Source: Nitrosomonas sp. (lineage in GTDB: Bacteria; Pseudomonadota; Gammaproteobacteria; Burkholderiales; Nitrosomonadaceae). From it: 64,000 nucleotides of DNA. The position numbers and the translations under genes were made by a program. Location of the stretch: the NCBI RefSeq assembly GCF_019752095.1, contig NZ_JAIEMO010000030.1, positions 1,144 to 65,143 on the forward strand, read 5' to 3'. The first letter of the stretch is position 1. The number at the start of each line of letters is the position of its first letter. This document shows, in pieces, positions 1 to 64,000 of the stretch. The notes below the pieces were generated by a model. The model saw nothing but the letters and a program-made list of their open reading frames with translations, had not been told where the DNA came from and ran no database searches.

Positions 1-248
1 GGATTTTTATTTAATCTGTCCAAAACTTCATTCAGACTGGCTTTCAGATATTCGTCGGTGGTTGGGTTTTTTTTTTATCGGCAAATGTGTTCATTGCATC
101 ATGTGCGTCTTATAAGTGTAACTATATTTATTAAAGTCATTGATGTAGCGTTAGTTCTGATGGTTTCTGTCACTAATTGTAGTCATTATAAATTTTTCGT
201 TGATGACTGGGTAAAGTTTGAGTGATTGATGGCATCGGATAAACAGAC

Positions 249-1313
249 TCAATCAATATAGAATAAACCACGTCGCCGCACCATCTGCCAGTCAGAAAGA
301 TCGTCCTGACGACATACGCCGTAACGAAAAGAAGGCGGCAACTCCGGGAATTTGAAGCGTAGGTCGTAGAACCAGATACACAAGCCCAGTTCAGAAGTGT
401 CGGTGCGCTCCAGTATTGGAAATTGGGCAAAGACGCGGAAAGACTCAAAAGCAGGACTAAGCCACGCTTCACGGATGCGTGTTCTAGTGGTTGAATTGCC
501 GCCGAACTGTTGTTGAATGTGCCAATTGTTTTCCAAAATGGGGCGATAAGCTGCTGTCATTTTTGACAGCAGCCAGGTTGCTTGGTGTTGCCCTTGGGAT
601 TGGTGCAAATTCATATCGGCAAGGTGGTAAGTTTCATCGTGCTGGACGATAATTTTCCAGTGAAACGGCGACAACGGTTGTGGCAACACGGTGATGTGTG
701 CTTTTGGCAGAGCTTGGGCATCGGTATAACGGATGGCGATTTCGACAGCTTGCTGGTGCAGAGTCCATAAAAAAAATACATATCCGCACAAACTTGCCAA
801 CGCTGTGATGGCCGCGACTCGTTGTCGTGGATAGCGCCACGAAATGATCAGACCGACAATGATGATCAGGCTAAACCAAGGATCGATGACAAATACCAGT
901 GGCAGTGAAAAACGTTCGGTGGAAAAAGGTGCGAACAGCATCAGTCCATACGAAGTGATGTAGTCTTCCGCGATATGAATGGTAATGCCGAGGCATGCGG
1001 GAAGGAAAAACAGTTTCCAGGTATAGTCTCTTTGAGTAAACCAAGAAAACAGCCAGGCCAATAGCCATGCCCATAGCGGCAACAGAATCAGCGAGTGCGT
1101 CGGACCCTGGTGCCAATTCAGATATGTAAGCGTGTCGATCAGACGGAGCGCAAAATCTACATCCGGAAACGCAGCTGCGGCAAAGCCGGCGGCAATTTGC
1201 AAGCGCAATGGTAATGCAATGTTTTGCTCCGATTGTGATTGCGACGAAATTCGAGTTCGTGCTGCAATCCGAGCCAATAGGGCGCCGCTTAAAGCGTGCG
1301 TGAGCGGGTCCAT
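249..1313 (-). CDS. Membrane-bound metal-dependent hydrolase (YdjM/DUF457-like)
   Basis: N-terminal MDPLTHALSG, then PDVD, HQGPTHS and HIAEDYITSYG motifs; several hydrophobic helices. Confidence 0.8.
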   Translation of the reverse strand: MDPLTHALSGALLARIAARTRISSQSQSEQNIALPLRLQIAAGFAAAAFPDVDFALRLIDTLTYLNWHQGPTHSLILLPLWAWLLAWLFSWFTQRDYTWKLFFLPACLGITIHIAEDYITSYGLMLFAPFSTERFSLPLVFVIDPWFSLIIIVGLIISWRYPRQRVAAITALASLCGYVFFLWTLHQQAVEIAIRYTDAQALPKAHITVLPQPLSPFHWKIIVQHDETYHLADMNLHQSQGQHQATWLLSKMTAAYRPILENNWHIQQQFGGNSTTRTRIREAWLSPAFESFRVFAQFPILERTDTSELGLCIWFYDLRFKFPELPPSFRYGVCRQDDLSDWQMVRRRGLFYID

Positions 1314-1322
1314 AGTCTAAGA

Positions 1323-2048
1323 TCAGCCGGACTTGGCATGCATTCTAGGTGCAATCGGTTCCGTTAGTGGAGAGGATTCGGTTTTTGTGAAAATTTCAGG
1401 AGCAGGCTCAGATTGCTCGGCGGAATCGACCGTGGCTTCATTACGCGGAGCACCATAAATCCTATGATCCAGCGATTCAGCCAGCAGCAATTTGTGCTCC
1501 AGAAAATCGCGTGTGCGTTGTGAATTTTCTGATGCATCCTGCATCCAGTAAGTAAACGTTGCTAAGTAAATCGTGGTCAGCGCGGTTTCTTCCAGTGCGC
1601 GGCGCACAAACGTGGCCTCGCGTTGCGCGGCTTCGCGCATCCATTGTACCGTGCGGCTGATGCGCATGATGGCGGGAATCTGGATGTGCAAATGACCGGG
1701 CTCCAGTTTGGCACCGATCATTTGTCGCGTAACCTTGCGGTGAGTAACTAATGCATCCAGCCAAGTCATGATGAGATGCTGCAAGCGTTCACGTGGCGAT
1801 AACGATAGGAATATCACGGTTTCCGATGCTTTGAGCATTTGGCCGTCAGCCCTGTCAAACCAGGCATCAACCAAATCTTCTTTCTCACGGAAATAAAGAC
1901 GAATATCATCCAGAGAAATATTCAATTGAGTAGCGACATCAAACAAGCGTACTGCTTCCCAGGATGAACATTCGGCGATGGCAACGGCCGTATCCACGAT
2001 CGTGTCGCGTAACTCAGGCTTGCTTTTTTTCATCTTGATCCTCCGCAT
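1323..2048 (-). CDS. TetR-family regulator with COQ9-like C-terminal half
   Basis: N-terminal HTH pattern (VRLFDVATQLNISLDDIRLYFREKEDL); C-terminal YWMQDASENSQRTRDFL resembles the COQ9 family. Start may be the Met at 2033. Confidence 0.65.
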   Translation of the reverse strand: MRRIKMKKSKPELRDTIVDTAVAIAECSSWEAVRLFDVATQLNISLDDIRLYFREKEDLVDAWFDRADGQMLKASETVIFLSLSPRERLQHLIMTWLDALVTHRKVTRQMIGAKLEPGHLHIQIPAIMRISRTVQWMREAAQREATFVRRALEETALTTIYLATFTYWMQDASENSQRTRDFLEHKLLLAESLDHRIYGAPRNEATVDSAEQSEPAPEIFTKTESSPLTEPIAPRMHAKSG

Positions 2049-2140
2049 GGTATTGGTAGGAGCGGCGTAATTTGATTGCCATTTTCACTATAACATACAA
2101 GGAATCGTCAGAAAAATGGTAAATTAAGAAGAAATCCGAG

Positions 2141-2563
2141 GTGATTCAACATCAACTTGCGATTTCCCGTGGTCTTGCCACGGAGTTGTTTATTGTTGTC
2201 GCGCACAATCAAGATGATCATGCGAAAAATATTGCTTTCCTGATGGATAAACAAGGTATGCGGTCATTAGCATCGGCTTTTGATGTTACTTACGGTTATC
2301 AACCTGCTGGATCTTGGACTTCTATGCATCAAGTGACACTAAATGGCATGCGAGATGGATTCGAATTAGCTGATTTTATCGCGGTTGAAAAGATAGCCGG
2401 TCTGAAACGTGGACAAATGAAAGCGATTCTGCATGACGTGCAGCAAGTGGTGTTGCGCTGGCAGGATTACGCCGATGCTGCGAGCGTGAACGAGGATCGT
2501 CGTGAAAAGATCCAGAATGCCTTGCGGTTGGAATCTTTTCTAATGCAGGTTAATTTACAATGA
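2141..2563 (+). pseudogene. C-terminal remnant of a HipA-family kinase toxin
   Basis: NQDDHAKNIAFLMD catalytic loop and LASAFDVTY match HipA C-lobe motifs; the N-lobe and ATP-binding Lys are absent; no hipB upstream. Confidence 0.72.
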
Positions 2564-2997
2564 GTATCCGGATACGGTCCGTTCGAGATTCTGATTATCA
2601 GTGGTTACTTGAGTTGCACCATACCGTGTACCGTGACCTTATCACACAAGAGTTCGGCTATTGGGATAATGACGAGGAATTGGGTTTGTTCAAGAATTCA
2701 TGGGAATCGAAACAAATCGAAATTCTTTTGCAGAATGATAGACCTGTCGGCATGTTTATCGCCGTTACGCATGCGGATCATCTGTGGTTAGATGAGATTC
2801 AGATTGATCCTCATTATCAGAATCAAGGCATTGGCACTGAAGTGATTGGGAGACTGATTGCCAGAGCACGCGCGCGTCATTTTCCGTTGCGCTTGCGAGT
2901 TCTGCATGCTAACCAAAGGGCTTGCCGGCTTTATCAGAGATTGGGTTTTCTTCGGATTGACAGAGCAGAGCATCACCATCTGATGGAAATAAAATGA
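2560..2997 (+). CDS. GNAT family N-acetyltransferase
   Basis: Motif A EIQIDPHYQNQGIGT and NQRACRLYQRLGF; ATGA overlap with the HipA remnant. Confidence 0.82.
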   Translation: MSIRIRSVRDSDYQWLLELHHTVYRDLITQEFGYWDNDEELGLFKNSWESKQIEILLQNDRPVGMFIAVTHADHLWLDEIQIDPHYQNQGIGTEVIGRLIARARARHFPLRLRVLHANQRACRLYQRLGFLRIDRAEHHHLMEIK

Positions 2998-3411
2998 GAT
3001 TTTTGTGGGAAGGTCACCTGTTGTGATTGTTGAATTCGTTTTTGGTGATTTCTTATATTGAAATTGCCTGGTATGCGGCAGATACTCATTTCATTGGGAG
3101 ATATCGCGTATAACCCACAGTAGTAATGAGATGTTTTGTTTGAGTAATTGCTGGTGTTTTAGTTTGTTGCTGACTGACAGTGCCTTATGCGCAAGGTAGT
3201 GTTGAGAAATAGATTCTTTTTGATAATGGGCAAGCGCTGAAATGAATTGTCGGATCTGAAAGAAAGCAGGGTATTAATGTGGGAGAATACTGTAATTGGT
3301 GTGTAACATGCTGTTTATTAATATTTATATTTGAGATCAATAAATAATCAAGTTAGAAAAGATGTTTGGATTTGGTTACTTAATTTCCCTTTTTGTAATA
3401 TACGCACAGAC

Positions 3412-3434
3412 TTATCCACAGAAATTGTGGATAG
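3412..3434. promoter_or_regulatory. Inverted pair of DnaA boxes
   Basis: TTATCCACA (3412-3420, perfect) and TGTGGATAG (3426-3434, one mismatch) separated by 5 bp, next to an AT-rich tract. Confidence 0.55.
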
Positions 3435-3571
3435 AAAATGGATTGTTAAAATTGCATGATCAAGATACAGTGCGTGCCGGATTAACTGCTTAGTAATATT
3501 ATATGTAAATCAGGTAATATAGCAGGTTACAGAATAATACCTGGATCTAAAGTGAGTGAGGAGAGTATCGC

Positions 3572-4180
3572 GTGTTATCTTTAATTCAAGCTGCGGGTTG
3601 GCCAATTTGGCCGATCATAATTGCTTCCATAGTTGCCTTGGCCATTATCGGAGAACGGATGTGGACATTGCGTTTGACTGTCGTTGCGCCGAAAGAGTTG
3701 TTACCCCGGGTGTTAAGTGAATATAAGCGCAGTGGTGTTAATCCCGAAATGCTTGCGCGTTTGCAAATGCATTCTCCATTGGGGCAAATTCTTGCAGCCG
3801 GGCTGAGAAATGTTAAAAGTACACGTGAGGTAATGAAGGAATCGATTGAAGAATCAGGCCGGGTGATTGTGCATGATTTGAGTCGTTACCTGACTACATT
3901 AGGAACCATTGCTGCCTTGAGCCCATTGATGGGTTTGTTTGGTACATTGGTGGGTATGATTGAAATCTTCGGATCAAATTCTCCGACTGGTAGCAACCCG
4001 GCGCAGCTTGCTTACGGGATTTCAGTTGCGCTATATAATGCTGCATTTGGAATACTTGTGGCCATTCCCAGCATGATTTTTTATCGCCACTTCAGGGCAA
4101 GGGTTGATGATTTTGTGATAGAAATGGAATTGCAAGCGTTAAAATTGGTAGAGATTGTGCATGGAGAAAGAGAAGGTTGA
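3572..4180 (+). CDS. MotA/TolQ/ExbB proton channel family protein
   Basis: LTTLGTIAALSPLMGLFGTLVGMI and GISVALYNAAFGILVAIP transmembrane signatures. Confidence 0.88.
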   Translation: MLSLIQAAGWPIWPIIIASIVALAIIGERMWTLRLTVVAPKELLPRVLSEYKRSGVNPEMLARLQMHSPLGQILAAGLRNVKSTREVMKESIEESGRVIVHDLSRYLTTLGTIAALSPLMGLFGTLVGMIEIFGSNSPTGSNPAQLAYGISVALYNAAFGILVAIPSMIFYRHFRARVDDFVIEMELQALKLVEIVHGEREG

Positions 4181-4775
4181 GTTTTTCCTTGGCCGCGAAT
4201 TTGGTGGTCAGGAGATATTCGAGATGCATGTTCCTATGCTGCGCAGAATGTTAAAAAACTTTGTCATTGCTCGGCAAATTCCAATTTATAAGCACGGATT
4301 AAAAGTGACTTTAATACCTCGCTGCTTGCGGCGGGGTGCTTTATTCTTTTAATCTTTTAAAATTTGCAGGGACACGAGCAATTTTTAGCTGCAGTAACAA
4401 ATCATGATCCTGAGGCAGTAGTGTATACTGCGGCTCAATTATTTTTACTGAAAATTTACGCTGAAACAGACGGCTTGACACGATACGGTAGAACGCATAG
4501 GAAGTCAGATGTTAGGCGTTTGTTTTGCTGCCAATCCGGATAAAATATTGCGGAAGGGATTGTCGAGTGATGCCATTTTGGTATTCATTTTTTCTTTGGC
4601 GCGCTATGAAATGTTTTTTGATAATCCAAAGCAGCAGTGCTTGGTTTGTCGTAAAATTTGATCTGCTAGGCAATGCCGGTGAAATCAGATAGCGTTGAAT
4701 CAGGGATTGATGAGCCTGTTACATGGTATTTGACCTTACTGAAGAAAACATGAAAATTGGCTGTATTACAAGTAA

Positions 4776-5585
4776 ATGAATGAGAATTCTGAAACCTTGA
4801 GAAATATTAATTATCGTTATTTGATTTTTATTATATTTTTTTTCTGCTTGGCAGTCTTGCAAGGGTGCGCGACAACACCAAAAAATAGTGATGAAGATAT
4901 TGATCCGACTGATCCGCATGAGAAAATTAATCGTGCTTCTTATGATTTTACGGATAGAGTCGATCGGGCTATCTTTGAGCCCGTTGTGAATGTTTATGCT
5001 GATTATGTACCCAGTGCTGCACAGCGATCCATTGGAAATTTCTATGATAACTTGGCATATCCGAATGTTGCCCTAAATTCTTTTTTACAAGGGAAGGTGA
5101 AACAGGGTGCTGGAGATACGTTACGCTTTATTATAAACTCAACGATTGGTATGGCCGGACTTTTTGATATGGCGACCCACATGGGGTTGCAAAAACATGA
5201 TGAGGATTTCGGTCAGACGTTAGGTGTATGGGGAGTTAATCCAGGTTCTTATTTATTTGTTCCGCTACTGGGGCCGAGTAGTGAACGTGATGTAACCAAT
5301 ATTCCAGTGGGTCTTGTTACTAATGTGCTTTTTTACGCTGGTCTTGCGATAGGTACGTACTTTGCTGCGCCGCTTACCCTCCTGGGTGCTATCGACAAAC
5401 GTGCGCGTTTAATTGGTCCGATGCAGATTCGGGATGAGGCGGCATTGGATCCATACTTATTTGTACGTGAAGCATCCATGCAACAGCGTGAATTCCTGAT
5501 ACATGATGGCAAACTGCCCCTAGACCTTTATTATGATCCTTTTCAGGATAATCCATTTGATAACGATGTGAAGATTAAGAAATAA
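4776..5585 (+). CDS. mlaA: VacJ/MlaA family lipoprotein
   Basis: Lipobox LQGC; DPHEKINR, EDFGQTLGVWGV, YLFVPLLGPS and DPYLFVR motifs. Confidence 0.9.
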   Translation: MNENSETLRNINYRYLIFIIFFFCLAVLQGCATTPKNSDEDIDPTDPHEKINRASYDFTDRVDRAIFEPVVNVYADYVPSAAQRSIGNFYDNLAYPNVALNSFLQGKVKQGAGDTLRFIINSTIGMAGLFDMATHMGLQKHDEDFGQTLGVWGVNPGSYLFVPLLGPSSERDVTNIPVGLVTNVLFYAGLAIGTYFAAPLTLLGAIDKRARLIGPMQIRDEAALDPYLFVREASMQQREFLIHDGKLPLDLYYDPFQDNPFDNDVKIKK

Positions 5586-5707
5586 TGTTCTTGATTTTAT
5601 TTTGCTTCATTAGGCATCGAGTATCCGAACAATCATGCAACCGATTGTGTTAATGAAATACACCTCATTATTTTAAATATTTAATAGATATAAATGCTTA
5701 GGAGTAT

Positions 5708-7711
5708 ATGGACGGATTACAGAGAATATTGGATATATCGCAGCAGCAGGGTGGGTTTACTGTGAATGATGAAGTGCCATCATCGTATTCAGTGCCCAGT
5801 CTGAGTCAGGATGAAATCAATGTCGATGAGCTGGAAAATAAGTTTACCCAAGCTCGTTCGGCCATATTGTCATTACAGAAATCCGATGGACATTGGTGTT
5901 TTCCGCTTGAGGCGGATTGTACAATTCCAGCAGAGTATATTCTGATGATGCACTTCATGGACGAGGTCGATGTCATTCTGGAGAATAAAATTGCTCGTTT
6001 TATTCGTGAAAAACAGGATCTGACCCATGGTGGATGGCCATTGTATTTTGGCGGTGCATTTGATATCAGCTGCACCATTAAATCTTACTATGCCTTGAAG
6101 CTGGTGGGCGATTCTCCTGATGCAACGCACATGGTACGTGCCCGGGAAGCTATTCTGGAGCGTGGCGGTGCGGCCAAGGCCAATGTTTTTACTCGATTGC
6201 TGTTAGCCATGTATGAGCAGATTCCTTGGAGCGGCGTGCCGGTTGTGCCCTCGGAATTAGTATTGCTGCCGAGTTGGTTTCCATTTCATATCAGCAAGGT
6301 CTCATACTGGTCGCGCGCTGTAATGATACCGCTATCCATTTTGTGCACGATCAAGGCACGTGCGATCAATCCGCGTAATGTAAATATCGATGAATTATTT
6401 GCTGTGCCGCCGGAACAGGAAAAGAATTATTTTCCGCAAGCGGACACTCTGTTGAAGCGCGCTTTTATGTTGGTCGAACGGGTTTTGTCACGTGTTGAAC
6501 CCAAGCTTCCCCAATCTATACGTCAATATTCTATACGCAAAGCGGAAAATTGGACGCTTGAGCGTCTGAATGGTGAGTGTGGAATTGGTGCTATTTTCCC
6601 TGCAATGGTCAACGCGCATGAATCACTGGCATTGCTGGGCTATGCGTATGACCATCCCAATCGAGTGCAATGTCGTAATGCGTTACGTGGGTTATTAATT
6701 GATGAAGGGGAGCGTGCTTGGTGTCAGCCCTGTACCTCACCAGTTTGGGACACGGTATTGACAAGTTTGGCATTGCAGGAAGATTCAACGACAGATCAGG
6801 AGCCTGTGTTAAAAGCATTGGATTGGTTAGTTGAGCAACAGGTTTTGGATGAGCCGGGTGATTGGCGCGACAAACAGCCTAATTTGCTAGGGGGAGGCTG
6901 GGCATTTCAATACGCCAATCCGCATTATCCAGATCTTGATGACACCGCGGCTGTAGCTTGGGCGTTGGATCAAGGCGATGCGCAGCGTTACCAGAAATCC
7001 TTGGATCGCGCAGCCGATTGGCTAGCAGGCATGCAATCACGTAATGGTGGTTTCGCAGCCTTCGATATTGATAATACCTATCACTATTTGAATGAAATTC
7101 CTTTTGCCGATCACGGTGCGTTGATTGATCCACCCACCAGTGATGTGACGGCGCGTTGTGTTGGTTTCCTGGCAAAATATGGGAAGCACCAGCGTGAAGT
7201 TTGGCGTGGTATCAGTTTTTTGCTGCGGGAGCAGGAGAAGAGCGGGTCTTGGTTCGGACGCTGGGGTACCAATTATATTTATGGTACGTGGTCAGTGTTG
7301 GAAGCCTTCCAGCTGGCCGAGTTTGATATGCAGCACGCATCGGTGCGGCGTGCCGTGAAATGGTTAGAATCCGTGCAGAGAGCTGATGGCGGTTGGGGTG
7401 AAACGAACGATTCCTATCTGGATGCACAGCTGGCCGGACAACTTCCCGAGACCAGCACGGCATTTCAAACCGCCTGGGCCGTGTTGGGCTTGATGGCGGC
7501 CGGTGAAGTTAATAGTGTGTCGGTACGTAGAGGGATCAATTACTTGCTGCGTAATCAAGAGGATGATCATTTGTGGGAGGATCCTTGGTTTACCGCCCCC
7601 GGTTTCCCGCGAGTTTTTTATCTTCGCTATCACGGATATTCAAAATTCTTTCCGATTTGGGCCTTGGCGCGTTACCGTGCACTGACCAGAACAGTATCCG
7701 TATGTATGTAA
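5708..7711 (+). CDS. shc: Squalene-hopene cyclase
   Basis: YPDLDDTA (DxDD) catalytic motif; QW repeats (QKSDGHW, QEKSGSWFGRWG, QRADGGWGE); GFPRVFYLRYHGY. Confidence 0.96.
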   Translation: MDGLQRILDISQQQGGFTVNDEVPSSYSVPSLSQDEINVDELENKFTQARSAILSLQKSDGHWCFPLEADCTIPAEYILMMHFMDEVDVILENKIARFIREKQDLTHGGWPLYFGGAFDISCTIKSYYALKLVGDSPDATHMVRAREAILERGGAAKANVFTRLLLAMYEQIPWSGVPVVPSELVLLPSWFPFHISKVSYWSRAVMIPLSILCTIKARAINPRNVNIDELFAVPPEQEKNYFPQADTLLKRAFMLVERVLSRVEPKLPQSIRQYSIRKAENWTLERLNGECGIGAIFPAMVNAHESLALLGYAYDHPNRVQCRNALRGLLIDEGERAWCQPCTSPVWDTVLTSLALQEDSTTDQEPVLKALDWLVEQQVLDEPGDWRDKQPNLLGGGWAFQYANPHYPDLDDTAAVAWALDQGDAQRYQKSLDRAADWLAGMQSRNGGFAAFDIDNTYHYLNEIPFADHGALIDPPTSDVTARCVGFLAKYGKHQREVWRGISFLLREQEKSGSWFGRWGTNYIYGTWSVLEAFQLAEFDMQHASVRRAVKWLESVQRADGGWGETNDSYLDAQLAGQLPETSTAFQTAWAVLGLMAAGEVNSVSVRRGINYLLRNQEDDHLWEDPWFTAPGFPRVFYLRYHGYSKFFPIWALARYRALTRTVSVCM

Positions 7712-8430
7712 CCGGTTTGGTGACAGCTTTAAGAGCTGAAGCCAGTTGTGTATCATCGATGAGCATTCCGTTCAACGAAATGATGCAAATCAATGATCAC
7801 GCTGTTTTGTGGCTCAGTGGCATGGGCGCAGAAGCAGCACGAACAGCGGCGGAGGGATTGCTGAGGCAGGGTGTCACCGCATTGGCAAGTTATGGTGTTG
7901 CCGGCGCATTGGATCCCCGTTTAAAGCCAGGTGATTTGGTGTTGCCGGGGGCTATTATTCATTCCGCTGATCAGTTACCCGTAAATATGACTTGGCGCGA
8001 TAGACTGCAACGATTACTGCCGACGGATATTACTGTCATTAACGGTGTAATGACTGACAGTGCGGTACCTGTAACAGACGAAAATGCAAAAATGGATTTG
8101 GCTCGTTTCACAGGTGCTTGTGCGGTGGATATGGAGAGTGGTGCAATTGCAGCGGTAGCCGCGAAAGCAGGTATTCCTTTTGTCGCCGTGCGTGCTATTG
8201 TTGATCCGGTTCAATTTTCACCTCCGCAAGCATTGCTTAGTGCAGTATATCCTGATGGAGGGGTGAATCCGCTGCGCCTAATGGCGCTATTGCTGAAACG
8301 CTCAGTGCATTTGCGCGCGCTCATGCAGATGGGAATCGGTATGCACGCAGCGCGCAAAACATTATCACGAGTGATTCAATCTGCGGGTGTCGGTCTGGAT
8401 AGTCAGGAAACTGATAGATCGGTAGCATAG
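7702..8430 (+). CDS. hpnG: Hopanoid-associated nucleoside phosphorylase-like protein (HpnG-like)
   Basis: SYGVAGALDP, AVDMESGAIA and VRAIVD PNP/MTAN-fold motifs. True start is likely the ATG at 7702, overlapping the shc end, rather than the ORF-track start at 7573. Confidence 0.75.
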   Translation: MYVTGLVTALRAEASCVSSMSIPFNEMMQINDHAVLWLSGMGAEAARTAAEGLLRQGVTALASYGVAGALDPRLKPGDLVLPGAIIHSADQLPVNMTWRDRLQRLLPTDITVINGVMTDSAVPVTDENAKMDLARFTGACAVDMESGAIAAVAAKAGIPFVAVRAIVDPVQFSPPQALLSAVYPDGGVNPLRLMALLLKRSVHLRALMQMGIGMHAARKTLSRVIQSAGVGLDSQETDRSVA

Positions 8431-8431
8431 A

Positions 8432-10204
8432 TCATATTCTTTCGTGTGGCTGTAGCTGCAATGCTGCCAGCCGTGCGTATAAAGGGCTTGATTGCAGCAA
8501 TTCGGTATGCGTTCCCAACGCATCCAAATGACCATGGTCGAGCACCGCAATCCGGTCGGCGGATTGCACGGTAGACAAACGATGGGCAATAACCAACGTA
8601 GTGCGATTGCGCATCAGATGCTGCAATGCTTGCTGCACCCAAAACTCACTTTGTGCATCCAACGCACTAGTGGCTTCATCCAGTAACAGAATCGGTGTGT
8701 CGGCCAATAGCGCGCGTGCGATCGCTAGTCGTTGTTTCTGGCCACCCGATAAGCCTAATCCCGAATCCCCCAAATGTGTTTGATAGCCTTGTGGCAGCAT
8801 GCAAATGAAGTCGTGCGCGTAGGCTGCTTTGGCAGCTGCTTCGACTTCGGCATCGGTGGCTGCGGGGCGGGCGTAGCGAAGATTCTCGCTGATGGTGCCG
8901 TAAAATAGCACCGGATTCTGCGCTACTAGGGCAAAGCAGTGCCTTAGTGCAAAAAGATCTAGATGTCGGATATCAATGCCTTCCAGCTTGATACTGCCGG
9001 ATTGGCAATCAAAAAAACGTAGCAATAGGTCAAACAGCGTGGATTTTCCTGCGCCGGAAGGACCCACCAGCGCCAACGTTTCGCCTGCACGGATCGTTAA
9101 TGACAGTTGGTTGATAGCTAACACCTCGGGACGAGAAGGATAGGCAAAGCACAAGTTATCGATGACAATATTTCCAGATACTTCTGGTAACGGGTGGAGT
9201 TTTTCAGGCGATTGAATCAGATTCGGTGCTAGTAATAGCTCGATCGTCCGTTCGGCGGCACCAGCGGCGCGCTGCAATTCGCCAATAACTTCCGAAATGG
9301 AGGCAACGGCTGAACCGACGATAACACTATAGAAAACAAAAGCGGCCAATTCACCAGCGCTGATGTGACCTTCGATTACGTCCATGCCACCGACCCATAG
9401 CATTAGCCCGACAGCACCGAGTACCAGAACAATGACAATGGTGATCAGTAACGCGCGTTGCGTGGTGCGTTGCTTGGCAACCGCAAAAGCTGCTTCGACT
9501 TGATCATGAAATGAGTGTTGATCAATGGGTTGATGATTATAAGCCTGCACGGTTTTAATTTGTCCGAGCACTTCGCCGACATAAGCGCCGACCGCAGCAA
9601 CTTTGTCCTGGCTTTGACGTGATAAATGTCGTACCCGGCGACCATAAATCAGAATGGGTGCTACGACCAGCGGCACACATATCATCACCAGCACAGTAAG
9701 TTTGGCATTGGTGATAAATAGCCAAATAATGCCGCCTACCATCATAATCAAATTACGCAGCGCGAATGAAACGGAAGACCCGATCACGCTTTGTAGTAAC
9801 GTCATATCAGCGGTCAGGCGCGATTGAATTTCGAGGCTGCGGTTTTGCTCAAAAAATCCGGGATGCAGGTGGATCAAGTGGTTGAATACTTTGCGGCGAA
9901 TATCGGCAATGACTCGTTCACCCAGCCAGGTGACCCAGTAATAGCGGGTGAATGTGCCCGCAGCTAAGGCAATCACCAGCAGCAGAAATATTCCCACATA
10001 TTGACTCAGCAGCTCTTTCGATTGCGTCGCAAATCCTTGATCTATCAGCAAGCGAATGCCCTGACCAATCGACAACGTAATGGTGGCTGTGAATAACAAA
10101 GCCAATAAGCTGTAGACGACCTGATGCTTGTAGGGTGCAATAAAATCTGCTGCCATTTTGATTGCCTGCCAGCGTGTTTGCGCACCTTTCTGAGAATTTT
10201 CCAT
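8432..10204 (-). CDS. ABC half-transporter, fused TMD and NBD (MsbA-related)
   Basis: Six-TM domain; Walker A GPSGAGKS, signature LSGGQKQR, Walker B LLLDEATSALD, H-loop IAHRLST. Confidence 0.9.
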   Translation of the reverse strand: MENSQKGAQTRWQAIKMAADFIAPYKHQVVYSLLALLFTATITLSIGQGIRLLIDQGFATQSKELLSQYVGIFLLLVIALAAGTFTRYYWVTWLGERVIADIRRKVFNHLIHLHPGFFEQNRSLEIQSRLTADMTLLQSVIGSSVSFALRNLIMMVGGIIWLFITNAKLTVLVMICVPLVVAPILIYGRRVRHLSRQSQDKVAAVGAYVGEVLGQIKTVQAYNHQPIDQHSFHDQVEAAFAVAKQRTTQRALLITIVIVLVLGAVGLMLWVGGMDVIEGHISAGELAAFVFYSVIVGSAVASISEVIGELQRAAGAAERTIELLLAPNLIQSPEKLHPLPEVSGNIVIDNLCFAYPSRPEVLAINQLSLTIRAGETLALVGPSGAGKSTLFDLLLRFFDCQSGSIKLEGIDIRHLDLFALRHCFALVAQNPVLFYGTISENLRYARPAATDAEVEAAAKAAYAHDFICMLPQGYQTHLGDSGLGLSGGQKQRLAIARALLADTPILLLDEATSALDAQSEFWVQQALQHLMRNRTTLVIAHRLSTVQSADRIAVLDHGHLDALGTHTELLQSSPLYARLAALQLQPHERI

Positions 10205-19790: not shown

Positions 19791-20884
19791 TGAAATGGAA
19801 CAAATTTGGCAGCGGTTTTATCGTTTTTGTCATGTTGTTTTTTAGTTTGCTCGTCACCATAGTATATGCCGAATCGAATCGATTAAAACCGGTTACGCCT
19901 GATTACAAGCTTTCCTTCCCAATGGATTATGGCGCACATCATGATTTTCACCACGAATGGTGGTATATCACTGGTTGGCTGGAAACAGAAGATAACAAGC
20001 CATTGGGTTTTCAGGTTACTTTTTTTCGTTATGCCACTGACCATAATCACGATAATCCCAGCCATTTTGCTGCAAAGCACTTAATTATCGCGCACTTGGC
20101 TTTATCTGATCCTGCGGTCGGTAAATTGATGCATGTCGAAAGAACTGCGCGCGAGGGTTTTGATCTGGCCTATGCCAAACAAGGTAATACCGATGTTAAA
20201 TTGGACGATTGGACATTGATACGAGAGGAGGATGGCCGCTATCATGTGGATATGCAAGCCAGCGATTTTGGTTTGCAATTGTCATTAACACCCACGCAAA
20301 GCTTAATGCTGCAAGATATGAACGGTTTTTCCCGTAAAGGCCCAAAGCCAGAGCAAGCCAGTTATTACTACAGCGAGCCGCATTTGAATGTAACTGGTAC
20401 AGTATTCAGACAAAACAAACCAGTCGCTGTTAATGGACGTGCTTGGCTGGATCATGAATGGTCGACCGCCTTTCTGGATCCTGATGCCGATGGGTGGGAT
20501 TGGGTGGGCGCCAACCTGGATGATGGTTCAGCGTTGATGGCGTTCCAAATACGAGCGAAGCAAGGTGGGAAAATATGGGCGTATGCGGCATTGCGCGATG
20601 CTGAGGGAAATATGACTTTGTTTGATCCGGATCAAGTGGAATTTACGCCGATACGTACCTGGCGATCACCGCATACAGAGGCGGTTTATCCGGTTGCCAT
20701 GCATATTCGTACCGGTGAGATTGAGTGGCGGCTTACGCCATTGTTGGACGATCAGGAGCTGGATTCGCGCCAATCGACCGCAGCGGTTTATTGGGAAGGT
20801 GCTGTGATGCTAACCAAGGATGATAAGCCGGCAGGGCGCGGCTATCTTGAGTTGACGGGCTACGTGAGGCCTTTGAGATTGTGA
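19790..20884 (+). CDS. AttH/CrtC-like lipocalin-fold secreted protein
   Basis: HEWWYITGWL, SYYYS, WLDHEWS, GWDW, YWEG and GYLELTGY motifs; signal peptide after the ATG at 19790 (overlapping the permease stop). Confidence 0.85.
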   Translation: MKWNKFGSGFIVFVMLFFSLLVTIVYAESNRLKPVTPDYKLSFPMDYGAHHDFHHEWWYITGWLETEDNKPLGFQVTFFRYATDHNHDNPSHFAAKHLIIAHLALSDPAVGKLMHVERTAREGFDLAYAKQGNTDVKLDDWTLIREEDGRYHVDMQASDFGLQLSLTPTQSLMLQDMNGFSRKGPKPEQASYYYSEPHLNVTGTVFRQNKPVAVNGRAWLDHEWSTAFLDPDADGWDWVGANLDDGSALMAFQIRAKQGGKIWAYAALRDAEGNMTLFDPDQVEFTPIRTWRSPHTEAVYPVAMHIRTGEIEWRLTPLLDDQELDSRQSTAAVYWEGAVMLTKDDKPAGRGYLELTGYVRPLRL

Positions 20885-21219
20885 TCTTAACGGGCTGTTA
20901 GCATACGTCCGATAACCGGAAAAGATATTGTCAATCATGCGATTTTCTGGTAAATAATAAAGCGCACTTAATTTCAATACTTTCATTGTTGTTAAATGTG
21001 AGTTAGAATTCAACGGCGCAGTAATCTAAGTGGTACAAGATGATTGCGAATAAATTACTCGGCTCCACACATAAAGATCGCTGTAGCAGTGAATCTGAGG
21101 GGCGGAGATAAGATTCACGATTACAAAATTTTGTGATTGTGTGAGCAAGGGGGGTCGATAATTTATCGGCTTTAAATCTAAATCAAAGAAAGAATGTACC
21201 TTAAATAAGGAGATAAATT

Positions 21220-21327
21220 ATGAGCGAAGTCAACAGAAGAGAAACAGATGCGCAAGTTCTGAGATTGTTCTTCATCTCAGTGGCTGTTTTTATTGTTATC
21301 GGAGCAATTGTATACGGCGTATTCTAG
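21220..21327 (+). CDS. Small 35-aa single-pass membrane protein (not in the ORF track)
   Basis: AAGGAG RBS upstream of the ATG; MSEVNRRETDAQVLRLFFISVAVFIVIGAIVYGVF; terminator downstream. Confidence 0.6.
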   Translation: MSEVNRRETDAQVLRLFFISVAVFIVIGAIVYGVF

Positions 21328-21454
21328 ACTGAGAAGCTTGTCACTGCCCATAATGTGACTTATGTTTTTTAGTTTTTTATAGAAACTTAATTCCTCACAG
21401 TATTTGAGTAATAGGGCGGTGTCAGTCAGTACTATCCAGTAAAAAAATAAAAAT

Positions 21455-21499
21455 GCCTATCTAGTAGAAGAGTTTTTGTTCGCTAGATAGGCTTTTTTT
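21455..21499. terminator. Probably bidirectional intrinsic terminator
   Basis: GCCTATCTAG/CTAGATAGGC 10-bp stem, with a T7 tract after it and an A-rich tract before it. Confidence 0.75.
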
Positions 21500-21929
21500 A
21501 TATATCACCTACAGCATGTTGCTGTAGTCTTCCTTCTTCTTGTGTGCAATGGTGATCAGTTGAGTTCTAATGTAAAGATGATGTTATCCTGCTATTCGTA
21601 TTTACATAGAGGCTTTTTGCTCAATAAAACCTAACGTAGCTGTGGCATCAATTCAATAGTGCTCATATAGAGAAGCTTATTAATGATGCGGCTAATTAAT
21701 GCCATGGGATAGTATCATGGCTGTTCTTAACTGAAAAAGCTGATCCTTGACAGAACTTGGGTAGCGCATAGTTTCAGTATCAATAAATATTTTTTGATAC
21801 ACTGGCAAGTAATTAAGAGGTATCTCATAGTCGTCTGAATATCATCATGTTTATGAAATATTCCTATAATATTTATAAGGTAATCTCTTGATACGGGTTA
21901 GTTGATTTAATTTTAACCACACAGAGAAT

Positions 21930-23171
21930 TTGAAAATAATGTCATTTAGTTTTGATAGTTTTTATGAGGCCAACCGCCGTATACTGATCTGGCTCATTCT
22001 GATTGGTATTTTATGGCTATTGCAAGACTTTTTCGGATTGATTTTCATCACGTTTGTTCTTACTTTTATTGCGACACCGTTGGTACATGTTGGTCGGAAC
22101 AAATTGAAATTGCCGCATCGGGCATCCCTAGTGTTGGTATACATTTTTTTTCTGGTTGTGCTGGGTAGTTTTTTTCGTTATGTGACACCTAGCGTCATCG
22201 GGGAAGCCAATCGTTTTATTAATAATTTTAGTGAAGTGCAGTTAAGATTGATTGAGATGAAACAGGATATTATTGGCAAATACCCGGGTATGGAGCGTCC
22301 TCTGCATGGCTATGCCCGTAGTATTCTGGATGAGGATAGTCTGCGGGTAATAGATTCCAAGCTTAATCGGTTCCGACAAAAGCTCGATTTCTCTGATGTC
22401 GATCATCTGGATGACGTCAGCGATAGCGAGATTACTGAAGATACGTATGAAAAGCTGAGAAAATATTACGACAGGGAAACCGAGCTATTGGTGGATGTCC
22501 TCATGACAAAACAAATGGGTAAGGTTCGTGAGGAACTACCAAAGCTTATCAATTATCTTTACCAAGCGATCGGTACGATGTCCCTAGCACTATTATTCAG
22601 TTTTCTGATTTTGTTTGACGGCGTTCGTCTCGGTGGTTTGATGAAAAGCCTGCATGAGTCGAGACTAAAAGATTTTTATCAGGAGACCGCACAGCCCGTA
22701 ATCCGTTTTGCTTATGTCGTTGGTCGCGCCATTCAAGCACAGGCAATGATTGCATGTGTTAATACCTTCCTGACTCTGATAGGCCTGATAATACTTGGGA
22801 TTCCGTCAGTTGCATTACTATCATTAATTGTTTTTGTGTGCAGTTTTATTCCAGTGCTGGGTGTATTTATCTCTACTACGCCGATGGTGTTGGTTGCGTT
22901 GAATACGGGTGGTTTGACTCTGGCGTTAGGAATAGTTGGCATGATAACCATTATTCATATTATTGAAGCCTATGGGCTTAATCCGATGATCTATGGTAAA
23001 CACCTCAAGCTCAATCCGGTCCTGGTGCTTATTATTTTACTTATTGCCTATCACGGTTTTGGTTTGTGGGGAATGATACTGGGTGTCCCAGTCGCATATT
23101 ATTTTATCCATGATGTATTTGGTGTGCCTCTATGGGACCGGCATCGACTAGGGCCAAAAGTCACTAATTAA
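21930..23171 (+). CDS. AI-2E family (PerM-like) transporter
   Basis: FIPVLGVFISTTP, IEAYGLNPMIYG and GLWGMILGVP motifs; multiple TM helices. Confidence 0.85.
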   Translation: MKIMSFSFDSFYEANRRILIWLILIGILWLLQDFFGLIFITFVLTFIATPLVHVGRNKLKLPHRASLVLVYIFFLVVLGSFFRYVTPSVIGEANRFINNFSEVQLRLIEMKQDIIGKYPGMERPLHGYARSILDEDSLRVIDSKLNRFRQKLDFSDVDHLDDVSDSEITEDTYEKLRKYYDRETELLVDVLMTKQMGKVREELPKLINYLYQAIGTMSLALLFSFLILFDGVRLGGLMKSLHESRLKDFYQETAQPVIRFAYVVGRAIQAQAMIACVNTFLTLIGLIILGIPSVALLSLIVFVCSFIPVLGVFISTTPMVLVALNTGGLTLALGIVGMITIIHIIEAYGLNPMIYGKHLKLNPVLVLIILLIAYHGFGLWGMILGVPVAYYFIHDVFGVPLWDRHRLGPKVTN

Positions 23172-23367
23172 TTATTATTTTCTGTGCTACGGTTTGAGAG
23201 GAAGAAGCCGTATAGCTATTCTGAATAGGCTGCAATGGAAAATTCATCGTTGTTGTGAAGAAGTTTGTGCCTGTTCCTTCCTTTTGTTAAATGAATAGGT
23301 CATGTAGTTAATGCAGAGCAATCTTTTTTCATGCAGCATTGTTTTATAACGAATTTACTTTACCCTC

Positions 23368-24000
23368 ATGTTTCTTATCGACTTTATACTTAACATTGAT
23401 CAGCATCTTTATGTACTATCCTCAGAATATGGTCTATGGGTTTATGGTATTCTTTTTCTGATAATATTTTGCGAAACTGGATTGGTTGTGATGCCTTTGT
23501 TGCCAGGAGATTCGCTTTTGTTTGCGGCAGGTACTCTGGCTTCATTTGAGGACTCGCAACTCAGTCCCCATATCTTGTTTGTCGGATTATGTATTGCAGG
23601 TATTTTGGGAGATAGCGTGAATTATTGGATAGGGAAAAAGGCCGGCCCTAAAGTTTTTACTTCGCAGGAATCGCGTTTCTTTAAACGTGAATACTTAGAT
23701 AGAACACATGCCTTCTACCTTAAGTATGGAGCCAAAACGATAATTATCGCGCGTTTTATTCCAATTATCCGAACATTTGCACCCTTCGTCGCAGGGATTG
23801 GAACAATGCCCTATCGCACCTTTATAACCTATAACATTGTCGGTGCTATATTGTGGGTCGGTATATTTATTTATGCTGGATTCTACTTCGGGCAACTTCC
23901 GATGATTCAACAAAACTTCAAGCTGGTTATTTTGGCTATTATTATTTTATCGATAACCCCTCCAATAATAGAATACCTGAAGCATCGATATAAAAAATAA
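23368..24000 (+). CDS. DedA family membrane protein
   Basis: FCETGLVVMPLLPGDSLLFAAG, GDSVNYWIG and ARFIPIIRTFAPF. Confidence 0.93.
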   Translation: MFLIDFILNIDQHLYVLSSEYGLWVYGILFLIIFCETGLVVMPLLPGDSLLFAAGTLASFEDSQLSPHILFVGLCIAGILGDSVNYWIGKKAGPKVFTSQESRFFKREYLDRTHAFYLKYGAKTIIIARFIPIIRTFAPFVAGIGTMPYRTFITYNIVGAILWVGIFIYAGFYFGQLPMIQQNFKLVILAIIILSITPPIIEYLKHRYKK

Positions 24001-24061
24001 TATTGCTGCTAAATGCCTATTTTCCTACGAATCAGCATCTACTTCCTAGGGAACTTAATTC

Positions 24062-25627
24062 TCAGTCTTTGCTCTTTGACGCTAAGGAATCTTGGCTGCG
24101 ATCTGCTAGTGGTCGAACCGGTTTGATAATATCTTCACCGCCCGATGAGGTGTCGATGCCGAGAGCGAGATGACTTCTCCGGTAACCATAAAAGAAATAG
24201 AAAATCAATCCGATTCCAGACCAAATCGGAAAAACCAGTTTCGCATCATTGGGTAGAAACCAGAAAAGTGTGATGCAGCCAATTACAGCAAGTGGCCCCA
24301 CCAACCAGATTATTGGTGCCTTGAAAGGCCGTGCGCGATGCTTATCCTTGGCGCGAAGTATCATTACTGCCAATGCAACCACCATGAAAGCGAACAAAGT
24401 GCCAGAATTGGAGATGTCTGCTAGCTTGCCAACTGGGAAGAAGGCGGCGGCAATGGTTACGCCGATACCTGTTATGTAAGTCACAATATGAGGCGTTTTA
24501 AATCGTGCGTGCACACGACTTAATACTTCGGGAAGTAATCCATCGCGTGCCATAACGAAGAAAATGCGCGTCTGCCCAAATAGCATCATTAGAACAACCG
24601 AGGGCAATGCCAGGAATGCGGCTAGGCCAAGTAAATTGCCAAATTTTTCCCAGCCAATCTCTCGTAAAACCAGAGCCAAAGCTTCACGCGAGCATACGAG
24701 TGGTTGTTGTCCAACGGTGGCAAGCGATTGACATTGTTCAGCCAGAACTATTGAGCCAGGCGCTAGGCCTTTGCCGGTTTGGTCTAGTATGGGCTGTGCA
24801 CCGATCGAGCCGATTGCACCTGCTGAAACCAGTATATAGAAGATGGTACAAATTACGAGAGAACTGATGAGTCCAATCGGCACGTTGCGTTGTGGATTCT
24901 TGGTTTCCTCAGCAGCAGTTGAAACCGCATCGAATCCGACATAGGCAAAGAAAATGGAGGATGCCGCAGCAACTACGCCTGCTTCGCCCAAAGGCAAAAA
25001 TGGTTGGAAATTCTCGATCTCAGCAACGGGGAGTGTCAGTGCAATAAACAGTGTCAAAGCTGCAATCTTGATCGTGACAAGTACAGCATTAAACGAGGCA
25101 CTTTCACGTGTACCAACAACCAACAATCCGACAACCAAAATACAAACGAAAACTGCTGGTAGATTGATGATGCCGCCAGCGAAGGGGCCATTGGCTAATG
25201 CAATGGGTATCTTGATTCCTAGCGAATTATCGAGCAAACCGACAAAATAGCCTGACCACCCGACTGCAACTGCACTCGCGGCGACTGAGTATTCGAGTAT
25301 TAACGCCCAGCCAACCATCCAAGCTACCAGTTCGCCTAATACTGCATAGGAATATGTATAAGCGGAGCCCGAGACTGGCACCATCGAAGATAATTCGGAA
25401 TAACAAAGGGCAGCCACCATGCACACAAAACTGGCAATGATGAAGGAGAACATCATTCCAGGTCCAGCTTTTTGCGCAGCTTCGGCTGTGAGTACAAAAA
25501 TGCCTGTTCCTATAATTGCACCAACGCCTAGAAGAGTTAGCTGCCATGCCCCCAAAGATCGTTGAAGGCATTTCTTTTCTGCTGTAGCCAGAATGGCGTC
25601 AATTGATTTTACGCGCCAGAAAATCAT
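24062..25627 (-). CDS. APC-superfamily amino acid permease (CAT-like)
   Basis: LGVGAIIGTGIF, GSAYTYSY and FFAYVGFDAVST; likely start MIFWRVKS at 25627. Confidence 0.9.
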   Translation of the reverse strand: MIFWRVKSIDAILATAEKKCLQRSLGAWQLTLLGVGAIIGTGIFVLTAEAAQKAGPGMMFSFIIASFVCMVAALCYSELSSMVPVSGSAYTYSYAVLGELVAWMVGWALILEYSVAASAVAVGWSGYFVGLLDNSLGIKIPIALANGPFAGGIINLPAVFVCILVVGLLVVGTRESASFNAVLVTIKIAALTLFIALTLPVAEIENFQPFLPLGEAGVVAAASSIFFAYVGFDAVSTAAEETKNPQRNVPIGLISSLVICTIFYILVSAGAIGSIGAQPILDQTGKGLAPGSIVLAEQCQSLATVGQQPLVCSREALALVLREIGWEKFGNLLGLAAFLALPSVVLMMLFGQTRIFFVMARDGLLPEVLSRVHARFKTPHIVTYITGIGVTIAAAFFPVGKLADISNSGTLFAFMVVALAVMILRAKDKHRARPFKAPIIWLVGPLAVIGCITLFWFLPNDAKLVFPIWSGIGLIFYFFYGYRRSHLALGIDTSSGGEDIIKPVRPLADRSQDSLASKSKD

Positions 25628-26009
25628 GTATTCTTCCTTTTGTAAATGCAATAATCTGCGATAAACCGTAAATTTTTCGGGAAATAGTGTACAAGAAATT
25701 GTGAGATTGAGAAGTAATATGTTGTTTCAAACAAAAACGTAGAGCTTGAGAAAAGCCTGTTCAAATTGAATTGTGATCTATTACCTAGCGTTTGTATCAG
25801 TCAAACAAATTTTTTTAAGAAATAATTCCTGGTCGCTGGCTAATGACTTCTTAAATATACCATACCTTGTTATCATGAAGTGGATGATAAAGCTGTAGTA
25901 TATAGTGATGACTATGCGCTGAGAGCATTTCTAAATGACCCCAGAATCAAGTTCCTGGTTAAGATGAATGGATGCGGCGCAGGATGGAAAAACAAGGGGG
26001 AGTTTGCGT

Positions 26010-26249
26010 ATGGGTTCATTCTTTAGACAAATCTTGGTGGGTGTAATAAAACTTTATCAATATACGATTAGCCCATTGTTGGGTTCTCATTGTCGTTTTT
26101 ATCCTGCGTGTTCAAATTACGCCATTGAGGCGCTAGAACTACATGGCATTTTGCATGGAGGCTGGCTTGCAGTGAAGCGCATTTTGCGCTGCCATCCATG
26201 GAATGCGGGTGGTCTTGATCCGGTGCCACAGGACAAAATAGAGCACTAG
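26010..26249 (+). CDS. yidD: Membrane protein insertion efficiency factor YidD
   Basis: [20 protein letters not shown] and RILRCHPW...GGLDPVP; start may be 25968 or 26010. Confidence 0.88.
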
Positions 26250-26539
26250 GTCTTGATGAAATATTGCTAGCTTGTTTATGAATATGGCTGTCTTCAGACT
26301 ATCTGCTCTCAGTTTCTCATGGCAATAATTTAAGCAGTGTATTATTCACTCATTACCGCATGGCCAAAATCGCCAGCAGAATTTGTAGTTACAATGGGAT
26401 ACCGCTGATTTTTCTGTTTAAATTCGGTGAGGGATTTAGTGCAGCAGATTCTAAAAGATAGAGGGGATATTTCTGTAGTAAATTAGAAACCCGGAATACT
26501 TCACCGATTTGTAGTCGGTGGAGTATTCCCTCGGAATGA

Positions 26540-26854
26540 TTAATGATTATCCAGTCTTCCGAGAGTGCCTTCGATCAAGTTCTTCAGCTTATCCACTGCG
26601 CCGTGAACAGCAAGGCTCAGATTTGTTGCTTGGTGAGTAACCGCGATAGGCTGGCGACCTTCCATACGCGCTTCCATCAAGCAGCGTTTGTCATTCATTC
26701 CACCCTTATCACTGTTTTCGTCGCTGATATGTACTTCAATCCGAGTGATATGTTTGCTAAAACGATTCAGTACATCCTTTATCTTGGTTTCCACTTGGTG
26801 GGAGAATTTTTCGTGACCTTCAACATTACGGTCAGTATTGATTTGTATTTGCAT
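26540..26854 (-). CDS. HPF/RaiA-family ribosome-associated protein (short form)
   Basis: MQIQINTD, ITRIEVHISDEN, DKRCLMEAR and AVDKL pattern of the S30AE/HPF-like fold. Confidence 0.82.
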   Translation of the reverse strand: MQIQINTDRNVEGHEKFSHQVETKIKDVLNRFSKHITRIEVHISDENSDKGGMNDKRCLMEARMEGRQPIAVTHQATNLSLAVHGAVDKLKNLIEGTLGRLDNH

Positions 26855-26895
26855 GATTTTTCCCTGTAATTGTGATTAACGAAATCTAACAATAT

Positions 26896-27333
26896 TTAAA
26901 GCCGTTCGGGTAGACGTGCACGCAACTCATCGGCTCGGAGAGACGTATAGTCTTTGTTTATCTCCAAGGACAGCAGAGAGCTGAGTGGAGCATTGAAGTT
27001 AGTGCGTAGAAGGCCAAGAAACGCGGGCGCCGCGACTACTACGAGTCGTTCAAATGCATTCTCCATGCGTCCTTGCTCGAGTCGATCAACAATCAACTTG
27101 GCGAAGCGAATTTGTTCTTGTTCCTTGGGTTCGACCTCGGTCGCCATCGCATGGCGGCCTTCGCCATAACTGTCAAAGCTGCGCCCCGGACGGTCACTGC
27201 TAAGCTCCATCTGCTTCGCGCGAGCATCAGGATTATCAAAGGTCATGAGTTCGGTCAAAGATGCTGTCGGAGAATCTGCGGTAAAGAGTGTGGCATTTCC
27301 GCTGTTTGCGATGAGAATCCAAATTTTAGTCAT
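26896..27333 (-). CDS. Host-attachment family protein (bacterial aeRF1-like domain)
   Basis: WILIANSGNA, SDRPGRSFDS, FAKLI, LVVVAAPAFLG.LR and KDYT motifs. Confidence 0.82.
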   Translation of the reverse strand: MTKIWILIANSGNATLFTADSPTASLTELMTFDNPDARAKQMELSSDRPGRSFDSYGEGRHAMATEVEPKEQEQIRFAKLIVDRLEQGRMENAFERLVVVAAPAFLGLLRTNFNAPLSSLLSLEINKDYTSLRADELRARLPERL

Positions 27334-27444
27334 GATGTTTATCCTTTAAATATCACCTAATAATTAAGTATATTACTTATTTGCAGGAAAACGATATAAA
27401 AGAAAAGCAATTATTACAAATAATTCACTCGAATGAATCCGGAA

Positions 27445-27487
27445 AGTATATAAGTTAGATTGCACTCAACTCTTTGATTAAGATGAA
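27445..27487 (-). promoter_or_regulatory. Possible FNR-type box with -10 element upstream of the host-attachment/HPF pair
   Basis: TTGAT-TAAG-ATGAA (27474-27487, one mismatch to TTGAT-N4-ATCAA); minus-strand TATACT at 27450-27445 puts the centre at -42.5. Confidence 0.35.
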
Positions 27488-27690
27488 TTTTGTTGTGAAT
27501 TCAAACTTTCAAGCTGTCTTGTTTATAGCTCTTTACCCAAGATTTGAATCTTTATTGTCGGAGTCTTCATTAAGTATGATTCGCGCGGCTGCGCGGAAAC
27601 CATGCCTATTACCGTGATCGGATTTCAAAAGCAATAAGTTTTGAAATGAAGTTCTTTAATTCATGAATTATGCATAGGTTACGCAATGAG

Positions 27691-27718
27691 AAAAAAGCAT
27701 GAAATTCTGCATGCCTTT
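27691..27718 (-). terminator. Terminator after the tRNA pair
   Basis: GCATG/CATGC stem followed by TTTTTT on the minus strand. Confidence 0.55.
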
Positions 27719-27726
27719 GTTCTATT

Positions 27727-27802
27727 TGGCGTCCCCAACGAGATTCGAACTCGTGTTACCGCCGTGAAAGGGCGATGTCCTAGGCCTCTAGACGATGGGG
27801 AC
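27727..27802 (-). tRNA. tRNA-Glu (TTC)
   Basis: 76 nt, GTCCCCATCGTCTAGAGGCCTAGGAC...CTTTCAC...GTTCGAATC...GGGGACGCCA. Confidence 0.97.
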
Positions 27803-27845
27803 AAAGTGATGTGTTTTTTATGGCACCGCTTAATCCAAGAGAAAC

Positions 27846-27921
<76 letters not shown>

Positions 27922-27974
27922 TGAGCAAAGGAAGGGGGATTATACTGATGCCTGGATTTATTGTAAAGAAAAGA

Positions 27975-29369
27975 TCAATCCGGGAAATCGCCCATGTGGT
28001 TGTTCATGCGAGCAAGCGTTTCTTCTCGTCCGAGCAGTGCTAGCACTGCATCAATTGAAGGGGTATGAATTTCTCCAGTGACCATCACTCGTAATGGCAT
28101 TGCAATTTTTGGTAATTTAACGTCGTGCGCTTTGGCAGTGGACTTTAATTCCTGATGAATGATTTCTCGATTCCATTCAATTTGGTTGAATTTTTCCAGC
28201 AAATTGATCATGATCGGTCTTGTTTCCGCAGTAAAGTGTTGCTCTTTCAGCTCACTAGCTGGATCCAGAGGGCGATAGAAGTATACTGCCGCATCCGCCA
28301 GTTCTTCAATGGTATTGACTCTTTCTTTAAGTAAGTCGACAACCAGCGCTAAATTGGGACCACCATCAATTTGGCAATTGTTTTTTGTAAGGAAAGGCAC
28401 TGTCAATTCAGTCAAACGAGCATTATCGGTTGTTTTGAGATATTGCTGATTGATCCAGTGCAGTTTTTCCGGATTGAATTTAGCCGGGGAGCGGTTGATT
28501 GCCGTCAGATCAAACCATTCCACCAATTGCTCGCGGCTGAAAATTTCCTCATCGCCGTGCGACCATCCAAGCCTGGCCAGATAATTCAGCAGGGCCTCGG
28601 GCAAATAACCGTCATCACGGTATTGGATAACTGAGACAGCGCCGTGACGTTTGGATAAGCGTTCGCCGTTCGCGCCCAATATCATCGGAACATGTGCATA
28701 CTCTGGTAACGACGCCTGCAGGGCTTTAAGAATGTTAATTTGGCGCGGAGTGTTGTTGATGTGATCATCGCCGCGTATTACATGGGTGATATTCATGTCC
28801 AGATCATCAATGACTACACTGAAATTATAAGTCGGCACTCCATCGCTGCGCAGCAACACCAGATCGTCCAGCTCATTGTTCGCGACCGTGATCCGCCCCT
28901 TGATTTGATCATTGAAGGTGACATGACCCTCTAATGGATTTCTTAATCGGATTACCGGTTTTACTCCTGTGGGCGGAGTTCTTGAAGAGTCACGCCAGCG
29001 TCCGTCGTAGCGGGGTTTCAGCCCGGCAGCCAATTGTTGTTCGCGCATTGCTTCCAGCTCTTCCTTGGAGGCGTAGCAATAATAGGCTTGGTTGTTCTGC
29101 AATAGCTGCTCGACAACTTCGTGATAGCGCGTAAGCCGTTGCATCTGGTAAAAAGGTCCTTCATCATAATCCAATCCCAGCCATGCCATGCCGTCAAGAA
29201 TTGCCTGTATCGATTGTTGGGTTGAACGTTCCAGATCGGTATCTTCAATGCGCAAAATAAATTTTCCGCCGTGTTTACGCGCATAAGCCCAAGAAAAAAG
29301 CGCGGTGCGCGCGCCACCAATGTGAAGATAACCGGTAGGACTGGGAGCAAATCGTGTGCGTACCATCAT
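27975..29369 (-). CDS. gltX: Glutamate--tRNA ligase
   Basis: RTRFAPSPTGYLHIGG (HIGH), RGDDH and LSKR (KMSKS) motifs. Confidence 0.97.
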   Translation of the reverse strand: MMVRTRFAPSPTGYLHIGGARTALFSWAYARKHGGKFILRIEDTDLERSTQQSIQAILDGMAWLGLDYDEGPFYQMQRLTRYHEVVEQLLQNNQAYYCYASKEELEAMREQQLAAGLKPRYDGRWRDSSRTPPTGVKPVIRLRNPLEGHVTFNDQIKGRITVANNELDDLVLLRSDGVPTYNFSVVIDDLDMNITHVIRGDDHINNTPRQINILKALQASLPEYAHVPMILGANGERLSKRHGAVSVIQYRDDGYLPEALLNYLARLGWSHGDEEIFSREQLVEWFDLTAINRSPAKFNPEKLHWINQQYLKTTDNARLTELTVPFLTKNNCQIDGGPNLALVVDLLKERVNTIEELADAAVYFYRPLDPASELKEQHFTAETRPIMINLLEKFNQIEWNREIIHQELKSTAKAHDVKLPKIAMPLRVMVTGEIHTPSIDAVLALLGREETLARMNNHMGDFPD

Positions 29370-29562
29370 GATTGTTTAATAACTATTAAGCCGAATGGGG
29401 AAATGGAATAGTTTACGCGATTCTGTAAAGCTGGTGTTTATTTTGCCTAGGCTATTGCAAGTATGATGGATGTTCATCGAGGCTTGTAGCGTAAAGCCGA
29501 TTATAATGTGCACAATTTAATCCAAATGTTTTTTGTGGATATGATCATAAAGTATCTGGTAA

Positions 29563-31140
29563 ATGACTGACTTAATCCATGATCTGATTTTTGAAGCTGC
29601 AGAACGAGCGCCAGATTCTGAAGCGCTGTCATATCAAGGTCAGCGTATGTGCTATGCCATGTTGGCTGGGCATGTTGAAGCAAAAGCGGGTGGTTTCCGG
29701 GAGCTCGGCTTAGATCGTGGTGAGCGGGTTGCGGTATATCTCGAGAAACGTTTTGAGACTGTTATTGCATTATTTGCTGCCGCTGCGACGGGAGGTATTT
29801 TTGTTCCGGTCAATCCGGTATTGAAACCGGAACAAGTCGCTTTTATTTTAATTGACTGCGACGCGCGAGTATTGGTGACGTCGTTGGAGCGGTTAAAATT
29901 GTTGCAAACTATTTTATTGTCTTGCCATGATCTGCGCGTGGTTGTGGTGGTCGATGCAAAAGACGAGCTTCCGGTTATTGCCGGACTTGTCATTGTTAGT
30001 TGGAATGAGGTTGACGGTGTCAATATAGCGACGCCAACTATCGATAGCGATATGGCAGCCATCATTTATACCTCTGGCAGCACCGGAAGACCCAAAGGAG
30101 TTGTGCTTTCGCACCGAAATCTGGTTGCCGGCGCTAAAAGTGTGATGCAGTACTTGCGGAATCGATCTGACGATCGAATTTTGATTGCGCTTCCGCTGAG
30201 TTTTGATTATGGATTGAATCAACTGACGACTGCTTTTTATGTAGGTGCGACAAGTATTTTGATGAATTATTTATTGCCACGGGATATTGTTGCTATCGTC
30301 AAAGATCAGCAGATTACCGGATTAGCTGCTGTGCCGCCATTATGGATTCAACTTGCGCAACTGAATTGGGGAAAAGCACCTTCGTTGCGCTACATTACCA
30401 ATTCAGGCGGTGCCATACCGCGTAGGACGCTGGATCAATTGCGCAATGCCTTACCGGAGGCACAAATTTTTTTGATGTATGGCTTTACCGAAGCTTTTCG
30501 TTCAACATATTTGGAGCCAGATGAGATCAGCCGGCGTCCTGATTCAATCGGTAAAGCGATACCGAATGCCGAAGTGCTGGTGTTGCGGGAAGATGGTTCG
30601 CATTGTGCGCCGGGTGAGCCCGGAGAATTGGTGCATCGGGGCGTTCAGGTTGGGATGGGTTATTGGAATGATGCGGAAAAAACCGTAACATGCTTTAAAC
30701 CCATTAAACCCCGCCAAGCTGGATTGATGCTCACTGAGATTGCTGCGTGGTCGGGTGATACTGTGTATAAGGATGAAGAAGGATTCTTGTACTTTGTCGA
30801 GCGCCGTGACGAAATGATTAAAACTTCGGGGTATCGCGTCAGTCCAACCGAAATTGAAGAAGTTCTCTATACCACGGAATGTGTCGCTGAGGCAGTCGCT
30901 TTTGGCATTCCGCATCCGATTCTAGGACAAGCAATCGCTGTAATCGTGACTGCCAGGAAAGGCATTCAGTTAGATATCGAAATTTTGTTAAGTGTATGCA
31001 AGAAACAACTACCCGCATATATGGTGCCAAATCATTTCGAAGTGCGCGAAGGTAACTTGCCGCGCAATCCTAACGGAAAAATAGACCGTAAATTTCTTTC
31101 TCAGCAATTACAGCTATTATTTGGTAAAAGCGATCCATGA
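29563..31140 (+). CDS. Acyl-CoA ligase (AMP-forming), exosortase A system-associated type
   Basis: YTSGSTGRPKG, YGFTEAFRSTY, IKTSGYRVSPTEIEE and LPRNPNGK; ATGA coupling to the decarboxylase as in PEP-CTERM loci. Confidence 0.85.
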   Translation: MTDLIHDLIFEAAERAPDSEALSYQGQRMCYAMLAGHVEAKAGGFRELGLDRGERVAVYLEKRFETVIALFAAAATGGIFVPVNPVLKPEQVAFILIDCDARVLVTSLERLKLLQTILLSCHDLRVVVVVDAKDELPVIAGLVIVSWNEVDGVNIATPTIDSDMAAIIYTSGSTGRPKGVVLSHRNLVAGAKSVMQYLRNRSDDRILIALPLSFDYGLNQLTTAFYVGATSILMNYLLPRDIVAIVKDQQITGLAAVPPLWIQLAQLNWGKAPSLRYITNSGGAIPRRTLDQLRNALPEAQIFLMYGFTEAFRSTYLEPDEISRRPDSIGKAIPNAEVLVLREDGSHCAPGEPGELVHRGVQVGMGYWNDAEKTVTCFKPIKPRQAGLMLTEIAAWSGDTVYKDEEGFLYFVERRDEMIKTSGYRVSPTEIEEVLYTTECVAEAVAFGIPHPILGQAIAVIVTARKGIQLDIEILLSVCKKQLPAYMVPNHFEVREGNLPRNPNGKIDRKFLSQQLQLLFGKSDP

Positions 31141-32372
31141 CCAATCCATTGTTGGAACATGCGCCACTTATACCGTTTTCTGTGCAGCACGATTGTTTAC
31201 AGATAGGTGGGATGGCATTGACTCGATTGGCCGATCGCGTGGGTACGACACCATTTTATGCATATGACCGGCAAAAAATCACCGAACGGATTGAGCTGCT
31301 GCGCCAGCATTTGCCGCAAGAGGTCTTGTTGCACTATGCGATAAAAGCTAACCCCATGCCGGCTGTGGTACAACATTTGGCAAGCTTAGTCGATGGGCTG
31401 GATATTGCTTCAATAGGAGAGATGAGGGTTGCGCTGGATACAATCCTTACTCCTGACAAGATAAGTTTTGCGGGGCCTGGGAAAAAGGTGCACGAGTTGC
31501 GCAGCGCGATTGCTGCAGGCGTGATTCTCAATGCCGAGTCGGAGCAGGAAATGGAGTCAATTGCAAAGCTAGGAATAGATTTAGGCATCACTCCCAAAAT
31601 TGCTATTCGTATTAATCCGGATTTTGAGCTCAAATCTTCCGGGATGAAAATGAGTGGCGGGCCAAAACCATTCGGCATAGATGCCGAGCGTGTGCCCGAT
31701 TTGCTGGTGCGGTTGGGATTTCTCGGTTTAGATTTCGTTGGATTTCATATTTTTAGCGGTTCACAGAATCTGAATGCGACCGCAATTCAGGAAGCGCATG
31801 AAAAAACTATCCAACTTGTTATTGAACTTGCTGAATATGCACCATCACCTGTGAAGCTGCTAAACATCGGTGGCGGTTTTGGAGTACCTTATTTTTCTGG
31901 TGATCGACCGCTGGATATTGCTGCGATTGGTGTTAATTTACAGTGCCTGATGAAAAGAGTAAAACAGCAGTTACCGCATACCACCGTTGCACTTGAATTG
32001 GGGCGATATCTGGTTGCCGAAGCAGGCATTTATGTTTGCCGCGTTTTAGAGCGGAAAATGTCGCGAGGGCAAGTCTTTCTCGTGACAGATGGCGGACTAC
32101 ATCATCATTTAGCGGCTTCCGGAAATTTAGGCCAAGTGATCCGCAAAAACTATCCTGTCATTATCGGCAATAAAGTTCAAGGCGTTGCAAGAGAGATTGT
32201 TTCAGTAGTGGGGCCGCTATGCACGCCGCTAGATTTGTTGGCGGATCAAATGCAAATGACCCAGGCATCCGTGAATGATCTGGTGGTTGTTTTGCAATCT
32301 GGGGCTTATGGTTTGAGCGCCAGTCCGACAGCTTTTCTTGATCATCCTCCGCCGGTTGAGGTGTTGGTTTAA
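31137..32372 (+). CDS. PLP-dependent decarboxylase (group IV), exosortase A system-associated type
   Basis: HYAIKAN PLP lysine, HIFSGSQ, NIGGGFG, ELGRY, GPLCTPLD and GAYG. Confidence 0.87.
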   Translation: MTNPLLEHAPLIPFSVQHDCLQIGGMALTRLADRVGTTPFYAYDRQKITERIELLRQHLPQEVLLHYAIKANPMPAVVQHLASLVDGLDIASIGEMRVALDTILTPDKISFAGPGKKVHELRSAIAAGVILNAESEQEMESIAKLGIDLGITPKIAIRINPDFELKSSGMKMSGGPKPFGIDAERVPDLLVRLGFLGLDFVGFHIFSGSQNLNATAIQEAHEKTIQLVIELAEYAPSPVKLLNIGGGFGVPYFSGDRPLDIAAIGVNLQCLMKRVKQQLPHTTVALELGRYLVAEAGIYVCRVLERKMSRGQVFLVTDGGLHHHLAASGNLGQVIRKNYPVIIGNKVQGVAREIVSVVGPLCTPLDLLADQMQMTQASVNDLVVVLQSGAYGLSASPTAFLDHPPPVEVLV

Positions 32373-32757
32373 TACAATTTGCAGTGAGAATTATGATTTG
32401 ATCTGCAGGTAATCTGAACAATCCACTTCGATAAAATTCTTTGCACTGAATTTAAATGTTGTTTATTGTGCACAAGCTTGAATCATTTGTAAATTTCTAC
32501 GATAAATCGAAAAAGACCAGTTGAATATTCGCTTTAAATATACTTAAATGACCAGTGCAATTGAATATGCGTTACTTATAAAGGTGGGAAAGTGTTTGTA
32601 TCGTGCCAGTAAAATAGAAAATACACTGTGGTTATTGCGTTTTATTACTAATGAAATATCGTAAATGTGATGTATGGTGTCGGCTCGTGCTATTAACTAA
32701 TTCATTATCGTATTAATTTTTGAATAATTACGAATTTCTTTAAAAATGTAATTAAAT

Positions 32758-33567
32758 GTGAATACGGTAAATTTTAGAACTAAACTGGGTGATTCTATGA
32801 GTGATTTGTATCAAAACTTTCAGAAATTTTTTGAACTTGTTGTCGCTGATACCGCTGAGCTGCTGGAACATGTTTATAAAATTCGCTATCAGGTATTGTG
32901 TGTTGAACAACGTTTGCCTGGCTTTGATCCGATGCTGTGTCCGGATCAGAAGGAAATGGATAGTTACGATAGTCACTCATCACACATTCTTTTGCGTTAT
33001 CGTCCTTCCGGGGCATATATTGGCACCGTACGACTGATTTTGCCTGACTCATCCAGGCCCGAGAAGCTTCTGCCGGTAGAGTTGTATGGACAACTGGATC
33101 CAACACTATGTGATGTCAAAGCGTTGCCTCGCCAACATACTGCTGAAATTTCACGTTTCCTGGTTATCAGTCAGTTTGATCGGCGTAGGGGGGATCGTCG
33201 CAAGCAAAACGAAGAAATCGACGGGGAAAAAAGAGAAGTGCAAGATCGGCGTTCATCTGATCGTCGTTCTTCGCTTAGTATTGGATTGGTGCTTATGGCG
33301 GGCGTCATGCGCATGTCAGTCAAATATAACATCAGACATTGGTTGTCCGTAGCAGATCCAGCGCTAAATAAATTGATGGGTTTTTATGGTTTGAGCTTTA
33401 ATCCAATTGGCCCCCAGGTTGATTATCACGGTATTCGTCGGCCTTATTATGTGAAAGTAGAGGAAGCTTTGGAAAGAATGTATGCAGAACACCGAGACGC
33501 ATGGGAGGTTGTGACTGGTAACGGTGAATATAGCCTTGATCATTACTCACTAATGGAACATCCTTAA
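32758..33567 (+). CDS. PEP-CTERM/exosortase-associated acyltransferase (FeeM/N-acyl amino acid synthase-like)
   Basis: YKIRYQVLCVE, EMDSYDSHS, GTVRLI, AEISRF and VDYHGIRRPY; start may be the ATG at 32797. Confidence 0.82.
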   Translation: MNTVNFRTKLGDSMSDLYQNFQKFFELVVADTAELLEHVYKIRYQVLCVEQRLPGFDPMLCPDQKEMDSYDSHSSHILLRYRPSGAYIGTVRLILPDSSRPEKLLPVELYGQLDPTLCDVKALPRQHTAEISRFLVISQFDRRRGDRRKQNEEIDGEKREVQDRRSSDRRSSLSIGLVLMAGVMRMSVKYNIRHWLSVADPALNKLMGFYGLSFNPIGPQVDYHGIRRPYYVKVEEALERMYAEHRDAWEVVTGNGEYSLDHYSLMEHP

Positions 33568-33583
33568 GTTAGGGATTTGTTTC

Positions 33584-34066
33584 TTGAACTTATTTCATCT
33601 TTTAATACAAGCTCGAATATCAGGCTTTTTGTCAAGAGCCAGATCATACTTTTGGTTTGTGATATTTGTCGGCCTTCTAGGTGTTAAGGCTGATGTCAGG
33701 GCGAATGATCATTTTGAGATTGTGACCAATCCGAGTGTCAGTGAAGTGGCGCTTTCGGTTAACTCATTGCGCTCCATTTTTAGTATGAGCCTGAAAACTT
33801 GGCCGAATGGAACCAAGATTCGGGTATTCGTGCTGTCCGATGATGATCAATTGCATAAAGCGGTTTCGAAGGGAAAATTGAATGTATTTCCTTATCAGTT
33901 AAGGTCTACCTGGGATCGTTTAGTATTTTCGGGTACGGGTCAGGCGCCTGTCAGAGTTAATTCAATAGAAGAGATGCTTGACAAAGTTGCCAATACCCCA
34001 GGGGCGATAGGTTATTTGTGGAGAGCCAATATTAATGAAAATGTTAACGTGCTCCAGATTAAATAG
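33584..34066 (+). CDS. Small periplasmic binding protein-like (PBP2/PstS-like) protein
   Basis: Signal peptide; LRSIFSM...WPNG, W.RLVFSG.GQAP and VANTPGAIGY pattern. Confidence 0.75.
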   Translation: MNLFHLLIQARISGFLSRARSYFWFVIFVGLLGVKADVRANDHFEIVTNPSVSEVALSVNSLRSIFSMSLKTWPNGTKIRVFVLSDDDQLHKAVSKGKLNVFPYQLRSTWDRLVFSGTGQAPVRVNSIEEMLDKVANTPGAIGYLWRANINENVNVLQIK

Positions 34067-35450
34067 CTACTTTGGCAATCTATCCAAATGGGTTGCCAAG
34101 GGGGTTATTTTGTTATTTGCGATTGGAAGTATTTCTGCTCAAGCTCAGGAGTCTCCAGCGCAAAAACAATCTGAATTGATCAAGCCGCTTAATAAAAGGC
34201 TGAAAAGTACAGACTTACTTGCTCAAGTTACCGAGACTGAGGTCAGTAGTGTCACCGAAAAACCCGGACTGGTAAGTACTGCGATGCAATGGTTACGTTC
34301 GACAGACCGCCCAGGGGATTTGCAGTTTCATGGTTTCGTCAGTCAGGCCTACATTACGACTTCCGATAATAATGTTTTTGGAAATAGTGATAATGGCGGC
34401 AGCTTCGGGCTTACAGAAGCTGGGCTCAATGCTTCGGTGCGACCACTCCCGAGACTGCAATTGTCGGCGCAGGTGTTGTCACGTCGTGCTGGTGAAGGAA
34501 ATTCGGGTGAGCCGCGCCTTGATTATGCTATTCTCGACTATCAGTTGTATGCTCACGAAGCAAACCAATTTGGTATTCGAGTGGGTCGATTGAAGAATCC
34601 CTTCGGTTTTTATAATGAAACACGGGATGTGGCATTTACGCGTCCCAGCATCCTGTTGCCACAGTCGATCTATTTTGATCGAACTCGAAATTTGGGACTT
34701 TCAAGTGATTCGGTGCAACTCTATGGTGATACCTCGGTGTTTGATTGGGGTACATTTTCTGCCCAATTTGGCGTAACGTTGCCAGTTGTAGATGATAAGG
34801 ACACTGAAAGTTCGCTTCTTGGTAGTGTACGAAAAGGGCATTTAAATCGAGAAGTTTCGTATATTGGCCGTGGAATATTTGAGACGAATGACAAGCGTCT
34901 TCGTTTGGGTATCAGTGGAATATGGTTGAATACTTCCTACGATCCTAATAGCCGATTGAATGATCCCTTGGGACCAGGTGCATTGCAGTTTACGCCAGTG
35001 ATTTTTTCTGCCCAGTATAATGCAGAGCGGTGGACGTTGACTTCCGAATATGCGATACGTCCCTTCGACTATAATAATGGTTTTAGAACGCCGCCAGCCC
35101 CCCGGGGGCTCAACGGGATAGACATCGTTGGCGAGAGTTATTACTTCCAGGGTGAATATCGCTTTACTCCAAAATGGGAAGGTATTGTGCGGTATGATGC
35201 TCTATTTACTGATCGATCTGACCGAGACGGAAGTGAATTTGCAAAGCTTACTGGCGGAATATCTCATACACGTTTTGCCAAAGACATTACAGTGGGCTTA
35301 CGCTGGAATGTTACTCCGGCGTTCATGCTGCGCGCTGAATATCATTATGTGAATGGAACTGCTTGGCTATCAAGATTGGATAATCCATCGCCTTTAGCTA
35401 CAGAACAACACTGGCATCTATACGGGATTCTGGGTTCTTATCGTTTCTAG
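34035..35450 (+). CDS. Outer-membrane beta-barrel (porin-like) protein
   Basis: Signal peptide (AQA/QES); FHGFVSQAY, LDYA, RVGRLKNPFGFYNETRDV; alternating beta strands; C-terminal SYRF. Confidence 0.78.
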   Translation: MKMLTCSRLNSYFGNLSKWVAKGVILLFAIGSISAQAQESPAQKQSELIKPLNKRLKSTDLLAQVTETEVSSVTEKPGLVSTAMQWLRSTDRPGDLQFHGFVSQAYITTSDNNVFGNSDNGGSFGLTEAGLNASVRPLPRLQLSAQVLSRRAGEGNSGEPRLDYAILDYQLYAHEANQFGIRVGRLKNPFGFYNETRDVAFTRPSILLPQSIYFDRTRNLGLSSDSVQLYGDTSVFDWGTFSAQFGVTLPVVDDKDTESSLLGSVRKGHLNREVSYIGRGIFETNDKRLRLGISGIWLNTSYDPNSRLNDPLGPGALQFTPVIFSAQYNAERWTLTSEYAIRPFDYNNGFRTPPAPRGLNGIDIVGESYYFQGEYRFTPKWEGIVRYDALFTDRSDRDGSEFAKLTGGISHTRFAKDITVGLRWNVTPAFMLRAEYHYVNGTAWLSRLDNPSPLATEQHWHLYGILGSYRF

Positions 35451-35461
35451 GCAGGTTTCTG

Positions 35462-38362
35462 ATGGAAACTAATTCCGGGGTTAAATTGGAAAAAGCGTCT
35501 ATTGTAATGAATCATCATGGCCGCAGGTTCCGCAGCCTGAGATGGAAAATTTCATTCAGCAGCAGTTTGATATTGCTGGCCGTTGTGATGCTGTTTTGTT
35601 TTGTTAGCTATCTGAGTTTGATGGCTAATTTTGACAATCAGCGAGAGGATGATTACCGACGGTATTCCAGAGAAGTCAACAGTTTGATCCAGAATACTAC
35701 GCAGAATTTATATCAGCTTGCTGAAATGATTCCGTTTCTGGATGGCATGAAAAAAGCTTTGCTGTTGAATGACGCGGAAACTATTAGCAATATTTTTGAT
35801 GCGCATTGGGCGTTGCTGCAATTTCATAATAGTGTTGAATTTATTCATTTCTATAACCCATCGAATCAACTGAGCGCCAGTTGGGATAGTTTGGCTGCCA
35901 ATATTGATGATGGTATTTTACTGTCGGATTGGGTGCGCCAGGTTAATCAATCCGAACGGCCGATAAATCCGTTACTCTGCCGGGAAAATTGTATCCAATA
36001 CATAGTTGCACCTTTGCTGGTAGCGGGAAAGAAAGCGGGTGTCGTCGTCATGGGAATTTCCTTGGCAGATGTGCTTTTAGCTTTTAAGCGATTATCCGGT
36101 GCCGATATGGGGTTGTTGGTCAAGGAGCCGGATAGTTTGCAAAATGACGATTCTGATTTCTTGTATTGGAATATCTATATTTCAGCACTGACCAACAAAG
36201 AAAGAAATCTTGAGATTCTCAAAAAATCTGCTCAAAATCATAAAGATATGACTGAACTCAATGATGGCGTTCAGGTTCGTTGGAATGATCAGTATTTTCA
36301 ATTAAAAGTATTTCCACTCAATTCATATGAGCCAGATAAAGCTCATTTGGTCATCATAACGGATGTTACGGCTGCAGTAATTAATATTCATGATTCCATC
36401 TGGAAAATTGCATTAATCGGTTTGCTTGGACTAGTTTGCTCTGAGATTTTATTATTTTTTATTTTTACCAGGCTATTGGCAAAGCTCAAAGATGTCGCGT
36501 TTGTACTCCCACTTCTTGCCAACGGACAGTTTGAGAAATTCCGCTTATCGCTGGCCTCTACAGGTCGTGTGCAACGTTTTCGAGATGAGGTCGATACGTT
36601 GTCGGAAGCGGCTGTGTCTTTATCGCTGCAGCTGGAAAAACTACAGCAGGAAGTATCAAGCCGTACCGCAATGCTTATTGAACAAAAGAATGCACTCAGT
36701 AAAGAAAGAGATTTTGTGAAGAATTTACTAGATACTGCGCAGGCGATTGTATTAACACAGGATTCTGACGGTGAAGTTATGTCATTAAACGCTTATGGAG
36801 AGATGCTAACTCGTTATTCGGAGGGTGAATTATTTGGTAAATCTTTTCTGGATATCTTAATTCCGGATTATGAGTTGCATGATCTACTTTTCCACATTCA
36901 AGAAGTTCATACCGGGCAGAGGATGCAATTGCGCCATGAGGCTATTACACATTGTAAAGATGGAACAACACGTCATGTCGCTTGGCTGCATTCTCATTTG
37001 CCCTGGAACTCCCCCGGTGAGCCGTCAATTTTATCAGTCGGTCTGGATGTTACCGAATATAAGCGGGTTGAAGGGCATTTAGCTTGGCTAGCTGATCATG
37101 ATCCATTGACTAATTTGTATAACCGGCGCCGTTTTAGTGAAGAGTTGGAGCAGGTGCTTAGTCGGGCTGAACGGTATAACCACCCAGGTGCGTTGTTATT
37201 TTTTGATTTGGATCGCTTTAAGTATATCAATGATACCAGTGGGCACCAAGCCGGCGACACGTTGCTTAAAATGGTTTCGAGCATGCTGGCGCAAAACATT
37301 AGAGCGGATGACATTACAGGGCGTCTGGGGGGCGACGAGTTTGCGATTATTTTGCCGGAAATTAATGCTAATGGAGCGATAGGCGTCGCCAAGAAGGTAT
37401 TGGATCAACTGAGCTTGGCACAATTAACAATCAATAACCGTACCCATAAAATTTCAGCCAGCATCGGGATTGCATTATTTCCCGAACATGGCGCCAATAT
37501 ACATGATTTGCTGGCGGCGGCTGATCTTGCCATGTATCAGGCAAAAGCGATGGGGCGGAATGCCTGGTACTTGTTTACGGATAAAGACAGCAGCCGCGAA
37601 CGCATTCATACGTTGGTGTATTGGAAAGAGAAGATCGAGTACTCGCATGTACATGATAATTTCATATTGTATTTACAACCGATTATGCATATTAAATCGA
37701 AAGAAATTTCACATTATGAGGTATTGCTGCGAATGCAGGACATCGATGGCACGGTGCTCTCACCCGCAGACTTTATCCCCGCTGCAGAGCATACTGGGTT
37801 AATTCATGCAATTGATCATATGGTATTGCGCAAAGCCATAGCGCAAGTGGCTGAAATTTACCAGGCTGGATTTAAAGTTAATTTTTCGATTAACCTGTCT
37901 GCGCATGCCTTCAATGATCCTGAATTGTTGCCTATACTTAAGACAGAATTGACGCTGCATGAAATGGACCCGGCATGTTTAATGTTTGAAATCACTGAAA
38001 CGGCAGCGCTTGAAGATTTGCCCGGAGCGCGCGGATTGATGGTGGAGATTATAGAATTAGGATGTGGTTTTGTGTTGGATGATTTTGGGGTCGGTTTTTC
38101 GTCATTTTATTATTTGCGGGAATTGCCGGTTAGTGTTGTCAAAATTGATGGTTCGTTTATACGTAACTTGACCGAAAACAGTGATGATCTTATTCTGGTG
38201 AATGCACTCTGCAGTGTTGCAAGAGGTTTTGGCAAAAAAATTACAGCTGAATTTGTCGAAAGCGCAGAAATACTTTCCTTAATAGAGAAATTGGATATCG
38301 ATTATGCTCAAGGGTATTACATAGGAAAGCCAGCACCTGCAAGTCAATTTCTGGGAAAATAG
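35462..38362 (+). CDS. Membrane sensor diguanylate cyclase/phosphodiesterase (periplasmic Cache-like, HAMP-like, PAS, GGDEF, EAL)
   Basis: Two TM helices flanking a ~270-aa periplasmic region; HDPLTNLYNR, RADD I-site, GGDEF; EVLLR, FEITE, DDFG, KIDGSF and QGYY. Confidence 0.9.
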   Translation: METNSGVKLEKASIVMNHHGRRFRSLRWKISFSSSLILLAVVMLFCFVSYLSLMANFDNQREDDYRRYSREVNSLIQNTTQNLYQLAEMIPFLDGMKKALLLNDAETISNIFDAHWALLQFHNSVEFIHFYNPSNQLSASWDSLAANIDDGILLSDWVRQVNQSERPINPLLCRENCIQYIVAPLLVAGKKAGVVVMGISLADVLLAFKRLSGADMGLLVKEPDSLQNDDSDFLYWNIYISALTNKERNLEILKKSAQNHKDMTELNDGVQVRWNDQYFQLKVFPLNSYEPDKAHLVIITDVTAAVINIHDSIWKIALIGLLGLVCSEILLFFIFTRLLAKLKDVAFVLPLLANGQFEKFRLSLASTGRVQRFRDEVDTLSEAAVSLSLQLEKLQQEVSSRTAMLIEQKNALSKERDFVKNLLDTAQAIVLTQDSDGEVMSLNAYGEMLTRYSEGELFGKSFLDILIPDYELHDLLFHIQEVHTGQRMQLRHEAITHCKDGTTRHVAWLHSHLPWNSPGEPSILSVGLDVTEYKRVEGHLAWLADHDPLTNLYNRRRFSEELEQVLSRAERYNHPGALLFFDLDRFKYINDTSGHQAGDTLLKMVSSMLAQNIRADDITGRLGGDEFAIILPEINANGAIGVAKKVLDQLSLAQLTINNRTHKISASIGIALFPEHGANIHDLLAAADLAMYQAKAMGRNAWYLFTDKDSSRERIHTLVYWKEKIEYSHVHDNFILYLQPIMHIKSKEISHYEVLLRMQDIDGTVLSPADFIPAAEHTGLIHAIDHMVLRKAIAQVAEIYQAGFKVNFSINLSAHAFNDPELLPILKTELTLHEMDPACLMFEITETAALEDLPGARGLMVEIIELGCGFVLDDFGVGFSSFYYLRELPVSVVKIDGSFIRNLTENSDDLILVNALCSVARGFGKKITAEFVESAEILSLIEKLDIDYAQGYYIGKPAPASQFLGK

Positions 38363-38385
38363 TGATTTCAGTAATGTAGTGGTTC

Positions 38386-39477
38386 ATGTGTAACAATTGG
38401 CATAGCTTATTCGACAGACATCTATCCAGAAGAATGGTAAATCAATGGAACGATATCAGCGCGAGATCCCGCAACGGTAGAGTTTTTCGAGTCATGCTGA
38501 CCGTGTTGGCGTTCTTGTTTATTCATCCGGTGTTTGCGGATAAGGTTAACGGTATTTTCTCTGTACAACAGTCTTGCCCAGCCTTCCTTTCAAAAAATAA
38601 ATCGACCAATCCGGATAACGCACAAATTTTGGCGGGTAATCAGTACGAGATTATCGAGGTTATCAATCCAAATCACCCTGTCTGGTATCGAGTTGTCATA
38701 CCTAATGTAAATCCTAAAGCACGATGGGTAAGTGCGGCATGCGGTCAGGCACATTTATCAGGCCAAAGTGCGAAAGTTAACAGAAGTGGCGAGGGAGGTA
38801 ATGGCTGTAATGTTGCAGGTGAGGCGGATAGCTATGTGCTGGCACTGTCTTGGCAGCCTGCTTTCTGTGAAACTAAATCAGACAAACCGGAATGTAAAAT
38901 TTCAGATCCGCATGCTTATCAAGCCAGGCATTTTGCGTTACATGGTTTATGGCCGAACAAAAAAAACTGTAATAAAAATTATGCATTTTGCGGTTCAGTA
39001 AAAAAAAAGGAAGATGAGTTTTGTGATTATCCGGTCGTACAATTGGGTACCGCGTCTCAAGTATCACTGGCCGAAGTAATGCCCAGTGTGGTGGCTGGTT
39101 CTTGTCTGGAGCGGCATCAGTGGCATAAGCATGGTACTTGTCAGGGAAACTGGTCAGTGAGTGAATTTTTTGAGGTATCTGTTGATTTGGCTCGGCAATT
39201 TAATGATTCTGGCATGGCTTATTTTATGAATCGCAGAATTGATCAACAGGTGCGTACCGAAGATTTTCTCAATCGCTTGGGAGTGGTCTTGGGTTCTGCT
39301 GCCAGAGACCGAATTAAACTGGATTGTAATCGGCAAGGAATGCTAATGGAAATTCAGTTGAGTTTGTCAGCTGAGTTAATCCCAGGTGCTGATCTTGAAA
39401 AGCTGATCATGGATGCGCCAGTGCAAGAAAAATCCAATTGTGGAGAAACTTTCCGCGTTGATCGCATTGGGCAATAA
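38386..39477 (+). CDS. Secreted ribonuclease T2 family protein with N-terminal extra domain
   Basis: LALSWQPAFC, LHGLWP (CAS I) and HQWHKHGTC (CAS II); signal peptide suggests a start near 38494. Confidence 0.88.
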   Translation: MCNNWHSLFDRHLSRRMVNQWNDISARSRNGRVFRVMLTVLAFLFIHPVFADKVNGIFSVQQSCPAFLSKNKSTNPDNAQILAGNQYEIIEVINPNHPVWYRVVIPNVNPKARWVSAACGQAHLSGQSAKVNRSGEGGNGCNVAGEADSYVLALSWQPAFCETKSDKPECKISDPHAYQARHFALHGLWPNKKNCNKNYAFCGSVKKKEDEFCDYPVVQLGTASQVSLAEVMPSVVAGSCLERHQWHKHGTCQGNWSVSEFFEVSVDLARQFNDSGMAYFMNRRIDQQVRTEDFLNRLGVVLGSAARDRIKLDCNRQGMLMEIQLSLSAELIPGADLEKLIMDAPVQEKSNCGETFRVDRIGQ

Positions 39478-39561
39478 CCCTCATCCAAGGAAAAGCAAAA
39501 ATTATCCACTGCAGATTCCAAGTTTAATCCCGATATCTACGGAAGATTAAACTAGATTTAG

Positions 39562-39700
39562 CAGGCCGTTGAAAAACGTTTTTGAAGCAGCTGATGCAAG
39601 GCAAAAACAGGAGAAAAGCGTCGTTTATGCATAATGAATGAGCATCTTGACCCTGTTTTTAACACCGCAGCAGCAATGCAGATAGTTTTTCAACGGCCTG
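39562..39700. mobile_element. 139-bp MITE with 16-bp terminal inverted repeats and TTAG target duplication
   Basis: CAGGCCGTTGAAAAAC (39562-39577) / GTTTTTCAACGGCCTG (39685-39700); TTAG at 39558-39561 and 39701-39704; no ORF. Confidence 0.85.
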
Positions 39701-40086
39701 TTAGGCATGTTTCTTTATTGCGAAATACCGCCATAAGTATCGTCATTTCTCCTGTTTACCATCCTGTGCGTATTTTATAATACCAAATAAAGTAGGGTTA
39801 ATCAGATGGTCTTTCGGTTACTACTGCTCAAAAATAACGTTTAGATATTTCTTTTCGGGGTAGGAAAATTGGTTTTCTATTTGTAAGGTTATTAAGAAAA
39901 ATACTCAGAGCCCCGTAGTTATATATACAGCAGATGAGTTTAGTCTGGATATTTAGTATCAAAAAAGGATTCAAGTGACTGTGAGTAATCAAGTGACAAA
40001 CTTGAAATTTATTGTAATCGGTTAATTTGAGATCATTAGGCTTATGTTATTGCTTATATTTATGCTGCTAGAGTTTCGGTCGGGTA

Positions 40087-42015
40087 ATGGTAGGGAGCGG
40101 TAATATGAATCAATTTGCTAATGCTAGTCCATCCGTGATCGCTCGTGAGACATTAAAGCAGCTTGCGATACTCAAAATACAACCTACTCCCGAAAATTAT
40201 CTTAGGCTATACAATAAAATCGCAGGTAATCCAGATAATAATTTATCTGGCATTACTGCAAAAATGCTCCTCGAACTGGCGAAAGAATTTCCATGTCACA
40301 CGCCGAATCTACTTAATTGTGCTAATAACTTAGAGCAGGCTGTCAAAGATAACAACTGGCATAGTTATAAATCTGTATTGATAAAATGTGTTGCGACTGT
40401 AACGGGTTCTACCACGACTGCTTCACCGATTGATACTGCGCAATCTATACCTGGAGCATCCTGGGTAAAAGTTATTAACAGCTTATTCGATGATGTCGTT
40501 AGTTCGGGAAAATTTTCTGAGAGCGCAAATAAAAGAAAAAAATTAAAACAAGTGCTAGTTAAATTTTCTGGCAGTCCTGAACTTATCTATAGTGAATTAA
40601 TGGCACTAGTTCAGTCATGGAAAGCTTCGAATTCGGCTTCTCGCGAGTCGGAAGATAATATAGAAAATATATCGATATCAGCATTAGGTGCAAATTCTTC
40701 TATGCAAGAATCACATTTCAAAGAAGATATTCTGGCGCAAGAATATGAAATCAGCAGCTATACAGATCAGTTATTAGAATTGCTGGCACAAATTCTAGAA
40801 CAAATTATTGCTAATCAGGTTGCAGATAAAGTTCTGGCAGACGAAGCTAGGTCTTTAGGTAGGCAGGTTAAAAAGATTCAAAGCAAGCTAGCAATGGAGC
40901 AGTTTATCGCCAGCTTTCGGAAATTTTGTATTAGGCTAGAATTGGGTAATGGAGATAAAACGAATATACAGCAGGGCTTGGTTAATTTATTAAACATGCT
41001 GATGGATAGTACAAGCGAATTATTGTCGGAAGATCAATGGATTAAAACGCAGGTTTCCAAGCTGAAGAAAGTCATGTCTAAGCCATTGGATATGCAGATA
41101 ATAGTGCAAGCTGAATTTTCGCTCGAAAAAATAATACAGAGACAAGCCAAAGTAAAGCAAAGCCTGAACAAGACAAGGGAAACCATGCGGCAAATGGTAG
41201 CCTCACTAATTTCCAATCTTGAGGAACTTTCAGATGCCACGGGTGGGTATCATGAGAAATTAGAATGTTATTCCGAAAGAATCAGTAAAGCTAATAATAT
41301 TGAAGATATAAATCAATTGCTTACTGAGATAATGCAAGAAACTCAGAAAGTGCAAAATAATGTGCTTAACCATCGCAATGATTTGGCATTTGTGCGTGCA
41401 GAAATTGACGAAGCACAAAATCAAATCAATCAGCTTGAAATACAATTGCAGGAAATGAGCGAACAAGTGCAAGAAGATCATCTCACAGGTGCACTGAATC
41501 GACGAGGGTTAGATACTGCATTTAAACGTGAGGTTGCACAGTTAACTCGCAGCGAGGGAACACTCTGCTTTGCTTTATTGGATATTGATAATTTTAAGCA
41601 GTTAAACGATACGCATGGGCATCATGTGGGTGATGACGCGTTGAAATACTTGGTTGAAGCAGTCAAAGAAACTGTGCGCCGGGATGACGTAATATCACGC
41701 TATGGTGGGGAGGAATTTGCAATTTTGTTACCTAATTCCGGGTTAAAAACGGCGATATCAACGGTTGCAAGGATACGGCGCTATTTAACCAAGAAATTCT
41801 TTCTGCATGGAAATGATCGATTGTTGATTACATTTAGCGCTGGTGTTGCGCAATTGCAGCCGGGTGAATCGCAAGATAGCTTGTTCAAGCGAGCTGACGA
41901 AGCGTTATATTTTGCTAAAAGAAATGGCAAAAATCAGATTGTTGCAGCCGAAGAGACTGTCACCGCCGCTGAAGATTGTAAAAGCCAGAATAAAGATCCA
42001 GTTAGCACTGTTTGA
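40087..42015 (+). CDS. Cytoplasmic diguanylate cyclase with long helical N-terminus
   Basis: DHLTGALNRR, DIDNFKQLND, RRDD I-site, GGEEF and ADEALYFAK. Confidence 0.9.
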   Translation: MVGSGNMNQFANASPSVIARETLKQLAILKIQPTPENYLRLYNKIAGNPDNNLSGITAKMLLELAKEFPCHTPNLLNCANNLEQAVKDNNWHSYKSVLIKCVATVTGSTTTASPIDTAQSIPGASWVKVINSLFDDVVSSGKFSESANKRKKLKQVLVKFSGSPELIYSELMALVQSWKASNSASRESEDNIENISISALGANSSMQESHFKEDILAQEYEISSYTDQLLELLAQILEQIIANQVADKVLADEARSLGRQVKKIQSKLAMEQFIASFRKFCIRLELGNGDKTNIQQGLVNLLNMLMDSTSELLSEDQWIKTQVSKLKKVMSKPLDMQIIVQAEFSLEKIIQRQAKVKQSLNKTRETMRQMVASLISNLEELSDATGGYHEKLECYSERISKANNIEDINQLLTEIMQETQKVQNNVLNHRNDLAFVRAEIDEAQNQINQLEIQLQEMSEQVQEDHLTGALNRRGLDTAFKREVAQLTRSEGTLCFALLDIDNFKQLNDTHGHHVGDDALKYLVEAVKETVRRDDVISRYGGEEFAILLPNSGLKTAISTVARIRRYLTKKFFLHGNDRLLITFSAGVAQLQPGESQDSLFKRADEALYFAKRNGKNQIVAAEETVTAAEDCKSQNKDPVSTV

Positions 42016-42065
42016 TCTAATGTGATTACGGAAATCGCTAGGGCTAAATATCAGTAGGCCGTACA

Positions 42066-43643
42066 TCACCTGCCTTGCTTGTGCGCCAATGTTATTTTCT
42101 TCACTCTTATTGATTCGTTTTGGGAAGTCCACTTATTGAGCAGCAATCGCGCCACACCGATAACTTCCGATGCAACCATTCCTAGCGGCCCATAATTTTG
42201 CTGTAATAGATGATCTGCTGCTGCGCCATGCAAGTAGACAGCAAGCAATAGTGCCTGATCAGGATTTAAACCTTGTGCGATCAGTGCGCCAATAAATCCG
42301 GCTAATACATCGCCAGTGCCGGCGGTACTCAACCCAGGGTTGCCGCTGGTGTTCATATAACACTTTCCATCCGGGAAACAACAAATGCTGCCAGCGCCTT
42401 TCAACACGGTATAACAATTGAAGTGTCGTGAGATTTGATTCGCGGCATGCATGCGATCATTTTGCACGGTCGCAGTATCGGTATTCAAAAGTCGTGCAGC
42501 TTCGGCAGGATGTGGAGTCAGAATACTAAAAGCGCCGCGCTGGCTGAGTTTTTTGGCTAATTTTTGATGCTGTGCTATCAAGTTGAGTGCGTCGGCATCT
42601 ATCACGAGTACCGGTTTACTCTTTAATGCTTGTTCCAGACACGACAAGGCTTCCTTGGATTGCCCCAAACCGGGGCCGATGACTAGGCAATTCAAACGTT
42701 CCAGTGTGAATAGTTCGGAAGGGTAGCGTAACATCAATTCCGGTTGTGAGAGATCGACCGGTGGTGCGTTCTCTGCTAGTAAACCGAGATAGACGCGCCC
42801 CGCGCCCAGATGCAATGCCGATCGGCCTGCCAGCAGTGCGGCGCCTATCATGCCGGTAGAGCCACCGAGAATCGCCACGTTACCGTATGAACCTTTATGG
42901 CTGTTGGTTGTGCGGAGTGGTGGCAGAAATGATTGCACAAAATTTTGATTTAATAGCCAGATATGCGGCTCGGGTGGTGAAAGTGGCTGGATATTCAGAT
43001 CGCGCAACACTATTTCGCCGCAGCATTCCGGCCCAAAGTTGGTGAACAGGCCGGGTTTCAGCCCAATAAATGTTACGGTAGTGCTGGCGCGGATTGCTGT
43101 GCCATAAATGCAGCCGTCATCGCTGCCCAGACCGGATGGAATGTCCAGCGATACAATGGGAACATTCATTTGATTCACTGTGTCCACCCATTCGCGATAC
43201 TTTCCTTCGATGGGTCGGCTTCGAGAATGATCCAGGCCGATGCCGAACAGGCCGTCAATTACCACATCCCAGCTTTGATTGCCGTCGGGTATGTCAGAAA
43301 GAATTTCACCGCCGATATCGGTCCAGGCTTGCATGGCTTGCTTGGCATCTGGTGGAACGCGATTGCGATCGCCGTTGAAAGCCACAGTAACCGCATTTCC
43401 CCATTCCATCAAATACCGCGCTACAACGAAAGCATCGCCGCCGTTATTGCCCGGGCCGGCGAGCACCAATGCGTGATAGCCGGGTTTTTTGTGTAATTGG
43501 TCGCGGACGATTTGTGCGGCGGCCAGGCCCGCTTTTTCCATTAACCGTGGAGGTTCGGGCAGCAGGGTGGCCAGATGTTCTATTTCGCGTATTTCTGCGG
43601 TAAGCCAAATCGGATCAGCAGTCATCATATTTTTCACACTCAC
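42066..43643 (-). CDS. nnr: Bifunctional NAD(P)H-hydrate epimerase/dehydratase
   Basis: GPGNNGGD, DGLFGIG, DIPSG, SHKGSYG, DADAL, TPHPAEAARLL and GTGDVLAG. Confidence 0.94.
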   Translation of the reverse strand: MSVKNMMTADPIWLTAEIREIEHLATLLPEPPRLMEKAGLAAAQIVRDQLHKKPGYHALVLAGPGNNGGDAFVVARYLMEWGNAVTVAFNGDRNRVPPDAKQAMQAWTDIGGEILSDIPDGNQSWDVVIDGLFGIGLDHSRSRPIEGKYREWVDTVNQMNVPIVSLDIPSGLGSDDGCIYGTAIRASTTVTFIGLKPGLFTNFGPECCGEIVLRDLNIQPLSPPEPHIWLLNQNFVQSFLPPLRTTNSHKGSYGNVAILGGSTGMIGAALLAGRSALHLGAGRVYLGLLAENAPPVDLSQPELMLRYPSELFTLERLNCLVIGPGLGQSKEALSCLEQALKSKPVLVIDADALNLIAQHQKLAKKLSQRGAFSILTPHPAEAARLLNTDTATVQNDRMHAANQISRHFNCYTVLKGAGSICCFPDGKCYMNTSGNPGLSTAGTGDVLAGFIGALIAQGLNPDQALLLAVYLHGAAADHLLQQNYGPLGMVASEVIGVARLLLNKWTSQNESIRVKKITLAHKQGR

Positions 43644-43714
43644 GGGATGATCAGCGATAAGTACATCTTCTCGTGTAAAATTGCAATCTTTAAATAATTG
43701 CTTTATTTTCTCTG

Positions 43715-46700
43715 ATGCTCCAATTTTGTGGTGGACGTGCCCTTTCTCCGTTTCGTCTGGAGAAATTACTCAATCAAATTAGAACCCTCAATCTGCCAGT
43801 AACAGCCATTCATACAGAATATTGGCATTTTTGCTCGGTGACGCGTAATTTGCACGATAATGAACTGAATGTGTTGAGAAAAATACTTAACTACAATCAG
43901 GTGCAGGAAAAGGAATACCATTCAGGCGAGTTTCTTTTAGTTTTGCCGCGTCCGGGCACAATTTCACCGTGGTCTACAAAAGCTACGGATATTGCCCAGC
44001 ATTGCGGTTTAACCGCTGTTGAACGTATTGAGCGCGGGATTGCGTATTATATCCAATGCAGCGCACAACTTTCGATTGATGATAAATCCCATCTCGTTTC
44101 TTTGCTGCATGACCGTATGACCGAAGCTGCGTTTTCTTCATTTGATGATGCCGCCAAACTATTCCAGCATTTTCCGCCGCAGTCACTCAACACGATTGAT
44201 GTGATGCACGGTGGTATTGAGGCTTTATTACAGGCAAATCAAAATATGGGATTGGCCCTGTCATTGGATGAGATTGAGTACTTGTTGAATCATTTTCAGC
44301 ACATGCAGCGCAATCCAACCGATGTCGAATTGATGATGTTCGCGCAGGCCAATTCCGAGCATTGTCGCCATAAAATATTCAACGCAGACTGGATTGTTGA
44401 TGGCAAGGTTCAGGATAAATCGCTGTTTGCTATGATACGCAACACGCATCAAAGTCATCCGCAAGGCACGCTGGTGGCATATGCCGACAATGCCAGCGTC
44501 ATTGAGGGAGCAAGAATAAAGCGCTTTTATCCGGATAGTCAGCGAGCATATGGTTACGCCGAGGAAAAAACGCACGTGTTGATGAAAGTCGAGACACACA
44601 ATCATCCGACTGCGATTTCACCGTTTCCAGGTGCTGCAACGGGTGTCGGCGGTGAAATTCGCGATGAAGGCGCAACGGGTCGGGGTGCAAAACCAAAAGC
44701 CGGATTATGCGGTTTCTCGGTATCCAATCTGAATATTCCGGAGTTTGTGCAACCGTGGGAGTACGATGGAACCGATAATCAAGCAACCTATGGTAAGCCC
44801 GGACGCATCGCATCAGCGTTACAGATTATGCTGGAAGGTCCGATTGGCGGGGCGGCATTCAACAATGAATTCGGACGCCCCAATTTAGCGGGTTATTTCC
44901 GCACTTTTGAAGAGCGCCTGGGCGGAGAAATGCGTGGTTATCACAAGCCAATCATGCTGGCGGGTGGCGTCGGCCAGATTTCAGATTTGCATGTGCGTAA
45001 GGAAAAATTCCCTGCAGGCTCTTTGCTGATTCAACTGGGTGGACCGAGTATGCTGATTGGTTTAGGTGGTGGTGCGGCTTCCAGCATGGATACCGGTAGC
45101 AATACCGAAGCATTGGATTTTGATTCGGTGCAACGCGGTAATCCGGAAATGCAACGGCGTGCGCAGGAAGTTATCGATCGCTGCTGGCAACTACAGCGAA
45201 GCGGTATCGAGAATCCGATTTTATTTATCCATGACGTAGGTGCGGGAGGCTTATCCAATGCGTTCCCAGAATTGGTGCATGACTCTGGCCGTGGTGGGCG
45301 TTTTAATTTGCAAAATGTTCCTTCCGAAGAAACCAGTTTGTCACCGATGCAGATTTGGAGCAATGAGGCACAGGAGCGCTACGTTCTGGCGATCAGACCA
45401 GAATCTTTGGCGTTGTTCCAAAGCATTTGCGAGCGCGAACGTTGCCCGTTCGCCGTAGTGGGTGAAGCCACAAACGACGAACAATTGGTGGTAATCGATG
45501 CGCAATCCCCTACGCTGCCAGTTGATATGCCGTTGCCGGTACTACTCGGCAAGCCGCCGAAAATGACACGCGATGTTGCTCATAATATCCGAATACTTCC
45601 GATACTTGATTGGCAGGGTGTGAATTTGACCGAAGCCGTCTATCGAGTGCTATGTTTGCCTGCGGTGGCCGATAAAACTTTTTTAATTACCATTGGCGAT
45701 CGCAGTGTCGGCGGCCTATCAGCGCGTGATCAGATGGTTGGTCCATGGCAAATCCCAGTTGCCGACGTTGCGGTGACCAGCATGGGGTATCAGACCTATT
45801 TGGGGGAGGCATTTGCCATTGGCGAACGCACGCCATTGGCTTTGATAGATTTCAAAGCGGCAGCGCGCATGGCGGTGGGTGAGGCGATTACAAATATCGC
45901 GGCGGCATCAATTGGCAAAATTGAAAAGATTAAATTGTCGGCCAATTGGATGGCCGCAGCCGGACATTCAGGTGAAGACGCCGGATTGTATGACGCAGTG
46001 CATACTGTTGGTATGGAATTGTGCCCACAACTGGGCATTAGCATACCGGTCGGAAAAGATTCGATGTCGATGAAAACTGCTTGGGAAGAATTGGGGTTGC
46101 GTAAGGAAGTTACGGCACCGTTATCGCTGATTATCACTGCTTTTGCAACAGTGAAGGACGTGCGCAAAACCCTGACACCACAATTACGCACCGATTGCGG
46201 CGACACTGAATTGATTCTGATTGATTTGGGGCAAGGTCAAAATCGACTTGGTGGTTCATCATTGGCGCAGGTGTATAAACAAGTTGGCAATATTGCGCCG
46301 AATATTGACGGCGAAACCGGCGCACAACGCATACGAAACTTTTTTAATGCGATTCAGAAGCTTAACGAAATGGATAAGCTGCTCGCATACCACGATCGTT
46401 CCGATGGCGGCTTATTCGTGGCATTATGCGAAATGGCTTTTGCCGGACATACTGGCTTGACCGTGAATCTGGATCAGTTGTGCTTTGATCCGCACAGCTG
46501 TGATATCGATGGATCGGAATTGCGACCTGAGCAATTGGGAGGGCGTTTCCTAGAACACCTTTTTGCGGTACTTTTCAATGAAGAACTGGGTGCTGTGATT
46601 CAAATTGCAGCCGCACAGCACCGTGAGGTGCTGCAGGTGTTAACCGAAGCTGGGTTGCGGGATGTCAGTTTCATCATCGGCCACTTGAATAAAATCGATG

Positions 46701-47701
46701 AAGTCCGCTTGATGCGCAATAACAAGCCGGTGTTGGCGGAGAAACGAGTGGATTTGCAACGTGCCTGGTCGGAGACCACGTATCAGATGCAAAAGCTGCG
46801 TGATAATCCAACTTGTGCGCAACAGGAATATGACCGGATTCTTAATGTGGATGACCCAGGATTGCAGGTTACATTAAGTTATGCTGTTGGTGACGATATC
46901 GCTGCGCCTTTCGTTCAAACGGGAGTGCGTCCACGTATAGCGATATTGCGTGAGCAAGGGGTGAATGGGCATGTGGAAATGGCGGCGGCTTTCGATCGCG
47001 CTGGTTTTGCTGCGGTCGATGTGCATATGAGCGATATCCTGTCAGATCGATTGTCATTAAAAGATTTTATGGGATTGGCTGCATGTGGCGGATTTTCCTA
47101 TGGTGATGTGCTGGGGGCGGGTGAAGGCTGGGCTAAATCAATTTTGTTCAATCCACGCGCACGTGAAGAATTCGAAGCATTTTTTCAGCGCAGCGATACA
47201 TTTGCACTCGGTGTGTGCAATGGTTGCCAAATGATGAGCAATCTGCATGAGATCATACCAGGAACAGAGCATTGGCCACGCTTCAGACGCAATCTGTCGG
47301 AGCAATTTGAGGCGCGCTTTGTTATGGTGGAGGTACAACCCAGTCCATCGCTATTTTTTGATGGCATGGCCGGAAGCCGGATGCCGATCACGGTGGCGCA
47401 TGGTGAAGGTAAGGTGGAGTTTTTCGGTCAGTCTGAAAATGTTGCATCCTTAGTGACCCTGCGATTTGTGGATAACCACGGGCAAGTAACCGAGCAGTAT
47501 CCTGATAATCCGAATGGATCGCTCCAAGGCATCACCGGATTGACTACCTCGGATGGGCGTTTTAATGTGTTGATGCCGCATCCGGAACGGGTATTTCGAG
47601 TGACGCAACATTCCTGGTATCCTGATACTCGCTCTGGTAGGGTGGAGGAGGATGGACCTTGGATGCGTTTGTTTCGAAATGCACGTAAATGGGTTGGATG
47701 A
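43715..47701 (+). CDS. purL: Phosphoribosylformylglycinamidine synthase (large type)
   Basis: [36 protein letters not shown] and MPHPER. Confidence 0.98.
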
Positions 47702-47742
47702 CCCTCTGATTTTATGAATCTGTTAACAGGACAATCAAAGAA

Positions 47743-48975
47743 ATGACAAATTTTAATGTAAACCGCTGTAGCAGAATTATTAGCGTGACCTTTTTGCTGC
47801 TGAGTCTATGCGTAAATACCGCATTGGCAAACGCCATTACTCCAGCAAAAAAACCGGTACCAAAAGATTGCGTGCCATTGGGGGATTGGGTAGTTCCAGG
47901 TTTGGGTAAAACCTCACAACAGGAAATAATCGCACGTGCAGTGAAGGCTGCGGTGGTGCTGTTGGGGGAAACGCATGTCAATGCGGATCATCATCGTTGG
48001 CAGTTGCAAACATTGGTGGCTTTACACGCCGTGCGCCCCAATATGGTGATCGGATTCGAGATGTTTCCACGTCGAGTGCAAGCAGCGTTGGATAAATGGA
48101 TTGCCGGTGAACTGGGTGAAAAGGAATTCCTTCGTGCAGCTGAGTGGGATCGGGTTTGGAATACGGATGCCAATCTATATTTACCTCTGTTTCATTTTGC
48201 GCGGATGAATCGTATCCCAATGCTCGCATTGAATATTGAAACAAAATTGCGCCATCAAGTGGCAGAAAAGGGCTTTTATGGCGTTCCATTGGAAGAACGA
48301 GAAGGGGTGACGCGTCCGGCGGAACCAAGTCAGGCGTATATGGATTTTTTACTGCCGATTTACAAGCAACATGACCGCAAAGACAAGAAAGCAGGCGAAA
48401 TCACGCAAGATGATCCGGATTTCCGTCGTTTTATCGGTGGGCAACAATTATGGGATCGTGCCATGGCCCAGGTACTGCAACAAGCCACAATAGAATCTAC
48501 CGATCCGGAGAAACCGCTGGTTGTGGGGGTTATGGGTGCGGGCCATGTGCTGCATGGTTTTGGTGTGACGCATCAACTACATGACCTAGGTGTCCAGAAT
48601 GTTATTGCATTGTTACCGTGGGATAGCAGTAAATCCTGTAAGCAGTTAGTTGAAGGTGTTGCCGACGCCGTTTTTGGCGTGTTGCCGCATGTTTCTGAGT
48701 CTTTCAGGCCGCAATTTCAGCGCTTGGGAATACGCTACGAAATGGGCCGGGGCGGAGCAGTAGTGCTGCAAGTCGAGAAAAACAGCATTGCTGAAGCTGC
48801 GGAGCTCATGGCTTCGGATGTGATTCTGGAAATGGCCGGTGTGCCGATCAAAGCTACCGAAGACGTTATCAATGTTGTAAAACGGCAAGCGTCCGGAACC
48901 TGGTTGCCGATCAAAATCAAACGGGATGGTATAGAAATGCTAGTCATTGCAAAATTTCCTGCTTTGAATCTTTAA
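47743..48975 (+). CDS. ChaN-family (EreA-like fold) periplasmic protein with C-terminal PDZ domain
   Basis: VLLGETH...HHRWQ, IGFEMF, QQLWDRAMA and G.MGAGH; PDZ-like tail (V..NSIAEAAEL..SDVI). Confidence 0.8.
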   Translation: MTNFNVNRCSRIISVTFLLLSLCVNTALANAITPAKKPVPKDCVPLGDWVVPGLGKTSQQEIIARAVKAAVVLLGETHVNADHHRWQLQTLVALHAVRPNMVIGFEMFPRRVQAALDKWIAGELGEKEFLRAAEWDRVWNTDANLYLPLFHFARMNRIPMLALNIETKLRHQVAEKGFYGVPLEEREGVTRPAEPSQAYMDFLLPIYKQHDRKDKKAGEITQDDPDFRRFIGGQQLWDRAMAQVLQQATIESTDPEKPLVVGVMGAGHVLHGFGVTHQLHDLGVQNVIALLPWDSSKSCKQLVEGVADAVFGVLPHVSESFRPQFQRLGIRYEMGRGGAVVLQVEKNSIAEAAELMASDVILEMAGVPIKATEDVINVVKRQASGTWLPIKIKRDGIEMLVIAKFPALNL

Positions 48976-48993
48976 TTATTTTTATTTCAATCT

Positions 48994-51033
48994 ATGACAG
49001 TTGATAGTTTAATTAAAAGTTGCTTTTTACTTCTGTTTGCTTACTTTGTGTCAGGACAGGTATTGTCGATGCCTGCACCGATGAATTTTAATGACGTCGA
49101 GTACGATATCACGGTAAAAATTGACCCTGTAAATCGTACCATCGTAGGAAAAAGCCTTGTTACCGTACACAATCCAAGAGAGTTGCAACTGATGCTGGGA
49201 GCGGCTTATGAAGTGACTCAGGCAGAATTTAATGATGGACCATTGGGCATTGGCCGTGAGCAAGCCAATCAAGCGCATATTTGGAACATTCCGGTTCATT
49301 TCAGGAACCAAATCCAGTTTCTGATACAGTGGAAAGGGACATTGACTGCACTGGATGCTTCTCTGGATCATCAGCAGACATTAGGCAGGCCAGTCGCGGT
49401 AAGTGGCGAATCCGGTTCATTCTTGCCGGATGGATCTAATTGGTATCCGCGCATAGTTGGGCATTTGGCGCGATATAAGGTCAGCATCGAACTGCCGGCC
49501 GGTCAGAAAGGCCTAGTGGCGGGCCGATTGGTGGAAGAAAGTGAATCGGAGCAAGGTTATCTCGCTTCTTTTGAGTTCTCTCATCCAGCCGAAGGGATTG
49601 ATCTGATGACCGGACCGTATGTGATTGAAACACAGGCACACCAGAGCATTAACCATAAGCCGATTCAACTACGCACCTATTTTCATCCGCAAGTTAGTAA
49701 TTTATCAAAAGATTATCTGGATGCGGTGAAACGCTATTTGAACCTCTACGAATCCTGGATCGGCGAATATCCCTATACTGAATTCAGCGTGGTTTCTAGC
49801 CCTACGCCAACCGGATTTGGCATGCCTACATTGACTTATCTTGGCATTGATGTGTTGCGATTGCCGTTTATCCGTGATACTTCGCTCGGTCACGAAGTGT
49901 TGCACAATTGGTGGGGTAATGGGGTTTATCCGGATTACTCAAGCGGCAACTGGTCGGAAGGATTGACCACGTTTATGGCCGATTATACTTATAAAGAACA
50001 GGAAAGCAGCGAAGCTGCACGTGAAATGAGATTAGGGTGGGTACGTGACTTTGCCGCATTGCGACCAGGTCAGGATGCACCATTGACAGCGTTTATTTCA
50101 CGTACGCATGGCGCATCCAAAATTGTCGGATATAACAAAGCTGCCATGTTTTTCTTTATGCTGCGGGATCATCTAGGTGACATGGTTTTTCAGCGCGGTA
50201 TCCAGGGGATCTGGAAAGTGCAGCGCTTTAGAATTACTTCGTGGCAAGAGTTGCAGAAAATATTTGAGATGGTCTCAGGGCAAAATCTGCAACCATTCTT
50301 TTCTCAATGGCTGGAACGCACCGGCGCACCGGCTATCACGATCAGTGAAGTAAAAAATATTGCAACAGATTCCGGCTATGAATTATCAATTACTCTGGAA
50401 CAATCCAAACCAGCGTATCAATTACGCATCCCGGTAGCAATTGAAAACCCGCAGAGCACCACAACACATATACTTGATTTGCAAAAAGAACGGCAGATTT
50501 TTACGCTGAAATTAATGGACAAGCCGTTATCGGTTTCGCTTGATCCGGATTTGCGCCTGTTTCGTCAGCTGGCGCCTGGTGAAGCGCCACCGATCCTGCG
50601 TGAGGCAATGGTTAACGCCACTACGCAGACAGTTTTATTATCCGCTAAAGCCGAGATTCGTAAAATTGCTGAAATTCTTGCGGATAAATTGCAAGGCCGC
50701 AAAGCACGAATCGCTGCGCTGAGTGAACCACTTTCCACAGCACCTACGCTGGTTATCGGCCTGAAATCGGAAGTTGATGCTTGGCTTGCTGCTAACCAAC
50801 TGCCCGCCAGACCGGATGAAATCAACAACAAAGGTACTGCGCAAGTCTGGACTTTAGTTCGTGATGAAGAAGCATCATTGGCGGTTATCTCCGCTCAAGA
50901 TGCTGCATCACTCGAAGCCCTGCTCCGACCGCTACCACATTACGGACGACAAAGTTATCTTGTGTTTGATGGCCGACAAGTGATAGAGAAAGGTGTTTGG
51001 CCCATACAGGTGCAAACGGTAGTAGTTGAATAA
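48994..51033 (+). CDS. M1-family (gluzincin) aminopeptidase-like protein, exported
   Basis: HEVLHNWW...WSEGL zinc motif, YNKAAMFF and C-terminal LPHYGRQSYLVF; signal peptide. Confidence 0.87.
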   Translation: MTVDSLIKSCFLLLFAYFVSGQVLSMPAPMNFNDVEYDITVKIDPVNRTIVGKSLVTVHNPRELQLMLGAAYEVTQAEFNDGPLGIGREQANQAHIWNIPVHFRNQIQFLIQWKGTLTALDASLDHQQTLGRPVAVSGESGSFLPDGSNWYPRIVGHLARYKVSIELPAGQKGLVAGRLVEESESEQGYLASFEFSHPAEGIDLMTGPYVIETQAHQSINHKPIQLRTYFHPQVSNLSKDYLDAVKRYLNLYESWIGEYPYTEFSVVSSPTPTGFGMPTLTYLGIDVLRLPFIRDTSLGHEVLHNWWGNGVYPDYSSGNWSEGLTTFMADYTYKEQESSEAAREMRLGWVRDFAALRPGQDAPLTAFISRTHGASKIVGYNKAAMFFFMLRDHLGDMVFQRGIQGIWKVQRFRITSWQELQKIFEMVSGQNLQPFFSQWLERTGAPAITISEVKNIATDSGYELSITLEQSKPAYQLRIPVAIENPQSTTTHILDLQKERQIFTLKLMDKPLSVSLDPDLRLFRQLAPGEAPPILREAMVNATTQTVLLSAKAEIRKIAEILADKLQGRKARIAALSEPLSTAPTLVIGLKSEVDAWLAANQLPARPDEINNKGTAQVWTLVRDEEASLAVISAQDAASLEALLRPLPHYGRQSYLVFDGRQVIEKGVWPIQVQTVVVE

Positions 51034-51045
51034 TAAGTAAGATTT

Positions 51046-54000
51046 TCACGCAGACGGGGGAGACAGTTTTTCAGATTGAACTGGTGGTACTTTATCAGTT
51101 TTATCATCAAACCATCGATACAGCATTGGCATGACCACCATCGTCATCATCGTTGCTGTCGTTAGTCCACAGACGACCACGATAGCCAATGGTTTTTGTA
51201 CTTCAGAACCCAGCCCCGAAGCCGCCAGGAACGGTGCCAGGCCCAACACGGTAGTCGCTGCAGTCATCATGACCGGTCGGAAACGCTGCTCACAAGCTTT
51301 TCTGACCGCTTCTTCGACAGTTAAGCCTTTATCTCGCAACTCCCGCACGAAAGAAATAAGTACCACGCCATTTAATATCGATGTGCCCCATACTGCAATA
51401 AAGCCGACTGATGCCGGAACTGATAGATACTGACCGGACACAAAAAGCCCGACAACGCCACCGACGGAAGCAAACGGTAATACCAGATAAATCAGAACGG
51501 CCAGTTTGACTGAGTTGAATAACATGAATAACAAGAAAAAAATAGCTGCCAGCGTAACCGGCACGATTACGGAAAGTGTTGACATTGCGCGTTGCATATT
51601 TTCAAACTGCCCACCCCAGACAAAATAATAACCCGTGGGTAGTTTAATTTCTTTCGCGGTACGTTCCTGCAGTTCTTCTACAAATCCGCCCATATCGCGT
51701 CCGTGCACATTAGCACCCACCACAACGCGACGCTTGGCAAATTCACGCGAAATAATCGCTGGACCGTCAATTACTTTTATCTCTGCTACAGCACTGAGCG
51801 GTACTAACATTCCACCTTGCGCCATTTTACCTAGTGCTGCTGTATTGGCCGGTCTTAATAAAAGATCCTTGATCGCTTCCACATCGTGGCGAAATTCCTC
51901 TGGAAATCTTAACAGCAGTGTGAAGCGACGTTCGCCTTCAAAAACCTGAGTAACGGCCTTGCCACCGATTGCTGTGGAAATCAGTTCGTTGACGTCTGAA
52001 ACATTGATGCCATGCCGTGCAATGGCACGGCGATCAATATTGATCGTCAGTTCTTGCTGCCCTGATAAGCGTTCAATTCGGATATCTCTGGCACCAGCTG
52101 TCGATTTAACAATACGGGCTACTTGCTCAGATAGCTTACGCAATTGCTCCAGATCGTCACCAAATATCTTGATTGCAACTTGTGAGCGGACACCGGTAAC
52201 CATTTCATCCACGCGTTGTGCAATCGGTTGTGATAGTACGATATTGACGCCAGGCAATACCTCCAGTGCTTTACGGATATCTTCCTCGATTTCTTCCTGA
52301 GTTCGCCCCGATCCTTCCAAATCCAAGTTGGCAATAGGGTCGGATTCATTTTGCGATGCGGGATCCGCGGGCGTATCTCCACGACCCAATTTAGACACTA
52401 CGCTCCTAACTCCTGGAATTGCAGCGATTAACTGCATTGCTTCTGTTTCCAGTTTGATAGCTTCATCCAATGAGATGGAAGGTGCGCGAATAATCACTGG
52501 CGTTACCGAGCCTTCCTTCATGATCGGGATAAAGGATGTACCCAGAAAAGGAAACAACGCAAATGCGAACATCAGAGAACTTATGGCAATAACTATGGTT
52601 TTTTTCTGATTGTGCATGGCCAGATTAAAAACACGCAAGTACGCGCCTTTCAAGACAGCAACAATTTTTGTGTCTTGCTCCCCCCCGCCTTGCAGAAGAT
52701 AATCACTCAATACCGGTGATATTAATAATGATACAAAAAGAGCGACCAGCAGTGCGATAGCAATTGTAACTGCCAGTGGACTAAAGGTTTTTCCTTCCAT
52801 GCCCTCGAGCGTCATTAACGGCAGGAATACAAGTATCGTAACGAACACGCCAAAAATGACCGGTGTGCCGACTTCAGCAACCGCATTCACAATGACATCA
52901 AACTTGGATTGGCCTGTGTCTTTTGCCTGGCCGAGACGCTGATAAATGTTTTCAACGACGACTACGGTGGGATCAACCATCATACCTAGTGCAATTGTTA
53001 ATCCACCTAATGACATCAAATTGGCGGGCATGCCGTAGTAATTCATCACCATGAAAGTTATCAGCGGCGTGATAATCAAAGTAAAACAAACGACAATGCT
53101 GGTTCGGATGGTTCCCAGAAAAATCGATAGCACTACTATGACTAGAATCAGAGATTGCATTAGAGTATTTTGTACCGTGGATAACGCGCCATCCACCAGT
53201 TCGGTGCGATCATAAAACGGCACGATTTGCAAACCATCCGGCAACAACCCACGCTCGTTGATTTCAGCGACTTTTTCCTTAATCCTGCCAACAATCTCCT
53301 TGGCATTGCCGCCACGCAGCATCATTACGATACCTGCAACTGATTCGGTATAGCCATTCTTGATACTGGCACCCTGACGGACTTCACCACCAAAAGTAAC
53401 TTCGGCAACATCACGTACATAAATCGGAACACCATCCATTTCTCGGAGTACGATATTGCGGATGTCGTCCAGCGTAGCAATCAGACCCACACCGCGGATT
53501 AGGTATTGTTCATAGTGCAATGCCAGTATATTTCCACTAGCATTGGAATTATTGCTGGCCAGAGCACGATCCACATCCGTCAGTGTCAGATTATAATGCC
53601 GTAGCTTGTTGGGACTGGCATAGACCTGATATTCCTTAACGTGCCCGCCCATTGAGTTAATTTCTGCTACACCACGAATTGATCGTAGCAATGGACGGAC
53701 TACCCAGTCTTGAATAGTGCGGCGTTCGGTGAGTTCTTCAGCGGTTAAAGCACGTGTACCGTCGTCTGGATGCTCGATGGTATATTGATAGACCTCACCT
53801 AATCCGGTAGAAACCGGCCCAAGCACTGGTGTAATGCCCGGTATTAAGCGAGGTGTGACATCAATGATGCGCTCCATGACTAGCTGACGCGCAAAAAATA
53901 CATCTGTCTGGTCAGTGAAAACCAGAGTAATCAGCGATAATCCACTTTTGTTCAATGAGCGCATTTCGACCAAGCCCGGTAGACCGGTCATGGCAATCTC

Positions 54001-54207
54001 AACCGGCACCGTGACTAACCGTTCCATTTCTTCTGGGCTACGGCCAATGGCTACCGTAGCCACTTGCACCTGTATATTGGTGACATCAGGGAAGGCATCC
54101 ACCGACAGGTTTTTCGCAGCAAATCCACCAGCGACACACAACAGCAGACCAATTACTAATACCAACAAACGCTGGTTTAATGCCGCACGTACTATAGCAG
54201 CCATCAT
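51046..54207 (-). CDS. CusA/CzcA-family RND efflux permease
   Basis: DAFPDVTNIQVQV, GPVSTGLGEV, GMMVD..VVVVEN and RFRPVMMT. Confidence 0.93.
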   Translation of the reverse strand: MMAAIVRAALNQRLLVLVIGLLLCVAGGFAAKNLSVDAFPDVTNIQVQVATVAIGRSPEEMERLVTVPVEIAMTGLPGLVEMRSLNKSGLSLITLVFTDQTDVFFARQLVMERIIDVTPRLIPGITPVLGPVSTGLGEVYQYTIEHPDDGTRALTAEELTERRTIQDWVVRPLLRSIRGVAEINSMGGHVKEYQVYASPNKLRHYNLTLTDVDRALASNNSNASGNILALHYEQYLIRGVGLIATLDDIRNIVLREMDGVPIYVRDVAEVTFGGEVRQGASIKNGYTESVAGIVMMLRGGNAKEIVGRIKEKVAEINERGLLPDGLQIVPFYDRTELVDGALSTVQNTLMQSLILVIVVLSIFLGTIRTSIVVCFTLIITPLITFMVMNYYGMPANLMSLGGLTIALGMMVDPTVVVVENIYQRLGQAKDTGQSKFDVIVNAVAEVGTPVIFGVFVTILVFLPLMTLEGMEGKTFSPLAVTIAIALLVALFVSLLISPVLSDYLLQGGGEQDTKIVAVLKGAYLRVFNLAMHNQKKTIVIAISSLMFAFALFPFLGTSFIPIMKEGSVTPVIIRAPSISLDEAIKLETEAMQLIAAIPGVRSVVSKLGRGDTPADPASQNESDPIANLDLEGSGRTQEEIEEDIRKALEVLPGVNIVLSQPIAQRVDEMVTGVRSQVAIKIFGDDLEQLRKLSEQVARIVKSTAGARDIRIERLSGQQELTINIDRRAIARHGINVSDVNELISTAIGGKAVTQVFEGERRFTLLLRFPEEFRHDVEAIKDLLLRPANTAALGKMAQGGMLVPLSAVAEIKVIDGPAIISREFAKRRVVVGANVHGRDMGGFVEELQERTAKEIKLPTGYYFVWGGQFENMQRAMSTLSVIVPVTLAAIFFLLFMLFNSVKLAVLIYLVLPFASVGGVVGLFVSGQYLSVPASVGFIAVWGTSILNGVVLISFVRELRDKGLTVEEAVRKACEQRFRPVMMTAATTVLGLAPFLAASGLGSEVQKPLAIVVVCGLTTATMMTMVVMPMLYRWFDDKTDKVPPVQSEKLSPPSA

Positions 54208-54209
54208 GA

Positions 54210-55382
54210 TTATTCCAATTCAGCCAGCTTGCGCTCGCTGTCTAAATGAAAAGCACCTGTCATTACAATTCGTTGATCAATTGATAGCCCATTTAGCACA
54301 GGACGGTAATCAGCCACTTCTGGGCCCAGTTCGACAGGCACACGTTGAAATTGGTTATCACTGATCGCGACAAAAACATAATCTTGGTTTAATTCGCGAA
54401 CAATTGCTGCTTCCGGGACAACTAGGGTTTTATGCTGTGTATCGGTGATATGCATATTGGCCAGCATATCCGGCTTCAATTTCCGGTCTGGGTTTTCCAC
54501 CATTACCCGGGTCATTACGGTACGAGTCAGACGATTAACGGTATCCGAGACAAATATTATGACGCCATCAAAATCAGCACCGCCTATTGCGGGTACATTG
54601 ATTTCTACATGCTGTTCCAATCGCACGTCACGCGCAATTTGTTCTGGTACATCGCCAACCACCCAGACGTGAGAAAGATCAGCAATCTGAAATAACGGAT
54701 CGGAAGGTTGTACCACTTGGCCCACCATCACATTACGTGCAATGACATATCCTTCCCGGGTGGCTTTGATATCCAACCACGGAAGAATTTTTCCTTTCTT
54801 GGACAATTCTTTTAATTCAGCGTCAGTCATTCCAAATAATCTCAACTGATCGGTGGCTGCGCCTAGTTCAGCCTGGGCAATTTCCAATTCGGATTGACGT
54901 CGTTCCACTTCAGCTTGAGCGATCGCATCAGCAGCAAACAAATGGTGCGCACGCTCAGCTGCTTTCTGAGTTACAACAACGCGTGAAGATGCACGCAAAT
55001 AAGCCAACTGCGATTGTGTTAGATCCGGGCTGGTAATGCGAGCTAATGGTTCGCCTGCCTGAACGTAATCGCCTAAGATGACAAACAGGTTGATAATTCT
55101 CCCGGTTACATAAGAACCAATTTGCGCGGTTCTTTCTTCATCGACTTGTACTCTGCTCGGGACAAGAATTTTATCCGCAAGATCAATTAAAGTAGGTTGT
55201 CCGATCTTTAAGCGGTTTGCTAGCTCGGGTCGGATAGTAATGCTGTTGATATCTCGGTCTTCTTCGGAGCTGCTTTGAGCTGTTTCTTTATCAGAGGTTT
55301 TAGTTGATTCGTTTTTATCGCACCCTGTTAATAGTAGTGTAGAAAAAACAATGAAGTTGATTAAAATTAGTTTGAAACTCAT
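54210..55382 (-). CDS. RND periplasmic adaptor (CzcB/CusB-like)
   Basis: Lipobox LTGC; IADLSHVWV, TRTVMTR and LKPDM. Confidence 0.9.
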   Translation of the reverse strand: MSFKLILINFIVFSTLLLTGCDKNESTKTSDKETAQSSSEEDRDINSITIRPELANRLKIGQPTLIDLADKILVPSRVQVDEERTAQIGSYVTGRIINLFVILGDYVQAGEPLARITSPDLTQSQLAYLRASSRVVVTQKAAERAHHLFAADAIAQAEVERRQSELEIAQAELGAATDQLRLFGMTDAELKELSKKGKILPWLDIKATREGYVIARNVMVGQVVQPSDPLFQIADLSHVWVVGDVPEQIARDVRLEQHVEINVPAIGGADFDGVIIFVSDTVNRLTRTVMTRVMVENPDRKLKPDMLANMHITDTQHKTLVVPEAAIVRELNQDYVFVAISDNQFQRVPVELGPEVADYRPVLNGLSIDQRIVMTGAFHLDSERKLAELE

Positions 55383-56755
55383 TCTGGAATTAGCTCCTTG
55401 GGATAATGTGCGCGCAACCGGTCAATTTCGACAGCCGATGATTGAAGATCAAAACGTGCTAGCAAGGCATCACCTAATATTCCTCGGAGTATACGTTGCG
55501 AATCCAAAAATTCGATTAAACCTCTCTCCCCAAAACGGTAAGCGGCTTCGGCGACTTCTACAGCATTTTCTGCTTCTTTGATTAAACCGCCTTCAAACAT
55601 GTCTACGCGTCGTCGCGCGATCTGCAGAGACTGCCATGCTGCTTCGAATAATTGACTGATTTCGTAGCGGCGATATTCAAGTGTTTCTCGTATCCGTGCG
55701 GAATCATAAATGGCTGTATCAATTTCGCCGCGACGTTGATAGAGCAAAGGGATTCTAACGCTTACGCCTGCTATATTGGAGGTGAATTGTGCATCCTGGT
55801 AATTAGTGTATAAAAAATTAATTTGTGGTAGCACCGAAGCTTTTTCCTGACTAATTCGTAATTTGGCACGTTCTTGTTCTGCCTGCAAACGAATGACATC
55901 CGGATTTACAGATGGTACTTCCTGACGTAATGTGTCCAATGGCGGTAAATTAATCGGATCTTTCAGAGAAGCTTGAATTTCAAAATCAATTGGAATGGCT
56001 CCTGCCGTCAGTTGCAGTAAGGCTACTCGAGCGCGCTGTGCTGTTAACTGTGCAGCTTCCATGCGATTAGCTGTGCTTTGTAATTCGGTATCTGCCCGAA
56101 TGAGTTCAAAGCGCGCGACTTCCCCCCTTTCGACATTGGCTGCAATACGACGCCGTACTTCTTTCAATAAGTCGTAAATGTTCTGTTCCAATGCAGCTTG
56201 CTCTATTCGTAACAATAATTCATAGGCTCTAACTCTTAGTTGCGCTGCTAAATCTGCACGTATTTGATCAAAGCTGGCACGACTCGCATCAACGACAGCT
56301 TCTGATGCACCAATCCGGGCACTGCGCATAAAAGGATTTTCGATTCCCTGATTGACTGTTACAGCGCGCTGCATGGTCGCCGGTCCTGTTAGTATCTCCG
56401 GAAGTCGCTTGTCGTCAGGGCCAGCTGATACAGTTATTTCAGGGTTGAGAAATGCGGATGCGGCGATTACACCTGCTTTGGCCATATTCACTTGCGAACG
56501 AGCGGCTTGCACGAGGCCATTTGCTTGTAGTCCCACACGTTGTAATTCTTCAATTGTAAGACTAGCTGGTGGCTGGGCATATACAAATGGTGCTGGAAAT
56601 ATTAAGAAGATACCTAGTAAAAAGTACCAAAATGAGAAAATCTGCATCGAGTCCTTCATAATTATTAAGAAATTTTTTCTGTGCTTATTCTTCGCATAAA
56701 ATTGATTGGCAATCATATATGAAAAATAAGATTCATTAGTGTCAATATTAGGCAT
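55379..56755 (-). CDS. TolC/CzcC-family outer membrane efflux protein
   Basis: NPEI, AYRFGE...EFLDSQR; operon position. True start is probably a later Met (~56659 or ~56647). Confidence 0.88.
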   Translation of the reverse strand: MPNIDTNESYFSYMIANQFYAKNKHRKNFLIIMKDSMQIFSFWYFLLGIFLIFPAPFVYAQPPASLTIEELQRVGLQANGLVQAARSQVNMAKAGVIAASAFLNPEITVSAGPDDKRLPEILTGPATMQRAVTVNQGIENPFMRSARIGASEAVVDASRASFDQIRADLAAQLRVRAYELLLRIEQAALEQNIYDLLKEVRRRIAANVERGEVARFELIRADTELQSTANRMEAAQLTAQRARVALLQLTAGAIPIDFEIQASLKDPINLPPLDTLRQEVPSVNPDVIRLQAEQERAKLRISQEKASVLPQINFLYTNYQDAQFTSNIAGVSVRIPLLYQRRGEIDTAIYDSARIRETLEYRRYEISQLFEAAWQSLQIARRRVDMFEGGLIKEAENAVEVAEAAYRFGERGLIEFLDSQRILRGILGDALLARFDLQSSAVEIDRLRAHYPKELIPE

Positions 56756-56879
56756 AATAGGGTTTTAAATCGTTGTTTTGAAGCAATACCTGCAATATCA
56801 ATTGTTAAAAGGCTATTCGGATGTCCTGGATTTAATCAAATAAATCCTGAATGCTTGCTGAACAATCACAATACACCGC

Positions 56880-58952
56880 ATGAAATTTAAGTTTATCAAT
56901 TATTACTTTTACCTAAAGCTTTTAACGATGGTTCTAGTCTTATCATCGGTGATTTTGCTGATTTCCGGAATAGCTCTAGGGGTATATGAATTTCGTGATA
57001 ATGACCCTAACCGGGGTGCTATTTCGAGTGGTGTCGATAAATTTGGTGCTCAATTTTTTCAAACAATTTACCTTGATCAAGGTTGGTCGGCATCCGATAG
57101 TTTGTGGTTTTATAATACGACGCAGGGTTCTAATTTATTACCGTACAGCTTCTTTCTTGTATTGGAGCAGCCTGATTCATCTGCTTTATTCCGCAGTAAT
57201 GAAAACATAGACCGTTATGGCTATTTGCCGCAGCGTCCAACCACAAGCAATCCAGATGGTCTGCCCGTTGGCATGGTGCAAGATGAGTATCAAGGCAAGG
57301 CATTTATGGGCTTTACTTGCGCAGCTTGCCATACAACCCAAATCAATTACCAGGGTACCGGAATTCGTATCGATGGCGGTCCGGCAAATTCGGATATGGA
57401 AATTTTCATGATGGATTTGGCGGAAGCATTGCATGTCACCTTGGAGGACTCAGAGAAACGTGACCGTTTCGTTGCTAACGTATTGAGGCAAGGTCAATAT
57501 AAGGAAATAGATGAAGTGGTGATGGATCTCAAGAAATACACTCAGCGAATCATATCTTATGCCATCATCAATACGCCTAGGGACACCCAACGACCGTTAA
57601 CTCGTTATGGCTATGCGCGATTGGATGCGTTTGGAAGAATCTATAATCGTGTGCTTGAACATATCATGAGCGCACAACAATTGCGCGAATTGCTCACGGA
57701 GATTCTGACTTCGGAAGAATTGATTGAAATAATGTCAGATGTGGAGTCCGTTCTCAGCAGTGCAAATCGCGACCACATTATTGAAAGGATTCAGGCTTAT
57801 TTGACTGGCAAGCAGATCATTCGGTTGCGCAACAAAATCTATAATCCAGCCGATGCGCCGGTGAGTTATCCATTCCTGTGGGATATACCGCAGCATGATT
57901 ACGTTCAATGGAATGGTAGAGTCGACAACAGCGGATTAGGTCCCATGGCCAGGAATGCAGGTCAGATGATTGGTGTTTTTGGTACACTGGATTGGCAAGA
58001 AGGAGATGGCTTTACGTTGTCTTCAGTTATTGGCGGACAAGGATTTGGTTCAAAGCATATTGATTTCCGGTCTTCTATTGATATTAGAAATTTGCGCCGA
58101 GTGGAGAAGCATCTGCGTAAATTAACTTCGCCGCAGTGGCCTGAGCATGTTTTGCCTAAAATCGATAAAGCACGAATGGCTAAAGGTGCGAAGTTATTCT
58201 TCCAATATTGCGCATCGTGCCACGGTCACATTAATCGCATTGATCCAGATCGTCGCGTTGTGGCTAAAATGATTGATGTTTCGTTTGTTGGAACGGATTC
58301 TAAGATGGCTGACAACGGGATTGAGTATATCGGGTATAGCGGTATTTTGCGGAATCAATATGTCGGTGTCAGTACAGGAAACCTCTTGCTGCAACGCGAA
58401 GCGCCAGCGGTAGCACTATTAACTTCAGCTACGCGCAATGTGGTGACGACACCTGATCCAGATAAATGGTTTGTGCGCAGATGGTTCGAGCGATTGCTTG
58501 ATATTGCCTATACATTTCTTGATAATGAAGTGCAATCTTCCCTGAAACATGGCAATTATGTTCCTGATACAACCGACAATCCTTTTGCTTCAGTTTTCGC
58601 TTATAAAGCTCGCCCGCTCAACGGTATCTGGGCGACTGCTCCTTATCTGCATAATGGCTCCGTTCCAACATTGTATGATTTGTTGTTGCCTAAACGGCGA
58701 CCTGATGATCCTGTAGAAGGCGAATATCGTCCGGATGAGTTTATGGTGGGATCGCGCGAGTTTGATCCAGTGAAAGTTGGATTAAAAACGACGGGCTATA
58801 ATGGCTTTTTGTTTCGTACACATATTTGGGGTAACAATAATGGTGGTCACGAGTTTGCTTCTGGCAGAATGCCTCAGCCTGATGGGATGTTTCTTCCAGC
58901 TTTGACTAAAGGACAGCGACTTGATCTTGTTGAATACCTTAAGTCACTCTGA
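56880..58952 (+). CDS. Di-heme cytochrome c peroxidase/RoxA-like protein
   Basis: Two CxxCH motifs (CAACH, CASCH); YKARPLNGIWATAPYLHNGSVPTL MauG/CcP/RoxA signature; N-terminal membrane anchor. Confidence 0.85.
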   Translation: MKFKFINYYFYLKLLTMVLVLSSVILLISGIALGVYEFRDNDPNRGAISSGVDKFGAQFFQTIYLDQGWSASDSLWFYNTTQGSNLLPYSFFLVLEQPDSSALFRSNENIDRYGYLPQRPTTSNPDGLPVGMVQDEYQGKAFMGFTCAACHTTQINYQGTGIRIDGGPANSDMEIFMMDLAEALHVTLEDSEKRDRFVANVLRQGQYKEIDEVVMDLKKYTQRIISYAIINTPRDTQRPLTRYGYARLDAFGRIYNRVLEHIMSAQQLRELLTEILTSEELIEIMSDVESVLSSANRDHIIERIQAYLTGKQIIRLRNKIYNPADAPVSYPFLWDIPQHDYVQWNGRVDNSGLGPMARNAGQMIGVFGTLDWQEGDGFTLSSVIGGQGFGSKHIDFRSSIDIRNLRRVEKHLRKLTSPQWPEHVLPKIDKARMAKGAKLFFQYCASCHGHINRIDPDRRVVAKMIDVSFVGTDSKMADNGIEYIGYSGILRNQYVGVSTGNLLLQREAPAVALLTSATRNVVTTPDPDKWFVRRWFERLLDIAYTFLDNEVQSSLKHGNYVPDTTDNPFASVFAYKARPLNGIWATAPYLHNGSVPTLYDLLLPKRRPDDPVEGEYRPDEFMVGSREFDPVKVGLKTTGYNGFLFRTHIWGNNNGGHEFASGRMPQPDGMFLPALTKGQRLDLVEYLKSL

Positions 58953-59001
58953 AGTGTAGGTAAGAAATGATTTTGTATAGACTAAGATTAAGCACTGCTG
59001 C

Positions 59002-59400
59002 CTAATGCCCAGTATTCTTAAATCTTATTTTCCATTGATGCAGTAACAGTGCAAGTGTCAGTTTTGTTACAGACCATGCTACTTCTGTTTCCTCAGGGAC
59101 TGGAGATTCTTCCAAGTAAGTGACTTTGCCCGTTGGAATTACCTTGAGTTGATTATTGTAAGCAAAATCCATCATAAATTGATACATGGCTGGATTGATA
59201 TCTTTTAGTGCGGTTTTTACATGAACACCTATCTTTCCTTCATATATAACAGGCTGAGCATACTCTGAGTATTCCCAGCGGCCATTGCGATTATAGATGG
59301 CAAGTGCCCCGCATAGCCGTTCTGACCAATCACTGGGCCGAAATGGGCGACCTTCGATGGTAATTCCCAGAATCAGCAACTCTTTATACTTGGTTTTCAT
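59002..59400 (-). CDS. DUF3579-family protein
   Basis: G.T..GRPFRPSDW.ERL motif; likely start MKTKY at 59400. Confidence 0.75.
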   Translation of the reverse strand: MKTKYKELLILGITIEGRPFRPSDWSERLCGALAIYNRNGRWEYSEYAQPVIYEGKIGVHVKTALKDINPAMYQFMMDFAYNNQLKVIPTGKVTYLEESPVPEETEVAWSVTKLTLALLLHQWKIRFKNTGH

Positions 59401-59623
59401 GAATGTAGTAGTAATGCGAGAAAAATAAAAGTGTAGAAACACTATACAATCGATCTTGGTTAGCTTGGCTGGCCTGTGGTGAGGGAGTGTTAGAATGATA
59501 TATTTTGTGAGTATGCCGAGATTTCATCAGTGAATCTTTTCCGTTTGAATTTATGCTGTCATATCGGCAGATCTTAAGAAAAATGAATAGTGCTTTGAAT
59601 AAAGGCCAAAAATAGTCAACCGG

Positions 59624-59656
59624 AAAAAGAGAAACCCGCCGCAGCGGGTTTCTCTT
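59624..59656 (-). terminator. Intrinsic terminator of the PEP-CTERM gene
   Basis: AAGAGAAACCCGC-CGCA-GCGGGTTTCTCTT 13-bp stem with a T run on the minus strand. Confidence 0.88.
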
Positions 59657-59676
59657 AGAGACACTTGATTTACAAA

Positions 59677-60318
59677 TTAATCAGCTAGTTTTTGCCTCCG
59701 GCGACGACTAGCAAAACCAAGTATACCTAGGCCAGCAAGTAACATGGCATAAGTTTCTGGTTCAGGTATCGGTGCCGCCACATCGCTGATTTTCAGGTAG
59801 TCGAAGCCGTAAAAATCACCGGAATTGTTGCGATCAATAGCAATGACTAACTCACCTGAAGCGTTGATCGAATCAATCACGGAGCCAGTCAATGTAAAGA
59901 AATGGATAGCCGTATTCGGAAACCCGTCATTGAAGCCAAAGTTTTGTACGATGCCGTTAAATGTGGTGGTTACTCCGCCGAATGTTGAAGCTTGAAAGTC
60001 GGCCGTGTCGAATTCCAGATGACCGATTGTCCAGCTGTTGCCTAATCCGGTAAATGTGAATGTTGCTACCGTTTCTGATCCATGTGGACCGAAGCCGGGA
60101 TGAGTAGTGCTATAAGTATCGGTGTATTGAGTGCCATCAGTTGCCGCCATTTCTGCTGCACTGCGGCCATCATAATTTGCCGAGAAGCCATCAAATGGGT
60201 GCGGGCAGTTGTCACAAATGCCAGCACCAAAACCGTCATTGTCACCAATTTGCCAAGAAGCCGCCGCGACCGGTCCGCTCGCCAACGCAAGTAAGGCCAT
60301 CATAGATATAATACGCAT
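59677..60318 (-). CDS. PEP-CTERM sorting-domain surface protein
   Basis: Signal peptide; C-terminal PIPEPETYAMLLAGLGILGFASRRRR. Confidence 0.93.
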   Translation of the reverse strand: MRIISMMALLALASGPVAAASWQIGDNDGFGAGICDNCPHPFDGFSANYDGRSAAEMAATDGTQYTDTYSTTHPGFGPHGSETVATFTFTGLGNSWTIGHLEFDTADFQASTFGGVTTTFNGIVQNFGFNDGFPNTAIHFFTLTGSVIDSINASGELVIAIDRNNSGDFYGFDYLKISDVAAPIPEPETYAMLLAGLGILGFASRRRRQKLAD

Positions 60319-60946
60319 TATAAAACCTCCCCTAAGAAGAAGAAAATTACATTAAGATTTACTAACTTCATCTACACATGCCAGATAGCATGCGCTGTTC
60401 ATTTGCAGCGAATTTAATGGAGCCGCTTGTTTGCAGAGAAAGATGAAATTGTTGTGTAATGACTTGCAGATTATCTGTTTTTATTAGTTATTTCTAAATT
60501 TACATAAAAAAGTAACGCTGCATAGCCATCTGCAAGATAAACTAAAAATTCCTCGAATGTAATAAGAGATGATTCCTTTTCTTCTAGTATGTACGTACTA
60601 GATTCTCATTTTGAAAAATAGGACATATGTCCTTTTTTGCACCGGCAATGTCAACAAGTGGCAAGACTGTTAAGAGTTAAGTTTGCAGTGGTAGGAAATT
60701 CTCAGCTAGATTAAATGACTTATACCGTGTGACATCGCAAGGTATGGTTTTGAATGTCGAGGCCTGTTTAACAAGGTGGTCGATACGGCTGAACAGCGGA
60801 TGTGATCAGCACCGGTAAATTTTCATTAGAGCCAGGGTAACTACCAATACCCGGAAACAAGTCGAAGTAGTACTGTAATCTCCTCTTAAGTTAATACCTA
60901 AACTAGCTTTGGTGAGACACGAAGCTTCTGTCGTGTTTGTTAGTGC

Positions 60947-62116
60947 TTAGACATCTTCTTCAGGTTCCGGATCTTCTCTTGAGGGCGCTTGAGACGCCGC
61001 TGCAGATTTTTCTGCAGCATTTGCGCTACTGGGAATTTTTGGTGTTTTGCACTGTACATCGGCGTTCTGCGCGCGATGCCGCAAAGCATGATCCATCAAT
61101 ACCAGTGCAAGCATGGCTTCGATAATCGGTGTGGCACGGATACCAACGCAAGGATCATGCCGTCCGTGCGTTTCGACAATGACCGGATCGCCGTTCTTAT
61201 CAATTGAACGTCGCCCGAGACGAATGCTGGATGTCGGTTTGATCGCGACATTGGCGGTGATGTCCTGACCAGTTGAAATGCCTCCAAGAATGCCGCCTGC
61301 GTTATTACTTAAGAAGCCATTCGGTGTCATTTCGTCGGAATGTTCGGTGCCTCTTTGTGTTACGCTGGCGAAACCTGCGCCGATCTCGACTCCTTTTACC
61401 GCGTTGATGCTCATCATGGCGTAGGCGATTTCGGCATCCAATCGGTCGTTTACTGGTTCGCCCCAGCCGACTGGTACATGCTGTGCCACTACGCTGATTT
61501 TGGCGCCCACTGAGTCGCCCGACTTACGCAGTTGATCCATAAATGTTTCCAAGCGATCTGAATAACTACTGTCAGCAATGAAAAAAGGATTCTGGCTGAT
61601 ATCCTCCCAGCATTTGAATGGGATTTTAATCGGCCCTAGCTGCGCCATATAGCCGCGAACCACAATGTCAAATTTTTCGTGCAGCCACTTTTTTGCAATC
61701 GCACCGGCGGCAACGCGTACCGCAGTCTCACGTGCCGATGCGCGGCCACCACCTCGATAATCGCGAACGCCATATTTCTGCCAGTAGGTGTAATCTGCAT
61801 GGCCGGGACGAAACGTATCCATGATTTTACTGTAATCCTTGCTGCGCTGGTCTTCATTGCGTATCAGTAATGCAATGGGCGTGCCGGTGGTTTGTCCTTC
61901 GAATACGCCAGATAAAATTTCTACCGTATCGGATTCACGCCGTTGCGTGACATGACGCGACGTGCCGGGTTTTCGTCGATCTAATTCAAGTTGGATTTCT
62001 TCAGTGCTGATGACTAGGCCCGGGGGGCAACCATCAACAATGCAACCAATTGCGGGGCCGTGTGATTCACCAAATGAGGTGACGGTAAAAAGCGTGCCAA
62101 ATGTATTGCCAGACAT
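60947..62116 (-). CDS. aroC: Chorismate synthase
   Basis: GESHG, RPGHADY, RASARET and GRHDPCV. Confidence 0.97.

Positions 62117-64000: not shown

Follow-up and report, generated by a model that had tools for sequence, protein, structure and literature searches.

A conserved acyltransferase, half-PBP, porin and GGDEF-EAL sensor module in Nitrosomonas suggests a self-signaling route to biofilm control

Do five successive genes of a Nitrosomonas sp. form a single signaling circuit and, if not, which of them belong together? The genes lie within the window, the 64,000-nt stretch of one contig that we analyzed, and encode an acyltransferase, a small protein resembling periplasmic binding proteins (half-PBP), an outer-membrane barrel, a c-di-GMP sensor and an RNase T2 (Table 1). 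A preliminary description proposed that all five act in one trans-envelope circuit in which a ligand, possibly the acyltransferase product or RNase products, passes the barrel and is carried by the binding protein to the sensor. Re-measurement bears out its layout of five co-oriented plus-strand ORFs: a gap of 16 nt follows the first, the second and third overlap by 32 nt, and the last two gaps measure 11 nt and 23 nt. Overall, its observation is partly confirmed and its interpretation partly supported: the arrangement of the first four genes is far beyond chance, whereas the placement of RNase T2 is not. The acyltransferase, half-PBP, barrel and sensor are one conserved module, and the cluster suggests an undescribed self-signaling route to biofilm control.

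Table 1. Features of the locus, with coordinates counted from the first nucleotide of the window
Feature	Coordinates	Strand	Basis or remark
Exosortase A system-associated acyl-CoA ligase	29563-31140	+	TIGR03098, 772 bits, above cut-off
PLP-dependent decarboxylase	31137-32372	+	TIGR03099, 615 bits, above cut-off
Perfect 10-bp palindrome TTGTGCACAA	32466..32475		Spacer upstream of acyltransferase
Near-invariant non-coding block GTTGAATATTCGCTTTAAATATACTTAAAT	32520..32549	+	Phylogenetic footprint, 9 aligned loci
Acyltransferase ORF	32758-33567	+	ORF opens at GTG 32758; probable start ATG 32797
Half-PBP (160 aa)	33584-34066	+	ORF coordinates; Pfam, PDB profile, AF2/Foldseek
Porin-type barrel	34035-35450	+	AF2/Foldseek, weak Porin_O_P
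dCache_3-PAS-GGDEF-EAL sensor	35462-38362	+	Pfam, NCBIfam, TM segments, motifs
RNase T2	38386-39477	+	Pfam, 66.8 bits

The unity of the four genes is apparent in a survey of Nitrosomonadales-centered loci (Nitrosomonas, Nitrosospira, Nitrosovibrio, Nitrotoga), for which the best 80 were taken from 558 relatives of the barrel. In the evaluable loci of this set, half-PBP precedes the barrel in 74/74, the sensor follows the barrel in 70/72, and the acyltransferase lies immediately upstream of half-PBP in 69/70; this last linkage, set beforehand as a refutation test, is conserved. The flanks vary, with at least six downstream and several upstream contexts around the module. Loci collected by a metagenome scan with a five-sequence alignment include many near-relatives, and fractions among them are not independent counts. 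Across distant Gammaproteobacteria, no fewer than five gene orders unite the acyltransferase with half-PBP, the barrel and the sensor. Among the rearranged loci, half-PBP-barrel is convergent with acyltransferase-sensor in Methylotuvimicrobium alcaliphilum, the order runs half-PBP-barrel-sensor-acyltransferase in Halomonas sp. PA16-9, a sensor-methyltransferase pair diverges from acyltransferase-half-PBP-barrel in a gammaproteobacterial MAG, and the acyltransferase is divergent in L081, L102 and L111. Changing flanks combined with a shuffled order of the same four genes are classic evidence of functional coupling. At locus L133, the acyltransferase-half-PBP-barrel unit occurs twice in tandem ahead of a single sensor, with identities of 48%, 63% and 64% between the copies, a pattern that signal/receptor pairs in the course of divergence should show.

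The linkage is not obligatory. A gene other than the acyltransferase lies upstream in 40 of the 59 distant half-PBP-barrel-sensor loci (many of them interrelated and hence not independent), and in a large group of marine and sediment loci the triads without an acyltransferase adjoin housekeeping genes (purL, genes for an RDD protein and HIT, pepN); the triad can thus work without a linked synthase. A sensor of the same dCache_3 type comes next after 46/48 of the distant half-PBP-barrel pairs. Nitrosococcus oceani and one MAG (L164) carry acyltransferase-half-PBP-barrel without an adjacent sensor, exosortase acyltransferases occur alone on Alteromonas and Aromatoleum replicons, and the triad is absent from the vicinity of TIGR03694 genes on three plasmid records. 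Triads with another upstream gene and solitary acyltransferases argue against the acyltransferase as a necessary partner.

The acyltransferase itself was correctly assigned to the exosortase-associated family: it scores 253.3 bits against TIGR03694 (cut-off 111.95; profile positions 2-239 of 241) and 37 bits against the Pfam family Acetyltransf_5, and its FeeM and LuxI-family Pfam matches are weak and below threshold (16.9 bits against 24 for the LuxI-type PF00765). No transmembrane segment or signal peptide was detected in it. We predict a cytoplasmic, exosortase/PEP-CTERM-associated enzyme that belongs to the FeeM/N-acyl amino acid synthase class. The end of its ORF stands as first drawn, whereas the GTG start gives way to the likelier ATG, which is invariant in nine relatives. 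The genes directly upstream, for the acyl-CoA ligase and the decarboxylase, possibly encode precursor-supplying enzymes; the ligase gene lies within 10 kb of the module in 44/62 loci of the 80-locus set, and in other Nitrosomonas PrsK-PrsR-like genes are followed by the ligase-decarboxylase pair and then by an AsnB-like gene. The exosortase gene itself is absent from the window. Work that cites Craig et al. 2011 documents a link of NAS enzymes to the exosortase system, and Methylomonas LW13 loses the polysaccharide band when its homologous ‘ExoAT’ gene is disrupted (PMC11072679).

The 385-bp AT-rich spacer that precedes the acyltransferase holds two candidate control elements. The block GTTGAATATTCGCTTTAAATATACTTAAAT recurs in 16 loci and the window, at a distance of 200-350 nt ahead of the acyltransferase, and can be read as TTGAAT-17-TTAAAT, a weak σ70-like promoter; because the block falls below the threshold of the consensus scan, we only infer its promoter function. 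As a promoter, it would provide the module with a start of its own, followed by a leader some 240 nt long. The palindrome TTGTGCACAA keeps a fixed distance of 54 nt to this block in 13/16 related Nitrosomonas loci and in the window, making it a candidate regulator site. The consensus scan for promoters and terminators returned sites no more frequently than in shuffled sequence, and no credible Rfam match to a riboswitch or known RNA was found in the leader or elsewhere in 32300-40200.

Half-PBP, likened in the preliminary description to periplasmic binding proteins, does belong with them, in part. Its match to Pfam PBP_like_2 reaches 25.2 bits, slightly short of the gathering score (27), and is confined to profile positions 92-187 of 267; PDB profile searches return 4exl, 4ecf and 4h1x, with residues 81-186 of 4exl covered; and its AF2 model (pLDDT 80) resembles one PstS lobe and retrieves PstS proteins in Foldseek, with about 120 of 245-320 target residues aligned. 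The mature protein, of about 120 residues, lacks the two-lobe Venus-flytrap architecture. Profiles and model thus agree in predicting a secreted protein equivalent to one lobe, domain II, of the phosphate-binding proteins of PstS type, a homology that is real and partial. The family shares the motif FPYQLRxxWDRLVxSGTGQAP...TPGAIGY and, at E<1e-10, comprises 1309 clusters of 50% identity, with lengths almost always of 130-230 aa. No NCBIfam model matches half-PBP or the partner barrel, and existing annotation calls family members either hypothetical or ‘phosphate ABC transporter substrate-binding protein’, a label that is probably misleading. When the ligand set of E. coli PstS (T10, F11, S38, D56, R135 and S139-G140-T141) is compared, four of the eight phosphate ligands, T10, F11, S38 and D56, fall in the lobe missing here. 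By the 4exl alignment, the SGT phosphate loop of PstS-type proteins would correspond to Y104-Q105-L106, the YQL that is invariant in the half-PBP family. On this alignment we rejected R112-x3-S116-G117-T118 as the PstS phosphate loop; a direct alignment of half-PBP with E. coli PstS, anchored only at the PGAIGY motif, is too weak to confirm the placement.

For the barrel, the structure prediction agrees with the proposed outer-membrane β-barrel. Its AF2 model (pLDDT 72) has a 16-strand porin fold, with VhChiP, DcaP, Omp32 and OprP among the top Foldseek matches; general porins rank ahead of OprP (7th) and OprO (22nd). Porin_O_P (PF07396) matches at 26.6 bits (cut-off 20.9) in the C-terminal part only, at profile positions 260-345 of 370. 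The protein is modeled as an outer-membrane porin-type barrel. It carries a signal peptide, is extended at its N terminus by some 55 disordered residues and ends in Phe, and its internal loop (residues 185-222) is invariant. Its start overlaps the half-PBP stop, an overlap kept in most Nitrosomonadales loci that predicts translational coupling of the two genes; the gap of about 12 nt between barrel and sensor is likewise conserved in Nitrosomonadales loci.

The sensor is probably an inner-membrane bifunctional c-di-GMP cyclase/phosphodiesterase. A periplasmic dCache_3 domain (98 bits) lies between transmembrane segments 28-58 and 312-342 and is followed by a helical linker, PAS, GGDEF (169 bits) and EAL (215 bits). 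The Cache-like, PAS, GGDEF and EAL domains first reported are all present; no HAMP domain was detected, the region between TM2 and PAS (residues 335-425) giving no match to PF00672 in Pfam at E ≤ 5, only coiled-coil-like noise. The catalytic motifs are intact as claimed, with one correction of the letters. The RxxD I-site (RADD614) stands five residues ahead of GGDEF623, EITE843 and DDFG873 are in place, and the ‘EAL’ reads EVL753, the commonest form in the family (59/67 relatives). RxxD, GGDEF, E[VAI]L, DDFG and ExTE are kept in 67/67 full-length Nitrosomonadales orthologues.

We posit that the acyltransferase makes a signal of the N-acyl amino acid type, with the neighboring acyl-CoA ligase and decarboxylase possibly supplying the precursor. 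The amphiphile would reach the periplasm and the exterior, with the dedicated barrel as its passage through the outer membrane, and would be bound by secreted half-PBP; we infer both the chemistry of this ligand and the direction of flow through the barrel. Half-PBP would then dock on, or leave, dCache_3 on the periplasmic side of the GGDEF-EAL enzyme, which would toggle between c-di-GMP synthesis and breakdown and so tune exosortase/PEP-CTERM-linked exopolysaccharide and floc formation. We hold this reading tentatively, leaning slightly toward doubt. Unlike the classical binding proteins, a PBP with one lobe is unable to close around its ligand, and half-PBP and the barrel both come from phosphate-type families; these observations stand against the signaling model, as do triads without an acyltransferase, acyltransferase-half-PBP-barrel units without a sensor and lone acyltransferases. 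A bolder form of the same idea, which we regard as doubtful, would make long-chain N-acyl amino acids or amines a new class of autoinducer, perceived by an extracytoplasmic receptor composed of a one-lobe PBP, a porin and a dCache_3-GGDEF-EAL enzyme; the duplicated unit of L133 would then represent matched synthase/PBP/porin channels, and bacteria that have only the triad would eavesdrop on producers.

Two other arrangements of the same parts have to be weighed. The module could (i) be an export or envelope-lipid route, in which half-PBP is a periplasmic carrier, the barrel is the outer-membrane exit or insertion site for an amphiphilic product (surfactant, matrix lipid or outer-membrane lipid), and the sensor does no more than monitor traffic or the state of the envelope; the module would then serve synthesis and secretion instead of receiving a signal. 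N-acyl amino acid-type products are amphiphilic and surface-active (PMC4897644), and acyltransferase-half-PBP-barrel is the tightest unit, found without an adjacent sensor in N. oceani and L164, duplicated as a whole in L133 and held together by the predicted translational coupling of half-PBP and barrel. Export of the acyltransferase product is, however, hard to reconcile with frequent half-PBP-barrel-sensor triads that have no linked acyltransferase; the near-constant succession of distant pairs by one sensor type and a general-porin fold, rather than any known lipid-exporter fold, also count against this route, which we judge improbable. Alternatively, the triad could (ii) independently sense a nutrient or anion, detecting an external solute that has nothing to do with the acyltransferase, such as a phosphorus oxyanion or a different small anion, with the acyltransferase as just a co-regulated, neighboring member of the exosortase/EPS regulon. 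The PstS-like character of half-PBP and the barrel matches to Porin_O_P and OprP/OprO favor such a sensor, as do triads standing alone beside housekeeping genes in the marine and sediment group and acyltransferases that occur without a triad. Yet half-PBP is devoid of the lobe that bears half of the PstS phosphate ligands and has the invariant YQL at the presumed position of the phosphate loop, the barrel most closely matches porins of the general or anion type and not specifically OprP, and neither the repeated re-assembly of the four genes nor the duplicated acyltransferase-half-PBP-barrel unit is expected from mere co-regulation. We judge a nutrient sensor improbable as well.

What remains is the fifth gene. 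Its identity as RNase T2 stands: it scores well above the PF00445 threshold of 26, though short of the E. coli RNase I equivalog model (93.9 vs 436), and contains HGLWP and WHKHGTC, which we take to be the two catalytic motifs of the family. It has an N-terminal anchor and a 145-residue extension, and the hydrophobic N-terminal segment makes the protein probably periplasmic. Among evaluable relatives from the best 80 of 558, RNase T2 adjoins the module in 1/64 apart from the window, namely in N. ureae (L001), and is absent near the module in 60/64; in N. oligotropha it lies 2.7 kb from the module, behind opposite-strand genes, and none occurs in the distant loci examined. With adjacency in 1/64 relatives, it is not part of the conserved module: the neighborhood survey retains four genes of the proposed five and gives no support to RNase T2, either as circuit member or as source of the ligand. 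The gene is a local, lineage-specific passenger that may be co-transcribed with the module in this strain. That the RNase supplies 2′,3′-cyclic nucleotides or oligonucleotides as the signal of a five-gene circuit, as its short same-strand gap to the sensor, the lack of a terminator-like site between them in the window and its probable periplasmic location would allow, is brought close to refutation by this survey and is extremely improbable.

The self-signaling model thus returns to four genes, and these offer a concrete receptor and output, c-di-GMP, to test. Aggregation of the carriers matters in practice, in nitrifiers of wastewater and drinking-water biofilms and in methanotrophs, and a single-lobe binding protein working with a porin would be a structural novelty. 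If the autoinducer reading is true, information on cell density or aggregates would be written directly into c-di-GMP without LuxR or a kinase, by a system present in beta- and gammaproteobacterial ammonia oxidizers, methanotrophs and many uncultured Proteobacteria.

The acyltransferase is a clear HMM member of the TIGR03694 family with adjoining exosortase-A accessory genes; the literature that we searched contains no description of a coupling of this family to a half-PBP, a porin and a GGDEF-EAL sensor, with a prior mention in Craig et al. 2011 possible. Its fold is distantly LuxI/FeeM-like, as in LuxI/LuxR signaling, yet its LuxI-family match is below threshold and the cluster has no LuxR. 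In LuxP-LuxQ, a PBP reports self-made AI-2 to a sensor in the membrane whose periplasmic domain is of the double PAS/Cache-like kind, much as is proposed here, but the output is a phosphorelay there and c-di-GMP here. YfiBNR (TpbB) follows the same three-compartment logic: one component sits in the outer membrane, a small protein in the periplasm, and a diguanylate cyclase with a periplasmic sensor domain in the inner membrane. The two systems are not homologous: half-PBP has no DUF4154 match in Pfam (E ≤ 5), the 50 Foldseek matches listed for it include PstS proteins and no YfiR, the outer-membrane part is a porin-type barrel and not an OmpA-like lipoprotein such as YfiB, and the enzyme here adds an EAL domain. 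A YfiR-like identity of half-PBP was rejected on these grounds.

The closest parallels combine a secreted protein with a dual enzyme. In Vibrio cholerae, the ligand state of the PBP NspS switches the GGDEF-EAL enzyme MbaA between c-di-GMP synthesis and degradation and thereby controls biofilm (PMC8079147, PMC8967002). As there, where the PBP gene adjoins that of an inner-membrane protein with a periplasmic domain, GGDEF and EAL, a secreted binding-protein gene here lies close to the gene of a GGDEF-EAL sensor, with half-PBP before the barrel in 74/74 genome loci (best 80 of 558) and the sensor after the half-PBP-barrel pair in 46/48 distant cases. NspS, however, is a two-lobe PotD-type protein, whereas half-PBP is a single PstS-type lobe without PotD homology, and NspS-MbaA has neither a dedicated outer-membrane pore nor a linked signal synthase, and the sensor domain here is dCache_3. 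In the PruA-PruR-DcpA pathway of Agrobacterium tumefaciens, an excreted pterin is bound in the periplasm by PruR, and their complex biases DcpA, through which it governs attachment that depends on polysaccharide (PMC11194511). The fold of PruR is MoCo-binding-like and not that of a PBP lobe, its signal is a pterin and not a lipid, its operon includes no barrel, and the synthase gene lies outside it. Still, a small secreted protein is encoded together with a dual GGDEF-EAL enzyme in both cases, in one operon in A. tumefaciens, and the self-made, excreted metabolite established there has a proposed counterpart here. Among known systems, PruR-DcpA comes closest to a ‘LuxR-less’ self-signal that feeds into c-di-GMP.

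The five co-oriented plus-strand ORFs lie where the preliminary description had placed them, with spacings of 16 nt, a 32-nt overlap, 11 nt and 23 nt, from which we infer co-transcription of four or five genes. The host, a Nitrosomonas, belongs to the N. ureae/oligotropha group; the nearest barrel and PBP homologs are Nitrosomonas proteins, and the window's DNA is present in metagenomes of wastewater and drinking water. The first gene encodes a PEP-CTERM/exosortase system-associated acyltransferase (TIGR03694, 253 bits versus a cut-off of 112) with sub-threshold Pfam matches to the FeeM and LuxI families; its true start is probably the ATG at 32797, which is invariant among relatives. The 160-aa second product, described as PBP-like, scored slightly below the Pfam threshold for PBP_like_2, of which the middle portion alone was matched. 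Because its profile (43 homologs, searched against the PDB) and its AF2 model (pLDDT 80) match PstS proteins, the model across ~120 of 245-320 residues, this assignment can be sharpened: the predicted protein is secreted and corresponds to one lobe (domain II) of a PstS-type binding protein (half-PBP), not to a full Venus flytrap. The outer-membrane β-barrel likewise stands, its AF2 model (pLDDT 72) showing a 16-strand porin fold with VhChiP, DcaP, Omp32 and OprP as top structural matches; its N-terminal extension is disordered and an internal loop is strictly invariant. Neither half-PBP nor barrel matched any NCBIfam model. In the sensor, a dCache_3 domain flanked by two TM segments precedes a helical linker, PAS, GGDEF and EAL; the HAMP domain ascribed to it found no match in the Pfam search, and of the motifs called intact, GGDEF, the RxxD I-site and the other catalytic signatures are present, whereas the EAL motif itself reads EVL. 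The fifth gene encodes an RNase T2/RNase I-like enzyme with a hydrophobic N-terminal segment.

Features of the window and gene arrangements at related loci (Acyl, acyltransferase; PBP, half-PBP; L-numbers, relatives' loci fetched for neighborhood comparison)
Feature	Position	Remarks
Exosortase A-associated acyl-CoA ligase (TIGR03098)	29563-31140 (+)	Immediately upstream of module
PLP decarboxylase (TIGR03099)	31137-32372 (+)	Immediately upstream of module
Perfect palindrome TTGTGCACAA	32466-32475	Spacer before acyltransferase; conserved block, window and related loci
Near-invariant 30-nt block	32520-32549	Downstream of palindrome; readable as TTGAAT-17-TTAAAT, promoter-like
Acyltransferase	32758-33567 (+)	
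Half-PBP	33584-34066 (+)	
Barrel	34035-35450 (+)	
Sensor	35462-38362 (+)	
RNase T2	38386-39477 (+)	
MITE-like element	39558-39700	Spacer after RNase gene
Its terminal inverted repeats CAGGCCGTTGAAAAAC	39562-39577, 39685-39700	Perfect, 16 bp
Second GGDEF protein	40087-42015	642 aa
purL and M1-family peptidase	43715-51033; L086 5513-17850	
RTX-repeat paralogs and adjacent ABC exporter	10556-15095 (- strand), 8432-10204	
Hopanoid genes	5708-8430	
Methylotuvimicrobium alcaliphilum		PBP-barrel convergent with Acyl-sensor
Halomonas sp. PA16-9		PBP-barrel-sensor-Acyl
Gamma MAG (L166)		Sensor-methyltransferase divergent from Acyl-PBP-barrel
Nitrosococcus oceani		Acyl-PBP-barrel, adjacent sensor absent
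Another MAG (L164)		Acyl-PBP-barrel, adjacent sensor absent
L167		Sensor-PBP-barrel, acyltransferase absent
L133	3937-12175	PrsK-like, PrsR-like, Acyl-PBP-barrel twice, single sensor; copies 48/63/64% identical
L148		PBP-barrel twice, then sensor
SAM-methyltransferases (class I)	L162 15559-16344; L166 6155-6937; L140 7939-8703	
Further SAM-methyltransferases	L137 9170-9775; L148 4164-4829	

A 385-bp AT-rich spacer separates the acyltransferase gene from the upstream ligase and decarboxylase. Its two non-coding blocks are strongly conserved across the window and 16 related Nitrosomonas loci, and in the window and 13 of these 16 their spacing is a constant 54 nt, which argues for a regulated start of the module's own, apart from ligase-decarboxylase, with a putative ~240-nt leader; the leader matched no known RNA family.

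Gene order was compared at 80 genome loci fetched around barrel homologs of 50-82% identity (the best 80 of 558 barrel relatives) from Nitrosomonas, Nitrosospira, Nitrosovibrio, Nitrotoga and MAGs, onto each of which the window's proteins were mapped. Among evaluable loci of this set, the half-PBP precedes the barrel in 74/74, the sensor follows the barrel in 70/72, and the acyltransferase precedes the half-PBP in 69/70, so that its linkage to the cassette is kept amid variable flanks. In most loci the half-PBP and barrel genes overlap by 32 nt, and ~0-18 nt separate barrel and sensor. Upstream lie gltX-ligase-decarboxylase, a PrsK-like/PrsR-like/ligase/decarboxylase/AsnB-like group or, in Nitrosospira, unrelated genes; some Nitrosospira loci carry the acyltransferase in two or three tandem copies. 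The genes downstream of the sensor fall into at least six different arrangements, mostly with an opposite-strand gene, and the conserved unit thus ends at the sensor. RxxD, GGDEF, E[VAI]L, DDFG and ExTE are retained in 67/67 full-length Nitrosomonadales sensors, so the predicted cyclase and phosphodiesterase activities would both be under selection. In N. ureae Nm13 (L001, 13561-13564), a frameshift splits the sensor ortholog between GGDEF and EAL, which may reflect either a sequencing error or genuine uncoupling of the two activities.

The half-PBP family reaches much further: searched with its profile, 1.84 billion representatives yielded 223 clusters at E<1e-30 and 1309 at E<1e-10, with lengths of 130-230 aa in nearly all of the 150 best matches listed. 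At 80 metagenome loci (half-PBP members 36-50% identical to the window's), scanned with HMMs from Nitrosomonadales genes and including many near-relatives, so that fractions are not independent counts, the barrel follows the half-PBP in 61/62, a sensor of the same dCache_3-GGDEF-EAL type comes next in 46/48, and directly upstream of the half-PBP stands an exosortase-type acyltransferase in 19/59 (16 co-oriented, 3 divergent) and another gene in 40/59. Many acyltransferase-less loci belong to one marine/sediment lineage with the order purL(-), RDD protein, PBP-barrel-sensor, HIT(-), pepN(-); the proximity of purL and an M1-family peptidase, shared by this lineage and the window, may be old synteny or coincidence. 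Gene order thus identifies the PBP-barrel pair as the invariant core, the sensor as its nearly constant partner and the acyltransferase as a frequent, not universal one. Across different lineages the four genes have been re-assembled in at least five orders and orientations, and this shuffling, together with duplication of the Acyl-PBP-barrel block, indicates shared function over inherited synteny. A more distant exosortase acyltransferase is present on three plasmid/chromid records (two from Alteromonas mediterranea, one from Aromatoleum aromaticum), with neither half-PBP nor barrel beside it in the two whose neighborhood was inspected; the half-PBP search of plasmids matched none of the three. 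In other lineages, SAM-methyltransferases recur beside the module, one type adjoining the acyltransferase and a second directly upstream of the half-PBP at acyltransferase-less loci; their role may lie in tailoring the product or in making an alternative signal.

In Vibrio cholerae, the periplasmic binding protein NspS signals polyamines to the GGDEF-EAL protein MbaA (PMC8079147); in Agrobacterium tumefaciens, periplasmic PruR binds a self-made, excreted pterin and then docks onto DcpA, a GGDEF-EAL enzyme, at the latter's periplasmic domain (PMC11194511). Disruption of an acyltransferase homolog in Methylomonas LW13 abolished a polysaccharide band (PMC11072679). Given these precedents, the parts of the cluster and this phenotype, the best-supported reading would follow the logic of NspS-MbaA and PruR-DcpA. 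We posit an N-acyl amino acid-type product as the ligand, which would cross the outer membrane through the pore and be signaled to the Cache domain by the half-PBP, with c-di-GMP in turn adjusting exosortase/EPS-dependent aggregation; this chain we advance tentatively and give, as a whole, slightly less than an even chance. Speculatively, the adjoining ligase and decarboxylase could provide activated fatty acid and amine.

The PBP-barrel pair may instead export the amphiphile, a reading favored by the existence of sensor-less Acyl-PBP-barrel units; against it, many triads (PBP-barrel-sensor) have no synthase. Alternatively, the triad may respond to an external solute with no link to the acyltransferase, e.g., a phosphorus oxyanion, in keeping with the PstS and OprP ancestry of half-PBP and barrel; yet the half-PBP lacks the lobe bearing half of the phosphate ligands and apparently has YQL at the SGT loop position, and mere co-regulation leaves the shuffled four-gene clusters unexplained. 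RNase products, also suggested as ligand, are nearly excluded by the neighborhood survey: RNase T2 adjoins the sensor in the window and N. ureae Nm13 only, lies 2.7 kb off in N. oligotropha with opposite-strand genes between, and is missing at the remaining 60 evaluable loci, a distribution that marks the proposed fifth circuit member as a passenger.

Beyond the RNase gene, the 143-bp MITE-like element has a contig depth 5-10 times that of its flanks; a 143-bp presence/absence joint (39557>39701) is seen in related metagenome strains. For the N-terminal ~440 residues of the second GGDEF protein, Pfam gave no significant match and no TM segment was predicted; this protein also lies beside the RNase in N. 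ureae Nm13. Elsewhere, three tandem paralogs (475, 345 and 475 aa), calcium-binding proteins with RTX repeats and a serralysin-type C-terminal region, lie beside an MsbA-related ABC exporter, and the listed ORFs of squalene-hopene cyclase and HpnG phosphorylase overlap by ~140 nt.

Binding-protein-controlled GGDEF-EAL receptors are already known as a general kind; the single-lobe PBP and dedicated porin as parts, the link of PBP-barrel-sensor to an exosortase acyltransferase and the breadth of the half-PBP family are undescribed in the searchable literature, Craig et al. 2011 lying outside it. Like the bifunctional MbaA and DcpA, the sensor appears to have both activities under selection. The cluster departs from NspS-MbaA and PruR-DcpA in having a PstS-type half-PBP as its small secreted protein, dCache_3 as the sensor domain and an additional outer-membrane pore; many lineages also carry a candidate signal synthase gene within the cluster itself.
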